Shown: positions 1 through 64,000 of the stretch, piece by piece
Position numbering within the stretch: position 1 is the first letter of the stretch
Layout of the letters: each line of letters begins with the position of its first letter
NCBI GenBank assembly: GCA_002269645.1
Contig: NIVC01000750.1
Location: 62,001 to 126,000 of the forward strand
DNA: 64,000 nucleotides
Reading direction: 5' to 3'
Source: Macrostomum lignano
Lineage: Eukaryota
Notes under the pieces: generated by a model
What the model was told of the DNA's origin: nothing
What the model saw: the letters and a program-made list of their open reading frames with translations, nothing else
Database searches by the model: none
Translations under genes and position numbers: made by a program

Positions 1-127
1 GCAACTGCGTGCTTTTTATTCACGCCCATCAGAAACCCGAAATATCACAAACCTGAAATATCATTACTCCGAAAGTTTTAGCTATGTCCAACACTATTTT
101 GGTTTTCGGATTTATGATGGCGACCCG

Positions 128-332
128 GTCCAAGGACTGGGGGGTCGCCACACACACCCTCAATTACCCGCAGCTAATACTGGCACCCATTTTACAGCTG
201 GGTGAACTGAAGCAATGCAGAGTTAAGTGTGTCTTGCTCACATACACAACTTGTTCCGAGTGGGTCGACCGGTCGAGAATCGAACTCCCGACCTTTCAGT
301 CGCGAGTCCAACTCTCTAACCACTAGGCTACA
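128..332 (-). mobile_element. tRNA-derived SINE with CORE-like central domain (copy 1)
   Basis: Minus strand begins TGTAGCCTAGTGGTTAG (A box), then GAGTTCGATTC (B box), then GAGCAAGACACACTTAACTCTGCATTGCTTCAGTTCACCCAGCTGTAAAATGGG, which resembles the MIR/CORE consensus. A second copy lies at 7676-7862. Confidence 0.75.
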
Positions 333-1069
333 GCCCCTCCCAAAACAGTATTATTATTATCAATGCAATTCAATGTCAACTAAGTTTAAAATCTTGATCT
401 TAAATGCGATACGTAGCGAACATTTATCTCATACAGTCGCATACTGGCGCATTCTCTCAATAGTGCCTGAGGCCTTCGTGCTCAGCTGCTGGCCGAGTGG
501 TAGATGAGGCAGGGATGATTCTGCAAAGCCAGTTGACTCCTCACAAATTAAGCACAGAAATTTCTGCAGCGAAAATGCTCAGAGAAATAGGAGAAAATTG
601 GGGAGACAGGGGCAGAGAGAGTCAGGGGACAGAGAATGTGGTTGAAGCTTCGAGCTCAGGACTGCACTGTCTTCTCTCCGTTTTATACAATCCCCAATTC
701 GTTCATTAATTCCTCTGACTCGCCCGTCGGATCGGATCGGCCCTATGAAGTGAGAAAGACTGCGAGCGAAGAAATGTTTGCCTAGCCAGGGGCTGAACGC
801 TGCTGCAGGACCGGCAGTTTGACGCGGGCAAGTGAGACGGACCCACCGCGAAGTATGATAAAGTGCAAACCGCCCCATGCATTGCTATCCCAAGTAAACT
901 TCCCCTTTCATGAGAATGGATTATTCTGTTCTGTTTGCATATGTATATCTATGTATGTGATATGTGTGCATGTATTCATTGATGAGATGGATTAATAAGC
1001 AATGCATTTAATAGACAAGTGGATAGAGAGACAGATATGCTGATCTCATCTCAGTCAGGATAGGCAACT

Positions 1070-1312
1070 AGGACAGGCACTAAGCTAAACACTGAGACAG
1101 ACACTAAGAGAGGCATCAAGACAGGCACTGAGACAGACACTAAGACAGACACTAAGACAGACACTTGGACAAACACTGAGACTGAGACAGACACTAAGAC
1201 AGACACTGAGACAGACAATAAGACAGACAATAAGACATATAATAAGACAAACACTAAGACAGATACACAGACACTTATACAGACACTGAGACAGACACTA
1301 AGACAGACACTC
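1070..1312. repeat. GACA/AGACACTAAGAC-type degenerate minisatellite in the MATH gene intron
   Basis: Tandem agacagacactaag/agacactgag units starting right after the donor at 1314. Same family as 59465-61812. Confidence 0.85.
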
Positions 1313-1314
1313 AC

Positions 1315-2975
1315 CTCTTCCACCGGAAGATCCATCTCGACGTCGAATCCCTCGTCCTGCTCCTTCTGAGAATAGTAGTTGGTGAACGGGCCATTAACCG
1401 CTTTCACAACCGGCCTGTCGGGCTCGCACGGCACCACGTAGGCGTTCCAGCTGACCAGGCGAGTGAAATGACGCGGCACATTTTTGACGTCGCTGTAGAA
1501 GAGCCTCAGTTTGAGTTGTCGGCCAAGGATATCGGTTTCTACCACCCATTGCTGCTTGTCGGTGTCGTAGCAACGAGCTGCACTTTTGTGACGCGACGTT
1601 GGTATGAGGTCGACCGTTGTCACGGGCCACATGGATAGCAGAGATATGCTCACCTGTGTGAGAGGATGGGCGATCGATTGGGGTGACAGAAATTGAAGAG
1701 TAGTCAGACAAGTTGAATGTTGAGTTAGTCAGGCGTTGAGATAGTCAGGCGCTGAGATAGTCAGGCGTCGAGATAGTCAGGCGCTGAGTTAGTCAAGCGT
1801 TAGGATACGCCGTAGTCAAGCGTTGAGATTAGTCATTGACCTTGGCTGCTGCTTGTACGGATAGTCTTGCTAAATCGAACGCGCGCTCTGACGTGACGCT
1901 CTTTCTCCAGGCTTCGTACAAAAGGCGCATTTATATGGCTGCTTCGTGTTTTTCTACTCTACCGCATTTTAACCCTTTAACCCTTTTAGCATCATTTCCG
2001 GCAGACCTCTAATGCTTTTAGCCGTCCAGTTAGCTCCAAAATCTTTAAGGGAGAGTGCATTTTCAGCTTAGTAAAAATTCGTACGCCCTCTCAACATTAA
2101 GACATGGATAAGTACATCGGAATAAAATTAGCAATTATTATTGCGCCTCGAACCTTGAGCGGATATCTTGAATTGAGGTTGGCAAACAGGCTTGTCTGCC
2201 GTATCGGGTAGCTGTCTCCGTAGCCCTTGGCGTCCAGCAACTGGTCGATTATGTCGCTCTGGTAGACAATATCGCCCAGTTGAAACTGCACCCTGTAGCG
2301 GACCCGGCACCAGTGATCGAAGCTGCTGTGCCGGTACATCTGCACACTCGGAGGCCGGCAGGGTCGCAGGGCGCCGAACTCGTCTGGCTCTCTCAGGTGC
2401 ACCGCCAGGTTCCAGTCGCAGCCGGCGAACGCGAAGTAAGACGTCTCAATTCGTTCCAGACTGTGCAGTTCGCGCGGCTCCCTTGGCAACTGCAGTTCGT
2501 CGCGAAACTCGGTGCAAGCCGAACGGAGCTCCACCTCGACCAGGGCCTTCTGGTCCGGGAACAGGAAGCCGCGCCGCTCCAGATCCGTCACGCACAGAAA
2601 GTTCGACCTGCCGAAGCGCTGCCTACCCTGGTCGAACACGATGCCGCGCTCCTGGTAGGTCTCGTTGCCGGTGAAGTGACTCCGGTTCAGAATAGTGAAG
2701 CTGAAGTCCAGCGTCACCTCGGTGAGCTCGGCCGGACTGCGCAGAGCCAGGTAGCAGCCCAGGTGCGTCTCGTCGCGTGTAAATGCGACGCGCCATTTCT
2801 GATAGCCGTAGGTGAAATCCTTTGACGAGCACTCGTTTAGGTAGCCCTTGACGAGGTGCGGCGGTAGAATGAAGGTCAACACCTGAGTTGAGTGACGGTC
2901 GTTTAGCGACACGCAGCGATGTAGGAAGGCTGCCTGTGACGGCTTCTGCTGAGCTGAAGAGCTGCCGGATGCCAT
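1315..2975 (-). CDS. Tandem MATH/TRAF-domain protein, 3' end unresolved. Exons 2975-2154 and 1653-1315.
   Basis: MATH-like motifs FTYGYQKWRV..HLGCYLAL..LDFSFTILN, ETSYFAFAGCDWNL..FDHWCRVRY and CYDTDKQQW..NVPRHFTRLVSW..PFTNYYSQ. Phase-0 splices AAG|gttcga ... cag|GTG and GAG|gtgagt. ATG at 2975. Confidence 0.8.
1725..1830. repeat. Short ~18-bp tandem repeat (gatagtcaggcgctga), about 5 copies
   Basis: Visible tandem units in MATH intron 1. Confidence 0.7.
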
Positions 2976-5302
2976 TGACGATGCCGAGTTAGTGATGCTG
3001 CAGCCTCAGCTTAATTAACAGAACTGGGGCATTTACCTCGGGTCAGGTGAGTGCAGATTCAGTTGGTTTGGGAACGCAGAACCTTAGGGGAATCTGCGAG
3101 GCTTCAGCTGCTGCTCAGCCGTCCTCGCAGCATTTTATTGCTTCATACTTCAGTGGGCGCCTCGCCCGATTGAGCCGCTGATGAAGAGAGTTGATTGGCC
3201 GGCCCCGGAGAGTCCGTACCAATTTGGGCTGGGGGGAGGGGAATTGATATAGGCTTCAGCTGTAACATTCCTTGCCTAATTCATGGACTTCTAGAGACAT
3301 GAAATCTGGATTGAAAAAGTTTATTAATAGGCATGCTGTTGGCTTCTAGCACAATTGAAATATTTTTTAAATCGAAATTTAATTATAATAAAACAGTTGA
3401 CTCATAAAACTATGAAACGAGACGAAACTAAAAATCGAAATTTCATGTGTACAAGTTTTCAATCCAGCTTCTACGTGTACACGGAGCTCCATGGCTCACT
3501 GCTCTCTGACGTTAGATGCATTGGGGAAGGGGGGAGTATAGCAGTGCCGGCCTCTCCCATCGGTCCTACTCTATACACAGAGAAATAATGCAATGGGAAC
3601 AATGCAAACTATATAAGTACCGGAGTGAGAGAAGGGTTGAAGAGACAGAGAGGATGTGTGCGTGAGTGTGCGTGTGCGGTGGACCTCCTGTCCATGGATT
3701 TTTGGTGGAGACTCTGCTTACGAAGGGAAATTAGGCTTGGAATCTTGGATGCTAGTCGTCGGCGGTGGGCGGTACAGGATGAGAGAGGGATTACAAGATG
3801 CAGAGAGGAAGCTGGACTTCCATGGTCCATGGGGCGCTAGCTCTGGGCCTTTCTCCTGCCTATGTTCCGTAGCTTTGGTGCTACACTGCTTCCAGCTGTC
3901 CAGCTGTCGGTAGAGTGATTAGCCTAACGCAGAGCCATGAGCCGCTGAATTAAAAGGATGCTTGTACACTCGATTATTTTATTAAAAACATAAATATTCT
4001 TGAACGCAAACGCAATTAAAAGTGATTTTTCGTCAATCTTATTTGAGGCTATATGAACCACAGACCATGAAGTTCAACCATAGACAATAGCAAGCCGGCA
4101 CGCTGGAGAAGGTGTGACAAAAGGTTTTTTATCAGTTTCTAAAAATAAATTTCTCCTTTAGACTTAACTTAAAGGAGGTTTTGCCATAGACAAAATTCAA
4201 AATTTGGAAATTCTGCACGCGCACTCGTGTTTGGCCATTATTTCAGCCCCTTACCTACATGTACTACGCAATCTACTATTGTAATAATTGTTTTGTAAAA
4301 AAGAACATTTTTACCCAGCTAACATAAAACTTGTTCATAAAACATAAAACACACACTTGTTCAGTTATCAAATTTTTGGGAGCCCAGAAGGTGAAATATC
4401 GTGAGAATTTAGCGTTAAAAACAAACTAACAAAAACAAACTAACGAAATTTGCACGACTTGCGAATGTGGCATCTTTCTGCTCGAGCGATCTATACTCGG
4501 GATGCAAATTTATATTTTTTGAGAACGAAACCTCTTTGAGAGCTTCTCAATAACGTGTCACTCTAGCTGTTTTTGCTATTTTAAAACGAGTTTCACGCCG
4601 AGAGAGAGGCGAATCGAAACGGAGAGACTTGATACTGCCGGTCGATACTCTCGAAGCGAGACACCATTGCAAATCTCAGGCCTCGGGAGAGGAGGGGTTT
4701 ATTTGGCTCATGTTTCCCTATCAATCCTGCTGATTAGGTCGCACTCGAGCAGGTAAAAGGATAGCTCGTATAATTATTAATGCCTTCCCATAATACCGGA
4801 GCAGCTTTTGCTAACTCTGATGATGATCATCGAACTGCTATAGTAAATCCTAGATGAAAGGAGGAAGAATGAGGATTAAATGAGTACGATTTTAGGTAAG
4901 ACTTAAGACCCCAAATCCTCAAATCCTTGTAGATCAGATCGATTTAACAACTGATATCAATTTGATAGATGATGAGTAGGCACCATTTAAAGCAGCGTAT
5001 TATCATAAGTGCAATTTCGACAAAATAAACATACACTCGGAAAAATGAGTGAAAATTTTTAGCATCAATCTCCGACTTTTGGAGCAACAGCAAACAGCTG
5101 ATAGTAACGAGCTTAAAAACGACTTTAATTTTTATACGACCTGTCAACTACAGAGTGAAAAGGATGCTGCGAGTTACATTGTAGGTTTACAATGCTTTAA
5201 CCTACATCCCACACTTTTGAGCGCATCTTCAGTCAACCATTGAAACCATCAACAGCTACCTGGTTAACTAGACATATCTCAAAGCTTTAAGTTGAATCAG
5301 CT

Positions 5303-8300
5303 TCAATCAGTAGACGGCAGTTCCATGGTTGGTGGCGGGTTAATCCGCATCTGCCATCGCTCGAAGGCGATACGGAGCAGCTTGCCAAGACTGACCTCCA
5401 ACAGCTTGGCCCCAACCAAGCCAGCAGACACCCAGATTGTTATTCCAATTATTAACGGCTGGAAAGTCTCGGTACACCAGGTGCGCAGGTGACGCAGAGC
5501 GTCCGCTTCCGGCGGCAGCGGATCCAAGCACTTCTCGGCGTCGTGACAAACTTCAAACTCGGCCTCCGGACCGAAACAGTCGACGCTGGGGCCGAGGCAG
5601 ACTCGACGACGTTTCTTAGTGACGTCACCGAATCGGTGGCTGCAGTGCGGACTGCAGGGCGTCCAGGGAGTCCACTGCGACCAGAGACCTTTCAGGTGTT
5701 CGCAGCTCTTGCCATGGAAGCCGTGCTCGCACTGGCAGGACGTGTTGCTGCCGTCCTGGCTCTCAATGCAGCTGCCATAGAGGCAAACTCGCTTTGTGCA
5801 CAGTGTCTCAGTCTTGTAGCAGTTGCTATAGGGATGATCTCTGCTAGGCAGGTAGCCGGGGCTGCATTTGCATCTGTACAGGCTGGTGCCAATCTCTGGC
5901 ACGCATTCGTTGCCAGTGAAACCAGTGACGCGACATGCTTCATTGCCAGTCACAAGTTCCGGATGGTGCGATCTGAGAGTGTGGTTGTTGAATTCGGTTG
6001 ATACTAGTTTTTATGAATCTTGCAGTAAGATATTTAGCGAGTATAATGAACTCTGCAAATCTTAAATCTGGTTTGCAAGCCACTAGACAAACAGACACAA
6101 GTGCCTCATTGAAACACTCCCATGTTTGTCAAAGTTTTTATTTATATTTTATTGATACACTTTGGAGTGTCTGTAAAAGTACCTCACTGACACACACCCC
6201 TCGAGTGTTTGTAGTTGTTAAACTGTTTCATTGATACACTTCAGAGTGTCTGTCAAAGTACCTCACTGACACACACCCCCTCGAGTGTTTGTAGTTGTTT
6301 TTAAGTGTTTCATTGATACATTTCAGAGTGTTGGTAAAAGTACCTCAAAGTACAATTAAAATTGTACTTGTATATTAAAGTGCAGCTGCAAAAGTTAGGG
6401 GTAAGTGTAAAGAGTCTCTGCTATGAGTCGAAATACGTTTAATAGATTTCGTCATAGCTTGACTCGCCTGTTAATGCACGCATTGTTTCTCGCCCGGCAT
6501 CTTCGGCCCATAAAACTGCTGTGACAGACGCACGTGACCTGTCCTGAGGTGACATTAAACTTGCAGGCCGAAGTGCCCATCTTGCTGCAGAACATGTCGC
6601 CCCTGCACAGGTCCATCGGTTTGCACTGGCCGATGTTGCGATCGAACTGGAAATTATGCCGGCACTTGCACTCGTAGTCGGTCTGCAGGAAGCCGAGAAC
6701 AACGCAACTACCTGTGGCAAAGTTTTTTCTGGCGCACGGATTTCCGAGACACGGATTGGGACAGATGTAGCGCTGCTGTCGAAATGCTTCAGTCGATGCG
6801 TTGAGCAGCAACTCTGAGCAATTGGCCAATGAATTTCTAAACTCAGCATATGATTAGCACTGAACCCGACTTGGGTAGTATAATTCGTTCAATTGAGACT
6901 ATGAACAAGCCTACAGACGTCAATAATGTCAAGAGGAAATACATTCTGCGACAGCTGAAAATATCCTGCCTATTTTCAAGGGCTACAGCTCCTGTACATG
7001 TACCACATCCCGTCTGTACAATAGACACGGTAGCTTCAATGGCTTTAGTTATTCAACGGCCGAATTTGTCTACATTGGTAAAACATCGGACCAAACACAC
7101 GCATTAGTTGTCAATGCAATCCCCTTTGGCCCCCTTGAACTCACTTTTGTAGCGCATACAAAAGTTGTAAATGTATAAAGCCGACAGTGTGTCGATGTCC
7201 CGAATTGGATAGCAGCTTTTCTCCTTATAGGGCAGGTAGAATATTGGCCCGAATGTGTGCGGATTCTCGTATCGTCTGCTGAACCCATCGAACCGGGTGA
7301 CCATGCCGAGATCCAGCTGAGAATAATAGTCGATGGCGAACGGGTCAAGCAGGCCCAGGAATCTGTGCCAGGAGCAGCGGGGCTGCTTGATTTCGTTGCA
7401 GTTATCCATCAGTTTTTGCCAGTCCATTTGATGCAGCATTGTGTTAAAAGTGTGAATCTGTGTTGGAGTCAAGACAGGAATTTGACCTTACAATTCTGAT
7501 TTTCAAAACCCTTTGTTTCTTTTTAATGCAATGTTAATCGACTAGAAGTTTAAGAAATTTAAAGTTTAAGCAATACGGAATCCGAGAAACGATCTGAAGT
7601 TCAACCCACCTGAAATTCTAATTACCTGAGGTTCATTGGGTCAACCAAGTTCGTTCAGTTCACCCGAAATTTCAGGTGGTTAGAGTGTCGGACTCGTGAC
7701 TAAAAGGTCGGTGGTTCGATTCTCAAACCACTCGGAAAAATTTGTGGTCCTTGAGCAAAGACACTTAACTTTGCATTGCTTCAGTTCACCCAGCTGTAAA
7801 AAGAATGCCAGCATTAGCTGCTGTAATTGAGGGTGTGTGTGTTGACCCCCAGTCCTTGGACTGAACAGCCGTACGCAGCCTTCAAATAGCTGCGGCAGTG
7901 CATTCTTTACGTTTGTCAAAGGCATCACTCAATACAGACTTTACCTGAAACAACTCGTTGCAATTGTTGGCATCGCGAAGCACCCTACAGGCTTTTTGCT
8001 GCCTAGGATTTTTCGTACGGTCCTCAACGCAGAAAGTGCCTTGAAGTCGAACCCACCAGAACAAAACTGGCAGGGCTCCGCTGGCGTAGGCATTTCCAGG
8101 AAACCCGGACTCCATTGATTTCACAATTGGATTAGTCATCAGGTTGAAAGTTCTCAAACCGAGCATCCGATAAGAATTGGTGCCTCTGGGCCGGATTAGG
8201 CCAGCGTTCCGGTCGCGTATTCGCATCAGTTCCAACTCGCCAATCAGATCAGCCTTCCAGTGCTGCAATCTGTTGTTTTCGGCGGCGCTCTTTGTTTGTA

Positions 8301-8382
8301 TCATGTCATTAGATGAAGAATTGATTAGATTCGGCAAGGTGCTCAAAACTATCAATATAATAACTAACTTTTTTGGGATCAT
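5303..8382 (-). CDS. Single-pass membrane protein: signal peptide, ~250-aa unrecognised N-terminal region, ~4-5 EGF-like repeats, TSP1, TM, short tail. Exons 8382-7945, 7457-~7145, ~6830-6468, 5972-5303.
   Basis: SP MIPKKLVIILIVLSTLP; EGF Cys patterns CPNPCLGNPC..YECKC, CVCHSSFMGRRC, CQCEHGFHGKSC; TSP1 WSQWTPWTPCSPHC..RRRVC; TM LIIGITIWVSAGLVGA. Introns 1 and 3 are phase-consistent. The exon 2/3 junction is not resolved. Confidence 0.8.
6150..6350. repeat. ~80-bp tandem repeat, about 2.5 copies, in the last intron of the EGF gene
   Basis: attgatacact..gagtgtctgt.aaagtacctcactgacacacac..tcgagtgtttgtagttgtt recurs at ~6151, ~6230 and ~6312. Confidence 0.7.
7676..7862 (+). mobile_element. CORE-like tRNA SINE (copy 2), in EGF gene intron 1
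   Basis: GTGGTTAGAGTGTCGGACTCGTGACTAAAAGGTCGGTGGTTCGATTC ... CACTTAACTTTGCATTGCTTCAGTTCACCCAGCTGTAAAA ... CCCCCAGTCCTTGGA; matches copy 1 along its length. Confidence 0.75.
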
Positions 8383-9275
8383 ACTTGTCGCTTTATCGAA
8401 TATTTAAAATCACCCAGCGAATACACTAATGATTCGAAGATTGCTGATGACTCTGTTTTTACCAAAATCATGATTCTTTACTGCTTTGAAAAGAGACCCA
8501 GAGCGACCATAGACAATAAAGAATTAGAGCTGCACCGATCGGCTGCATGGCTGGGCTGGGAGTGCAGCGAAGCTACTCCTAATATAGCCCAAGTGTCTAT
8601 GGGCGTGCCTGCACGAGCAACAATGATGCACGGACCATGGAAGGCTCAATGTGTATAGAAATCCATTGTTTAGCAATTTGACGATCATTATTCGCATTTT
8701 TTATGCAGAACAATACATTACTACAAACAATGCATTGTTTTTAGGATCCTCAAACAGAAGAACAATGCAAAGAATCAGCGGTCGTAGCACGTGACAACGA
8801 TTGTCTGGCGAGCGCCGGTATTTATCCATTCTTGCCTATTAAGCTACACTTTCAGAGTGAAGCAGTGAGTGAGTCTTCACCCACTACCGCAAACTATTTG
8901 TGGTTTTCTACTTGTAAAAATAAACTCTGGTAAAGTCTAAATCAGAGCAATTGCATTCGCTACTTTTCCAACTTTTCCTACTCAATTCATCGTGCCGTTT
9001 AGTTCGCAAAATCATTGGACAATATGGATTGGACAAAACCAATTTGTTTCTTACAAATCTTTCTATTACTCAAAAGAAAAGATACTATAAAAGATAATAT
9101 TTATTGATAAATTGGTCTTGAAACACTCTGAACTCAATTCTTTAAAGATTCGTTTGCAATATTAAATTTAACAGTTCACCAGACAGACAGACAGACAGAC
9201 ATCAACTGGAACAAGAGCTCCTTGCTCATATTAAATGAATTAACAGCAGTGCTAGTAATTCAAGTTCTGTTCAAA

Positions 9276-11716
9276 TCAAACCGAGCTCATATTGGACTTC
9301 AGGCGATCCGAGCCAGTTATCCGTCTCTTTAATCGACGAATATTCCGCCTAAAAAGGATGAGATCCCGGGATAGGGTGGACAGATCCAGGATGACAATGA
9401 ACACGCCGAATATGACGCAGACAATGATAGCGATGGCGCCCACGGATTCTGCGCCTTTGGCTTCAACACTTGGCGGAACATAGTGCTTGCCCTTGGCCAC
9501 CACTGTCTCGGATGTTTCTGCAAGTGTTTTTAAATGATGTTGCATAATTAGTTGCAGGAGTGCTGCGGGCACCTTGGTGCAACGCCTTAGGCGATGTGGC
9601 TCAACATCAAGAGCTGATGCTGAGCACATACGAGCGTACAGGTGCGCCAATACTGTACAGTACGCAGACACGCACTCAAACACATGCTCACACAGGGGTT
9701 GTAGCCTACTCGCGACTCACGACTGAAAGGTCTGGGGTTCGATTCCCGATTCCGAGGGAACAATTTGTGTCCTTATTGATCAAGATAAGGTTTATGACTC
9801 GCACGATAAATGAGCCTTAATTTTCGTACACCAGCTCCTTATTGATATGAAAATCGAAAATGTAAAATTGAAATTTCAGATTTCGCAAAGACTTCATTTG
9901 CAATTCTATAAAGTCCAGAGGTGTGATTTTGTTAATTCTAGTCTAAAACTGAAAACTTTCCGTCTCGAAAAAGCTTCTCATACCTACACGCAGGTACCAC
10001 AAGGGTTTGTTGGTAAAACTTGGAACTAGAAAAACTTACTAGTGCAAGTAGGCAGTCGCGTTACATTCCAGCTTCCTGTGTCCGAACAGAACGCGATGGG
10101 CTGGCCAATCCCAGTGCTGGATCCCGGCTGGCAACTAAATTTAATCACCGTTCCGTAGCTGTACAACTCTATCGAGTTAAACGCATCGGTAGTCACTATG
10201 CTGGTGCTGCCGTTTGCAAACTCAACGGTTGTGGAGTTGGTGTAGCCCAGGGTCGCCAGGAACAGATCTCCCGCTGTGCTCTTCTCGATCAGCTGATCGG
10301 AGAGGCAGCTGACGGCTTCATGGTGTGTGTTGAGAACAGAATGATCCAATATGGTTTTTGCTTTACAAGAGTCAGAGGGCTGTGTGCAATCTGACTTACT
10401 TCAAGCGACATTGTCGAGAGTCATACGCACAGGCACACACTGACACAGGAGTTTATCGTTAGGCATGTACACTTTACTGTGCCTTGGGGATTACGTCAGG
10501 TAAAGTCAGGCAGAATCAAAGTCAGGCAGTATCAGCACTTGTCCAAAAGCTCCGGAACAACAAATTTATCATCGTATCAAAAACTTCAGGAAGTTCACTT
10601 CTTCCTAAAGTTCAAGAAGTCCGCTTTCAACTTCTCTGTCAAGGTTCCGGTATGTTTTTTTCCTCAGCTATGCCCTGTCTCTGAGCTATGCCCTGTCTCT
10701 GAGCTATGCCCTGTCTCTGAGCTATGCCCTGTCTCTGAGCTATGCCCTGTCTCTGAGCTATGCCCTGTCTCTGAGCTATGCCCTGTCTCTGAGCTATGCC
10801 CTGTCTCTGAGCTATGCCCTGTCTCTGAGCTATGCCCTGTCTCTGAGCTATGCCCTGTCTCTGAGCTATGCCCTGTCTCTGAGCTATGCCCTGTCTCTGA
10901 GCTATGCCCTGTCTCTGAGCTATGCCCTGTCTCTGAGCTATGCCCTGTCTCTGAGCTATGCCGGCCTGTCTCTGAGCTATGTCCTGTCTCTGAGCTATGC
11001 CCTGTCTCTGAGCTATGCCCTGTCTCTAAGCTATGCCCTGTCTCTGAGCTATGCCCTGTCTCTGAGAGCTGGCATACAAAACAGACAGTGAGACACTCAC
11101 GAACACAGGTGGTGGTCTGCAGGCGACTCAGCGAAGTGCCCAGCGCTCCGGTCCAAGCGCCCTCAGTCAAAGAGGCATTGCTGAGCTCGCACGAGACCAC
11201 CTTAGTGAAGGTGCGGTCCTGGAAAAAGTCTCCTGTTTTAGCGCACTTGATATAAACCCGGTTGGGAAAGAACGGATAGCTGGACTTTTGGAACTCGTTA
11301 AATTCTTTTTCTTGAATCCGATCGATTGCTTTGTAAGCGGTGGTGTAGCTCGGTATGATGCTCTGTATTGGTGGGCAGGCCACGGCTGAAAGTGTATCGA
11401 ATTCCATTTTTTTAGTGCATTGTTTTCAAGCAAATAAAAGCTCTCGCTCGGGAAACTCACGCAGGCATGCGTTCAGGTCTGGCGGGTGCCACTCGTATCT
11501 GGTCTGATCGATGCTGTTGAATCTGCAAACTAGCTGACTCGTCACTGACAGCTTGTTGCTGTAGCTCACGTAGCCTGGGGTACAGTTGACTGGGAATGAA
11601 TCGTCATATAAGTAATAGTCCTTTGTCAGCGTGTGCAGGTAAGGCTCGACGTTCGGTATGATGACCGTAGACTTTAAGTAGGCAGTTGGACAAGCAGTGA
11701 CTGGAAAATAATAATT

Positions 11717-11771
<55 letters not shown>

Positions 11772-13298
11772 CACGAACTACTTAAGTAAACGACAATTAA
11801 GTAGTCCGTGAGTAGTAGTAGTAGCATCTCACTCACTTTGGCAAGCCTCGATCAACGCGGACTTCATCACTGGTGGAGACCCAGCTGCCGCACCCGGATG
11901 GCACTCGATCTGGTTGACAGTCAGGCCGTCAGAGGTAGGCGACGGCGTGGCCACCGATGCACTCGGGGAGTCGCGCAGTCGATAATAGCCGGTCTTGCAG
12001 CGCACGTCCAGTCTGATTCCGATGTGGAACAGATTGGTCAGCGGCGCGCCAAAGCTGGTGTTCACGGCAGTCATGTTGGCGAGGGCGACGGCCTCTGGCA
12101 GATCCGACAGTTGGCACTGTGTCACTGTTATGCCAGTTTTTACATACATTTAGTAAGTACGATCAATTACGGCTCTGTTTGCAGTTCGGAAATTAAGAAA
12201 ATGAGATATTGACTGCTGCGTCCTTGAGTGAAGATTCTGGCTAACAGAGTCAACTCACACCAGCTGATGAAGAACAGAAGAGTTCAGAAACTGTCTTGGC
12301 TTATAGACGTTCACCGGGTTAGTTACCATTCTTGACGCACACTCGGTTAGTTACCATTCTTGACGCACACTGGGTTAGTTGCTATTCTTGACGCACACTG
12401 GGTTAGTTACCATTCTTGACGCACACTGGGTTAGTTACCATTCTTGACGCACACTGGGTTAGTTACCAGTGACGCACACTGGGTTAGTTACCATTCTTGA
12501 CGCACACTGGGTTAGTTACCATTCTTGACGCACACTGGGTTAGTTACCATTCTTGACGCACACTGGGTTAGTTACCATTCTTGATGCACATTGGGTTAGT
12601 TACCAGTGATGCACACAGGGTTAGTTACCATTCCTAAAGCAGACAGCAGCCTCCAGCCTGGAACAGTTCACCGGCTTCAGACCCATCGTGCGTCGCCACA
12701 GGCCTTCGACGGGCGACACCCACGAGGTGTACACGGCGCAGTTCAGCCCAGAAGATGGTTCGACAGCTGAGGAAGTCCCGTTCAACCACAAAGAGTCGGG
12801 CACTGGGCTGCCATTGTCCTGGTAGTAAAACGTCGTGCCGTTTTGAGCTGAAGGTTTGGTAAAAAGAAAACGCGATAACAGGAGCCTGTTGCCGAATAGT
12901 ATGTCTGTGACTGAAGAATGCTCATAAGGAAGATTGCGGGGGGTGGCCACAGACAGGAATACAGCCGGCCTTTGTGGACCAGATGTTGCCTGTGGTGTCC
13001 CAACTTCACGTACCTCGAATTGCTGACGTCCAAATCTCGGCGGCGAGGCCATTTTGAGTGAGAAACCGCTGCATTCCCTGTAGGTCTACCTTTGTTGTTG
13101 GGGCGGGTAGAAATCCAGAAATTAGGCTACACTTGGCCACAGCGCTGCTACGTGAGATAAGTTGCGTGGTGTTGGTGACGGCTTCGGCTGGCAGAGCCCA
13201 GCACTTGCCCGACACGGGCTCGTAGCTCCAGCTCTGGTTGCTGGCACAGAGCTGCTGGTCTGTCCATGCCGATACTGGAGTGATAGATAGATAGATGG

Positions 13299-13369
<71 letters not shown>

Positions 13370-13449
13370 TAAGTAGATATGTTAACCTCACCTTGAGAGC
13401 AGGTTGCCGCAGCACTCAGACACCAGGTCAGCCACAGGAAGGAGTTCAT
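9276..13449 (-). CDS. Selectin-like receptor: SP, C-type lectin, 4 divergent sushi/CCP domains, TM, basic tail. Exons 13449-13392, 13274-13014, 12847-12629, 12124-11837, 11700-11461, 11385-11101, 10315-10040, 9517-9276.
   Basis: CTL motifs GKCWAL..AVAKC..GFL..EIWTS..W..NCAVY..VNC..AAVC. CCP-like C..C..W..C exons. TM SVGAIAIIVCVIFGVFIVILD. All seven introns are GT-AG and phase 1 and join into one frame. Confidence 0.8.
9701..9784 (+). mobile_element. Truncated SINE head (copy 3)
   Basis: GTAGCCTACTCGCGACTCACGACTGAAAGGTCTGGGGTTCGATTCC matches the head of copies 1 and 2. Confidence 0.55.
10662..11066. repeat. 18-bp minisatellite (CTGAGCTATGCCCTGTCT), about 22 copies
   Basis: Near-perfect tandem array in the intron after the third CCP exon. 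Confidence 0.95.
11717..11772. repeat. (TAG)n microsatellite, intronic
   Basis: Direct observation; source of the poly-Tyr ORF. Confidence 0.95.
12317..12631. repeat. 28-bp minisatellite (GGGTTAGTTACCATTCTTGACGCACACT), about 11 copies, each containing the upstream exon's splice donor
   Basis: Minus-strand unit contains AATG|GTAACTAAC, identical to the real donor at 12629/12628. Confidence 0.9.
13283..13372. repeat. (GATA)n microsatellite filling intron 1 of the lectin gene
   Basis: Direct observation. Confidence 0.95.
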
Positions 13450-14483
13450 AATCAACTATGCTATCTTTACTGCTTCTCTTTAAGATTTCTGCCACTTGTC
13501 TTGCTTGCGATTTTCTATTGCGATTTAAAAGCAGAATTGTGTTTCCGTTTCCATGGTAACAGTCCTTTCATCTCTCATCAAAGTCTCCCAATCAGCGACT
13601 TCCCTTTTTGATTGAAAAAGCGAATCAAACAAAGTCGCATTGATTCCCGGGATTTCATTATTTTCCAAATCCCCTCCCTCGCATTGTGCCGAGTCACGTC
13701 TCTCAGCCCTTCCCTGTGTTTTTTCGTATAGAAAATCCCATTTCACTTCATCCGAAAATTCATCTGTTACTTCCTAGGGCCACTTCCGGTAGCTGACAAT
13801 CCCAATTTTGTGACACGTCTGCTGCACAAGCAGGAGACTTTCATCATTGATGGCGCTCTGTTCTCGCCATCGTGCCCTGATGCCAGCAGGTGACGTCTTG
13901 CTCAGGGACTACTCAAACATGTTTTTGATGCATTTCCAAGCGCAGAAGAATATTGATGTTGAATCTCTTTTATTTACAGAATACAGTTTTTTAACTGCAT
14001 CAATTTTTGTTAACAATATCCGTTAATTCTGCTTCAGGGACTGTGTGCACCCTGGTGCAGCTCAAGCGACATTGAGAGGCATTGCTGCCCTCTCCGCCGA
14101 CTCCCCTGAGCAGGCACACAAGCGCGCGGATACGTGACGCAGTCATACGCACAGGCACGCACTCACACAGAAGTGTACAGCAGCCCTAACTTTGTTTATC
14201 GTTAGACATGTACACTTCACTGTGCCTTGAGGTTTGGCTCTCAAGGCCGTTAATTGCACGAGCAGAGCCAAGCCGAGATTTCAATTCACCTTCCAATTAA
14301 TGTGACTGCACTTCGAGACTGGGCTGCTGATGACCTATAAGAGCGCCTTGCTTGACCACCGGGCTATCCCCCCCTTCCCCCTAAGATGCACCATGTCAAA
14401 TGCACTTTTCAAGTCAAAGAATGAAGACTAGATGGAATTTTTTGGAATGGAAATGTAGCACTTGATCAGTCGTGCAAACAGGT

Positions 14484-15218
14484 TGTGAGTCGGGGTCGCA
14501 TGTGTACTCTACTTATGTACATCGGGCCGCTCCCAATCAATATGAATCGGAGGGGTGCTTCCATAGCGCTGGCCTGCTGCTCTGCTGCTTCCTTTGCTCT
14601 CGCCTTTTTAGGACTTCGTCAAGCGAGATGTCCTTAGTTTGCAGCAGGTCTCAGCGCAGCCTCTCAGATGAGCAGTAGGCGACTATCTTGTGTCGCGAAT
14701 GAGAAAGTCTTGCAGCTGTCCAAAGTTGCAGGCGTCGGCTGCCTTGCGCAGCCGCTGATGCCACTGGTCCACTGACTCTTCTGCCTGCTGTGGACAGGTC
14801 TCAAATTTGAAGCGGAGGAAGGCAATGTTGTTCTTTCCGTCCCAATGTTGCTGGATGTTTTTCACGAGGTCCTTGTGACCCTCACCTGCCGCGATCTGGT
14901 TCTTCTCAACTACATTCTGCAGTTCCTCTCCGGCCGCATAAAGAAGCAGCTGCTGCGCCCTTTTCTCGTCAGAGATTCCGGCCGCTGCGATTTAGGTCTC
15001 AAACCTGCGAGCCCAAGCTGCCCCACGCTGCGCAGTGGTGTGAGTGTCGCCGTCTATTGCAAACGGGCCGGGCGGCGCTAGTGAAATTTGCTGTGTCATG
15101 CTGCTTATCAGTTCGCGGCTTGCGACGCCATTAGAGTGAGTAAACTCAGACGGTTGGCGCGAGAACCCGCAACCACTAAATGTACATAATTAAAGTACAC
15201 ATGCGACCCCGACTCACA
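14484..15218 (-). mobile_element. 735-bp element: decayed gypsy-type gag fragment bounded by 39-bp terminal inverted repeats, TG..CA ends, 5-bp TSD CAGGT
   Basis: TIR TGTGAGTCGGGGTCGCATGTGTACT(C/T)TA(C/A)TTATGTACAT at both ends (2 mismatches). CAGGT at 14479-14483 and 15219-15223. gag from ATG 15099: PPGPFAIDGD..WARRFET*IAAAGISD..LLLYAAGEEL..RFKF..QQAEESVDQWHQRLRKAADACNFG..LIRD, with stops and frameshifts. Confidence 0.8.
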
Positions 15219-15251
15219 CAGGTGAGAGCCAGTTTTCACCTTAGCAGTGGA

Positions 15252-15542
15252 CGGGATAGAGACCGCAAGTACCAGATAGAGACCGCAAGTACCAGATAGA
15301 GACCGCAAGTGCGAGATAGAGACGGCAAGTGCCAAATAGAGTCCGCAAGTGCCAGATAGAGACCGCAAGTGCCAGATAGAGACCGCAAGTGCCAGATAGA
15401 GACCGCAAGTGCCAGATAGAGACCGCAAGTGCCAGATAGAGACGGCAAGTGCCAGATAGAGACCGCAAGTGCCAGATAGAGACCGCAAGTGCCAGATAGA
15501 GACCGCAAGTGCCAGATAGAGACCGCAAGTGCCAGATAGAGA
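15252..15542. repeat. 20-bp minisatellite (GATAGAGACCGCAAGTGCCA), about 14 copies
   Basis: Direct observation. Confidence 0.95.
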
Positions 15543-15544
15543 GA

Positions 15545-17112
15545 TAGAAAAAGCAGAGAGAATAGAAGATGAGAGAAGAGAGAAGAGACGAGAGATGGGA
15601 TGAGAGAAAATATATAAGGAGAGAGGGGGGGGAGAGAGAAGGGAGAGAGGGGAGAGAGGGGGAGAGGAGAGAGAAGAGAGCGGAGAGCCGCATAACTTTT
15701 TCTGCGCAGCAACCTAGTGATAATTTTACGTTTTTGATAAGCGAACTACTATGAGTAGTATTAGAGCACAGTTAAACTGTAATTTTTTGTCTGTCTCTTA
15801 TTGGATCAAGATTCAACGGCCAGTAAGATCAGGTGCCTGGTTTGTTTTATTCGTTTATTCAAAGGAATATTTTCGAGAACTTCAGGTGGTTGTTTGTAAC
15901 CCGGACAGAGTTCTTTTGAACTTTTATTATCAACAAGTTTTATATTATTTATCAATATTTACAACGCATACAATGGAGCCTTGTCACCAGGAATTCGGTA
16001 CAAATAGATCGCTTGGTATGTACACACCAACTATTATTTTACTAGATCTGATTGTCACCTAGAAGTTTATTACAGAGCTCGAAGGCATACTTTTTACTCC
16101 TAGGAAAGGAGAGGAGAGGAAAGGAGATTTGAGGAGAGGAGAGGAGAGGAGAGGAGAGGAGAGGAGAGGAGAGGAGAGGAGAGGAGAGGAGAGGAGAGGA
16201 GAGGAGAGGAGAGGAGAGGAGAGGAGAGGAGAGGAGAGGAGAGGAGAGGAGAGGAGAGGAGAGGAGAGGAGAGGAGAGGAGAGGAGAGGAAAGGAGATTT
16301 GAGGAGAGGAAAGGAGAGGAGAGGAGAGGAGAGGAGAGGAGAGGAGAGGAGAGGAGAGGAGAGGAGAGGAGAGGAGAGGAGAGGAGAGGAGAGGAGAGGA
16401 GAGGAGAGGAGAGGAGAGGAGGAGAGAGAGGAGAGGAGAGGAGAGGAGAGGAGAGGAGAGGAGAGGAGAGGAGAGGAGAGGAGAGGAGAGGAGAGGAGAG
16501 GAGAGGAGAGGAGAGGAGAGGAGAGGAGAGGAGAGGAGAGGAGAGGAGAGGAGAGGAGAGGTGAGGTGGTGTCCAGAAATTCGACCTCGGTGCTGCAGTA
16601 GTTAAGTTGCCACCGGATATTCGGTTTGAGAGCGTCCAGAAGAACCCAACAAACTTATCCTTCGTTCTATGCATCCCACCGAATATGTTGGGAAGGAGAG
16701 GAGAGGAGAAAAAATACAGAAGTGCCAGACAACTGAGAGTTTGGTTTACGAGTAATTGAACAATTGTGATGAGGCAGCTTGTCAGAAATATTTTCAATCA
16801 GGTAGTTGCATGAGCTTTTTAATGTTTAAAACGAATCAATGAGTGCAATTTGCTTTCAATTTCGATAGCGATAAGTTCAAAAGGCAAAAATTGTTTGCCT
16901 CAGGGGCTATAGAGATAGAGAATCCAGCTCATGGCTGCAGGCAGATGAGAGTGGAAATGAGAGAGAATAGAAGATGAGATATGAGAGAAGAGAGGAGATA
17001 AAACATATGAGCAGAGAAAAGGGGAGGGGAGAGGAGAAAAGAGGAGAGAAGAGAGGAGAGGAGAGAGAGGAGAGGGGAGAGGGGAGATGGGAGAGAGGAG
17101 AGAAGAGGAAAG

Positions 17113-17147
<35 letters not shown>

Positions 17148-17165
17148 AAAGAGAGAGAGAGCTGA
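15545..17165. repeat. Purine-rich simple repeats: GA-rich 15545-15680, (GAGGA)n 16110-16562, GA-rich/(GA)n 16960-17165
   Basis: Direct observation; source of the SSPLL and RRGEE ORFs. Confidence 0.9.
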
Positions 17166-18356
17166 GCAGAGTCACAAACCTTAAACTGGCTGGATTGCTT
17201 TTGCAAAGTTTTCAGGGACCCAAGGGCCGGATAGAGAGGCTTCACTGGCCGCTTGTGTCTGGCTGGCCGGAGCCTGCCGACCCCTGACCAGGTGGTCACG
17301 CAGTCTTGAAAAGGTGTTGCACTTTTCGATTGAAGTAAAAAATAGCTGAGAATTGGTAAGAAGCTCACTTTCTAAAGTGAGCTCTAATTCTGAGCAACAG
17401 CAAAGAGGATTTGTGCATCCTTAATGCTTGTCCTCAAATATTTGAGTTTGTGAGTCGCTGCTAGCAGCTGAGCACACATTAAAATTGTTGGCATCAAGGA
17501 AAAGAATTGAGCTGCTTATGCTTAACATTGTTCAGGCTTAACATTGCACGGTCTCTCCGTGTGCGTAGAGTTAAACAACGAAAAGCAGAGATCCTTTGGA
17601 AAAACGTACATGTAGGGGATAAAAATAGAATCGCAGGATGGATGAAGGAAACGTCCTGGAAAAAAAAACACGGCACAACGAGTGGATTAAGAAATATACA
17701 CCCTTGAGAAGTTCTTCGAATTCCCCATTGAAGAAGGTTTTGGTTTGCATAGTTGAATATTATCCTTGGCTATTTTGGTGTCCTATATCGGTGTGAACTT
17801 TCGGCAAAAAGCTACTCATGAAGCACTCTCAAAACTACAAAGTTGGAACTTTGCAAGTCTCCTCAGTAGAAAATAAAGGCAAATATTCGTTGAACGAAAC
17901 AGAGGCCTCGGACAGATCTCTATACGCATATGAGCTAGGTCTCATACCCTAGTAGACTTTTTTCACCTGGGCATGCACCTGGGGAAAACCGAGAAGAAGG
18001 AAGAGGGAGGAGAGAGAGGGGGGGTGTGATAAGCACCGCATGGAGATTTCGTCAATAGACTTGAGTGGAAAACTTTGAAAGCAGGCAATGCATAGTAAAT
18101 GAGATTCCAGGGCCTAGGAGAAAGGCTAGAAGAGGTGGCTAAGGGCGGAGGAAGAATATTTGACGAAGAGAAGTGTTTTCTGGCCTCCGGTGTGGGCGAA
18201 AGTGAGCAACGCTTTATCGCCGAAAAACAGCACCAGACACAGCTAGCGTTCTTTAGCGGTTTGCAGATTAAAAAGATTTTATATTTTAAAATCTATAAAA
18301 ACTCCGTCTCTTAGAATTCTACCCAAGAGACCTCAAAATGAATGAACAAATTTCAG

Positions 18357-25058
<6,702 letters not shown>

Positions 25059-26776
25059 ATGTTAGTGCGGCATGCGTCGGTGTCGATTCACAAACAATAG
25101 CAAATAACAAATAGTTTGGACCAACAAGTATTTAATCTGATCCATAGCAGATGTGAAACCTGCTGAAATCATTGGTTATAGCTGTTAAGTGCTATTTATT
25201 TGATCAAATTTCACTGTGCCAATAGAAGGTGACGTCAAAAATGCAATCTGTTCAACTATGAGTATAGCAAATGCCCTTGGCGTTCGTTCGATGGTCTAAA
25301 ATATGGTCCATGATTCTGGGGCTGATCTTGCTCCTCCGCAGCATTATCACTGCTTTTGACAGTCTTGTCTAAATGAAAATCTAAGGGTGAAACTACAGAG
25401 CCGCTATGGACCAAATTGATGCTTGTTGGACCAAATTAAATGCTAATTAAATTAAATTTAAAAGCTCCATTGTTTTGGCAAGCATACGGCTCGTACCTTG
25501 GATTAAATTCAATTCGTGTAGGCTCTAATGGGCTGCAAAAAGCTATACTTGCATTGAATCAACAAATTTCGTAGTTTGTTAAGACATTGTTCCGTTGTTC
25601 CGTTGTTAGTCAATGTTACCGCTTTATGGCTCTTTAACACCGTCAGAAATCTCACGAACGATTTAAACTTGCAACGGTGCGAAATTGGAGGCTCGTATGT
25701 CAATAACATGCATTGACAACCAAAGTAGAAGGACACTACATACGATTTTTTCTTAGAAATGAGCAGTTCTAGGGTAAGGAACATAGTGCTTGTCGTTAGT
25801 GCATCTAGTAAGTCGAGAGTAACATCGTACTACTGCAGCTGAATTAATATATATTCACTTTCTTTGCTGGATCAATTTTTTCAATAATTTTTTGACCTTG
25901 CAAAGACACCATTTTTACGGGAACTAACATACACCTGTACACTAACGATATAGCTCTAAAAATTGATAATTCCCATTTTAGTCTTGAGATGTTACTCAAG
26001 ACTGGAACAGTTGGACCTGCTCATATTTTCGGTATTGGGTTAAATGTATAAAATTTGATGCTGCGTTTAACTTTGTTTGTTTTTCGTCTAATCCTGAGTT
26101 GTATCGATATATTGCAGGTATTTTTCCTTTGTAGATTTTGGGAAATTGTTAAAAAAACTTTTAAGACACTACTTATAGGCCGGATTTGTCAGTAGAATGC
26201 GTCAATTTTTGTCATAGCTAGTCATTTTAAAAGTGACAAATATTAACAAATTGACTGTACGATGTATAAGTAAGAGTATATTGAATGTTTTTCATTTATT
26301 CTGATGATATTCAAACTCAAACTGCTTTTTCTTTACAGTCATTTCTGCCGAAGACTGTGATGTTTAACTATGCAGAATAGACATTTGCTGTTCGGATATA
26401 AATGTTAATAAAATAGCTGAACTGCCTGTGTGCATCTGTGCAACTTTTCTTCATAAAAACAGTGTGTACGAGCATGGCTAATTAATTTACCTCGTAGTTA
26501 ATTAGTTTTGTTAATCTTCTTATGCGCTCGTAACTAAATATAATTTTTGATTTCTATTAGCTAAAAACTGTGCTAGGTTCTACTTCGGTGGATGATGCAG
26601 TGTAGTACAGAATTCAATAATCATCGAGTACTTCTGACAGACTTTTAACGATGCTATCGCAATTTATATCGGTTTGCTAAGGCTAATTATACAACACAAA
26701 TATCTAATAGAGTTGTTATATTGTTGTTATAAAGTTGTTAAAGTTGTTATATTGCAAGAGCTTTTACTCAAAATTG

Positions 26777-29700
26777 TTAATAGATGATGCAATCCAACGG
26801 TCGCTTCCGTCCCAGCTTAGTCCAGACGAGCTCGATCAACAGGATGAGCAGGCCGATGGTGTACAGGCAGCCCGTGATCAGCAGGCAGCCGCTTACGCCT
26901 TCCAAACTGATGGCGTCGGCCTCCGTGGATCTGCCGTCTCCTTTGCCGCAGTCGGTGAAGTTCTCTCTGGACCAGTAGAAATCGAAGAGTCTCTGCATCA
27001 GTCCAGACTCGTGCATCTTCTGCAAGCTGATGGGCGAGCGTTGATTGTGGACAAAATAAGCGTGGTAATCAAACGATCGATGAGTTCATGACCATTTTCA
27101 CTTTATTTTTAGCCTAGCGTAGCCCAGCGGTCTAGCGTAGCCTAGTGGTTTAGCGTAGCCTAGTGGTCTAGCTTAGCCTAGTGGTTTAGGGTAGCCTAGT
27201 GGTCAAGCGTAGCCTAGTGGTCTAGCGTAGCCTAGTGGTCTAGCGTAGCCTAGTGGTCTAGCGTAGCCTAGTGGTCTAGCGTAGCCTAGTGGTCTAGCGT
27301 AGCCTAGTGGTCTAGCGTAGCCTAGTGGTCTAGCGTAGCCTAGTGGTCTAGCGTAGCCTAGTGGTCTAGCGTAGCCTAGTGGTCTAGCGTAGCCTAGTGG
27401 TTTAGCGTAGCCTAGTGGTCTAGCGTAGCCTAGTGGTCTAGCGTAGCCCAGCGGACTCGCGTAGCCCAGTGGTCTAGTGTAGCCTACATGTAGTGGTCTA
27501 GCGTAGCCATTTGTTACAATTAATAAGTAGCAAACTTATAGTAAACTAATAGTTAGTTTGTCAACTCCAATGGCAATCTTTTGAGCAACCGAAGCAAATA
27601 ACTGGGTAGCATAGGTCGTTAGCTAAAATTTTACTTGTAGTCGAACATTGGAGCATAGAAAGCGTCTTCCGAGTACATAAGCGCCACCGTAGATGGATTG
27701 AAAGTCTCCGAGAGCATGTAGTACAAGGAGCAGTGCCTGATTGCTTGGCCCAACAGAAAGGTGTAGTCATTTATGCAGGCTGCGTCATTTTTCGGTGGCT
27801 GAGAAAAGTTTTGTTTTAGAACTTCCTTTAGTGACTAGGAACGTTTAATTTGCTTAGTGTCAACAACCCGAAACACGACAATTCAAGACTCACATTATAC
27901 GGACAGTATTCTCCAGCTGGCATGACCACCATTGCGTCAGCGATTTGCTTGTAGATGCCTGACTCGGCAGTAGTGAGCAAGGTGTAATGGTTCGTGCCGG
28001 TTGGAACGTAGGGCTTAACAGCGGTTTGAGAGACCAGGTCTGTCAGGCTTTTGATCGGATAGTCCGTGACAGTCACAGTCTGGTGAGCAGTCAAGTCACC
28101 TGTAATGATAATTAGGAATGGTAGTAGGTATTACCCTAGAAATTAATTTTACATTAGCTCATAAAAGCACTAGCAGACGCACCGGTAAAAGCTCCAAATA
28201 TGATCAAGGTAAACATCCACCAAAATGCCATAACAGTCCTTGGCGACATCGCAAACGGGTAGAAGTCCTGGCCCTGCTGCAGGAAGCTCCCGATAGCGCT
28301 CCAAATGTACTCCTGCAGCCAGATCTCATCAGAAACTGCGTACTCAAGGCCCAAGTTGTAAGCCGAGAATGGAGAGTAGTAAGCAAGGACCCACATGACA
28401 ACTGAGGCGCACGCCAAAGTGCCTAGCAGGAGGTACCACACAGACGGACTCAACGGAGTAAAAATGTTCCACATCTTTGTGTCTGGTGGCGGTTTCGGCA
28501 CCATGACTGCGGTGGATTGGTCGAACAGCGGCGTTGAGAAGTCGATAGCGGAATCGCGAATTGAAGTCTTGGTGAAGGGGCCAGCTCCCAGGTGTGAGAT
28601 CTGGACGCGGGGAAATCAGATATAAGCAAGTATAAATAACTGATATCATTCTTCACCGAAAAAATCTTGAGAAAACATGACAGCCCACGTACTCCACGCT
28701 GAAGCTCTCCGACACATCCTGAGAAGTAGGGTTTGCCTGCCTGGGGCGCACCCCAGTTACCGTCGTCAGGTGCCTTAGTGATGTATCTGCATTTTCAGGT
28801 AAAACTCCATCCAGCTTATAATTTAATAATGCAGGTAATTAAGGACGACTATAAAAAGGTTACCTAAAATCCATTTTCTGAGCCAAAATGTCCAGCACAT
28901 CTCGAGTCATTCCTCGAATAATCACAGTTTTGTTTGGGAACTCAGCAACAAAGTCTGTCATCGGAGAGGTCTGAAAAGTTAGAAGAAAACTCATTCATTT
29001 GATCTGAATGTTGAGATAATTTTGAGAGAAAGCTGCAGTTGAGAGAAATGCATATCCAAAAGACATGTAGAACAACAAAAGAGATTTGTCAAAGTAACTA
29101 ACTCTAGGGGTACACATAACCAAGGTCTGGTTCTTGAACCCTATGAAGGTGTTCGGGAATGCCAAGCTGACTCCCTTGTAGCGGAACTGCTTGCTCAGAG
29201 CTCCGCTCGATGCATCGAACTGAGCCGACCTCAACATCGAGACCGGAGACGACCACAGCTCATTGTAGGACGCGACCACTTCGACTCGTTGCGAGCTGAA
29301 GTGTCTGGTCGAGCTGTTGAACGAGATCAGGCCTCGCTGAGTGTCATAGTCGCTGATCTGCACATCGAGTAGGAATTGGAAAGAGACCAGCTCGAAACTA
29401 GTAATGCTTGTCAATGCTAGCTCGTAGCTAGTGAGCTCACTCACACTCATGAGTCTGTTGAGCACAGTCGAGCCCGATGTCCAGTGGCGCAGTGGCGCAC
29501 ACGAGGCGTTGCCGGGAGAGAATCCCGGATCCAGCAGCGAGTCGTTGAGCGCCTTGGCCATGGCTTCTACGGCGTCTACGAAGCGAGCGTCCAGAGTCTG
29601 TCGAATGCGAATGCGACGATCGAGTGCAAGATCGAGTGCGACAGTGGCATGAATTGCACACGTGCGGTGCTGCATGATGAATCCCTGCAGCCATCAAGCA

Positions 29701-30961
29701 GCAGACATGAAACGCTCACCCGAAGCCAGTCCGTCTGGCACTGAGGAAACACATCTATCACTGCTGCTGTGCACTCGGTGAACACGCTGCCTCTCAGCAG
29801 AGCGACGTTCGCGTTCGCCGGCGTCACGCTGAGCACATCGGCCTTGGACAGTCCGGTGTCGAGCACGAGCCAGAAGTAGTTCTGCTGCATCACTGCAGCT
29901 TCACTGGCGAGCCTGAGCACACTGAGAGCATTGCGAGGAGAGGCAAACAGCAGCAGCTTGAACACTTTCTTCTTGACCAGCCGCTTGAGGTGGTGCACCA
30001 GGTCAGGAGTAACAGAAGCGTTGACAGTGTCGTCCACTCGGAATGTGAGACTGCTCACACCGGCAGAGGAGAGGCTGGACTGCAGGTTCTGCAGCATCAG
30101 TGAATCTGAATCAATTTTATGGTTCGTATTTTGTTAATATTTATAGCTAGAAAAAGTGCTACCGTATGAAACATAACCCGAATACCGGAAAAAGTACATA
30201 AAATAAAGATTTTGCAAAACATTCAAACCTTGTTTTTTATCGTAAAGCATGGCGACTTTGTTGAGTTCCGATTCGTCCTTGAATATGCTTGCCGCTGCGC
30301 GCATAATGTCGTGAGAGCTGTGACTGGCTACCACAGTGTATCCTGCTATTTTTTAGGCAAGTTAAGACTGGCCAGCTTATTAATACTGAATAAAATTGTG
30401 AAAAGAACTTTAAAAGACAAGCTGCAGCATACCTTTGCTCAGCCGAGCAGAGTCGCACAGTCCAGTCGGCAGGGCGATCAGCGGCAGCTGCAGAGACTTG
30501 CTCAGTGAGCTCACTTCATCCAGCAGAGAGCAGCTGCCGACGCCAATCAGACCTGACAGGCCGCTCTCCGAGCACACTGCGGAGCGAGACACACAGACAC
30601 ATGCACAGTTTCACAGCTCGCACTCACACTTGCATTCGTGCAATTTATGCTTCAATTGTGTGCATTGATTGAGCAGGTTGAGCAGAGCAGCGATTGAGTC
30701 GCGTAGCAAATGCTTCAACTCACCAGTCCTGACAGCCTGGTGTGAGCTGCACGAGCTCACATTGACATGCACATACGAGAGTGTGTGGCCCTGCAGCACT
30801 CTCCAGTTGTAGTTGACCCGTCTGGCGAAGGCGACGTCGATGAGCGAGCCGTTCAAGTTTCCGGCCTCCGTGATCACGCCGACTGTCAGGTCCAGAGCGG
30901 ATGAGCTGCCCAGATAAACTGAGAAGGCAGTGACTATTGCTAACACGCGTGCAACTGCCAT
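26777..30961 (-). CDS. Divergent ionotropic glutamate receptor-like gene A (ATD-S1-M1-P-M3-S2-M4). Exons include 30961-30724, 30576-30433, 30342-30229, 30105-29720, 29597-29445, 29357-29103, 28970-28864, 28786-28693, 28600-28183, ~28101-27894, ~27799-27632, 27026-26777.
   Basis: DDGNWG..FSGCVGELQRG; GPFTKTSIRDSAIDFSTP; WSAIGSFLQQG; FWW; S2 GTN..CINDY..C; GLMQRLFDFYW..C..ISLEGVSG; M4. Splice phases join into one ORF. Confidence 0.9.
27110..27510 (+). repeat. 18-bp minisatellite (TAGCGTAGCCTAGTGGTC), about 20 copies; each unit contains a Pol III A-box
   Basis: TAGCCTAGTGG fits TRGCNNAGTGG and matches the SINE 5' end. One unit carries GGACTCGCG, also found in the SINE head. Confidence 0.85.
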
Positions 30962-33204
30962 TACTTTGGAGTTAGTTGATTAGTAGCTCGTAGAGTTGAT
31001 TGTATTTGGATTCACATGCAAGGTCTTTTTATATAGGGATATCAGCAGCCAATCAAGTCTAAGTCAGCTACCGTTGGAAATACCTCTCAGGCAGTTTCCA
31101 TCGCTTACTTTATTTTTATATAGCTTGCAAAGATTTTTAAGTTCACTTATCATGCCGATTGGTGTTTTCAGTGATGTAAAAGAGTCTTCCTTAACTTCTT
31201 TTGCAGTTGAATATCAGAAATAACTTTGCCTGTGCACAAATATGTGTGCTTCTGCATGCTGAGGGTTCAGCAGAACCAGTTTGAATGCTTGTATCCTCGG
31301 CGGCTGCGGGATCCCCTGTCACCTGTGATTTGCAACAGTGCTCCAAGCCTTCCTACAGACTAACCAACTTGCACAGAGATCTGGATAAGTAGGCTGCTAA
31401 AAATAATTCATCGCAAAAAACGTGAAAGAGCGTCAAAGTTATTTAGTACTTGTTGACAAAATTTCTCCGCGCATATCTCCTTTTGTAAAGTTAATGAATC
31501 TTAGTATTAGGTAAGAATTGAAACTTTCAAGCACTTGATAGATCGACAGATTTTGCTATTAAATGTGCCACTGATTGACTGGAAGAAATCATTGGGTCAT
31601 TGTAGAAGCAGTTTGCGTCAAATTTTAGCCTAAGCTATTTAAGTGCTGGTGCACTAAATTCGCCAAATTTATCAGTGCAGCACTGAAGCCTGCAACTCTG
31701 GAGAAGAATCATAACGTGTTGTCAACGCCCAATAGAGAACTTTGTTTGAATTTAATTGCATAGATTTATCTGGCGTTGCTCAACTGCATGTAAATTTCCG
31801 CAAGGTTAGGCTAAACATAGCTCTACAGCCACGCCCAAGCAGGCAGTTAAAGCATCGAAGGCATTCGGCTGTCTATAGGAAATTTAATCGCTGATTTAAA
31901 CAGATACTGCTGATGACATCAGCTCAACCTCCTGCTGCTAATGAAGCTGACTGTTTTTTTACTTCATTAGTTTTCCCTGTTCGTACTGCCTGACCTGACT
32001 TTGATAATAGGGCCTGTCCCGTGTGGTGTCCCTTAGACGCTATGTCTCTTGTGCTGATGATATACCCTAAAAGAACGTTTTTTCGGAGCTTGTTTTGTGC
32101 ATTCGAGTGCAACAGCAGAATAGGTTCTGCTCTGATTTCTACACATTAATTGCTAGATTTTATTTTATATAATCCATAATGCAAATGCTATAGGATTACA
32201 GACCAGCTGCCAAAGTCTTCCGATCGAACTATAAATTGACTCGATTCCGAAATGCAGTCTAAATTGTGTGCCTTCGAGTTTAGAGAACGGTCTCAAAGCT
32301 CGGGGGCCACTTTTGAGATAGAAAATGTTTGGTTAAGCAAGTTGGTAGCTTTAACGTCATCTTATATTGAGTTCTCAGTCATTGTTTAGTTATACTTTTT
32401 GGAGTGCCACCATACACTTTCTAATTATGGTTCTCTAGAAGTTCTTTTGAGGTAATCTTTACCGTCAGTGACTTATAATTCAATGATTATTGATAATTTT
32501 TTCAACCAGACAGTAGGATTCTACATGGACTAAGAGAAAAACATGGCACAAAACCGTGAAGCTGGTCAGAGAAGATGTATCCCTGACACTGACTTAGTGG
32601 GTGGATGAGGCTTTACATATCCTTCTATCTTAAAACTAGAATTTCGGGACAGTAAACGCTTGACCGATATTTGGCCTTCCGATGATGGTAAAATGCGCAG
32701 CATCTTGCACGTTATTTGGGGGGGGGGGGTAGTAGAAAGTGAAGTTAACTTCTGTTCGACTATAGTTGGTACTTTTATAGTGCTTCCCGTGATGAATTTC
32801 AGCAAGAAATCTCTGACAAAGTTTCAAATTAAAAAATCTTACTGCTGAGGATCAAGTATTTTACCTACTGACTCGAGAAGATTGAGACACAATGGAAGTT
32901 CTAGCAATATTCTTCGAAGATATGATAAAATCCAGAATGCAACTTCCCTTAGATTTCAACTTCTCAATCATTATGTAGAAAAATTATTTCTGTCTCGTGG
33001 TGCACTTAATAGTCAAAATAATTCAAATGATATTATGAAATATGCAATCAACACCCTCGAAGTGCAAATTTAATAAACATAATATAAGCTGCTTCCAGTA
33101 AACTGAAAATGTTGATGTTAAAGCACGTTCTAACTACGCAGTGCAAAGTTATTATCTAATGTTGGATTTGTCGTCCAAACGTAGCCTAATATTTGAAATT
33201 TTAA

Positions 33205-36200
33205 TCAATAGAAGAAGCAATCCAGCGGCTGCCTCTTAGCCAGCTTAGTCCAGACAAGCTCTACCAATAGAATCAGCAGTCCCAGGCCGTAGAAGCAGAG
33301 AGTCGCTATGAAGCACCCACCAGCGCTCTCCAGGCTTATAGCGTCGGTTTCGGCAGAGCTGCCAACAGAGCAGACTGAGTCGCTGGACCAGTAGAGCTGG
33401 AACCAGCGCTGCAGTTGGCCAGTTTCGTGCAGTTTCTGCATGCTGCAAATAGAGTTAAACAGAATTCGGAACATGTTCTTCATTTGGTACTACTGAACAG
33501 TAGGATCACCTAAGCAGAGTCCTAGGTTCACCTAGCGAATGTCAATGTTTTCCTCGTTACATCTGAGTGGATTTTTTGTCCTAAAATATTTGTGCCTTTC
33601 TCTGCGCGTAACCATTTTCTAATAGGAATCGAAACAGCAAGGAGTAAAAAGTGAGTTTATGCTCCCGACTCTCTACTTTTTAAGGAAGATTGAAACTCAC
33701 TGGAAGTTGAACAGTTCCGCATAAAACGCGTCATCTGGTAGCATCAAAGCAATTGGCGCAGTTAAAAACAATTCTTCGGCCAGGTAAAATTGAGTACAAT
33801 TCTTTCTGGCTATGTTTAGCAGGTAAGTGTAGTCCGTGAGGCAGGCCTGGTTAGGATTTGGCGGCTAAAAATGGGATCGAAAATTACCAGATTAGTATGA
33901 CAAACTGCTTCGTAGGTTATTTACGATGGCTGAGTAATTGACGACAGTAAGCTGGAATTCAAGTCAATTTGAGCTCATGAAAGTGAGATCTCGTTAATAT
34001 TGTGCTCGGATTTACTTTACCGTGCCCCCTGTTCCTGCTACACCGATACAAGCGTCAAACAATGCAATACAATGATCGAGTCGCTCACATCTGTCGGACA
34101 GTCATCGTACGGCCCCAATTCAACCATACTCTCGGTGATTTTCTTGTAGACGCCAGATTCCGCGTTCAAAAGCAGAGTGTGCAGACTTGTACCAGCAATT
34201 ACGTAGGGTCTGATTTCTGTTTGTCCTGTCAAATCGTCCAGGGTCTTGATGGGATAGTGCGTCACAGTCACCGTCAGGTGGGCCGTCAGGTCGCCTGAAA
34301 TGACGCGAAGAAGATTCACTGCGGTTCATTTTTCGTTTTCTTTTAGTACGTTTTGTTCTGATTGAAAATAGAATTGAAGTTTTGGTAGACGATCATTTTT
34401 TATTTTGCACTTTCGTCTAGTAGAGAATTTTCAATGAGTCTGCTCTCCAAGGGAAACATTTTTTCTTTTTCCTTTTAAAGCTGTCGCAGATCAAATGGAC
34501 GCTGGTGTCACTTCAAATTTCCGTATCAGTCGTACTTGGTACATCGTTGTTGTAGGGGCGCCCACCAAGAGACAGGGGCGCCTACCAAAACACCAAATAT
34601 TGGCCCCTTTGTGTTACGCTCCCCCTACAATTAAAACTCTGCACACGCCATCGCTTTGAGCATAAAAGTGCCTATTGGTGAGTTTGTGGTTCAAACTAGC
34701 TCTGTAAAGCTATAGCTAACGATTTGTGTTTGACTACTGCAAAGTCGTTTTGTAATAACTGATCAAGCCGTCTCACCATTGAATGCGCCACAAATAATCA
34801 CGGAAAGCAGCCACCAGAACGCCATGGCTGTTCTAGACGACATTGCAAACGGATAGAAGTCTTGGCCCTGTTGCAGAAAGCTGCCTATCGCACTCCACAG
34901 GTACTCTTGAAGCCAGACTTCATCAGCTATGGCAAACTCAAGATTCAAGTTGTAGGCTGTAAACGGTGAAAAATAGGCCAGGACCCAAGTGGCAAAGGTG
35001 GTGACAAACAGAGCTGCAACTATAAAAAGCCAGACGCTCATAGTGAAAGGTGAGAAAACTCTCCATAGTTTAGACTCTGGAGCCGGCCTCGGCAATAAAA
35101 TAGCGTTCGATTCTTCAAACAGAGGAACGGAGAAGTCAATGACCTCGTCACGCGCTGCGGTGATGGTAAACGGACCGGCAGCGACTGAAACTTCCTGTAA
35201 ATCGTTCCAATTGAAGTGCGCTGTGCATTATCTTTTATTTAGTCTATGGCGGAAGGCTTTAGACAACTGCAATCAAGGCGACAATGTCCGTCAGGCGGCC
35301 ATGCAGTCAAGCCCATTTGCTGACACCTGAGCACACACGTGCACACAGATACGACATACTCTGCTCCTCAGGGTATTACCCCCATGTGCTGGGCAAGAAT
35401 CGCCCCAAGCACCAGGCCAGTTTTCTTTTGGACGAGCCTCAAATTAATGTGGCCGAGCAAGGAATCAAACCTGGGCACTCTGTCACGAGAGTCAGGGGCG
35501 TTGCATACTCTTGGTAATTGGGGGGAAAGTACTATTGAATTCGTAAACAGTGGCAAAACTACTGTTAATAGCGATATGCGCTCAAGACGACACACAAATC
35601 TTGTAAGCGTTCTACGTTGTATATGAGATCTGGCCTCTGTGAATAAATTACGAAGCTGCTGCAGACGTTAGTAGCAATAAAAAATCATGTGAAATTTATC
35701 GATTAAGGTCATAAAAGCCTTCGGTCACCTACTCACCCCTCTCTGCAACTCGCCAACGCATCCGTTAAAGTAGGTTGAGTTGACTTCAGGGGAGCCCCAG
35801 TTTCCGTCTGTCGAATCTTTCGTTAAAAATCTTCAACGTTTCGTCATAATAAAATTAGTACATGTACTTATAAAAACGAGAAAAAGTACGAATGTAAGAA
35901 TTATATCACCATACCGAAAGTCTAACTGCGTTGAGAAGTATTCAAGGATGCTCAAAGTCATTCCGCTGATTATTACTGTCTTGTTAGGAAACTTCTCGAC
36001 AAATACAGTCATTGGAGCGCTCTGTATGTTATTGTAGGTTATTGGTGAAACGTAAGTACGATTTTACGAGTACGTTCCTAAAAATTTATTCACAAAGTAA
36101 AGGCACAAACCTCGGGAGAGCAGACAATGATGGTCTGGTTCTTGAAACCCATGAAGGTGTTCGGGAATGCCAAACTGACTCCCTTGTAGCGGAACAGCTT

Positions 36201-37971
36201 GCTCAAAGCTCCGCTCGATGCATCGAACTGAGCCGACCTCAGCATCGAGACCGGAGACGACCACAGCTCATTGTAGGACGCGACCACTTCGACTCGTTGC
36301 GAGCTGAAGTGTCTGGTCGAGCTGTTGAACGAGATCAGGCCTCGCTGAGTGTCATAGTCGCTGATCTGCACATCGAGTAGGGATTGGGGAGAGACCAGCT
36401 CGAAACTAGTAATGCTTGTCAATGCTAGCTCGTAGCTAGTGAGCTCACTCACACTCATGAGTCTGTTGAGCACAGTCGAGCCCGATGTCCAGTGGCGCAG
36501 TGGCGCACACGAGGCGTTGCCGGGAAGGAATCCCGGATCCAGCAGCGAGTCATTGAGCGCCTTGGCCATGGCTTCTACGGCGTCTACGAAGCGAGCGTCC
36601 AGAGTCTGTCGAGTGCGAGATCGAGTGCGAGATCGAGTGCGACAGTGGCATGCGTTGCACACGTGCGGAGCTGCATTATGAATCCCTGCAGCCATCAAGC
36701 AGCACACATGAAACGCTCACCCGAAGCCAGTCCGTCTGGCACTGAGGAAACACATCCATCACTGCTGCTGTGCACTCGGTGAACACGCTGCCTCTCAGCA
36801 GAGCGACGTTCGCGTTCGCCGGCGTCACGCTGAGCACATCGGCCTTGGACAGTCCGGTGTCGAGCACGAGCCAGAAGTAGTTCTGCTGCATCACTGCAGC
36901 TTCTCTGGCGAGCCTGAGCACACTGAGAGCATTGCGAGGAGAGGCGAGCAGCAGCAGCTTGAACACTTTCTTCTTGACCAGCCGCTTGAGGTGGTGCACC
37001 AGGTCAGGAGTAACAGAAGCGTTGACAGTGTCGTCCACTCGGAATGTGAGACTGCTCACACCGGCAGAGGAGAGACTGGACTGCAGGTTCTGCAGCACTG
37101 TTGTGCCTGCAGTGACCAAATGCAGACTTGAATCATCGTGGGAGTACAATCACGTGCACAAGTGTGTATTTAGATAAAAATGATGTCTGATTATACAACG
37201 AAAATGCGAACGTCGTATTTTACTTTATTCACAGCACTCACTTTGCAGACCATCGTAGAAAACTGCCACACTGCTAATTATGGAATCCGAGGTAACAATG
37301 GAGGCAGCTGCAGCGACGATGTTTTCTGAGCTGTGGCTGCCCACGATTGTCATGTCTGCAATTCCGCGTGATTTTTACTTCAAAACCAGACATCTAGAGA
37401 AATGGTAAAAAGACACCAGACATCCATCTCTGTTACCTTTGCTCAGCCGAGCAGAGTCGCACAGTCCAGTCGGCAGGGCGATCAGCGGCAGCTGCAGAGA
37501 CTTGCTCAGTGAGCTCACTTCATCCAGCAGAGAGCAGCTGCCGACGCCAATCAGACATGACAGGCCGCTCTCCGAGCACACTGCGGAGCGAGACACACAG
37601 ACACATGCACAGTTTCACAGCTCGCACTCACACTTGCATTCGTGCAATTCATGCTTCAATTGTGTGCATTGATTGAGCAGGTTGAACAGAGCAGCGATTG
37701 AGTCGCGTAGCAAATGCTTCAACTCACCAGTCCTGACAGCCTGGTGTGAGCTGCACGAGCTCACATTGACATGCACATATGAGAGTGTGTGGCCCTGCAG
37801 CACTCTCCAGTTGTAGTTGACCCGTCTGGCGAAGGCGACGTCGATGAGCGAGCTGTTCACGCTTCCGGCCTCCGTGATCACACCGACTGTCAGGTCCAGG
37901 GCGGATGAGCAGCCGACTATTACTAACCAGTAAACAAAGGCTACTTCTTTTACTGTCTTTGATGTTGTCAT
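33205..37971 (-). CDS. Divergent ionotropic glutamate receptor-like gene B, tandem paralog of A with the same exon structure
   Basis: SP MTTSKTVKEVAFVYWLVIVGCSSA; TDGNWG..FNGCVGELQRG; GPFTITAARDEVIDFSVP; WSAIGSFLQQG; GAFNGDLTAHLT; GTS..CLTDY; GQLQRWFQLYW; M4. Every exon of A has a counterpart. Confidence 0.9.
35330..35510 (-). mobile_element. Possible second, decayed tRNA-derived SINE family (related segment at ~19310-19465)
   Basis: Minus strand GACTCTCGTGACAGAGTGCCCAGGTTTGATTCC is B-box-like. The CCTGAGCACACA end motif is shared, in opposite orientation, with 19445-19462. Confidence 0.3.
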
Positions 37972-38869
37972 CCTGACAAATAGTTTCAATGCAATAAGCT
38001 CAATGAGGTCTGCATCATTTGTAAGAAATGGCGGTGCGCGGATTCAAATCAGCCAAAGAAAGTTTGGTTTTTATAAATACATGCTCGTTCTAAGTCTGCA
38101 TAAGCTTAAGTTAAATGGCACTCATGGGCTGCGGTAATTCCTTTTGTGTTTCTGCTCAATAATGCCACCTATAAATAAGTCGTTCCTTCAGGCGCTCAGT
38201 AACAGTTGCCTAGAGCTTGAATCAGATGAAAGACGACTGGTTTACCGTTTTATAGTTTCTCGTAGGGAGAGCTGGTAATTATCGCTCGATAAGCCCAACC
38301 AGGCGATATCTGTGGAATCTATGGAACTTGTATGATTTGAAACAATATTTTTGCTTGAGGCCTTGCTTGCAGCTTGTCAGATTTCTTAGAATTCATCATA
38401 GGTCTGTGAATAAATGTTGACATTCATATTCCATTTTCTCCGGAACACGGGTCGGTATCGCTCTTGGCAATGTGAATATAAATTGAGTTCTCTGTTAACT
38501 AAGGCTCTACATTACTTCAGCACTTGGTCAATAAAATCGAGAACCAATGGCAACTTAGCCACTAGAGGCGGCACATTGAGTGCTCTTCAACCAGATTGAT
38601 GAAATGTTTCCTGCCTTCCTAGTTCGCCAGATCATAAAAAGCTTTACATATACCTTGCATGTTTTCTTATAAACCATTGTTGATACTCGTAGCGAGTGAC
38701 ACAAGGGTGCCGCCAAGGACTACAAGTAGAAGGACGCAAGGCTCAGAATTGGAGAAAATTTGATTGGAGGCCGATTTTTTAATGTATCTCCACGCTACGA
38801 GCGTATTGATCGTAAGATGCTTATTTTGTCGCAGAATATGCAGTACCATATGCTGTTTCATTTAAGACA

Positions 38870-40240
38870 TCAATAAAAGTTGAATAATTCGGAATTTAAC
38901 AGTTTAAAATGCGTGTCAACAGTACAGTCATGTATCAGATGCTGAAAATTTTCATATTGATCTACAGAAGTAGGCCCAGAAGTAGTTCGCAGGGTAGTAA
39001 GTGCAACTCTGTATCTAGCTATATATAATAAAATCAAATAAGGATATATTATAAAAAGATTAAAATGCTGCACCTGTTGTACACCAGTCGATAATACCTA
39101 GCTGTATCTTGCAACAATTATAAAGCATGTAACTACTTCTATTTCGGCTATGCAAGCCATTGCGAAAATCGGCCTCCAACGAATTTTCCACGAAATTTGA
39201 GTCTTGCGTCTTATATATACGTTACTTTAGTCGTCCTTGGGTCCCGCAACACCGAGAGAGGCATGTGGCTCACAGGTATAAAAGCTTTTTCCCATTCCCA
39301 CCCTTTATCCAAAAGCTTAAATTATGACCAAAAGCAAATTATTCGTATTTCGCTTCAGGACGCCATACTGTCGCAGTATGGCGTCAATCGGTGCAGTGGA
39401 AAACTTTTCAGTGTCATTAACTAGCAATCAGCACCCCCCGTTACGAATTCGAATTCAAAATATTGTCCGACCGTATGTCCAGAGAAAAGAACCAGTGCCC
39501 ATGGGCCCTGAGTTGGGCCTTACGGAGTGTGAGTACCAAAAATACAGACACTTTACATGTCAAATATTAAAAGCAGCGTCGTATATCATGCAGACTTCAT
39601 TATTTGGGCGAAATCCAGATCAGGTTATGAGATTCAAATAAGAAATCTACGTGTAGCAGCTACATGTACTTTTACTTGTGAGTTTGCGCTTTCGGCATCG
39701 GGTTGAGGCGAAATGCAAACATTATCTTGGAAACCTGCAAACTCTGATATTTACTCGTATGTTCCCGTTTTCTGACCCTGTCGACGTCTTCATTATACGT
39801 AGTTACATGGATTCGTTGCCTAAAGGTGAAGGCAGGGACCCTGCGAACTACTGTGGTGGCTCACGAGGGGATCGAATTGCTGAGATTTCAGAGGTGCAAT
39901 AGCAGGTGTTAGCAATCCAGTCGGTAGGGAAGCTTTAGGTTCCTTACTGAGGATCTTGTTGAATAGTTGGCATAGTGCTTCTGAGAAGTCTTCTCCAAAT
40001 GGAGAAGTGTTTCGACATCTACGGCTCGTAGCTACATGATGCACATGTATATTTTGTCTTAATTTGCCAGGTGCTTTGCTAGTTTTAAATTTTCTATGCG
40101 TTTCATTATTTCTTCTGATGTGAAAGGAGAGTTGAAGGCATACAATATGCAATATTGAGAAATTTAGCGTTGTCAAGATGGAAGCTGTTGTTGTTAGTTT
40201 TGATGTCTTTTTTGCTTCGTTTAGTTGGTACATGTACATA
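38870..40240 (-). mobile_element. Highly decayed non-LTR reverse-transcriptase remnants
   Basis: KTSKAPG..LCQLFNKIL..AIAPLK (40240-39860) and PANY..PTSV..FQHLIHD (38990-38870) resemble LINE RT domains 0-2; many stops and frameshifts. Confidence 0.35.
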
Positions 40241-41373
40241 TGTAAGTTTTGGAAGTGTAATTTAAGTTTTCTTCAATTTGTATGCCATGAGTTTGTTTGA
40301 CTAATATATAATTAATACATGTGTAGTAGGCTTTATGAGATTCCATAGTTCCTTTGCTTTAATTAAGAAAAGCTTGGTTTATTAGGTTTTCCTTGCCTAG
40401 TACAGCTTCGTATTGATCCGCTGTATGATGCTTTTCTCGTAAGATTTCCTTAGGACCCTCTTTTGATTAGGTTGCTGTCGATCGCGGTTGTGTTAAAATG
40501 TAAAGTTTGAACAGCTTCGATCCTCTGGAGGCATGCTTGAATGCATTTTAAAGCAATTAATTCTTAGGTGGGAGGCGTTTAACTGAAGCGAATTTTTTTT
40601 TAGTAAAAGTTTTCGCAGTAGCTCAGTGCTGATATTATTCGTTGCAATTTTTCAATATCATCAGGTTCAGTCAGCTTTTTGGTGTTTTAGTTTGTGTATC
40701 ATTTTTTCAGGAATTAGGAAAATTTATTTGATTTAGAAGTGGGCAAAGTGCTATACGTGCCTAAGCAGTACCGGGCAACGTAATATTTTTTTTACATTTA
40801 CTGTAAAAACGTACAGGTATATATATTTTTTGCAAGATTAAAAACAGGGGGTAGAGCGAAAATGTTCACACTTTACTTTAATTTTTTCTTTGAATTTTAA
40901 CAGTTTTTTTATTTTAAAATAGAAATAAACTGAACAATGTAATACCGGACAATTCGATGCCAAACATTCAGTCTCATAAACTTCGCAGGTATCATGTCAC
41001 TTCGAAGGCTGGTTGTATTGTATGCTGAAGTGTTACTGTCTTTGGTTTAATTTAATTTGATGCTTTTAAAAGTGGCATAAATCTAGATAAAAAATATGTA
41101 AATGGTATGTAACTCGTTTGCTATACCACTTTTTTTAGTTTGAACTAGTCAATTGTTTCGTTTTCTACGAAACTTGTTTTTATAAATCTTCCGTAAACAG
41201 CTGGACTACATTACATATAGATAGAGAAATCGCATACTTTAATGACTTAACACTTCTAGATTGAAGTGTTTTATCTTAGATTGACAGGGCAAACAGAATA
41301 TTCGTTTTCAGTATTAACATCAGTACATGCATACGCCCCTTTTATTCAACATTATTTCATACGAAATTAAGAA

Positions 41374-41767
41374 CGAAGAGCTTGCGTGCACGGCAGCCGT
41401 TCACGTAAGCTCAGAATTGCGTGCACGGCGGCTATCTACCTAGTGCTTTATTTGCATGTATGCAGCCGTACACCTAGTGTTGTAATTGCGTGCACGGCAG
41501 CCGGCAATTGGCCGGGACTGGGGCCCTTAAATCCACGCATTGGCATTGGCAAACCTAATTAAAAAATATTTTTACTATATTGTTTTATAATGTTTTATCC
41601 CCCGTACACCATGGACTGCAAATGTAATCTTAATTCATTGTTTTTTTGTTAACTTGAATATTAATTCGAATAGTATATGACTTACTGTATAAGCCTATAA
41701 GATATAGCTCTGCCGTGCACGCAATTCTGAGCTTACGTGAACGGCGGCCGTGCACGCAAGCTCTTTG
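41374..41767. mobile_element. 394-bp MITE with ~58-bp TIRs and 9-bp TSD (Mutator-type)
   Basis: TIR C(G/A)AAGAGCTTGCGTGCACGG..CCGTTCACGTAAGCTCAGAATTGCGTGCACGGC; AATTAAGAA at 41365-41373 and 41768-41776. Confidence 0.85.
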
Positions 41768-41970
41768 AATTAAGAAATAGGCAAATAGCTAGGTCTATAG
41801 CTGGCTAAGCCTAAATAAAAAAAGTTATAATTATCAGTCTTATAGACTCTTGTCTTGTGATTGTCTCTTGCCTTTTGTTTTTTGTAAAAATGGTCACAAG
41901 CCTTAATGGCAAATTTGTATTAAAAAATAGCAAAAATACATAGTATAAAAAAGTTGGTTAGGCCTAGGTT

Positions 41971-43817
41971 CAGGGATTGCAATCCCGGAATTGGGCCCAA
42001 GTCCCAGGATTTGGGGTACACCAAATTCATCAGCATCTAATTAATTTGTCAACACACCTAAAATAAGAAATTGACTGATATTGAATTTGTCAATAGGCCT
42101 AGCTAAAACAAGCTGAGGGAATTCATCAACAAGACAAACAGACTTGCTATAAAGTTTATTCCGTAATGCAATAACTGTAAATTTCTGTAATTCAATGAGC
42201 AAAATATTGCCAAAGACTTCAATAAGACTTTATAAGTACGTATTCTAAATGCACTTATGCATACACAATTCAAAATCTAAAAAATGGGGCAATCAATAAC
42301 AACAACAACAATACAAAATATGCAACCCCACATGCACAGTCACAGTTAGAGCAGGCCGTGTCAGATGGCACACTTCAGAGCCTGGGAACAAACAAAGTCC
42401 ACTCTATTGGCAGTGTCGGGTGCCCTAGAGTGCAAGAGCAGGCAGTCCATGTATTGACGGGTTCGGGCCTGACCCCGCCTAAATGGATCCTGCAAGGTGA
42501 GCAGCAGGATGTCTTGAACAGGTTGGGGGCAGAAGCCCTTGGCCCAGATCACATGACCCGCCAATTGAAGTTGTCGCCGGCGCAAAATGATAGATAGGCT
42601 CTGCAGCTTGGCCCAATTGGGTAGGGCCCTATTGGAATAAATGTTGAAAACCCGCGGATATGCGCTTTAGAAAAGAGTCAAACTATTTTACCACGCTTTA
42701 GGATTTTTAGAGACGTTCCAAAAGATCTGCAGTTTCATCGAAATCAAAATTCACTAACTTTCCAAAATCAAAATCAAAATTTCCCAAAATCATAATTCAG
42801 AAAAATAAAGTTTAGTATGATCAGCACTCACTTTTTCACTTTCAATTTACTGCTTAAGCAAACAGTAATACATTTATATGTAGTAGAAATATTTTTAGCA
42901 AATTTTTAGGCACTACCAAAATTTTCACTTCTAAATTTTTTTCAAAATTGAAATTTGCTCTAAAAAATTTCAAATTTTGAAAAATTGAAATTGAATTTTT
43001 AGAACATCAGCTTAATAAATTACAAGAGTATAAGCCCCTTCCATAGAGGTATTATACCCATTTCCATATATATGTATTTGCTAAAGTAGCAGCCAGTAAA
43101 AAAGGGCAGTGCACGCACAGGCGCAGCTGCCCTCGCTTTAGAAAAATTCCAAAAGTGCGCCGGACACCATCTGCGGTTTTACAACTTTATATATTAGTGA
43201 TTTCATTATTTCATTTCATTTAAAACTTCATTATTATGCCTCATTTGTGGTATTGCAATGCACCAAATAACCTTTTACTCCTTTTTTAGTCTCATTTTGT
43301 CTACTAGGGGGCAAGGGGGTGACCACCCAACATTGCATCTCCTTCCCCCCCCCCCAACTAGAGATATGCCACCATTGGCAACCTAGGATTTGGGGTCCCA
43401 AATCCTGGGACAAATTTTTGTTATTATTTTTATAAAAAGTTTTATAATATAAATATAATTAGTTTATTATACTATGATAATTTCTAATAATTGCCTCATA
43501 TGGTGTGGGACCTTTTTAAACCCTATATTACAAATTAATGTGTAAAATTTATTTTAGTATAAATTTTGATACATTATATGCTTCATTATTACTAATACTT
43601 TCATACTACTTACTTAAATATGTCACAAGATGATGCTGTATTCTATCTCCAAATAGATCATAGGCTTTATAAAAATACAATAGAAGCAAAAAATGTTTAG
43701 CACATATTTTGCCTGGCTTAAAATTCCAACTTAGGATTGAATGCTGGGATTGGCCAAATTCTAAGATTAAATCCCAGGATCCTATGATTGTTAAAGTCTA
43801 AGATTTTGCAATCCTTA
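41971..43817. mobile_element. Possible decayed hAT-like element with nested insertions
   Basis: Left end CAGGGATTGCAATCCCGG; imperfect inverted end TTGCAATCCTTA; GGGATT/AATCCC subterminal motifs. No clean TSD. Confidence 0.35.
42345..42600 (-). mobile_element. 3' fragment of an RTE-like LINE ORF
   Basis: RRRQLQLAGHVI..PQPVQDILLL..RRGQART resembles the RTE-clade C-terminal RLxLAGH..RRGxxR motif. Confidence 0.65.
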
Positions 43818-44618
43818 GGCCTAGCCTAGGCCAAATTTTTGAAAGTAAAGTGTCTTTACTCATATAATCAAGCTCTTAGTCTTAGGCCTAGTCTAGTCTA
43901 GGCAGTAGACCCTATTCAGTATTCTATTATATTATATCAAGACAAGATACTGTAGTTTTTGAACTTTTAAAATTCAAAATCTCATTGAAGCCCTTTCCTC
44001 CTAATATTATTATTAATATTAGCATTGATAGATAGGCCACAAGGCCTAGAAACTAGAATAGTATAAATAGGCCTACTAGATATTAATTAAGTCTCAGGAA
44101 TAATCCCAAATCTCAATTGAATTTTGATTGTCTCAAAGGAACAAAAATAATGTGATGTTTTCTGACATTTATTATAGATTTAGATTTAACCTTTGACTTT
44201 AGTTGGTTATAGTTACCATATTGCAGATTGTTATATATACACAGGAAAATACTCTGCTATCTAGTAAAGTATATGCCAATAAAGTATAGGCCTATTAATT
44301 AGGTGTTCTAGTAAATTGTATGCCAATAAAATTGTGTGATTAACAAGCATAAAAACAATTCAACAAGCAATAGACCTAGCAAATAGTTGCTGCAGAATAA
44401 TAAAACCTAAATCATTTCAAAATAACAAAAATTAATAAAACAAAATAGTTTTGTGTATTATTGATTTGAATACATTCTTTACTAGTTTACTAATACTTTC
44501 TTAACTGTAAAAAATTGTCTATTCTTTAAAAAGCTAACTTATTGTCATATTTGAGAAAGTAACTTTATTATAGCAAAGGGTTGTTTAGTATAATTTATGC
44601 AATGATGTTAAATTCTTC

Positions 44619-44916
44619 CATACATGCGCAACCTCCGAAATTCGGTCGGCCATGCGACTTAGTTTTAACAAAAATGCGACGTAGTTTTTGGCCCAAAATG
44701 CGACTTACATGTAAAAAAACCCTAAAGCAAAATAAACGCAACTTTGGGTAAACGGCAGGAGTAACTATGACTGTTTTATTAAGCTAAAATGCCTCGTCAG
44801 CTACTTAGTACTACTCTTCAGGTTATTTTTTGGGTGGGCATTTTTGCGACTTCCTTGATTGGCCGCCAAATCGGTCGGCCGAATCGGCTGACTCGGCCGA
44901 CTGTTGCGCATGTATG
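44619..44916. mobile_element. 298-bp MITE with 14-bp TIR and 8-bp TSD (hAT-type)
   Basis: TIR CATACATGCGCAAC; AATTCTTC at 44611-44618 and 44917-44924. Confidence 0.85.
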
Positions 44917-46922
44917 AATTCTTCTATGCTTTTGTATGCTGCATCATAAGCTTGAATAAATATAGTTAAGAGTTGTAAGCCAATGATTGTGCTAAAATGA
45001 ATTTGTATTTTTTCTTTGTATACCAAATGTATATTAGCCAAAGCATTTGTATTCCAGAATTTTCCAGCATATACTATACCTGCAATATGGTATAGTTATA
45101 GAAACATATACTTTCTATATCTAGTTATAGTCCAATAAAGTAGTTTTCTACAATGTTTTACTTTATACATGCATTTAAAAGTACAAGTACTATTTTAACA
45201 CTAATAGGATAAAAAACAAAATTTGTTGATATCAGAATAAAAGCCATCAGATATTTGCCTAGACTACAGAATTTTAGGAAATTCTAGATTCATAGAATAA
45301 TTACTTAAAACATTTTAATTATAATTCATAAGTGAAAAACTTTTTATGATATCATTTTTAGTATATTTGGTAAATATATAGCCAGTTTATTTTGCTATAT
45401 TAAAAAATCTCATTTTAATTTTCTAATAATCATCAAAATGAGAAAAGATATATCCCTATCTCCCCTCCTAGCTAAACTACTAAGTATTTCTTATTTTGTT
45501 CTATTAGTATTCATATTCTATATCATATTGCAAACTGTTAAAAGCTAGAAAGTATTTAGCTATCTAGTAAAAAATATGCCAATGCCAATAAAGTATGTCA
45601 ATTAAGTGTAGAGTTCTGCTATAGCTATGGATATGGCTATAGGAAGTTATAGATAGAGATTTTTTGGCAAAGCATATGGATACAGGTATGTTTTTAGTTA
45701 TGGCAACATACCTAGTTTATGTATCTAGTAATTGAGAATTGAAAGACCATTGTAGCTATTGATTTAATAGGGTTACAGTAGTTGAAATAAATGAGTATTT
45801 ATAGTTTCATATTGAAAGAGTCCCTGGAAGTTTCAAAGTCCCTAGAAGTTGGGACTCTAGCATTAGCATATATTGTTAATGCCATTTCCACATTTTGGTT
45901 AGGTGGTAGGAGCTAAATTTAACATGAAAGTTTTCACTTTTAAAGGGGAGCTCTTAAGTCACTTCAATGATTTGAAGGCTTTAACTTAGCAATAGAAAAT
46001 TTCAGTGCAAAAGATTGAAGAAAAAATATTTATTAGTTTTAAAGCAAATCCTAGGCAATTTCTTCAACAAATTTGGCATGGCCCTAACAGATAATAGTAA
46101 ATGCTAAGCCTGCCAACTTTGCAAATCAAGGGTATGGTCAGACTGCCAAGTTTGTACTATGGATTCAAAGGTATATAGAAGAAGCTCTCTGCATTAGCCT
46201 TTAGACAGCCTTTTGTCATGTCTCAATTGAAAAAAGCATAGACTGGTTTGCTAAATTAACTGTACAAGATAATCATTGTACATGGGAATTAGTGTTGTGT
46301 TTTATGCGCTGATTTAGTGTTGAGCCAAAGGCTATTATCAAAAGAGCATAGCTTAAGTTGAATATATATTTTGTTTAAGCATATTCTGTGGTTTAAGGAT
46401 ATATGTCAAGGCAAGCCTTTATAGAGTCAGTCAGTAGCTGTTTAGGACAGACAAATAAGTTAACACTGGGACGACAACTTGGAATAAAGTTACCTTAGTA
46501 CATTGGAATTGGATCGGTATACAACAATTAGCCAAGCCCATTCTTGGATGGAATACTCAGCTGGACCCTAGACAGAGGCATTGTTAAAGAGAAATATTAG
46601 AATAGTTTCAGATAATGATCAATTGTCACAAGACCTCTGACACCATATAAATAAATAATAATTAGCACTGGGTTTCCCTACTGATTATTAAATTGCTTGC
46701 TAATGGTATTAAATGTATTGAAATAGCTATAATTGTTTTATTTCAAGGAATAAAAGCAATAAGGAAGATCAGTATATAGGATGTACAGAAACAGCTATAG
46801 TTGTTGATTTAAAAAATGGTTATTGTACTTTTGTTTATGTGCTAAGTTATAAGCACTTTTATTTATCAAAATTTTAAGGAAAAGTCAATATTAGTAAACT
46901 TGTTTAACTTTCTAATTTATTT

Positions 46923-49685
46923 CTGAAACTCTGCCAGTTCTGCAATGGTGAGGTGGCCAGAGCCACTCTGTCGCACGATAAGGCCTGCTTAGATTGCGGC
47001 GCAGTGCAAGACCAGGCTGTTAAAGTTGATTCAGCCACTGGGGCAACAGTTTTAATGGGTAGTTGCGAGCTTGTCACCGATCCAGATGCCGTTGGTGGAG
47101 CGCCGTTTGATACTGAAGGCATAGCGTTTGCTCAGGTAACTCATTTGTTTAATGGTGTCAGTAGCTGACCTGATTCAGGTTAGGTTTTGGGTTTTGGTTT
47201 AAATTATGCTTCAGGTTAAGATTTAGGTTAGGGTTGAGGTTAGGTTTAGATTAGGGTTTAGATTAGGTTTTAGGTTAGGGTTTAGATTAGGGTTTAGATT
47301 AGGTTTAAGAACGGGGTCTAGGTCAGGTTTTAGGTTAGGGTTTAGATTTGGTTTTAGATTAGGGTTTAGGTCAAGTTTTAGGTTAGGGTTTAAATTCGGT
47401 TTTAGATTAGGGTTTAGGTCAGGTTTTAGGTTAGGGTTTAGATTTGGTTTTAGATTGGGGTTTAGGTCAGGTTTTAGGTTAGGGTTTAGATTTGGTTTTA
47501 GATTAGGGTTTAGGTCAAGTTTTAGGTTAGGGTTTAGATTTGGTTTTAGATTAGGGTTTAGGTCAAGTTTTAGGTTAGGGTTTAGATTTGGTTTTAGATT
47601 AGGGTTTAGGTCAAGTTTTAGGTTAGGGTTTAGATTTGGTTTTAGATTAGGGTTTAGGTCAAGTTTTAAGTTAGGGTTTAGATTTGGTTTTAGATTAGGG
47701 TTTAGGTCAAGTTTTAGGTTAGGGTTTAGATTTGGTTTTAGATTAGGGTTTAGGTCAAGTTTTAGGTTAGGGTTTAGATTTGGTTTTAGATTAGGGTCTA
47801 GGTCAGGTTTTAGGTTAGGGTTTTGATTAGGTTTTATGTTACGGTTTACCGTAGATAAAGTTTTAAGTTAGGGTCTTGCTTTGGGTTCAATTGGATTTAG
47901 TCTTAAGTTTAGGTTAGGGTTTATATTTTAGATAGACTTGGATTTAATATTAGGGTTAGCAGTGTCACATTCTGGCAGTCAGTTGTCGTAGACAAGGAAC
48001 TAAGGATCTGTAATTCAGTCCAGTGCTGTCTGGCCTATACCATATCAATCTCAAATTTCAATTACCAGGCCCGGTCTCGGGTGGCTCTGGCTCGCTGCTT
48101 GGGTGTATCTAATGCAAACTCAAGTGCTAATCGTGCAGCAACAACAACTACTACTGATAGTAATAAGCTGTTGCTTCGAACGCCGCTCGGTCGCAGGATG
48201 TCTCGCAGGCTGGTTGGCCTGTCGCAAACGCTCGGCATTCGCAATCAAAGCGATTTAGACCGGATTCGCCTGGCGCTCGGACAGTTATTGGCCGAGAAGC
48301 CGAATATTCGAGAGTCCGGCCTGCGTGGCAAGTTAGCCTGCGTATTGCACCTGCTGTGTCCGGGGGTTAGTCTGGCAAAAGCTAAGCTTGTATGCCAGGC
48401 GCCTTCTTGCGCCAGTCTGAAAATTATGGAGTCTGTTAAACGTTCTCTAGTTGAACGCGGCTGGAACCTGACTGGAGGGTCCGCTGCGGCTTTTTTATGT
48501 GAAGATAATGAAGTAAGTGGCAAATCTTGCTAGTTACTGTACGTTTGAGGCAACAATTTAATCAATAGAGCATTGAGAAAGGAAATCCAGTTAATGTACA
48601 TTGGGATATTGGGTAGGAAATCCAGTTAATGTACATCCAGATATTGGGGTAGGAAATCCAGTTAATGTACATCCAGATATTGGGGTAGGAAATCCAGTTA
48701 ATGTACATTAAGATGGGGGTAGGATATCCAGTTAATGTACATTGGCATGGGGATAGGAAATTCAGTTAATTTTCATTGGGATGAGGGTAGGAAATCCAGT
48801 TAGTGTACATTGAGATGGGGGTAGGAAATCCAGTTAATGTTCATTGGGATGGGGGTAGGAAATCCAGTTAATGTACATCCAGATATTGGGGTAGGAAATC
48901 CAGTTAATGTACATCCAGATATTGGGGTAGGAAATCCAGTTAATGTACATTGAGATGGGGGTAGGAAATCCAGTTAATGTTCATTGGGATGGGGGTAGGA
49001 AATCCAGTTAATGTACATTAAGATGGGGGTAGGAAATCCAGTTAATGTACATTAAGATGGGGGTAGGAAATCCAGTTAATGTTTATTGGGATGGGGGTAG
49101 GAAATCCAGTCAATGTACATTGGAATGGGGGTAGGAAATCCAGTCAATGTACATTGGATGGGGTAGGAAATCCAGTCAATGTACATTAAGATGGGGGTAG
49201 GAAATCCAGTCAATGTACATTGGGATAATCGATGCAATGTACATGAAGTGCATTCTAACCAACCACTCCAGAACGCATTCTACTCTCTGCTATCGCCCGA
49301 TGGCGCTGCTCGTCACGCCAGCTCAGAAGTGGCAGCGGACGCGGCCGCACTGACGGACACTCTGGCATCGTCTTGGCGAGCCAGCAGCATTGCTAGATCA
49401 CGCCTGCGACGACTCGGCCTTTACTTGGCTCTGATGAAGCACGGTCTGACTAAAAACGAGATTCTGACAGCTCTAGCCGGGCCGATCAACCGGCGGGATC
49501 TTCATTTATTTTCTGAGGCCAAAGAGCAGGCTTTGAGACTGTTACGCCTGCATCCGCTGTTGCAGCATCGCGCAGACTTGACCGAAGCTCAACTGCATCG
49601 CTACCTGCAGGATCTCATCGATTGGAGGCAGCGGCTTGTGAAGGAACGACTGGCGCTGGTTGGCGATGCCGATTGCCCCCTGTAG
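46923..49685 (+). CDS. BRF2: TFIIB-family factor, BRF2-like (Zn ribbon plus two cyclin folds), ~356 aa. Exons ~46923-47135, 48069-48512, 49272-49685; start codon unresolved.
   Basis: Zn ribbon CQFC-x13-CLDCGAV. RRLVGLSQTLGI..NIRESGLRGKLACVLHLLC resembles repeat 1. AAALTDTLASSW..LGLYLA..EAKEQALRL..LQDLIDWRQRLVK aligns by eye with my recollection of human BRF2 (QLVELANETW..TFLAW..ELLAVLLRM..IGDLLQHRQSLVR). Phase-0 GT-AG introns. Confidence 0.6.
47170..47960 (+). repeat. Interstitial telomere-like array (TTAGGG variants) with a 48-bp higher-order unit
   Basis: Unit TTTAGGTCAAGTTTTAGGTTAGGGTTTAGATTTGGTTTTAGATTAGGG; lies in BRF2-like intron 1. Confidence 0.85.
48580..49225. repeat. ~34-bp minisatellite (GGGTAGGAAATCCAGTTAATGTACATT..), about 18 copies, in BRF2-like intron 2
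   Basis: Direct observation. Confidence 0.9.
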
Positions 49686-50317
49686 CGAAATTTACAATGT
49701 TCTAACTAAACTACTTACTACGTGCTTGTAAGTAGAAATTTAAGTTTTTTATCCTTTAATCTGAGAAAATAGCAACAAAATGTCTTTTTCTACTTATTCA
49801 GTAGCTGCGATAGGAAATATGATCAAATCATAATTTTTTTTCCTCATTATTGAAAAATTTTATATGCTACTTGCACTACTTACCGCTTTTAAGTGAGTAA
49901 AATTGTACATACTTTGTTCTCAGCTTGTTCTTAAACTAGTTAATTCCGATATCTATTTGCATTTAAATAATGATTTTAGAGTTTTTTGTCATATATTCTG
50001 TACTATTACTTTGGTATTAATTTCATGTTGGGCATGTAAAGTTACGCTCAGCAATTAACCACTTCTCTCTGCATTCAACTTTTTAAATAATGCGCTCGAC
50101 ACCGCAAGTTACACCGACTATAATATATCAAGTGCTGCTTTTTTACTACTTACAGTAGCGTATTCGACTCCTGTTGGTTTCTTAATTGAAATTTCGAAAT
50201 ATTCTTAGTCATAGGTGCTCTGTCTGCTTATTGGTATGATCTGCTCCTGGAAAATGTCAAGCAGTTTGGCTCTTGCTTTCAGTTCAATACGACTTTGGGA
50301 CTAGGCTAGGCTAACCA

Positions 50318-51880
50318 ATCAGTGAAATCCCAATCAGTGAAATCCCAATCAGTGAAATCCCAATCAGTAGAATCCCAATCAGTGAAATCCCAATCGGTGA
50401 AATCCCAATCAGTGGAATCCCACTCAGTGGAATCCCAATCAGTGCAATTTTCTCAGTGGAATCCCAATCAGTGCAATTTTCTCAGTGGAATCCCAATCAG
50501 TGAAATCCCAATCAGTGAAATCCAAATCAGTGAAATCCAAATCAGTCAAATCCCAATCGGTGGAGTCCTAATCGGTGGAGTCCCAATCGGTGGAATCCCA
50601 ATCAGTGGAATCCCAATCAGTAAATCAGTGAAATCCCAGTCAGTGGAGTCCCAATCGGTGGATTCCCAATCGGTGGATTCCCAATCAGTGGAATCCCAAT
50701 CAGTAAATCAGTGAAATCCTAGTCAGTGGAGTCCCAATCAGTGGAATCCCAATCAGTGGAATCCTCTCAGTGAAATCCAAATCAGTGGAGTCCCAATCGG
50801 TGAAATCCCAGTCAGTGGAGTCCCAATCAGTAAATCAGTGAAATCCCAGTCAGTGGAGTCCCAATCGGTGGATTCCCAATCGGTGGATTCCCAATCAGTG
50901 GAATCCCAATCAGTGGAATCCCAATCAGTGGAATCCTCTCAGTGAAATCCAAATCAGTGGAGTCCCAATCGGTGAAATCCCAGTCAGTGGAGTCCCAATC
51001 GGTGGATTCCCAATCAGTAAATCAGTGAAATCCCAGTCAGTGGAGTCCCAATCGGTGGATTCCCAATCGGTGGATTCCCAATCAGTGAAATCCCAGTCAG
51101 TGGAGTCCCAATCGGTGGATTCCCAATCGGTGGATTCCCAATCAGTGAAATCCCAATCAGTGGAATCCCAATCAGTGGAATCCCAATCAGTGGAATCCTC
51201 TCAGTGAAATCCAAATCAGTGGAGTCCCAATCGGTGAAATCCCAGTCAGTGGAGTCCCAATCGGTGGATTCCCAATCGGTGGATTCCCAATCAGTGAAAT
51301 CCCAGTCAGTGGAGTCCCAATCGGTGGATTCCCAATCGGTGGATTCCCAATCAGTGGAATCCCAATCAGTGGAATCCTCTCAGTGAAATCCAAATCAGTG
51401 GAGTCCCAATCGGTGAAATCCCAGTCAGTGGAGTCCCAATCGGTGGATTCCCAATCAGTAAATCAGTGAAATCCCAGTCAGTGGAGTCCCAATCGGTGGA
51501 TTCCCAATCGGTGGATTCCCAATCAGTGAAATCCCAGTCAGTGGAGTCCCAATCGGTGGATTCCCAATCGGTGGATTCCCAATCAGTGAAATCCCAATCA
51601 GTGGAATCCCAATCAGTGGAATCCCAATCAGTGGAATCCTCTCAGTGAAATCCAAATCAGTGGAGTCCCAATCGGTGAAATCCCAGTCAGTGGAGTCCCA
51701 ATCGGTGGATTCCCAATCAGTAAATCAGTGAAATCCCAGTCAGTGGAGTCCCAATCGGTGGAGTCCCAATGGGTGGAGTCCCAATCAGTGGAATCCCAAT
51801 CAGTCAAATCCCAATCAGTCAAATCCCAATCAGTGGAATCCCAATCAGTGGAATCCTCTCAGTGAAATCCCAATCAGTTG
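50318..51880. repeat. 15-bp minisatellite (GTG(G/A)AATCCCAATCA), about 100 copies, with higher-order blocks
   Basis: Direct observation; identical ORFs at 51025 and 51466 imply a 441-bp secondary duplication. Confidence 0.95.
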
Positions 51881-51955
51881 AATCCAACTCAATGAAAGTT
51901 TTTATAAAGAGAATTTTTTAGAGACTGACTAATTCCAATTTCCAGAACAAAGGTC

Positions 51956-52201
51956 ATGAGTTCGAATCCTACAAACACATTTATTGCTGCTTTTAAATCG
52001 AAACTCCGCACAGTGCCGAAGCACAAGCTGGTCACGGTGTTTCTGTTTGGCAGCTTGTTCTCGAGCGGTATTGGCTACTATAAGTATAGGTTCTCTGACG
52101 ATCACAGGTTAGACTTTATCGAGGCTGAGCTTGCTGAGATGAGAGCGAGGACTCGATTGCAGCAGCAGCAGCAGTTGGAATCCGCTCGCCAAGCGAAGTG
52201 A
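51956..52201 (+). CDS. Candidate 81-aa single-pass membrane microprotein
   Basis: Non-repetitive ORF: basic N-terminus, TM LVTVFLFGSLFSSGIGYY, charged helical tail. Acceptor-like aatttccag 10 nt before the ATG. No family recognised. Confidence 0.5.
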   Translation: MSSNPTNTFIAAFKSKLRTVPKHKLVTVFLFGSLFSSGIGYYKYRFSDDHRLDFIEAELAEMRARTRLQQQQQLESARQAK

Positions 52202-52254
52202 CCGCTTTTACTGCCTGCTTTTTGCTTGCTGGTACTGACTTCTTTGTTAAATCG

Positions 52255-52490
52255 CTAGAGGTAGGTGTGAGATCTAGAGAGGTAGATGTGAGATCTAGAA
52301 AGGTAGATGTGAGATCTAGAAAGGTAGATGTGAGATCTAGAAAGGTAGATGTGAGATCTAGAGAGGGAGGTGAGATTTAGAAAGGGAGATGTGAGATCTT
52401 AAGAGGTAGATGTGAGATCTAGAGAGGGAGGTGTGAGATCTAGAGAGGGCGATCTTAGATTTAAACAGGGAGGTGTGAGATCTAGAGAGA
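52255..52490. repeat. 21-bp minisatellite (GTGAGATCTAGAAAGGTAGAT), about 10 copies
   Basis: Direct observation. Confidence 0.85.
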
Positions 52491-53334
52491 GTTGTACCGA
52501 TACGCACCGTAGCTTTCAGGCGGAGTAGCTCGACTTTATTTATTACGCTTTTAATATTTTCATATCACTTTAATAGCATAAATTTTGTCACAGTCGTTAA
52601 AATGTATTCAGCTATAGTAAATACCGATGTACGTTGTTTAAATAAAATTCTAATTTATGTCATGCTTGAATTGTATGCTAAGAACTCAAATTTAATTAGC
52701 TATTAGCTATTTGAATATTTTATTTGAGCATGCATGTACACTCTGTGCAAACAGTAAACATGGAAATGAATTCTTTGATGAATTAATTAATTTAAAAAAC
52801 GCAGTTAAAATTTAATTTATCTAATACATAGATAATTCTTTATTCTACGCAAAGAAACGTGTGTATAATTTAACAAAATTTATGTCTTGTACATGGTAAG
52901 GATCGCATGCATTTACACGGCGTGTACATGAATTATGGTTACGGTTAGCATTGCGAAATATAAAAAATTGTTTTCTTATTTATAGAAAATGAATCTCTGG
53001 GTCTAAACATATAAAAATATGAAGATCAACTAAGTAATTAATCATTTTTAATCGCGGGAAATAAACAAGTACAGCTGCATGGTTTTTTAAAAAGTACGCT
53101 TGCAGTTAAGCTTGAGTTTTTATAATAATTGAATTTTAACAAAAACTACTAATAGTAGTTAAATTTGTGCGGTGTAGAAATAGGGAGATAAAAATAGTAA
53201 ATCGGATGTCGCATTCAACACTTCATGTTGCGTTTGCAATATCCAACATACAATGGGTGCGAGCACCCTGTGTTGCAGGGGAGTAGCATATGGCGCCTTT
53301 TGCACATGGTGATGGCGACAAATTATGAAATGGC

Positions 53335-53530
53335 GCCCCAATAACTGAGATGGTGCCACCAGAACTCAAATGGCGCCACCACAACTGAAATGGCACCACC
53401 ACAACTGAAATGGCGCCACCACAACTGAAATGGCACCACCACAACTGAAATGGCACCACCACAACTGAAATGGCGCCACCACAACTGAAATGGCACCACC
53501 AAAACTGAAATGGCGCCACTACAACTGAAA
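53335..53530. repeat. 20-bp minisatellite (ACAACTGAAATGGCACCACC), about 9 copies
   Basis: Direct observation. Confidence 0.9.
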
Positions 53531-53890
53531 TGCACGCACTCAAAATGAAAACGATGCCTTTGAAATGACATTTTCTCTACGGGTTTACAGTGAAAATCTA
53601 CGGGTAGAGACAATTGTGTTTCAACTGTTTAACAGTAAAGTATTTTAAACTATTTTTGGTTGCATTTAAAATGGATACCCATGCACATTATCCATATTAA
53701 TGGCAGTAGAAAGTTTCACGTTATAAACAGAAATATAGCAATTAATTATATATATAAGCTTGTTTCGTGTCGACTGGTAACATAGAAAAATAAGTGCGAC
53801 TTTGTGTGTCCAAAAGCATGTTAAACCTGTTCAGCAGTATCCCGGCAAGTACTGGAATCTGTTTCTTAGAAAAAAATCACAGCTCCATCA

Positions 53891-56800
53891 TCACACTGCA
53901 GTCATGGCCAGGCCTGTGGCCTCCCCAGCCTCCTCGGCCTGCACCATGGTGCACCTGGCGCCACTGACCGCCCGCGCAAGCAGGTCCGCCTGGCCGCGAA
54001 GCACGCGGACGTTCCAAGCGAAACTGTCGGCAATTTTGGCCACCTTGCGCGGCTTATAGCCGGCCGATGAGCACATGGGTGCCAAATCGTCGTAGAACTG
54101 CATGCAGGCGGCCTCGCAGTCTTGCAGTCGGGTGTGCATGCCCGGCCCGAGCTGCATCAGCTTCTTGCTCTCCGTAACCAGCTGCAATTGTTTTAGAGAA
54201 AATTAAATTAGTACAAGGTGTTTATGTCACAAAACAAATTACACATGCAATATTCGTATCTTGCCTACTTTTAAGTAGTACAGTTTGAATTTTTACTCAA
54301 AAGAAATTAAGCAATCAATAATTCTCATTTTGCCTACCTAAAAGTAGGCAGTTTGAATTTTTACACAAATTCAATTGCGCAATCAATTCCCATTTTGCCT
54401 GCTTGTAACTAGTGCATTTTGAATTTTACACAAATTAAATTGCACAATCAATATTCCCATTTTGTGTATTTGTAAGTTAAGTAGTGCAGTTTGAATTTTT
54501 ACACAAATTAAATTACGCAACCAATATTCTCAATTTGACTACTTAAAAGTAGTGCATTTTGAATTTTTGCACAAATTATATTTCGCCATCCCCCTTTGCT
54601 TACTTATTAGTAGTTCACTAAGAATTTGATGCTATTGCGTCAAACGAACTCAAATAAACACACCAACCTGCTCAAACGCGACTAGAGATTTTTTCAACGG
54701 TTCAGGCAGCGGCACCAGCGCTTCCAGACAGGGGCAGCTGGCCTTGCAGATCATTCGGAGACCGACAGCCTGCGGGCCTGAAGTGGCTGTTGAGTCTGAG
54801 CCAGCAGCAGCAGAAGCCCCAGATGAGGCGGCAGCGGCGCAGCTGCTGGCTCTGGCGGCCATGACCCTGACGCACTGCTTCACATTGGCGATGTGCGACA
54901 GGCCGCAGGCGTCCTGCAGCCCGGCCAGCGCCCTGTCGAATCCCTCGCGCAGTCCAGCCGCCTCGCGCAGTGTCGGCAGAGCCGCTTTAAACGCGTCGTC
55001 GATGTCGCGAAATCCGGTCGGCCGGAGTCGCGGATAGCCGCCGCCGGACCCGATGGACTCGACTCGATCGCCGCTGTCGCCGCCGCCGCCGCCTCCGCCG
55101 TCGCTGCCGCTGCTGCTGGTGCGCGCTTTTAAATTAGGTTCCAAAGAGGAGCCGACGTTGAAATTTGTTGAATTTGAAGATTTCTTGTTCGAGGAGGCGA
55201 AGCTTCGTTTGCCAAGCCGGCCACCGCCGTGCCGGTTCGTCACGGCCACGTGCAGGAACAGGTGCGCCTCCGGCAGCGGCTCGCCGTCGCTGTCTAGCAG
55301 GCGGACGTGTCGATAGCCTGACAACGATTAAAAAAGTTGTAATTTAGGTTGCAATTTGCTTTGATTGCTACTGACCTAATTTTCAGTACGATATTCAGGA
55401 TTTTATTTCAAATTTATTGAAAATATTCATCTGAAGAAGAAAATTACAAAATAAATTGTAAAACTTTTTCGTTTCAGCAGGATAGACTAGCAATCCATTC
55501 TGATAGGATAGATTAGCAATCCATTCTGATAGGATAGATTAGCAATCCATTCTGATAGGATAGATTAGCAATCCATTCTGAAAGGATAGATTAGCAATCC
55601 ATTCTGAAAGGATAGATTAGCAATCCATTCTGATAGGATAGATTAGCAATCCATTCTGAAAGACTAGATTAGCAATCCATTCTGATAGGATAGATTAGCA
55701 ATCCATTCTGAAAGGATAGACTAGCAATCCATTCTGAAAGGATAGATTAGCAATCCATTCTGATAGGATAGACTAGCAATCCATTCTGATAGACTAGACT
55801 AGCAATCCATTCTGATAGGATAGATTAGAAATCCATTCTGAAAGGATAGATTAGCAATCCATTCTGATAGGATAGATTAGCAATCCATTCTGATAGACTA
55901 GACTAGCAATCCATTCTGATAGGATAGATTAGCAATCCATTCTGAAAGAATAGATTAGCAATCCATTCTGATAGGATAGATTAGCAATCCATTCTGAAAG
56001 GATAGACTAGCAATCCATTCTGAAAGGATAGACTAGCAATCCATTCTGAAAGGATAGATTAGCAATCCATTCTGATAGGATAGATTAGCAATCCATTCTG
56101 ATAGGATAAACTAGAAATCCATTCTGATAGGATAGACTAGCAATCCATTCTGATAGGATAGATTAGCAATCCATTCTGAAAGGATACATTAGCAATCCAT
56201 TCTGATAGGATAGATTAGCAATCCATTCTGATAGGATAGATTAGCAATCCATTCTGATAGGATAGATTAGCAATCCATTCTGATAGGATAGATTAGCAAT
56301 CCATTCTGATAGGATAGATTAGCAATCCATTCTGATAGGCTAGATTAGCTATCCATTCTGAAAGGATAGACTAGCAATCCATTCTGAAAGGATAGATTAG
56401 CAATCCATTCTGAAAGGATAGACTAGCAATCCATTCTGAAAGGATAGATTAGCAATCCATTCTGAAAGGATAGATTAGCAATCCATTCTGAAAGGATAGA
56501 TTAGCAATCCATTCTGAAAGGATAGACTAGCAATCCATTCTGATAGGATAGACTAGCAATCCATTCTGATAGGATAGATTAGCAATCCATTCTGAAAGGA
56601 TAGATTAGCAATCCATTCTGAAAGGATAGACTAGCAATCCATTCTGAAAGGATAGATTAGCAATCCATTCTGAAAGGATAGATTAGCAATCCATTCTGAA
56701 AGGATAGATTAGCAATCCATTCTGAAAGGATAGACTAGCAATCCATTCTGATAGGATAGATTAGCAATCCATTCTGATAGGATAGATTAGCAATCCATTC

Positions 56801-59800
56801 TGATAGACTAGACTAGCAATCCATTCTGATAGGATAGATTAGAAATCCATTCTGAAAGGATAGATTAGCAATCCATTCTGATAGGATAGATTAGCAATCC
56901 ATTCTGAAAGAATAGATTATCAATCCATTCTGATAGGATAGATTAGCAATCCATTCTGAAAGAATAGATTAGCAATCCATTCTGAAAGGATAGATTAGCA
57001 ATCCATTCTGATAGGATAGATTAGCAATCCATTCTGATAGACTAGATTAGCAATCCATTCTGATAGGATAGATTAGAAATCCATTCTGATAGACTAGACT
57101 AGCAATCCATTCTGATAGGATAGATTAGCAATCCATTCTGATAGGATATATTAGCAATCCATTCTGATAGGATAGATTAGCAATCCATTCTGATAGGATA
57201 GATTAGCAATCCATTCTGATAGACTAGACTAGCAATCCATTCTGATAGGATAGATTAGCAATCCATTCTGATAGGATAGATTAGCAATCCATTCTGATAG
57301 GATAGATTAGCAATCCATTCTGATAGACTAGACTAGCAATCCATTCTGATAGGATAGATTAGAAGTCCATTCTGAAAGGATAGATTAGCAATCCATTCTG
57401 AAAGGATAGATTAGCAATCCATTCTGATAGGATAGATTAGCAATCCATTCTGAAAGAATAGATTAGCAATCCATTCTGATAGGATAGATTAGCAATCCAT
57501 TCTGAAAGGATAGATTAGCAATCCATTCTGATAGGATAGATTAGCAATCCATTCTGATAGGATAGATTAGCAATCCATTCTGATAGGATAGATTAGCAAT
57601 CCATTCTGAAAGAATAGATTAGCAATCCATTCTGATAGGATAGATTAGCAATCCATTCTGATAGGATAGATTAGCAATCCATTCTGATAGGATAGATTAG
57701 CAATCCATTCTGAAAGAATAGATTAGCAATCCATTCTGATAGGATAGATTAGCAATCCATTCTGAAAGGATAGATTAGCAATCCATTCTGAAAGGATAGA
57801 TTAGCAATCCATTCCGAAAGGATAGATTAGCAATCCATTCTGAAAGGATAGATTAGCAATCCATTCTGATAGGATAGATTAGCAATCCATTCTGATAGGA
57901 TAGATTAGCAATCCATTCTGATAGGATAGATTAGCAATCCATTCTGATAGACTAGACTAGCAATCCATTCTGATAGGATAGATTAGCAATCCATTCTGAT
58001 AGGATAGATTAGCAATCCATTCTGATAGGATAGATTAGCAATCCATTCTGAAAGGATAGATTAGCAATCCATTCTGATAGGATAGACTAGCAATCCATTC
58101 TGATAGGATAGATTAGCAATCCATTCTGATAGGATAGATTAGCAATCCATTCTGATAGGATAGATTAGCAATCCATTCTGATAGGATAGATTAGCAATCC
58201 ATTCTGATAGGATAGACTAGCAATCCATTCTGATAGGATAGATTAGCAATCCATTCTGATAGGATAGATTAGCAATCCATTCTGATAGGATAGACTAGCA
58301 ATCCATTCTGAAAGGATAGATTAGCAATCCATTCTGAAAGGATAGATTAGCAATCCATTCTGAAAGGATAGACTAGCAATCCATTCTGAAAGGATAGATT
58401 AGCAATCCATTCTGAAAGGATAGATTAGCAATCCATTCTGAAAGGATAGATTAGCAATCCATTCTGAAAGGATACATTAGCAATCCATTCTGAAAGGATA
58501 GATTAAAAATCCATTCTGAAAGGATAGATTAGCAATCCATTCTGATAGGATAGATTAGCAATCCATTCTGAAAGGATAGATTAGCAATCCATTCTGAAAG
58601 GATAGACTAGCAATCCATTCTGATAGGATAGACTAGCAATCCATTCTGATAGGATAGACTAGCAATCTATTCTGAAAGGATAGATTAGCAATCCATTCTG
58701 AAAGAATAGATTAGCAATTCATTCTGAAAGGATAGATTAGCAATCCATTCTGAAAGGATAGATTAGCAATCCATTCTGATAGGATAGATTAGCAATCCAT
58801 TCTGAAAGGATAGATTAGCAATCCATTCTGATAGGATAGACTAGCAATCCATTCTGAAAGGATAGATTAGCAATCCATTCTGAAAGGATAGATTAGCAAT
58901 CCATTCTGATAGGATAGATTAGCAATCCATTCTGATAGGATAGATTAGCAATCCATTCTGAAAGGATAGATTAGCAATCCATTCTGAAAGGATAGATTAG
59001 CAATCCATTCTGAAAGGATAGATTAGCAATCCATTCTGAAAGAATAGATTAGCAATCCATTCTGATAGGCTAGATTATCAATCCATTCTGAAAGTGTTTT
59101 GAAAGTGCCAATTTCTTCAAGTAAAGCCGATCTGAGCAAGGAGAGTCAAATCCATTAAAGCTTTTCTAATTCAGTAATTGCAACAATGTCGAGTGCCCAC
59201 TTGGCTTCAGTCTTCAGCCATTCGGCTTACAGGACCCGCCTATTAATAGTAGGACACTTGACTAACGAGATTGATTAATTATAACCATTACAACTGAATC
59301 GAAGGGAATTGTAGGCAAAAATTACAGTCAGAGCCTGGCACTGGAGCCGGCAACTCCATCAAGTGGAAGAATGTAGGTAGGCAACCTTCGAGTCGGGGTG
59401 AGGAACCCTGGGAATTGTAGCTTTAGTTATCAGCATCAGCGTGAAAAGGCTGAGGGTGCGAACAGGCAGACAGGCAGACATACACAGACAGACAGACACT
59501 AAGACAGACAGACACTAAGACAAGACAGACACTAAGACAGGCAGACACTAAGACAAGACAGACACTAAGACAGGCAGACACTAAGACAGGCAGACACTAA
59601 GACAGGCAGACACTAAGACAAGACAGACACTAAGACAGGCAGACACTAAGACAAGACAGACACTAAGACAGGCAGACACTAAGACAGGCAGACACTAAGA
59701 CAGGCAGACACTAAGACAAGACAGACAGACAGACAGACAGACACTAAGATTGGCAGACACTAAGACAAGACAGACACTAAGACAGGCAGACACTAAGACA

Positions 59801-60098
59801 AGACAGACACTAAGACAGGCAGACACTAAGACAGGCAGACACTAAGACAGGCAGACACTAAGACAAGACAGACACTAAGACAGGCAGACACTAAGACAAG
59901 ACAGACACTAAGACAGGCAGACACTAAGACAGGCAGACACTAAGACAGGCAGACACTAAGACAAGACAGACAGACAGACAGACAGACACTAAGATTGGCA
60001 GACACTAAGACAAGACAGACACTAAGACAGGCAGACACTAAGACAGACAGACAAAGACAGACAGACAGACAGACAGACAGGCACTAAGACAGACAGAC

Positions 60099-60157
<59 letters not shown>

Positions 60158-60260
60158 CTAAAACAGACAGACAGACAGACAGACAGACAGACCGACAAAA
60201 AGACAGACAGACAGACCGACAAAAAGACAGACAGACAGACAGACAGACACTAATACAGAC

Positions 60261-60327
<67 letters not shown>

Positions 60328-60741
60328 CTAAGACAGACACTAAGACAGACAGACACTAAGACAAGACAGACACCAAGACAGGCAGACACTAAGACAAGAC
60401 AGACACTAAGACAAGACAGACACTAAGACAAGACAGACACTAAGACAGGCAGACACTAAGACAAGACAGACACTAAGACAGGCAGACACTAAGACAAGAC
60501 AGACAGACAGGCAGACACTAAGACAGGCAGACACTAAGACAAGACAGACACTAAGACAGGCAGACACTAAGACAGACAGACAAAGACAGACAGACAGACA
60601 GACAGACAGGCACTAAGACAAGACAGACACTAAGACAGGCAGACACTAAGACAGACAGACAAAGACAGACAGACAGACAGACAGACAGGCACTAAGACAA
60701 GACAGACACTAAGACAGGCAGACACTAAGACAGACAGGCAA

Positions 60742-60810
<69 letters not shown>

Positions 60811-60838
60811 CTACGACAGACAGACAGACAGAGACTAC

Positions 60839-60886
<48 letters not shown>

Positions 60887-60981
60887 CTACGACAGACAGA
60901 CAGACAGACAGACAGAGACTACGACAGACGGACAGACAGACACTAAAACAGACAGACAGACAGACAGACAGACCGACAAAA

Positions 60982-61017
<36 letters not shown>

Positions 61018-61061
61018 CGACAAAAAGACAGACAGACAGACAGACAGACACTAATACAGAC

Positions 61062-61120
<59 letters not shown>

Positions 61121-61167
61121 CTACGACAGACAGACAGACACTAAAACAGACAGACAGACCGACAGAA

Positions 61168-61204
<37 letters not shown>

Positions 61205-61209
61205 CTAAT

Positions 61210-61264
<55 letters not shown>

Positions 61265-61411
61265 CTAAGACAGACAGACAGACAGACAGACAGACGGACA
61301 GACAGACAGACACTACGACAGACAGACAGACAGACAGACAGACAGAGACTACGACAGACAGACAGACAGACACTAAAACAGACAGACAGACAGACAGACA
61401 GACCGACAAAA

Positions 61412-61443
<32 letters not shown>

Positions 61444-61523
61444 CGACAAAAAGACAGACAGACAGACAGACAGACACTACGACAGACAGACAGACACTAA
61501 AACAGACAGACAGACCGACAGAA

Positions 61524-61560
<37 letters not shown>

Positions 61561-61565
61561 CTAAT

Positions 61566-61648
<83 letters not shown>

Positions 61649-61731
61649 CTAAGACAGACAGACAGACAGACAGACAGACGGACAGACAGACATACACTAA
61701 GACAGACAGACAGACAGACAGACAGACACTA

Positions 61732-61790
<59 letters not shown>

Positions 61791-63372
61791 AACTAAGACA
61801 GACAGATAGACAGACAGCAATACGAGGCAACACAGCAAGCATAGCTCAATTCAGGTCATTAATTCCAATTCCAATTTGCCAAGCTGTGTCCAACACTTGC
61901 GTGCGCGTGACTTGAAAGCTGAGCAGGGAGAGAGAGTGACGGACTGCGGCAGACAGCAATTCGAACCCAAGCAGCGCCCGTGCTGCATGCATTGATCAGC
62001 TGTTGAAACCACAGCACAGATTTGCTACGCATGCATTGCACTCGCCCCAAACATTCATATATTCGTAGAATCTCACCTGAGACTGTCATCTACAGGATTT
62101 ACATGTAATCTCAACTGAGACTGTCATCTACAGGGACGGAATCTCACCTTAGATTGTCATCTACAGGGACAATCTCACTTGGGACTGTCATCTACATGGA
62201 CAATCTCACTTGGGACTGTCATCTACAGGGATAGAATCTCAACTGAGACTGTTATCTACAGGTTGTACATGTAATCTCAACTGAGACTGTCATCTACAGG
62301 GACGGAATCTCACCTTAGATTGTCATCTACAGGGACAATCTCACTTGGGACTGTCATCTACAGGGAAAATCTCACTTGGGACTGTCATCTACAGGGATAG
62401 AATCTCAACTGAGACTGTCATCTACAGGGATAGAATCTCACTTGAGACTGTTATCTACAGAGATAGAATCTCACATAAGACTGTTATCTACAGAGATAGA
62501 ATCTCACATAAGACTGTTATCTACAGAGATAGAATCTCACATAAGACTGTCATCTACAGGGACAGAATCTCACCTGAGACTGTCATCTACAGAGATAGAA
62601 TCTCACCAGAGGCTATCATGTACAGGTATAGAATCTCACCTGAGACTATTGTCTAGTTCTCAGTAATCAAACCCAGGTACTTGACGATTAAACAGGCGTA
62701 CTAACCGCAACCGACTCTGCTTAACTTTCGCCCGCCCCGCTCACCAGTCTGGATGCAGTCGAACGGAATCGTGAACTGGCCAATAAAGTCGTCACCGATT
62801 GCGTCATCGTCCAGCACCACGAGCCGCAGCAGGGCCAGCTCAGGCAGACTCACCCGGAACTCAAAGCACTCATCGAATACCGGATTATAGCCGTTGCCAT
62901 GCACCGTTTTCGTCCGCTCTTCAGAACAGTCAGCGGGCAGGCCGAACACTTCCACAACAACGCAGGGGTCGGTGACGTCGCCCTTAGCAACGGAGCCGCG
63001 CGGCTTTGGCAGCTGCGAGCCGCTGATGACGCGAATATGGAGGCTGTGCGGCGCCAAGTCCGAGCCGCCTCCGCCGCGCTGGGCGAGGAAGGCGAAAGTC
63101 TGGCGCATGGCGCCCGGCTTCAGCACGAAGCCGCAGGAGCCGTTCTTAGAAAACTGGCCCCGGTTTAAATCGGTCATGAGGCCGGGAGTCTGATGGTTGA
63201 GGCAGACCAGCTGACAGCCGCAGCTCCACATGTCCTGAGGGTTGTAGTTGCTGGAGTCCACCCGGATGGCGTTGGGCTGCACTTGCACTAGGCAGCGCCG
63301 GCTGTACTCCACCAGGCCGTCCATGTCCGACTGGGCCAGACGGAATGCGGCCGACTCGCTGATTGACCAAAC
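53891..63372 (-). CDS. PLCL: Phospholipase C-like protein (PLCL/PRIP), 3' part: Y box, C2 and C-terminal domain. Exons 63372-62745, 55317-54668, 54181-53891; 5' part outside the window.
   Basis: [43 protein letters not shown]; C2 [26 protein letters not shown]; GYRHV; ANVKQC; [16 protein letters not shown] (PLCL-typical). Phases consistent. Confidence 0.9.
55478..59095. repeat. 26-bp satellite (GGATAGATTAGCAATCCATTCTGA(T/A)A), about 139 copies, in a PLCL intron
   Basis: Period 26 measured at 55506/55532; very homogeneous. Confidence 0.97.
59465..61812. repeat. (GACA)n / AGACACTAAGAC compound micro/minisatellite
   Basis: Direct observation; source of the SVCL ORFs. Confidence 0.95.
62075..62650. 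repeat. ~33-bp minisatellite (GAGACTGTCATCTACAGGGATAGAATCTCACCT), about 17 copies
   Basis: Period 33 at 62401/62434; adjacent to the PLCL donor at 62745. Confidence 0.9.
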
Positions 63373-63524
63373 CTGCTGATGGAGCAGCTGGTGCTGCTGC
63401 TGGTGATGAGGCTGACGACGGGAGGCCGCCTGCGCCGAGTCGGATTCTGGGAATGAGGACAGGAGTAATTTTTGTTGGATTTTCCGAGCTCTGCAATTTG
63501 GATTTTCTTGGGGTTCCCCCGGGT

Positions 63525-63800
63525 TGGATTTCCTTTTGGCCTCCCGAGGTGGATTTCTTTGGGGTTCCCTGAGGTGAATTTCCTTGAGGTTTCCCGAGGT
63601 GGATTTCCTTGGGGGTTTCCCGAGGTGGATTTCCTTGAGGTTTCCCGAGGTGGATTTCCTTGGGGGTTTCCCGAGGTGGATTTCCTTGAGGTTTCCCGAG
63701 GTGGATTTCCTTGGGGGTTTCCCGAGGTGGATTTCCTTGAGGTTTCCCGAGGTGGATTTCCTTGGGGGTTTCCCGAAGTGGATTTCCTTGGGGTTTCGTA
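63525..63800. repeat. 51-bp (25+26) dimeric minisatellite (GAGGTGGATTTCCTTG..GTTTCCC)
   Basis: Gives the 17-aa periodicity in ORFs 63472 and 63584; intronic. Confidence 0.85.
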
Positions 63801-64000
63801 GGCGGACTTTATTGAGATTTTCCTACGTGGATTTTCTTGGGGTTTCACCCGGGGGTGGATTTCCATGGGGTTTTAGAGATTTCTTAGAAAATTATGAAAT
63901 TTCCTGAGGATTTTCCAAGATTTATTAATGACTTTTGGGATTTTCCAAGACTTCCATGGAATTGAAAAGGACTTTTCCCAGGATCTAGTTGAGAAAAAAA

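Follow-up and report, generated by a model that had tools for sequence, protein, structure and literature searches.

Two Defective Ty3/Gypsy Insertions in Macrostomum lignano Carry U3 Ends on Both Sides and Probably Arose by Template Switching during Reverse Transcription

A 735-bp unit at positions 14484-15218 of the window (the whole 64,000-nucleotide stretch of DNA that was analysed) carries inverted terminal arms inside a perfect 5-bp target site duplication (TSD). The unit is a defective derivative of a Ty3/Gypsy retrotransposon, without a direct 3' LTR, polypurine tract (PPT) or pol, and its two ends are U3 on both sides to the last base, the U5 end differing from the fourth base on. A second insertion of the same small family has the same build. 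This U3/U3 build is apparently undescribed: a literature search that took in few subscription or older retrovirology papers, and not Repbase, showed no LTR insertion ending in U3 on both sides, so that a precedent may exist. Both insertions are probably the outcome of a template switch with PPT-primed plus-strand DNA, which would have made a cDNA with two U3 ends that was then inserted in the normal way by the family integrase. The window copy, with neither 3' R nor PPT nor pol, would not retrotranspose again. Its parts are as follows.

14479-14483, plus strand: left copy of the TSD, CAGGT, identical in the homologous copies on contigs C190 and C1816
14484-14559, plus strand: inverted copy of LTR nt 1-76 (U3 end), forming the far end of the element, placed by alignment
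14557-14559, minus strand: junction of gag and inverted U3, with 3-nt microhomology
14557-15099, minus strand: decayed 5' part of gag, about 181 codons, stopping short of the zinc knuckle
15118-15130, minus strand: primer binding site (PBS), 13 nt complementary to the 3' end of a host tRNA-Ser(AGA)
15132-15218, minus strand: remnant of the 5' LTR, 87 of 167 bp
15180-15218, minus strand: LTR nt 1-39, which has kept its pairing with the inverted arm (39-bp terminal inverted repeat, TIR)
15219-15223, plus strand: right copy of the TSD, CAGGT, identical in the C190 and C1816 copies

Compared with its parent, the window copy consists of 5' LTR, PBS and gag to parent nt 712, followed by LTR nt 76 to 1 in inverted orientation. 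The preliminary description of this DNA had reported a 39-bp TIR with two mismatches and a perfect CAGGT duplication, and both are present: the arms at 14484-14522 and 15180-15218, 39 nt each, are complementary at 37 of 39 positions, and CAGGT is found on either side (a direct match of 5 bp has a computed chance of about 0.001). The pairing of the ends is thus real, although the full inverted arm measures 76 bp, 39 of which are still partnered, and it matches the family LTR of C347 at 73 of 76 positions. The 39-bp TIR is a leftover of this 76-bp repeat, because a 54-bp deletion after nt 39, common to all three homologous copies, cut the 5' LTR. An extra 27-bp deletion is confined to the window copy, and the two deletions account for what had been taken as an LTR-like leader of about 88 bp; it is indeed an LTR, of 167 bp originally. 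Two of the 39 sites differ between the arms; the variant of the inverted arm is also found in a solo LTR on C84, which could mean that two different templates were used. Microhomology at the junction is 3 nt long (chance 5%). The LTR breakpoint moreover lies inside an 8-nt word in which reverse-complemented LTR nt 78-71 equals gag about 20 nt further on; it is one of five such words in 4.4 kb, with a chance of 0.6%, and was noticed after the fact. DNA folding of the elements only restates the terminal stems.

The gag remnant starts with an ATG at 15099 and reaches the junction at 14557 on the minus strand. Its decay, recognized before, comprises a stop at 14994-14992 and a frameshift near 14689, and its length is about 181 codons instead of the roughly 190 first given. 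Pfam returned no match for the 138-aa piece of window gag itself; the piece is named gag because it is colinear (73% at the nucleotide level) with the start of the gag-pol frame of a sister family. The sequence at 15130 on the minus strand, previously called PBS-like, is confirmed by its 13-nt match to the tRNA-Ser(AGA) 3' end; the matching tRNA 3' end is present 17 times in the genome and was called tRNA-Ser(AGA) at two of the three loci scanned. Outside the element, a high-copy interspersed repeat with 2520 first-look candidates occupies 14040-14330. About 1 kb beyond the element, from 13446 leftwards, lies what is likely the signal-peptide start of a gene on the minus strand, oriented like the 5' LTR of the element.

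The parent is an ordinary Ty3/Gypsy element, as judged by its direct LTRs, PBS, PPT and gag-PR-RT-RH-INT order. It is represented by one full-length insertion found on C347, C2209 and C3982, with 167-bp direct LTRs (a direct repeat of 169 bp, 97-97.6% identical) that end in TG..CA, and with a purine tract before the 3' LTRs. Zinc knuckle, protease, RT, RNase H and integrase (rve, H2C2) were recognized in its pieces by Pfam, so that the choice raised earlier between a parent with direct LTRs and one with TIRs is decided for direct LTRs plus integrase. The full-length parent is broken and holds a nested element, which belongs to a second LTR family with 251-bp LTRs on the opposite strand (L051:5500-8175 on C347). 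In the sister family, which is about 70% identical, the order gag, protease, RT, RNase H and integrase is seen by Pfam in one 1349-aa frame; a scan of viral contigs with its protein gave no match. The LTR, the tRNA-Ser PBS and the gag of the window element have the sequence of the parent, at about 90% across gag, and its 5-bp TSD and TG..CA ends are likewise those of Ty3/Gypsy elements, from which it departs in an inverted U3 standing where direct 3' LTR, PPT and pol should follow. A 1.2-kb internally deleted member with direct LTRs, PBS, PPT and a TSD matching at 4 of 5 positions was also observed (L007:875-2087 on C662; also on C1472 and C1296).

A search of the 764-Mb animal assembly with the whole element, in which 40 of 80 candidates were scored, yielded two more full-length matches, on C190 and C1816. 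Both carry the TSD seen in the window and the same flanks, 91-98% identical over kilobases, and the unique left flank of the window element occurs only at these three loci in the genome. By sequence comparison, the copies in the window, on C190 and on C1816 are one insertion in three homologous copies. Taking the three full-length matches as a multi-copy family was rejected, since the flanks are homologous (91-98%); copies with both TIRs and different TSDs, which the preliminary description proposed to count, were not among the window-like matches, all of which have the same flanks and CAGGT. For many insertions of the family, two to four loci, in many cases three, have the same insertion between flanks that are 91-99% identical, and because of this recurrence at homologous loci raw match counts overstate copy number. 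The C1816 homologue shows a tandem expansion of units of about 46 nt within gag (L013:1675-1915), which is absent from the other two.

The second U3/U3 insertion was found via a loose end in contigs assembled from public sequencing runs. It is a 456-bp unit at L010:1490-1945 (C3253), also present on C1989 and C1515, with ATGCC perfectly duplicated on both sides and with flanks that are unrelated to those of the window and occur at these three contigs only. It consists of LTR nt 1-79, a changed stretch with a deletion, gag to parent nt 589, and LTR nt 17 to 1 inverted, and both of its inward-facing ends are U3 to the last base. U5 and PBS are missing, and a heavily changed 35-nt stretch marks that break. 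At the gag/U3 junction the microhomology is 5 nt against the family LTR (chance 0.4%) and 6 nt against its own left end (0.13%). The left U3 carries a variant at nt 17 that is in none of the other family LTRs printed, and because of this variant the two arms are identical over 17 nt. A pol fragment of the same family (L054:4990-5343, L056:5510-5847) lies about 3 to 4 kb from this insertion, in opposite orientation and outside its TSD.

Could the inverted ends be produced by two opposite insertions at the same base on different homologues that later recombined, or by an assembly error? Opposite-facing LTRs are the route to Ginger1 TIRs considered by Bao et al. (PMC2836005), and coincident insertions would supply them. 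The TSDs of the family all differ, however, so that the same base would not be expected to be hit twice at two sites. Against an assembly error, three diverged contigs carry each U3/U3 structure, and for the window element contigs from four of four public runs (three studies; one of the runs may be the source sample) span the stretch from the left TSD over the inverted arm to the junction, differing from the window by 3-7 letters. Runs with small word shares (X3, X4) or zero shares were left out of the evidence, and X3 was without junction coverage. These explanations are largely refuted, and we regard them as extremely improbable. No empty allele was present at any of the three assembly loci of each site, and none was seen in the contigs of the four runs, which drop rare variants and among which none listed bridges the right TSD. 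The only joint among those listed in the run contigs was the left junction of the second insertion itself.

The survey of the family combined end patterns with a search by LTR, for which 40 of 41 candidates were scored, and 13 LTR-bearing sites were distinguished by their flanks. Nine of them have both ends and a 5-bp TSD (six perfect, three with 4 of 5 positions): two U3/U3 insertions, two with direct LTRs and five solo LTRs. The remaining four are truncated or without a TSD. The U3/U3 build therefore accounts for 2 of 9 both-ended insertions, and no U5/U5 pair was found among 26 U5-pattern matches. Every end-pattern match could be assigned to an LTR copy or to one of the two U3/U3 insertions. 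As controls, no inward-facing pair was found in the sister family (77 of 77 matches on 48 contigs), nor within 10 kb among the 100 listed of 151 LTR-start matches of the third family, the one nested in the parent. The end patterns need 12-16 nearly exact bases, so that shorter or more decayed arms would be missed in the family and in both controls alike. Fisher's tests gave p of 0.04-0.07 with an assumed instead of a counted number of independent sister insertions, and were set aside as evidence. In the sister family, LTR starts lie 376-380 bp apart in the same orientation on C1003, C3280, C4145, C4799 and C4844, possibly as a miniature derivative or as one insertion seen five times. An opposite-strand pair of sister LTRs on C1279 was rejected as a parallel case; it faces outwards and lies inside a palindrome that runs past the element. 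That palindrome (L095:5079-9901) is 99.5% identical over more than 5 kb and is either a real inverted duplication or an assembly artefact.

The restriction of the build to this family, 2 of 9 insertions versus none in the 77 sister matches or the 100 listed of 151 matches of the nested family, is what one would expect if a two-U3 copy had arisen once and had then moved as DNA, in the manner of a MITE, through the Gypsy integrase or a related enzyme. Both insertions would then be descendants of that copy, the second further deleted, and its layout is indeed derivable from that of the first by deletions; the two also group weakly in the tree. Only two sites are known, however, and no coding or autonomous element with these inverted ends is present among 20 and 23 end-pattern matches. 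In 294 aligned columns of gag, the two U3/U3 elements are 6.8-7.8% apart, whereas the window element is nearer (4.3-6.4%) to the normal full-length copy. Only one gag site is common to the two U3/U3 elements, as opposed to 4 and 10 changes private to them, and two sites link the window element with the full-length copy. The best tree joins the two insertions weakly (66/70), and the alternative is not rejected (p-AU 0.126). Integrases, moreover, normally only integrate, and the mechanism of excision is called unknown even for Ginger1 (Bao et al., PMC2836005). A single origin followed by DNA movement is therefore unlikely in our view. The first of two readings offered in the preliminary description, a MITE-like derivative mobilized by a gypsy or Ginger integrase, is unsupported, and unlikely even with the weak grouping in the tree: the three window-like copies are one insertion, the parent has direct LTRs and no autonomous partner was seen among the end-pattern matches. 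The different junctions and TSDs suggest two events, and we read the two insertions as separate accidents, even though the second could be a deleted descendant of the layout of the first.

The alternative offered earlier, that a fold-back or template-switch cDNA was inserted by way of two identical ends, agrees with the two U3 ends, the microhomology and the family-length TSD, although a one-off it was not, since the second insertion has the same build. In a template-switch insertion, an abnormal structure is enclosed by one TSD and microhomology is seen at the switch, and both features are found here. From exact U3 termini with family-length TSDs at two sites we infer that integrase made the insertions. 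The short arms do not extend past the LTR, which makes PPT-primed plus-strand DNA the likely partner in the switch. Repeated priming at the PPT is described for Ty3, with a build-up of dead-end plus strong-stop DNA (PMC5371799). Here, too, the PPT would have started plus-strand synthesis at least twice. A short plus-strand product (76 nt for the window element, 17 nt for the second) may then have jumped to gag and been extended like a minus strand; alternatively, a plus strand crossing gag may have jumped to spare plus strong-stop DNA and copied it to its 5' end. Both routes would leave the same sequence, from which the strand that moved cannot be read; the first would give a clean duplex with one abnormal step. 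Integrase would next have accepted the two U3 ends, and later deletions would have shortened the 5' LTR. Template-switch products with normal TSDs are known from cereals, in direct orientation (PMC1950507).

The positions of the breakpoints bear on the donor of the second end. Both times the short arm ends within the LTR (nt 76 and nt 17), and the long arm soon after the start of gag (parent nt 712 and 589). With breakpoints uniform over 4.8 kb, a short arm in the LTR is expected in 7.6% of events, and one together with a short gag arm in 1.2%. Two separate cDNAs might each have given a U3 end to one integration complex, after which the host trimmed the free ends and joined them at a microhomology. 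The same TSD, U3/U3 ends and microhomology junction would be expected, and one variant of the window's inverted arm is indeed common to another family member and not to its own 5' LTR. Such an origin nevertheless requires that both molecules lost about 4 kb, twice, and that on each occasion one of the breaks fell in the LTR (7.6% per event, or 1.2% with a long arm as short as observed, under the uniform model). It also predicts U5/U5 counterparts, none of which is among the 26 U5-pattern matches, and it does not suit the private variant shared by the arms of the second insertion. We consider it improbable.

Less credible still is a normal insertion later rearranged by host replication or repair, in which two template switches put the element's own left end, inverted, where the 3' part had been and left the old TSD untouched. 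The microhomology at the junctions, the identity of the second insertion's arm to its own left end, and the TGT/ACA shared by the LTR ends are compatible with this. The return switch, however, must hit the TSD border exactly at two unrelated sites using 3 nt, although a 6-nt match between the two LTR ends lies a few bases inward and would have left a U5-type terminus. Nor is any flank copied in reverse, and all three homologous copies per site share the structure. A template switch during reverse transcription is thus preferred here, as a model that draws on two events and proposes the intermediate steps. One observation against it is that the second insertion is nested in the anatomy of the first, having a shorter arm and a shorter gag. 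The junction of the second insertion could be a later deletion, and a second event is in any case needed there, because U5 and PBS are absent and the 35-nt stretch is heavily changed. The model also leaves unexplained why U3/U3 insertions occur in this family and not in the two control families.

Complex insertions in Triticeae, rice and maize likewise enclose an abnormal structure in one TSD, attributed to a switch of RT followed by normal integration, but in the cases described by Sabot and Schulman (2007, PMC1950507) two units are joined head to tail, with three LTRs in direct orientation, whereas the switch in the window element changes strand and gives two U3 ends. Inverted segments and strong-stop mis-transfers arising in the particle are also features of autointegration inversion circles (PMC7197481) and of defective HIV-1 proviruses with inversions or asymmetric LTRs (PMC9278108). 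Autointegration joins an LTR terminus to the interior (PMC7197481), whereas the U3/U3 joints lie at LTR nt 76 and 17 and both termini are free; with no LTR terminus joined internally, an autointegration product was rejected. The passages of PMC7197481 and PMC9278108 concerned describe no provirus with two U3 ends. General background is given in PMC6894440 and PMC12789967.

Elements with inverted ends offer further comparisons. The TIRs of Ginger1 and Ginger2/Tdd start with TGTNR and the window element with TGTGA at both ends, and its original 76-bp arm falls inside the 40-270 bp range of Ginger TIRs (Bao et al. 2010, PMC2836005). Ginger TSDs, on the other hand, are mostly 4 bp (5 bp in TDD-4/5), whereas CAGGT and ATGCC are 5 bp as in the LTR parent, and the Ginger1 target CCGG/CCGT is absent from the TSD of the window element (PMC2836005). 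The window element, moreover, holds gag only and no transposase, and no copy family was seen; a Ginger assignment was rejected for lack of an integrase-like transposase between the TIRs and of an autonomous partner with the same ends. DIRS elements are also retroelements with inverted terminal repeats, but they use a tyrosine recombinase, whereas the parent has rve and H2C2 domains, direct LTRs and TSDs, which excludes that class. MITEs occur as many copies of uniform structure at unrelated sites, and the two sites found here differ in length (735 versus 456 bp) and in junction. TRIMs have short direct LTRs with PBS and PPT, and the window element, with inverted ends and no PPT, is not one of them.

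The path from LTR retrotransposons to DNA transposons with TIRs has been called unclear, two LTRs facing each other by chance being one suggestion (Bao et al. 2010, PMC2836005). As the two insertions show, units whose inverted integrase ends match can arise from an LTR family within a single target duplication; the insertions further suggest that, in vivo, U3 on both sides is acceptable to a Gypsy integrase. They carry gag and not integrase, and so are not Gingers, but such ends can form. If a Gypsy element had turned at a single step into a TIR element that was later cut out and reinserted as DNA, gaining another 5-bp TSD, which we think doubtful, an intermediate of the proposed Gypsy-to-Ginger1 transition would have been caught, and there would be a first indication that an LTR integrase can mobilize a chromosomal element; if there are only two dead copies, they are a neat curiosity. 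LTR finders that need direct repeats would miss U3/U3 copies and TIR finders would file them as MITEs, and for this reason the class may be overlooked. The copying slip proposed here would be a one-step route for LTR elements to inverted ends like those of DNA transposons.

What the first reader, a model, noticed from the sequence alone, without database searches (positions are those of the whole stretch)
29135..37910. Tandem iGluR paralogs are a mosaic of near-identical and deeply diverged blocks
Seen: 30431-30910 vs 37435-37914 differ at about 10 of 480 nt by hand count, intron included. 29135-30096 vs 36130-37096 are similarly near-identical, introns included. The exon between them is diverged (YTVVASHSSHDIMRAAASIFKDESELNKVAMLYD vs MTIVGSHSSENIVAAAASIVTSDSIISSVAVFYD), as are the signal peptides and all LBD/channel exons, whose introns are unalignable. 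One tract ends at the exon-2 donor. Inference: recent patchy gene conversion homogenising most of the ATD (assembly domain) while sparing one ATD exon and the ligand/channel module. This would keep the two subunits co-assembling while their ligand specificity diverges.
Basis: partly seen in the sequence, partly recalled or inferred. Interest (0 to 1): 0.7.

Follow-up and report, generated by a model that had tools for sequence, protein, structure and literature searches.

The report
Gene conversion between tandem glutamate-receptor genes
Two neighbouring glutamate-receptor-like genes of the flatworm Macrostomum lignano, and at least five more family members, share almost identical DNA (introns included) for their outer amino-terminal domain while the rest of each gene diverged long ago, which is a clean but conventional case of regional gene conversion.

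Summary
Two intact 12-exon iGluR-like genes lie head-to-tail on the minus strand: A at 30961-26777 and B at 37971-33205. They share two sharply bounded tracts. The first is A 30910-30430 / B 37914-37434, with 10 differences in 481 nt. The second is A 30096-29124 / B 37097-36132, with 24 substitutions and one 7-nt indel.

Inside the tracts, synonymous (3.6%) and intron (3.4%) divergence are equally low. Everywhere else synonymous sites are saturated (pS 0.63-0.93) and introns align no better than shuffled sequence. That excludes protein-level selection and points to DNA exchange.

The tracts together cover the amino-terminal domain (ATD), from the end of the leader peptide to the first strand of the ligand-binding domain. 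The exception is a 333-nt island: intron 2, exon 3, intron 3 and 9 nt of exon 4.

GC3 and intron GC are raised in the tracts, and the outer edges are graded. At least seven M. lignano loci carry the same blocks. This indicates recurrent, family-wide regional gene conversion.

Its functional gloss (keeping two subunits co-assembling) is untested and too narrow. This is a new member of a known kind, of moderate interest.

The parts
26777..30961 (-). Gene A: iGluR-like subunit of 842 aa in 12 exons. E1 30961-30724, E2 30576-30433, E3 30342-30229, E4 30105-29720, E5 29597-29445, E6 29357-29103, E7 28970-28864, E8 28786-28693, E9 28600-28183, E10 28099-27894, E11 27798-27635, E12 27026-26777 including the stop.
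   Evidence: Homology-guided splice model with an intact ORF and all introns GT-AG. Pfam ANF_receptor, Lig_chan-Glu_bd and Lig_chan all above curated cut-offs. Best PDB relative is GluK2, E = 2.6e-37.
33205..37971 (-). Gene B: iGluR-like subunit of 840 aa with the same 12-exon structure and phases. E1 37971-37728, E2 37580-37437, E3 37355-37242, E4 37106-36721, E5 36605-36453, E6 36365-36111, E7 36021-35915, E8 35830-35737, E9 35194-34777, E10 34294-34089, E11 33864-33701, E12 33442-33205.
   Evidence: The N-terminal 372 aa match UniRef A0A1I8J285 (P0009, M. lignano) except at 4 residues.
30430..30910 (-). Converted tract 1, copy A: exon 1 from codon 18, intron 1, exon 2 and the first 3 nt of intron 2.
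   Evidence: 97.9% identical to 37434-37914. Six of the 10 differences lie in the outermost 100 nt.
37434..37914 (-). Converted tract 1, copy B.
30097..30429 (-). Unconverted island, copy A: intron 2, exon 3, intron 3 and the first 9 nt of exon 4. GC is 0.36.
   Evidence: Identity to B is at the random level in the introns. Exon 3 is 52% identical at the nt level and 47% at the aa level, with pS 0.81 and dN 0.56, the highest of all exons.
37098..37433 (-). Unconverted island, copy B. GC is 0.43.
29124..30096 (-). Converted tract 2, copy A: exon 4 from its 10th nt, intron 4, exon 5, intron 5, and exon 6 up to 21 nt before its donor.
   Evidence: 24 substitutions plus a 7-nt indel (A 29611-29617) against 36132-37097. 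It ends at ...FKNQT, immediately before the first LBD strand as aligned to GluK2 and GluD1.
36132..37097 (-). Converted tract 2, copy B.
26777..29123 (-). Gene A region that is anciently diverged from B: ATD-LBD junction, ligand-binding domain, pore and transmembrane segments (end of exon 6 to exon 12).
   Evidence: pS 0.63-0.93 and aa identity 42-61%. Introns are unalignable.
33205..36131 (-). Gene B region that is anciently diverged from A: ATD-LBD junction, ligand-binding domain, pore and transmembrane segments.

Best explanation
A and B are old tandem paralogs of a lineage-specific iGluR-like family in Macrostomum lignano. Non-allelic homologous recombination, in the form of interlocus gene conversion, repeatedly copies DNA between family members. 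It does so only within two blocks that together encode the amino-terminal domain, so those blocks evolve in concert across at least seven loci, introns included.

The leader peptide, a 333-nt island around exon 3 (strand beta4, helix alphaD, strand beta5 and the first turn of alphaE of the lower ATD lobe) and the whole ligand-binding/channel module have escaped. They are now too diverged to pair, so they act as fixed walls for conversion tracts.

Shown here: the mosaic, its boundaries, equal similarity at silent, intronic and replacement sites, the GC rise, and the family-wide sharing at protein level.

Inferred: that conversion is recurrent rather than a single event, that lack of homology now limits the tracts, and any role of selection in setting the partition.
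For: (1) Divergence is bimodal. Within the tracts pS is 0.036, intron divergence 0.034 and pN 0.015. Outside them pS is 0.63-0.93 and introns are at shuffled level. Fisher p is about 1e-68.
(2) Introns 1, 4 and 5 are as similar as the exons around them, which protein-level selection cannot produce.
(3) The differences look like real mutations: 24 transitions, 10 transversions and one indel in a short repeat. Both ORFs and all splice sites are intact.
(4) There is a GC-biased-conversion signature. GC3 is 0.75 in the tracts against 0.56-0.63 elsewhere (p = 1e-4 and 3e-8). Converted introns are 0.50-0.52 GC against 0.405 (p = 1e-3 and 2e-4). The tracts are 0.57 GC against 0.36-0.43 for the island.
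(5) The outer edges are graded: 11 differences in 201 nt against 1 in 201 nt at the island-facing edges, p = 0.006. This is expected if many tracts have variable outer end points.
(6) The pattern is family-wide. Thirteen UniRef M. lignano proteins, falling into at least six further leader-peptide types, carry the same blocks at 0-3 differences per 125 aa. They differ by 5-27 of 42 residues in exon 3 and by 35-48% in LBD/TMD exons.
(7) Two variants segregate across different loci: S/L in NS[S/L]TRHF and Q/L in LSK[Q/L]FRY.
(8) The outgroup paralog P0004 differs by 29-58% in the same ATD segments, so the ATD is not intrinsically invariant.
(9) P0009 independently carries the B leader, block 1, B exon 3 and block 2 in one model.
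Against: No DNA of the other family members or of sister species could be obtained, so family-wide concerted evolution rests on protein models. Those models come from an older, fragmented assembly. Several are truncated at the same point, P0003 fuses two neighbouring genes, and P0002 appears to have lost the exon-3 reading frame.

The A-B pair alone could be explained by one or two events rather than a recurrent process. The similar divergence of both tracts (2.1% and 2.5%) fits a single episode.

The island-facing edges are sharp, which a pure many-short-tracts model does not predict unless tracts often run across the island in other gene pairs.

No reads were available to validate the assembly.
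Confidence: 0.85

Rival explanations
1. One-off history for this pair. A single conversion or unequal exchange of about 1.8 kb copied the whole ATD region from one gene to the other. A second event then re-installed a foreign or original exon-3 cassette using the flanking identical blocks as homology. On this view there is no long-term concerted evolution.
For: The two tracts have nearly the same divergence (10/481 and 24/966). The island-facing edges are perfectly sharp, with 0-1 differences per 100 nt. Exon-3 types are shared between loci with different leader peptides: P0003n equals P0010, and P0005 is close to P0006. This suggests the island can move as a cassette.
Against: Raised GC3 and intron GC in the tracts, graded outer edges and at least seven loci sharing the blocks all point to a repeated process. 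A single event cannot homogenise seven loci.
Confidence: 0.15
2. Adaptive partition. Selection favours a common ATD so that all family members can co-assemble, or share a partner or trafficking route. Selection also removes conversion events that reach exon 3 or the ligand-binding domain, which carry subunit-specific functions.
For: The outer tract limits lie inside exons 1 and 6. They coincide with the end of the leader peptide and with the first LBD strand, so the unit is the structural domain rather than the exons. The homogenised exons 1-2 align to the segment holding helices B and C, which I recall (not tested here) form the upper-lobe dimer interface. The island covers the start of helix alphaE. 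In AMPA receptors, alphaE, alphaF and beta7 form the lower-lobe dimer interface, which is the variable, subunit-selective one (PMC3496038). pN/pS in the tracts is 0.41, so the ATD is under some constraint. Exon 3 has the highest dN of all exons, 0.56.
Against: Nothing here tests assembly, expression or ligand binding. The mapping onto alphaD/alphaE rests on alignments at about 20% identity. The structure prediction failed, with pLDDT 29.7. A neutral model gives the same mosaic: regions that diverged first lose the homology needed for conversion. dS is saturated outside the tracts, so no omega test for diversifying selection is possible.
Confidence: 0.25
3. Assembly or polishing artefact in a neopolyploid genome: collapsed or chimeric haplotypes or homeologs threaded into two tandem genes.
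For: M. lignano has three homeologous subgenomes with about 2.2% SNP divergence, and its assemblies are known to contain collapsed or chimeric stretches (PMC10733133). The tract divergence of 2-3% is of the same order.
Against: Homeolog mixing would give about 98% identity along the whole gene, not 50% outside the tracts. Both copies keep intact frames, identical exon lengths and phases, and copy-specific substitutions with a natural 2.4:1 transition bias. There are no homopolymer-type indels. The same block plus variable-island architecture appears in independently deposited protein models, including a B-like one.
Confidence: 0.04
4. Strong purifying selection, or an embedded conserved non-coding element, keeps the ATD blocks identical without any DNA exchange.
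For: The ATD blocks are somewhat conserved even to the outgroup P0004, with about 70% identity in exon 4.
Against: Synonymous and intron sites are as similar as replacement sites. There is no Rfam match in the region; the only hit is a sub-threshold mir-547 match in the intergenic spacer at E = 0.72. P0004 differs by 29-58% in the same segments.
Confidence: 0.01

Closest known systems
Regional gene conversion in teleost clustered protocadherins (fugu and zebrafish Pcdh alpha/gamma variable exons; PMC1852091)
   Same: Many tandem paralogs of a neural cell-surface receptor share one near-identical region (>99% in fugu) while another region stays diverged and defines each paralog. Similarity is equal at synonymous sites, and GC3 is raised in the homogenised region. 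The homogenised part is the membrane-proximal or constant part and the diverged part is thought to carry specificity.
   Different: In Pcdh the unit is part of one large exon. Here the tracts run through three introns, are interrupted by an internal unconverted exon cassette, and their outer limits match a structural domain (the ATD). The protein family (iGluR) and phylum (Platyhelminthes) differ. In the iGluRs the homogenised part is the membrane-distal domain.
Classical interlocus gene conversion and concerted evolution of tandem duplicates with escape of selected segments (reviews PMC3924837 and PMC3966226; globin, opsin and RH examples recalled from my own knowledge)
   Same: Mosaic of young and old segments in old duplicates, sharp tract boundaries, under-estimated duplicate age inside the tracts, and GC bias.
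   Different: Most textbook cases involve two to four genes. Here at least seven loci share the blocks, in a neopolyploid genome.
AKDF-type ionotropic glutamate receptors (GluK2, GluD1 and GluA2 are the best PDB matches)
   Same: ATD-LBD-pore/TM architecture, a QQG pore-loop motif, and the conserved ligand-binding Arg and Thr.
   Different: Only about 20-25% identical. The gate motif SYTANLAAF reads FTGDLTAHQ or FNGDLTAHL. The acidic residue that binds the agonist alpha-amino group (GluK2 LMESTT) is G, N or A. The C-terminal tail is very short. The ligand is unknown.
ATD (NTD)-driven subunit assembly in AMPA and kainate receptors (PMC3496038)
   Same: The converted exons 1-2 align to the upper-lobe segment containing helices B and C. 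[quoted passage not shown] The unconverted island reaches the start of alphaE, part of the variable, subunit-selective lower-lobe interface.
   Different: That system was established by crystallography and biophysics. Here the link is inferred only from low-identity alignments, and no assembly data exist for the flatworm proteins.

Membership tests
Ionotropic glutamate receptor superfamily (iGluR) | Amino-terminal LIVBP-like domain (Pfam ANF_receptor) | tested here: met
   PF01094 scores 68.4 bits for A and 50.5 bits for B against a cut-off of 25.4.
Ionotropic glutamate receptor superfamily (iGluR) | Bipartite ligand-binding domain interrupted by the channel (Lig_chan-Glu_bd plus Lig_chan), with a pore loop and transmembrane segments | tested here: met
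   PF10613 scores 47.9 and 55.2 bits. PF00060 scores 84.9 and 87.2 bits. The proteins align end to end with GluK2 5kuf (residues 32-814, E = 2.6e-37), including the pore motif LQQGQ against MQQGS.
Ionotropic glutamate receptor superfamily (iGluR) | Canonical amino-acid agonist triad: Arg and Thr in lobe D1, and an acidic residue in lobe D2 | tested here: not met
   Arg (SIRDS / AARDE) and Thr (GPFT) are present. The position of GluK2 E738 (DYAFLMEST) is G in A (DYTFLLGQA), N in B (DYTYLLNIA) and A in P0001. The HMMER posterior is low in this stretch, but the DY.FL anchor is clear.
Ionotropic glutamate receptor superfamily (iGluR) | SYTANLAAF gate motif in M3 | tested here: inconclusive
   A reads GAFTGDLTAHQTV and B reads GAFNGDLTAHLTV, against SSYTANLAAFLTV. 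About 3-4 of the 9 motif positions are kept.
Ionotropic glutamate receptor superfamily (iGluR) | Ligand-gated cation channel activity | not testable with these tools
   Needs expression and electrophysiology.
Interlocus gene conversion / concerted evolution | Bounded tracts of high identity inside otherwise diverged paralogs, beyond chance | tested here: met
   The permutation maximum run is 34 nt against 146 nt observed, and Fisher p is about 1e-68.
Interlocus gene conversion / concerted evolution | Similarity equal at synonymous, intronic and replacement sites, so not due to selection on the protein | tested here: met
   pS 0.036, introns 0.034 and pN 0.015 inside the tracts. Silent sites are saturated outside.
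Interlocus gene conversion / concerted evolution | GC or GC3 enrichment of converted DNA (biased gene conversion) | tested here: met
   GC3 is 0.75 against 0.56-0.63. Converted introns are 0.50-0.52 GC against 0.405. All four tests give p <= 1e-3.
Interlocus gene conversion / concerted evolution | Paralogs within a species are more alike in the tract than orthologs between species | not testable with these tools
Interlocus gene conversion / concerted evolution | More than two family members share the tracts, and variants are shared across loci | tested here: met
   Tested at protein level only. At least seven leader-peptide types share the blocks, and S/L and Q/L variants are distributed across loci. 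The caveat is that the models come from an older fragmented assembly.
Regional gene conversion of the protocadherin-cluster type (constant versus specificity-bearing regions) | The unconverted regions carry the paralog-specific function | not testable with these tools
   The only support is that exon 3 and the LBD/TMD are the diverged parts. No functional data exist.

The most novel reading that the evidence does not exclude
The family may be built as a constant/variable system. On this reading, selection-steered gene conversion keeps a common ATD scaffold, with an identical upper-lobe dimer interface, across a whole tandem array. A short cassette at the lower-lobe interface (exon 3) and the ligand-binding module diversify and are occasionally swapped between loci through the identical flanks. 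This would give combinatorial heteromeric chemoreceptor-like channels with a shared assembly code. It would be the first case where conversion tract limits are shown to be set by iGluR domain function.
Probability: 0.2. Interest if true: 0.65.

Novelty: new member of a known kind. Interest (0 to 1): 0.4.

Why it matters
The locus gives a very clean natural example of domain-delimited concerted evolution in an ion-channel family. The same genes hold DNA that looks a few percent old next to DNA saturated with change.

In practice, phylogenies, orthology calls and duplication dating for Macrostomum iGluRs will be wrong if the ATD is included. The repeated blocks of about 0.5 and 1 kb are also a likely cause of truncated and fused gene models in this neopolyploid genome.

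Biologically, the locus offers a testable link between the ATD's role in subunit assembly and the evolutionary forces acting on receptor arrays. The exon-3 cassette is an obvious candidate for a subunit-selectivity element.

Tried and rejected
- **DNA of other family members:** DNA-level tests across the family and in sister species were therefore impossible.
- **Structure:** The AlphaFold2 prediction of P0001 with the only admissible alignment (4 sequences) failed, with mean pLDDT 29.7 and pTM 0.19. No fold search was run, and exon 3 could be placed only through HMMER alignments to GluK2 and GluD1.
- **Non-coding RNA:** The Rfam scan of 26000-38500 found no RNA family that could explain intron conservation.
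- **Extra exon-3 copies:** A tblastn search for mutually exclusive exon-3 copies found only the two known exons.
- **Further iGluR genes:** tblastn found no other iGluR gene in the window.
- **A corrected estimate:** A first per-exon estimate suggested pN about equal to pS inside the tracts. That was an artefact of including the 9 diverged nucleotides at the start of exon 4. The tract-limited value is pN/pS = 0.41.
- **Literature:** Searches found no report of gene conversion in M. lignano or in iGluR amino-terminal domains.
- **Rejected explanations:** Purifying selection alone, homeolog collapse, and transposon capture of ATD exons. For the last, the island and tract edges are homologous and in frame in both genes, and I saw no TE hallmarks, though I ran no dedicated TE search.


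Full report
**What is there**

The window contains two head-to-tail genes on the minus strand, about 7.0 kb apart. A homology-guided splice model gives gene A as 30961-26777 (842 aa) and gene B as 37971-33205 (840 aa). The model used Macrostomum lignano proteins found as guides. Each gene has 12 exons, all introns are GT-AG, exon lengths are identical for exons 2-11, and both reading frames are intact.

Pfam finds ANF_receptor (the amino-terminal domain, ATD), Lig_chan-Glu_bd and Lig_chan above the curated cut-offs in both genes. The best solved relatives are GluK2 (E = 2.6e-37), GluD1 and GluA2.

The organism is M. lignano or something indistinguishable from it. The first 372 residues of B equal UniRef A0A1I8J285 (P0009) except at four positions. 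No third iGluR gene is in the window.

**Check of the observation**

The claim holds.
- A 30430-30910 against B 37434-37914 is 97.9% identical: 10 mismatches in 481 nt, no gaps.
- A 29124-30096 against B 36132-37097 is 96.9% identical. MAFFT shows 24 substitutions and one 7-nt indel in intron 4.
- A 50-nt sliding comparison of the whole genes shows nothing else above about 80%, and most of the rest is at random level.
- By feature, exons 2, 4 and 5 are 97-98% identical. Introns 1, 4 and 5 are 98.6%, 93.9% and 96.6% identical.
- Exon 3 is 52% identical at the nt level and 47% at the aa level. Exons 7-12 are 54-65% identical at the nt level. Introns 2, 3 and 6-11 align no better than shuffled controls.

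**Not chance, and not selection on the protein**

Restricted to the tracts, synonymous divergence is 0.036 (10 of 276 sites), intron divergence is 0.034 (12 of 349) and non-synonymous divergence is 0.015 (12 of 816). Outside the tracts pS is 0.63-0.93, which is saturated.

The contrast at synonymous sites gives Fisher p of about 1e-68. The longest perfect run is 146 nt, against a maximum of 34 nt in 2000 permutations. Because silent and intronic sites are as similar as replacement sites, DNA was copied rather than conserved. The differences that do exist show a natural spectrum of 24 transitions and 10 transversions.

**Anatomy of the mosaic**

Tract 1 starts inside exon 1 at codon 18 of A (codon 20 of B). 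By eye this is at the end of the hydrophobic leader; no signal-peptide predictor was available. It ends three bases into intron 2, at the exon-2 donor.

Tract 2 starts 9 nt inside exon 4 and ends 21 nt before the exon-6 donor, after ...FKNQT. Alignments to GluK2 and GluD1 place the next residues on the first strand of the ligand-binding domain: LVMCTPRTSPM against LIVTTILEEPY, and TLKVVTVLEEPF in GluD1.

The converted DNA is therefore the ATD as a structural unit, minus an island of 333 nt in A and 336 nt in B. The island consists of intron 2, exon 3, intron 3 and the first three codons of exon 4.

By the same alignments, the island encodes strand beta4, helix alphaD, strand beta5 (VAMLYD against TVTVVYD, with high posterior) and the first turn of helix alphaE. 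In AMPA receptors, alphaE, alphaF and beta7 form the lower-lobe ATD dimer interface, which is the variable, subunit-selective one. The upper-lobe interface is conserved (PMC3496038). The converted exons 1-2 align to the segment that holds helices B and C, which I recall from the iGluR ATD literature form that upper-lobe interface. This placement is an inference from alignments at about 20% identity. The attempt to model the protein failed, with pLDDT 29.7.

**The phenomenon is family-wide**

The protein search returned four 90%-identity clusters, holding 13 UniRef M. lignano sequences. Aligned with A and B, they define at least seven loci by leader peptide:
- A
- B / P0009
- P0003 / P0007
- P0010
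- P0001 / P0005 / P0008
- P0006
- P0002 / P0011 / P0012

All carry the same two blocks. Any two loci differ at 0-3 of 125 residues in exon 4, 0-3 of 76 in exons 5-6a and 0-2 of 53 in exon 6b. They differ at 5-27 of 42 residues in the exon-3 island, 27-33 of 74 in exons 6end-8 and 34-48% in exons 9-12.

Exon-3 sequences fall into discrete types that are shared by loci with different leaders. P0003 and P0010 are identical there, and P0005 and P0006 nearly so. A's type is unique. Two block variants (S/L in NS[S/L]TRHF and Q/L in LSK[Q/L]FRY) are distributed across loci. A more distant paralog, P0004, differs by 29-58% in the same ATD segments, so the ATD is not intrinsically frozen.

One caveat applies. 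These models come from an older assembly and include obvious artefacts. Three are truncated at the same residue inside block 2, P0003 fuses two neighbouring genes, and the P0002 group appears to have lost the exon-3 reading frame. These are exactly the errors that near-identical 0.5-1 kb repeats would cause.

**Mechanism**

The best-supported account is recurrent interlocus gene conversion within a tandem array. Three observations argue for a repeated process rather than one accident.
- **GC enrichment.** GC3 is 0.75 in the tracts against 0.56-0.63 outside. The three converted introns are 0.50-0.52 GC against 0.405 for the other eight. All four tests give p <= 1e-3. This is the same signature used to diagnose regional conversion in fugu protocadherins (PMC1852091).
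- **Graded outer edges.** The outer 100 nt of each tract carry 11 differences in 201 nt, against 1 in 201 nt at the island-facing edges (p = 0.006). The family alignment shows the same intermediate variability in the first 20 or so residues of the mature ATD.
- **Number of loci.** At least seven loci are homogenised.

Tract end points lie in exons 1, 2, 4 and 6, with introns carried along inside. This is what homology-dependent repair between old paralogs would give. Only sequence that is still similar can pair, and the unalignable island, leader and LBD now act as walls.

The sharp island-facing edges are explained if tracts in some gene pairs run right across the island, using the identical flanks, and so move exon 3 as a cassette. 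The shared exon-3 types fit that. This step is inferred.

On timing, silent divergence in the tracts is about 3.5%. That is of the order of, or slightly above, the 2.2-2.4% divergence between the three homeologous subgenomes of this neopolyploid (PMC10733133). The last A-B exchange is therefore recent only relative to the saturated remainder.

**Rivals**

- **Assembly artefact.** This is unlikely. Mixing homeologs would give about 98% identity everywhere, not 50% outside the tracts. Both copies have private, transition-biased substitutions, and a B-like model with the same mosaic exists independently. I could not examine reads.
- **Purifying selection or a hidden non-coding element.** The silent-site data and an empty Rfam scan exclude this.
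- **A one-off long conversion followed by replacement of the island.** This cannot be excluded for this pair alone, but it does not explain the family.

The claim that conversion preserves co-assembly while ligand specificity diverges remains a hypothesis.

In its favour, the tract limits match the ATD's structural limits rather than exon limits. pN/pS in the tracts is 0.41, so the ATD is under some constraint. Exon 3 has the highest dN of any exon (0.56) and reaches the start of helix alphaE.

Against it, a neutral escape-and-trap process predicts the same picture. dS saturation prevents any test for diversifying selection, and nothing is known about expression or assembly.

These proteins also lack the acidic residue that binds the agonist amino group in canonical iGluRs: G, N or A in place of GluK2 E738. 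Their M3 gate motif is strongly diverged as well. They are not ordinary glutamate receptors, and "ligand specificity" is itself unknown.

**Comparison and novelty**

This works like regional gene conversion in clustered protocadherins and like classical concerted evolution of tandem duplicates (PMC1852091, PMC3924837, PMC3966226). It meets every defining feature of that kind that I could test. The between-species test could not be run.

I found no report of gene conversion in M. lignano or in iGluR amino-terminal domains. It is therefore a new member of a known kind. The case is unusually clean. It is practically important for annotating and dating this gene family, and it is a reasonable entry point for asking whether ATD-mediated assembly shapes receptor-array evolution.

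Noticed in passing
window 1-64000 (for example 55479-59091, 59462-61817, 50315-51885, 18539-19270, 10666-11066): The window is packed with mini- and microsatellite arrays; TRF returns 31 rows. Examples are a 26-nt unit repeated 139 times (3.6 kb), an (ACAG)n array of about 588 copies (2.4 kb) and a 15-nt unit repeated 108 times. Many create long spurious ORFs.
   Followed up: partly
27114-27486 (intron 11 of gene A): An 18-nt minisatellite (CTAGCGTAGCCTAGTGGT, 20.7 copies, 93% matches) sits inside intron 11 of gene A. It accounts for most of the length difference from B's intron 11 (608 against 258 nt).
   Followed up: no
35736-35195 and 34776-34295 (introns 8 and 9 of gene B): Introns 8 and 9 are 542 and 482 nt in B but 92 and 83 nt in A. 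This suggests insertions in B or deletions in A. The content was not examined.
   Followed up: no
29444-29358 (A) and 36452-36366 (B), intron 5: Intron 5 is 87 nt, in frame and free of stop codons in both genes. Retaining it would add 29 residues (VSELTSYELALTSITSFELVS...) without breaking the frame.
   Followed up: no
62701-63324 (-) and 5303-5953 (-): Neighbouring coding exons are present. One holds a phospholipase C Y-domain plus a C2 domain (PF00387, 3.1e-26; PF00168, 6.1e-17). The other is an ORF containing a thrombospondin type-1 repeat (PF00090, 1.4e-6).
   Followed up: partly
41376-41435 and 41704-41765: An inverted repeat of about 62 nt at 95% identity, with arms about 270 nt apart, lies in an AT-rich stretch downstream of gene B's promoter side. 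It could be a small foldback or MITE-like element.
   Followed up: no
UniRef M. lignano models P0003, P0006, P0009, P0010, P0002/11/12: The public protein models of this family look damaged by the repeated blocks. Three stop at the same residue (…HFSSQRV) inside block 2. P0003 runs from one gene into the next. The P0002 group appears to have lost the exon-3 reading frame.
   Followed up: partly
23409-23969 and 23955-24357: A 273-nt unit is repeated 2.1 times at 98% identity and abuts an (ATAG)n array of about 101 copies. Related (ATAG)n stretches occur at 13307-13379 and 23357-23423.
   Followed up: no
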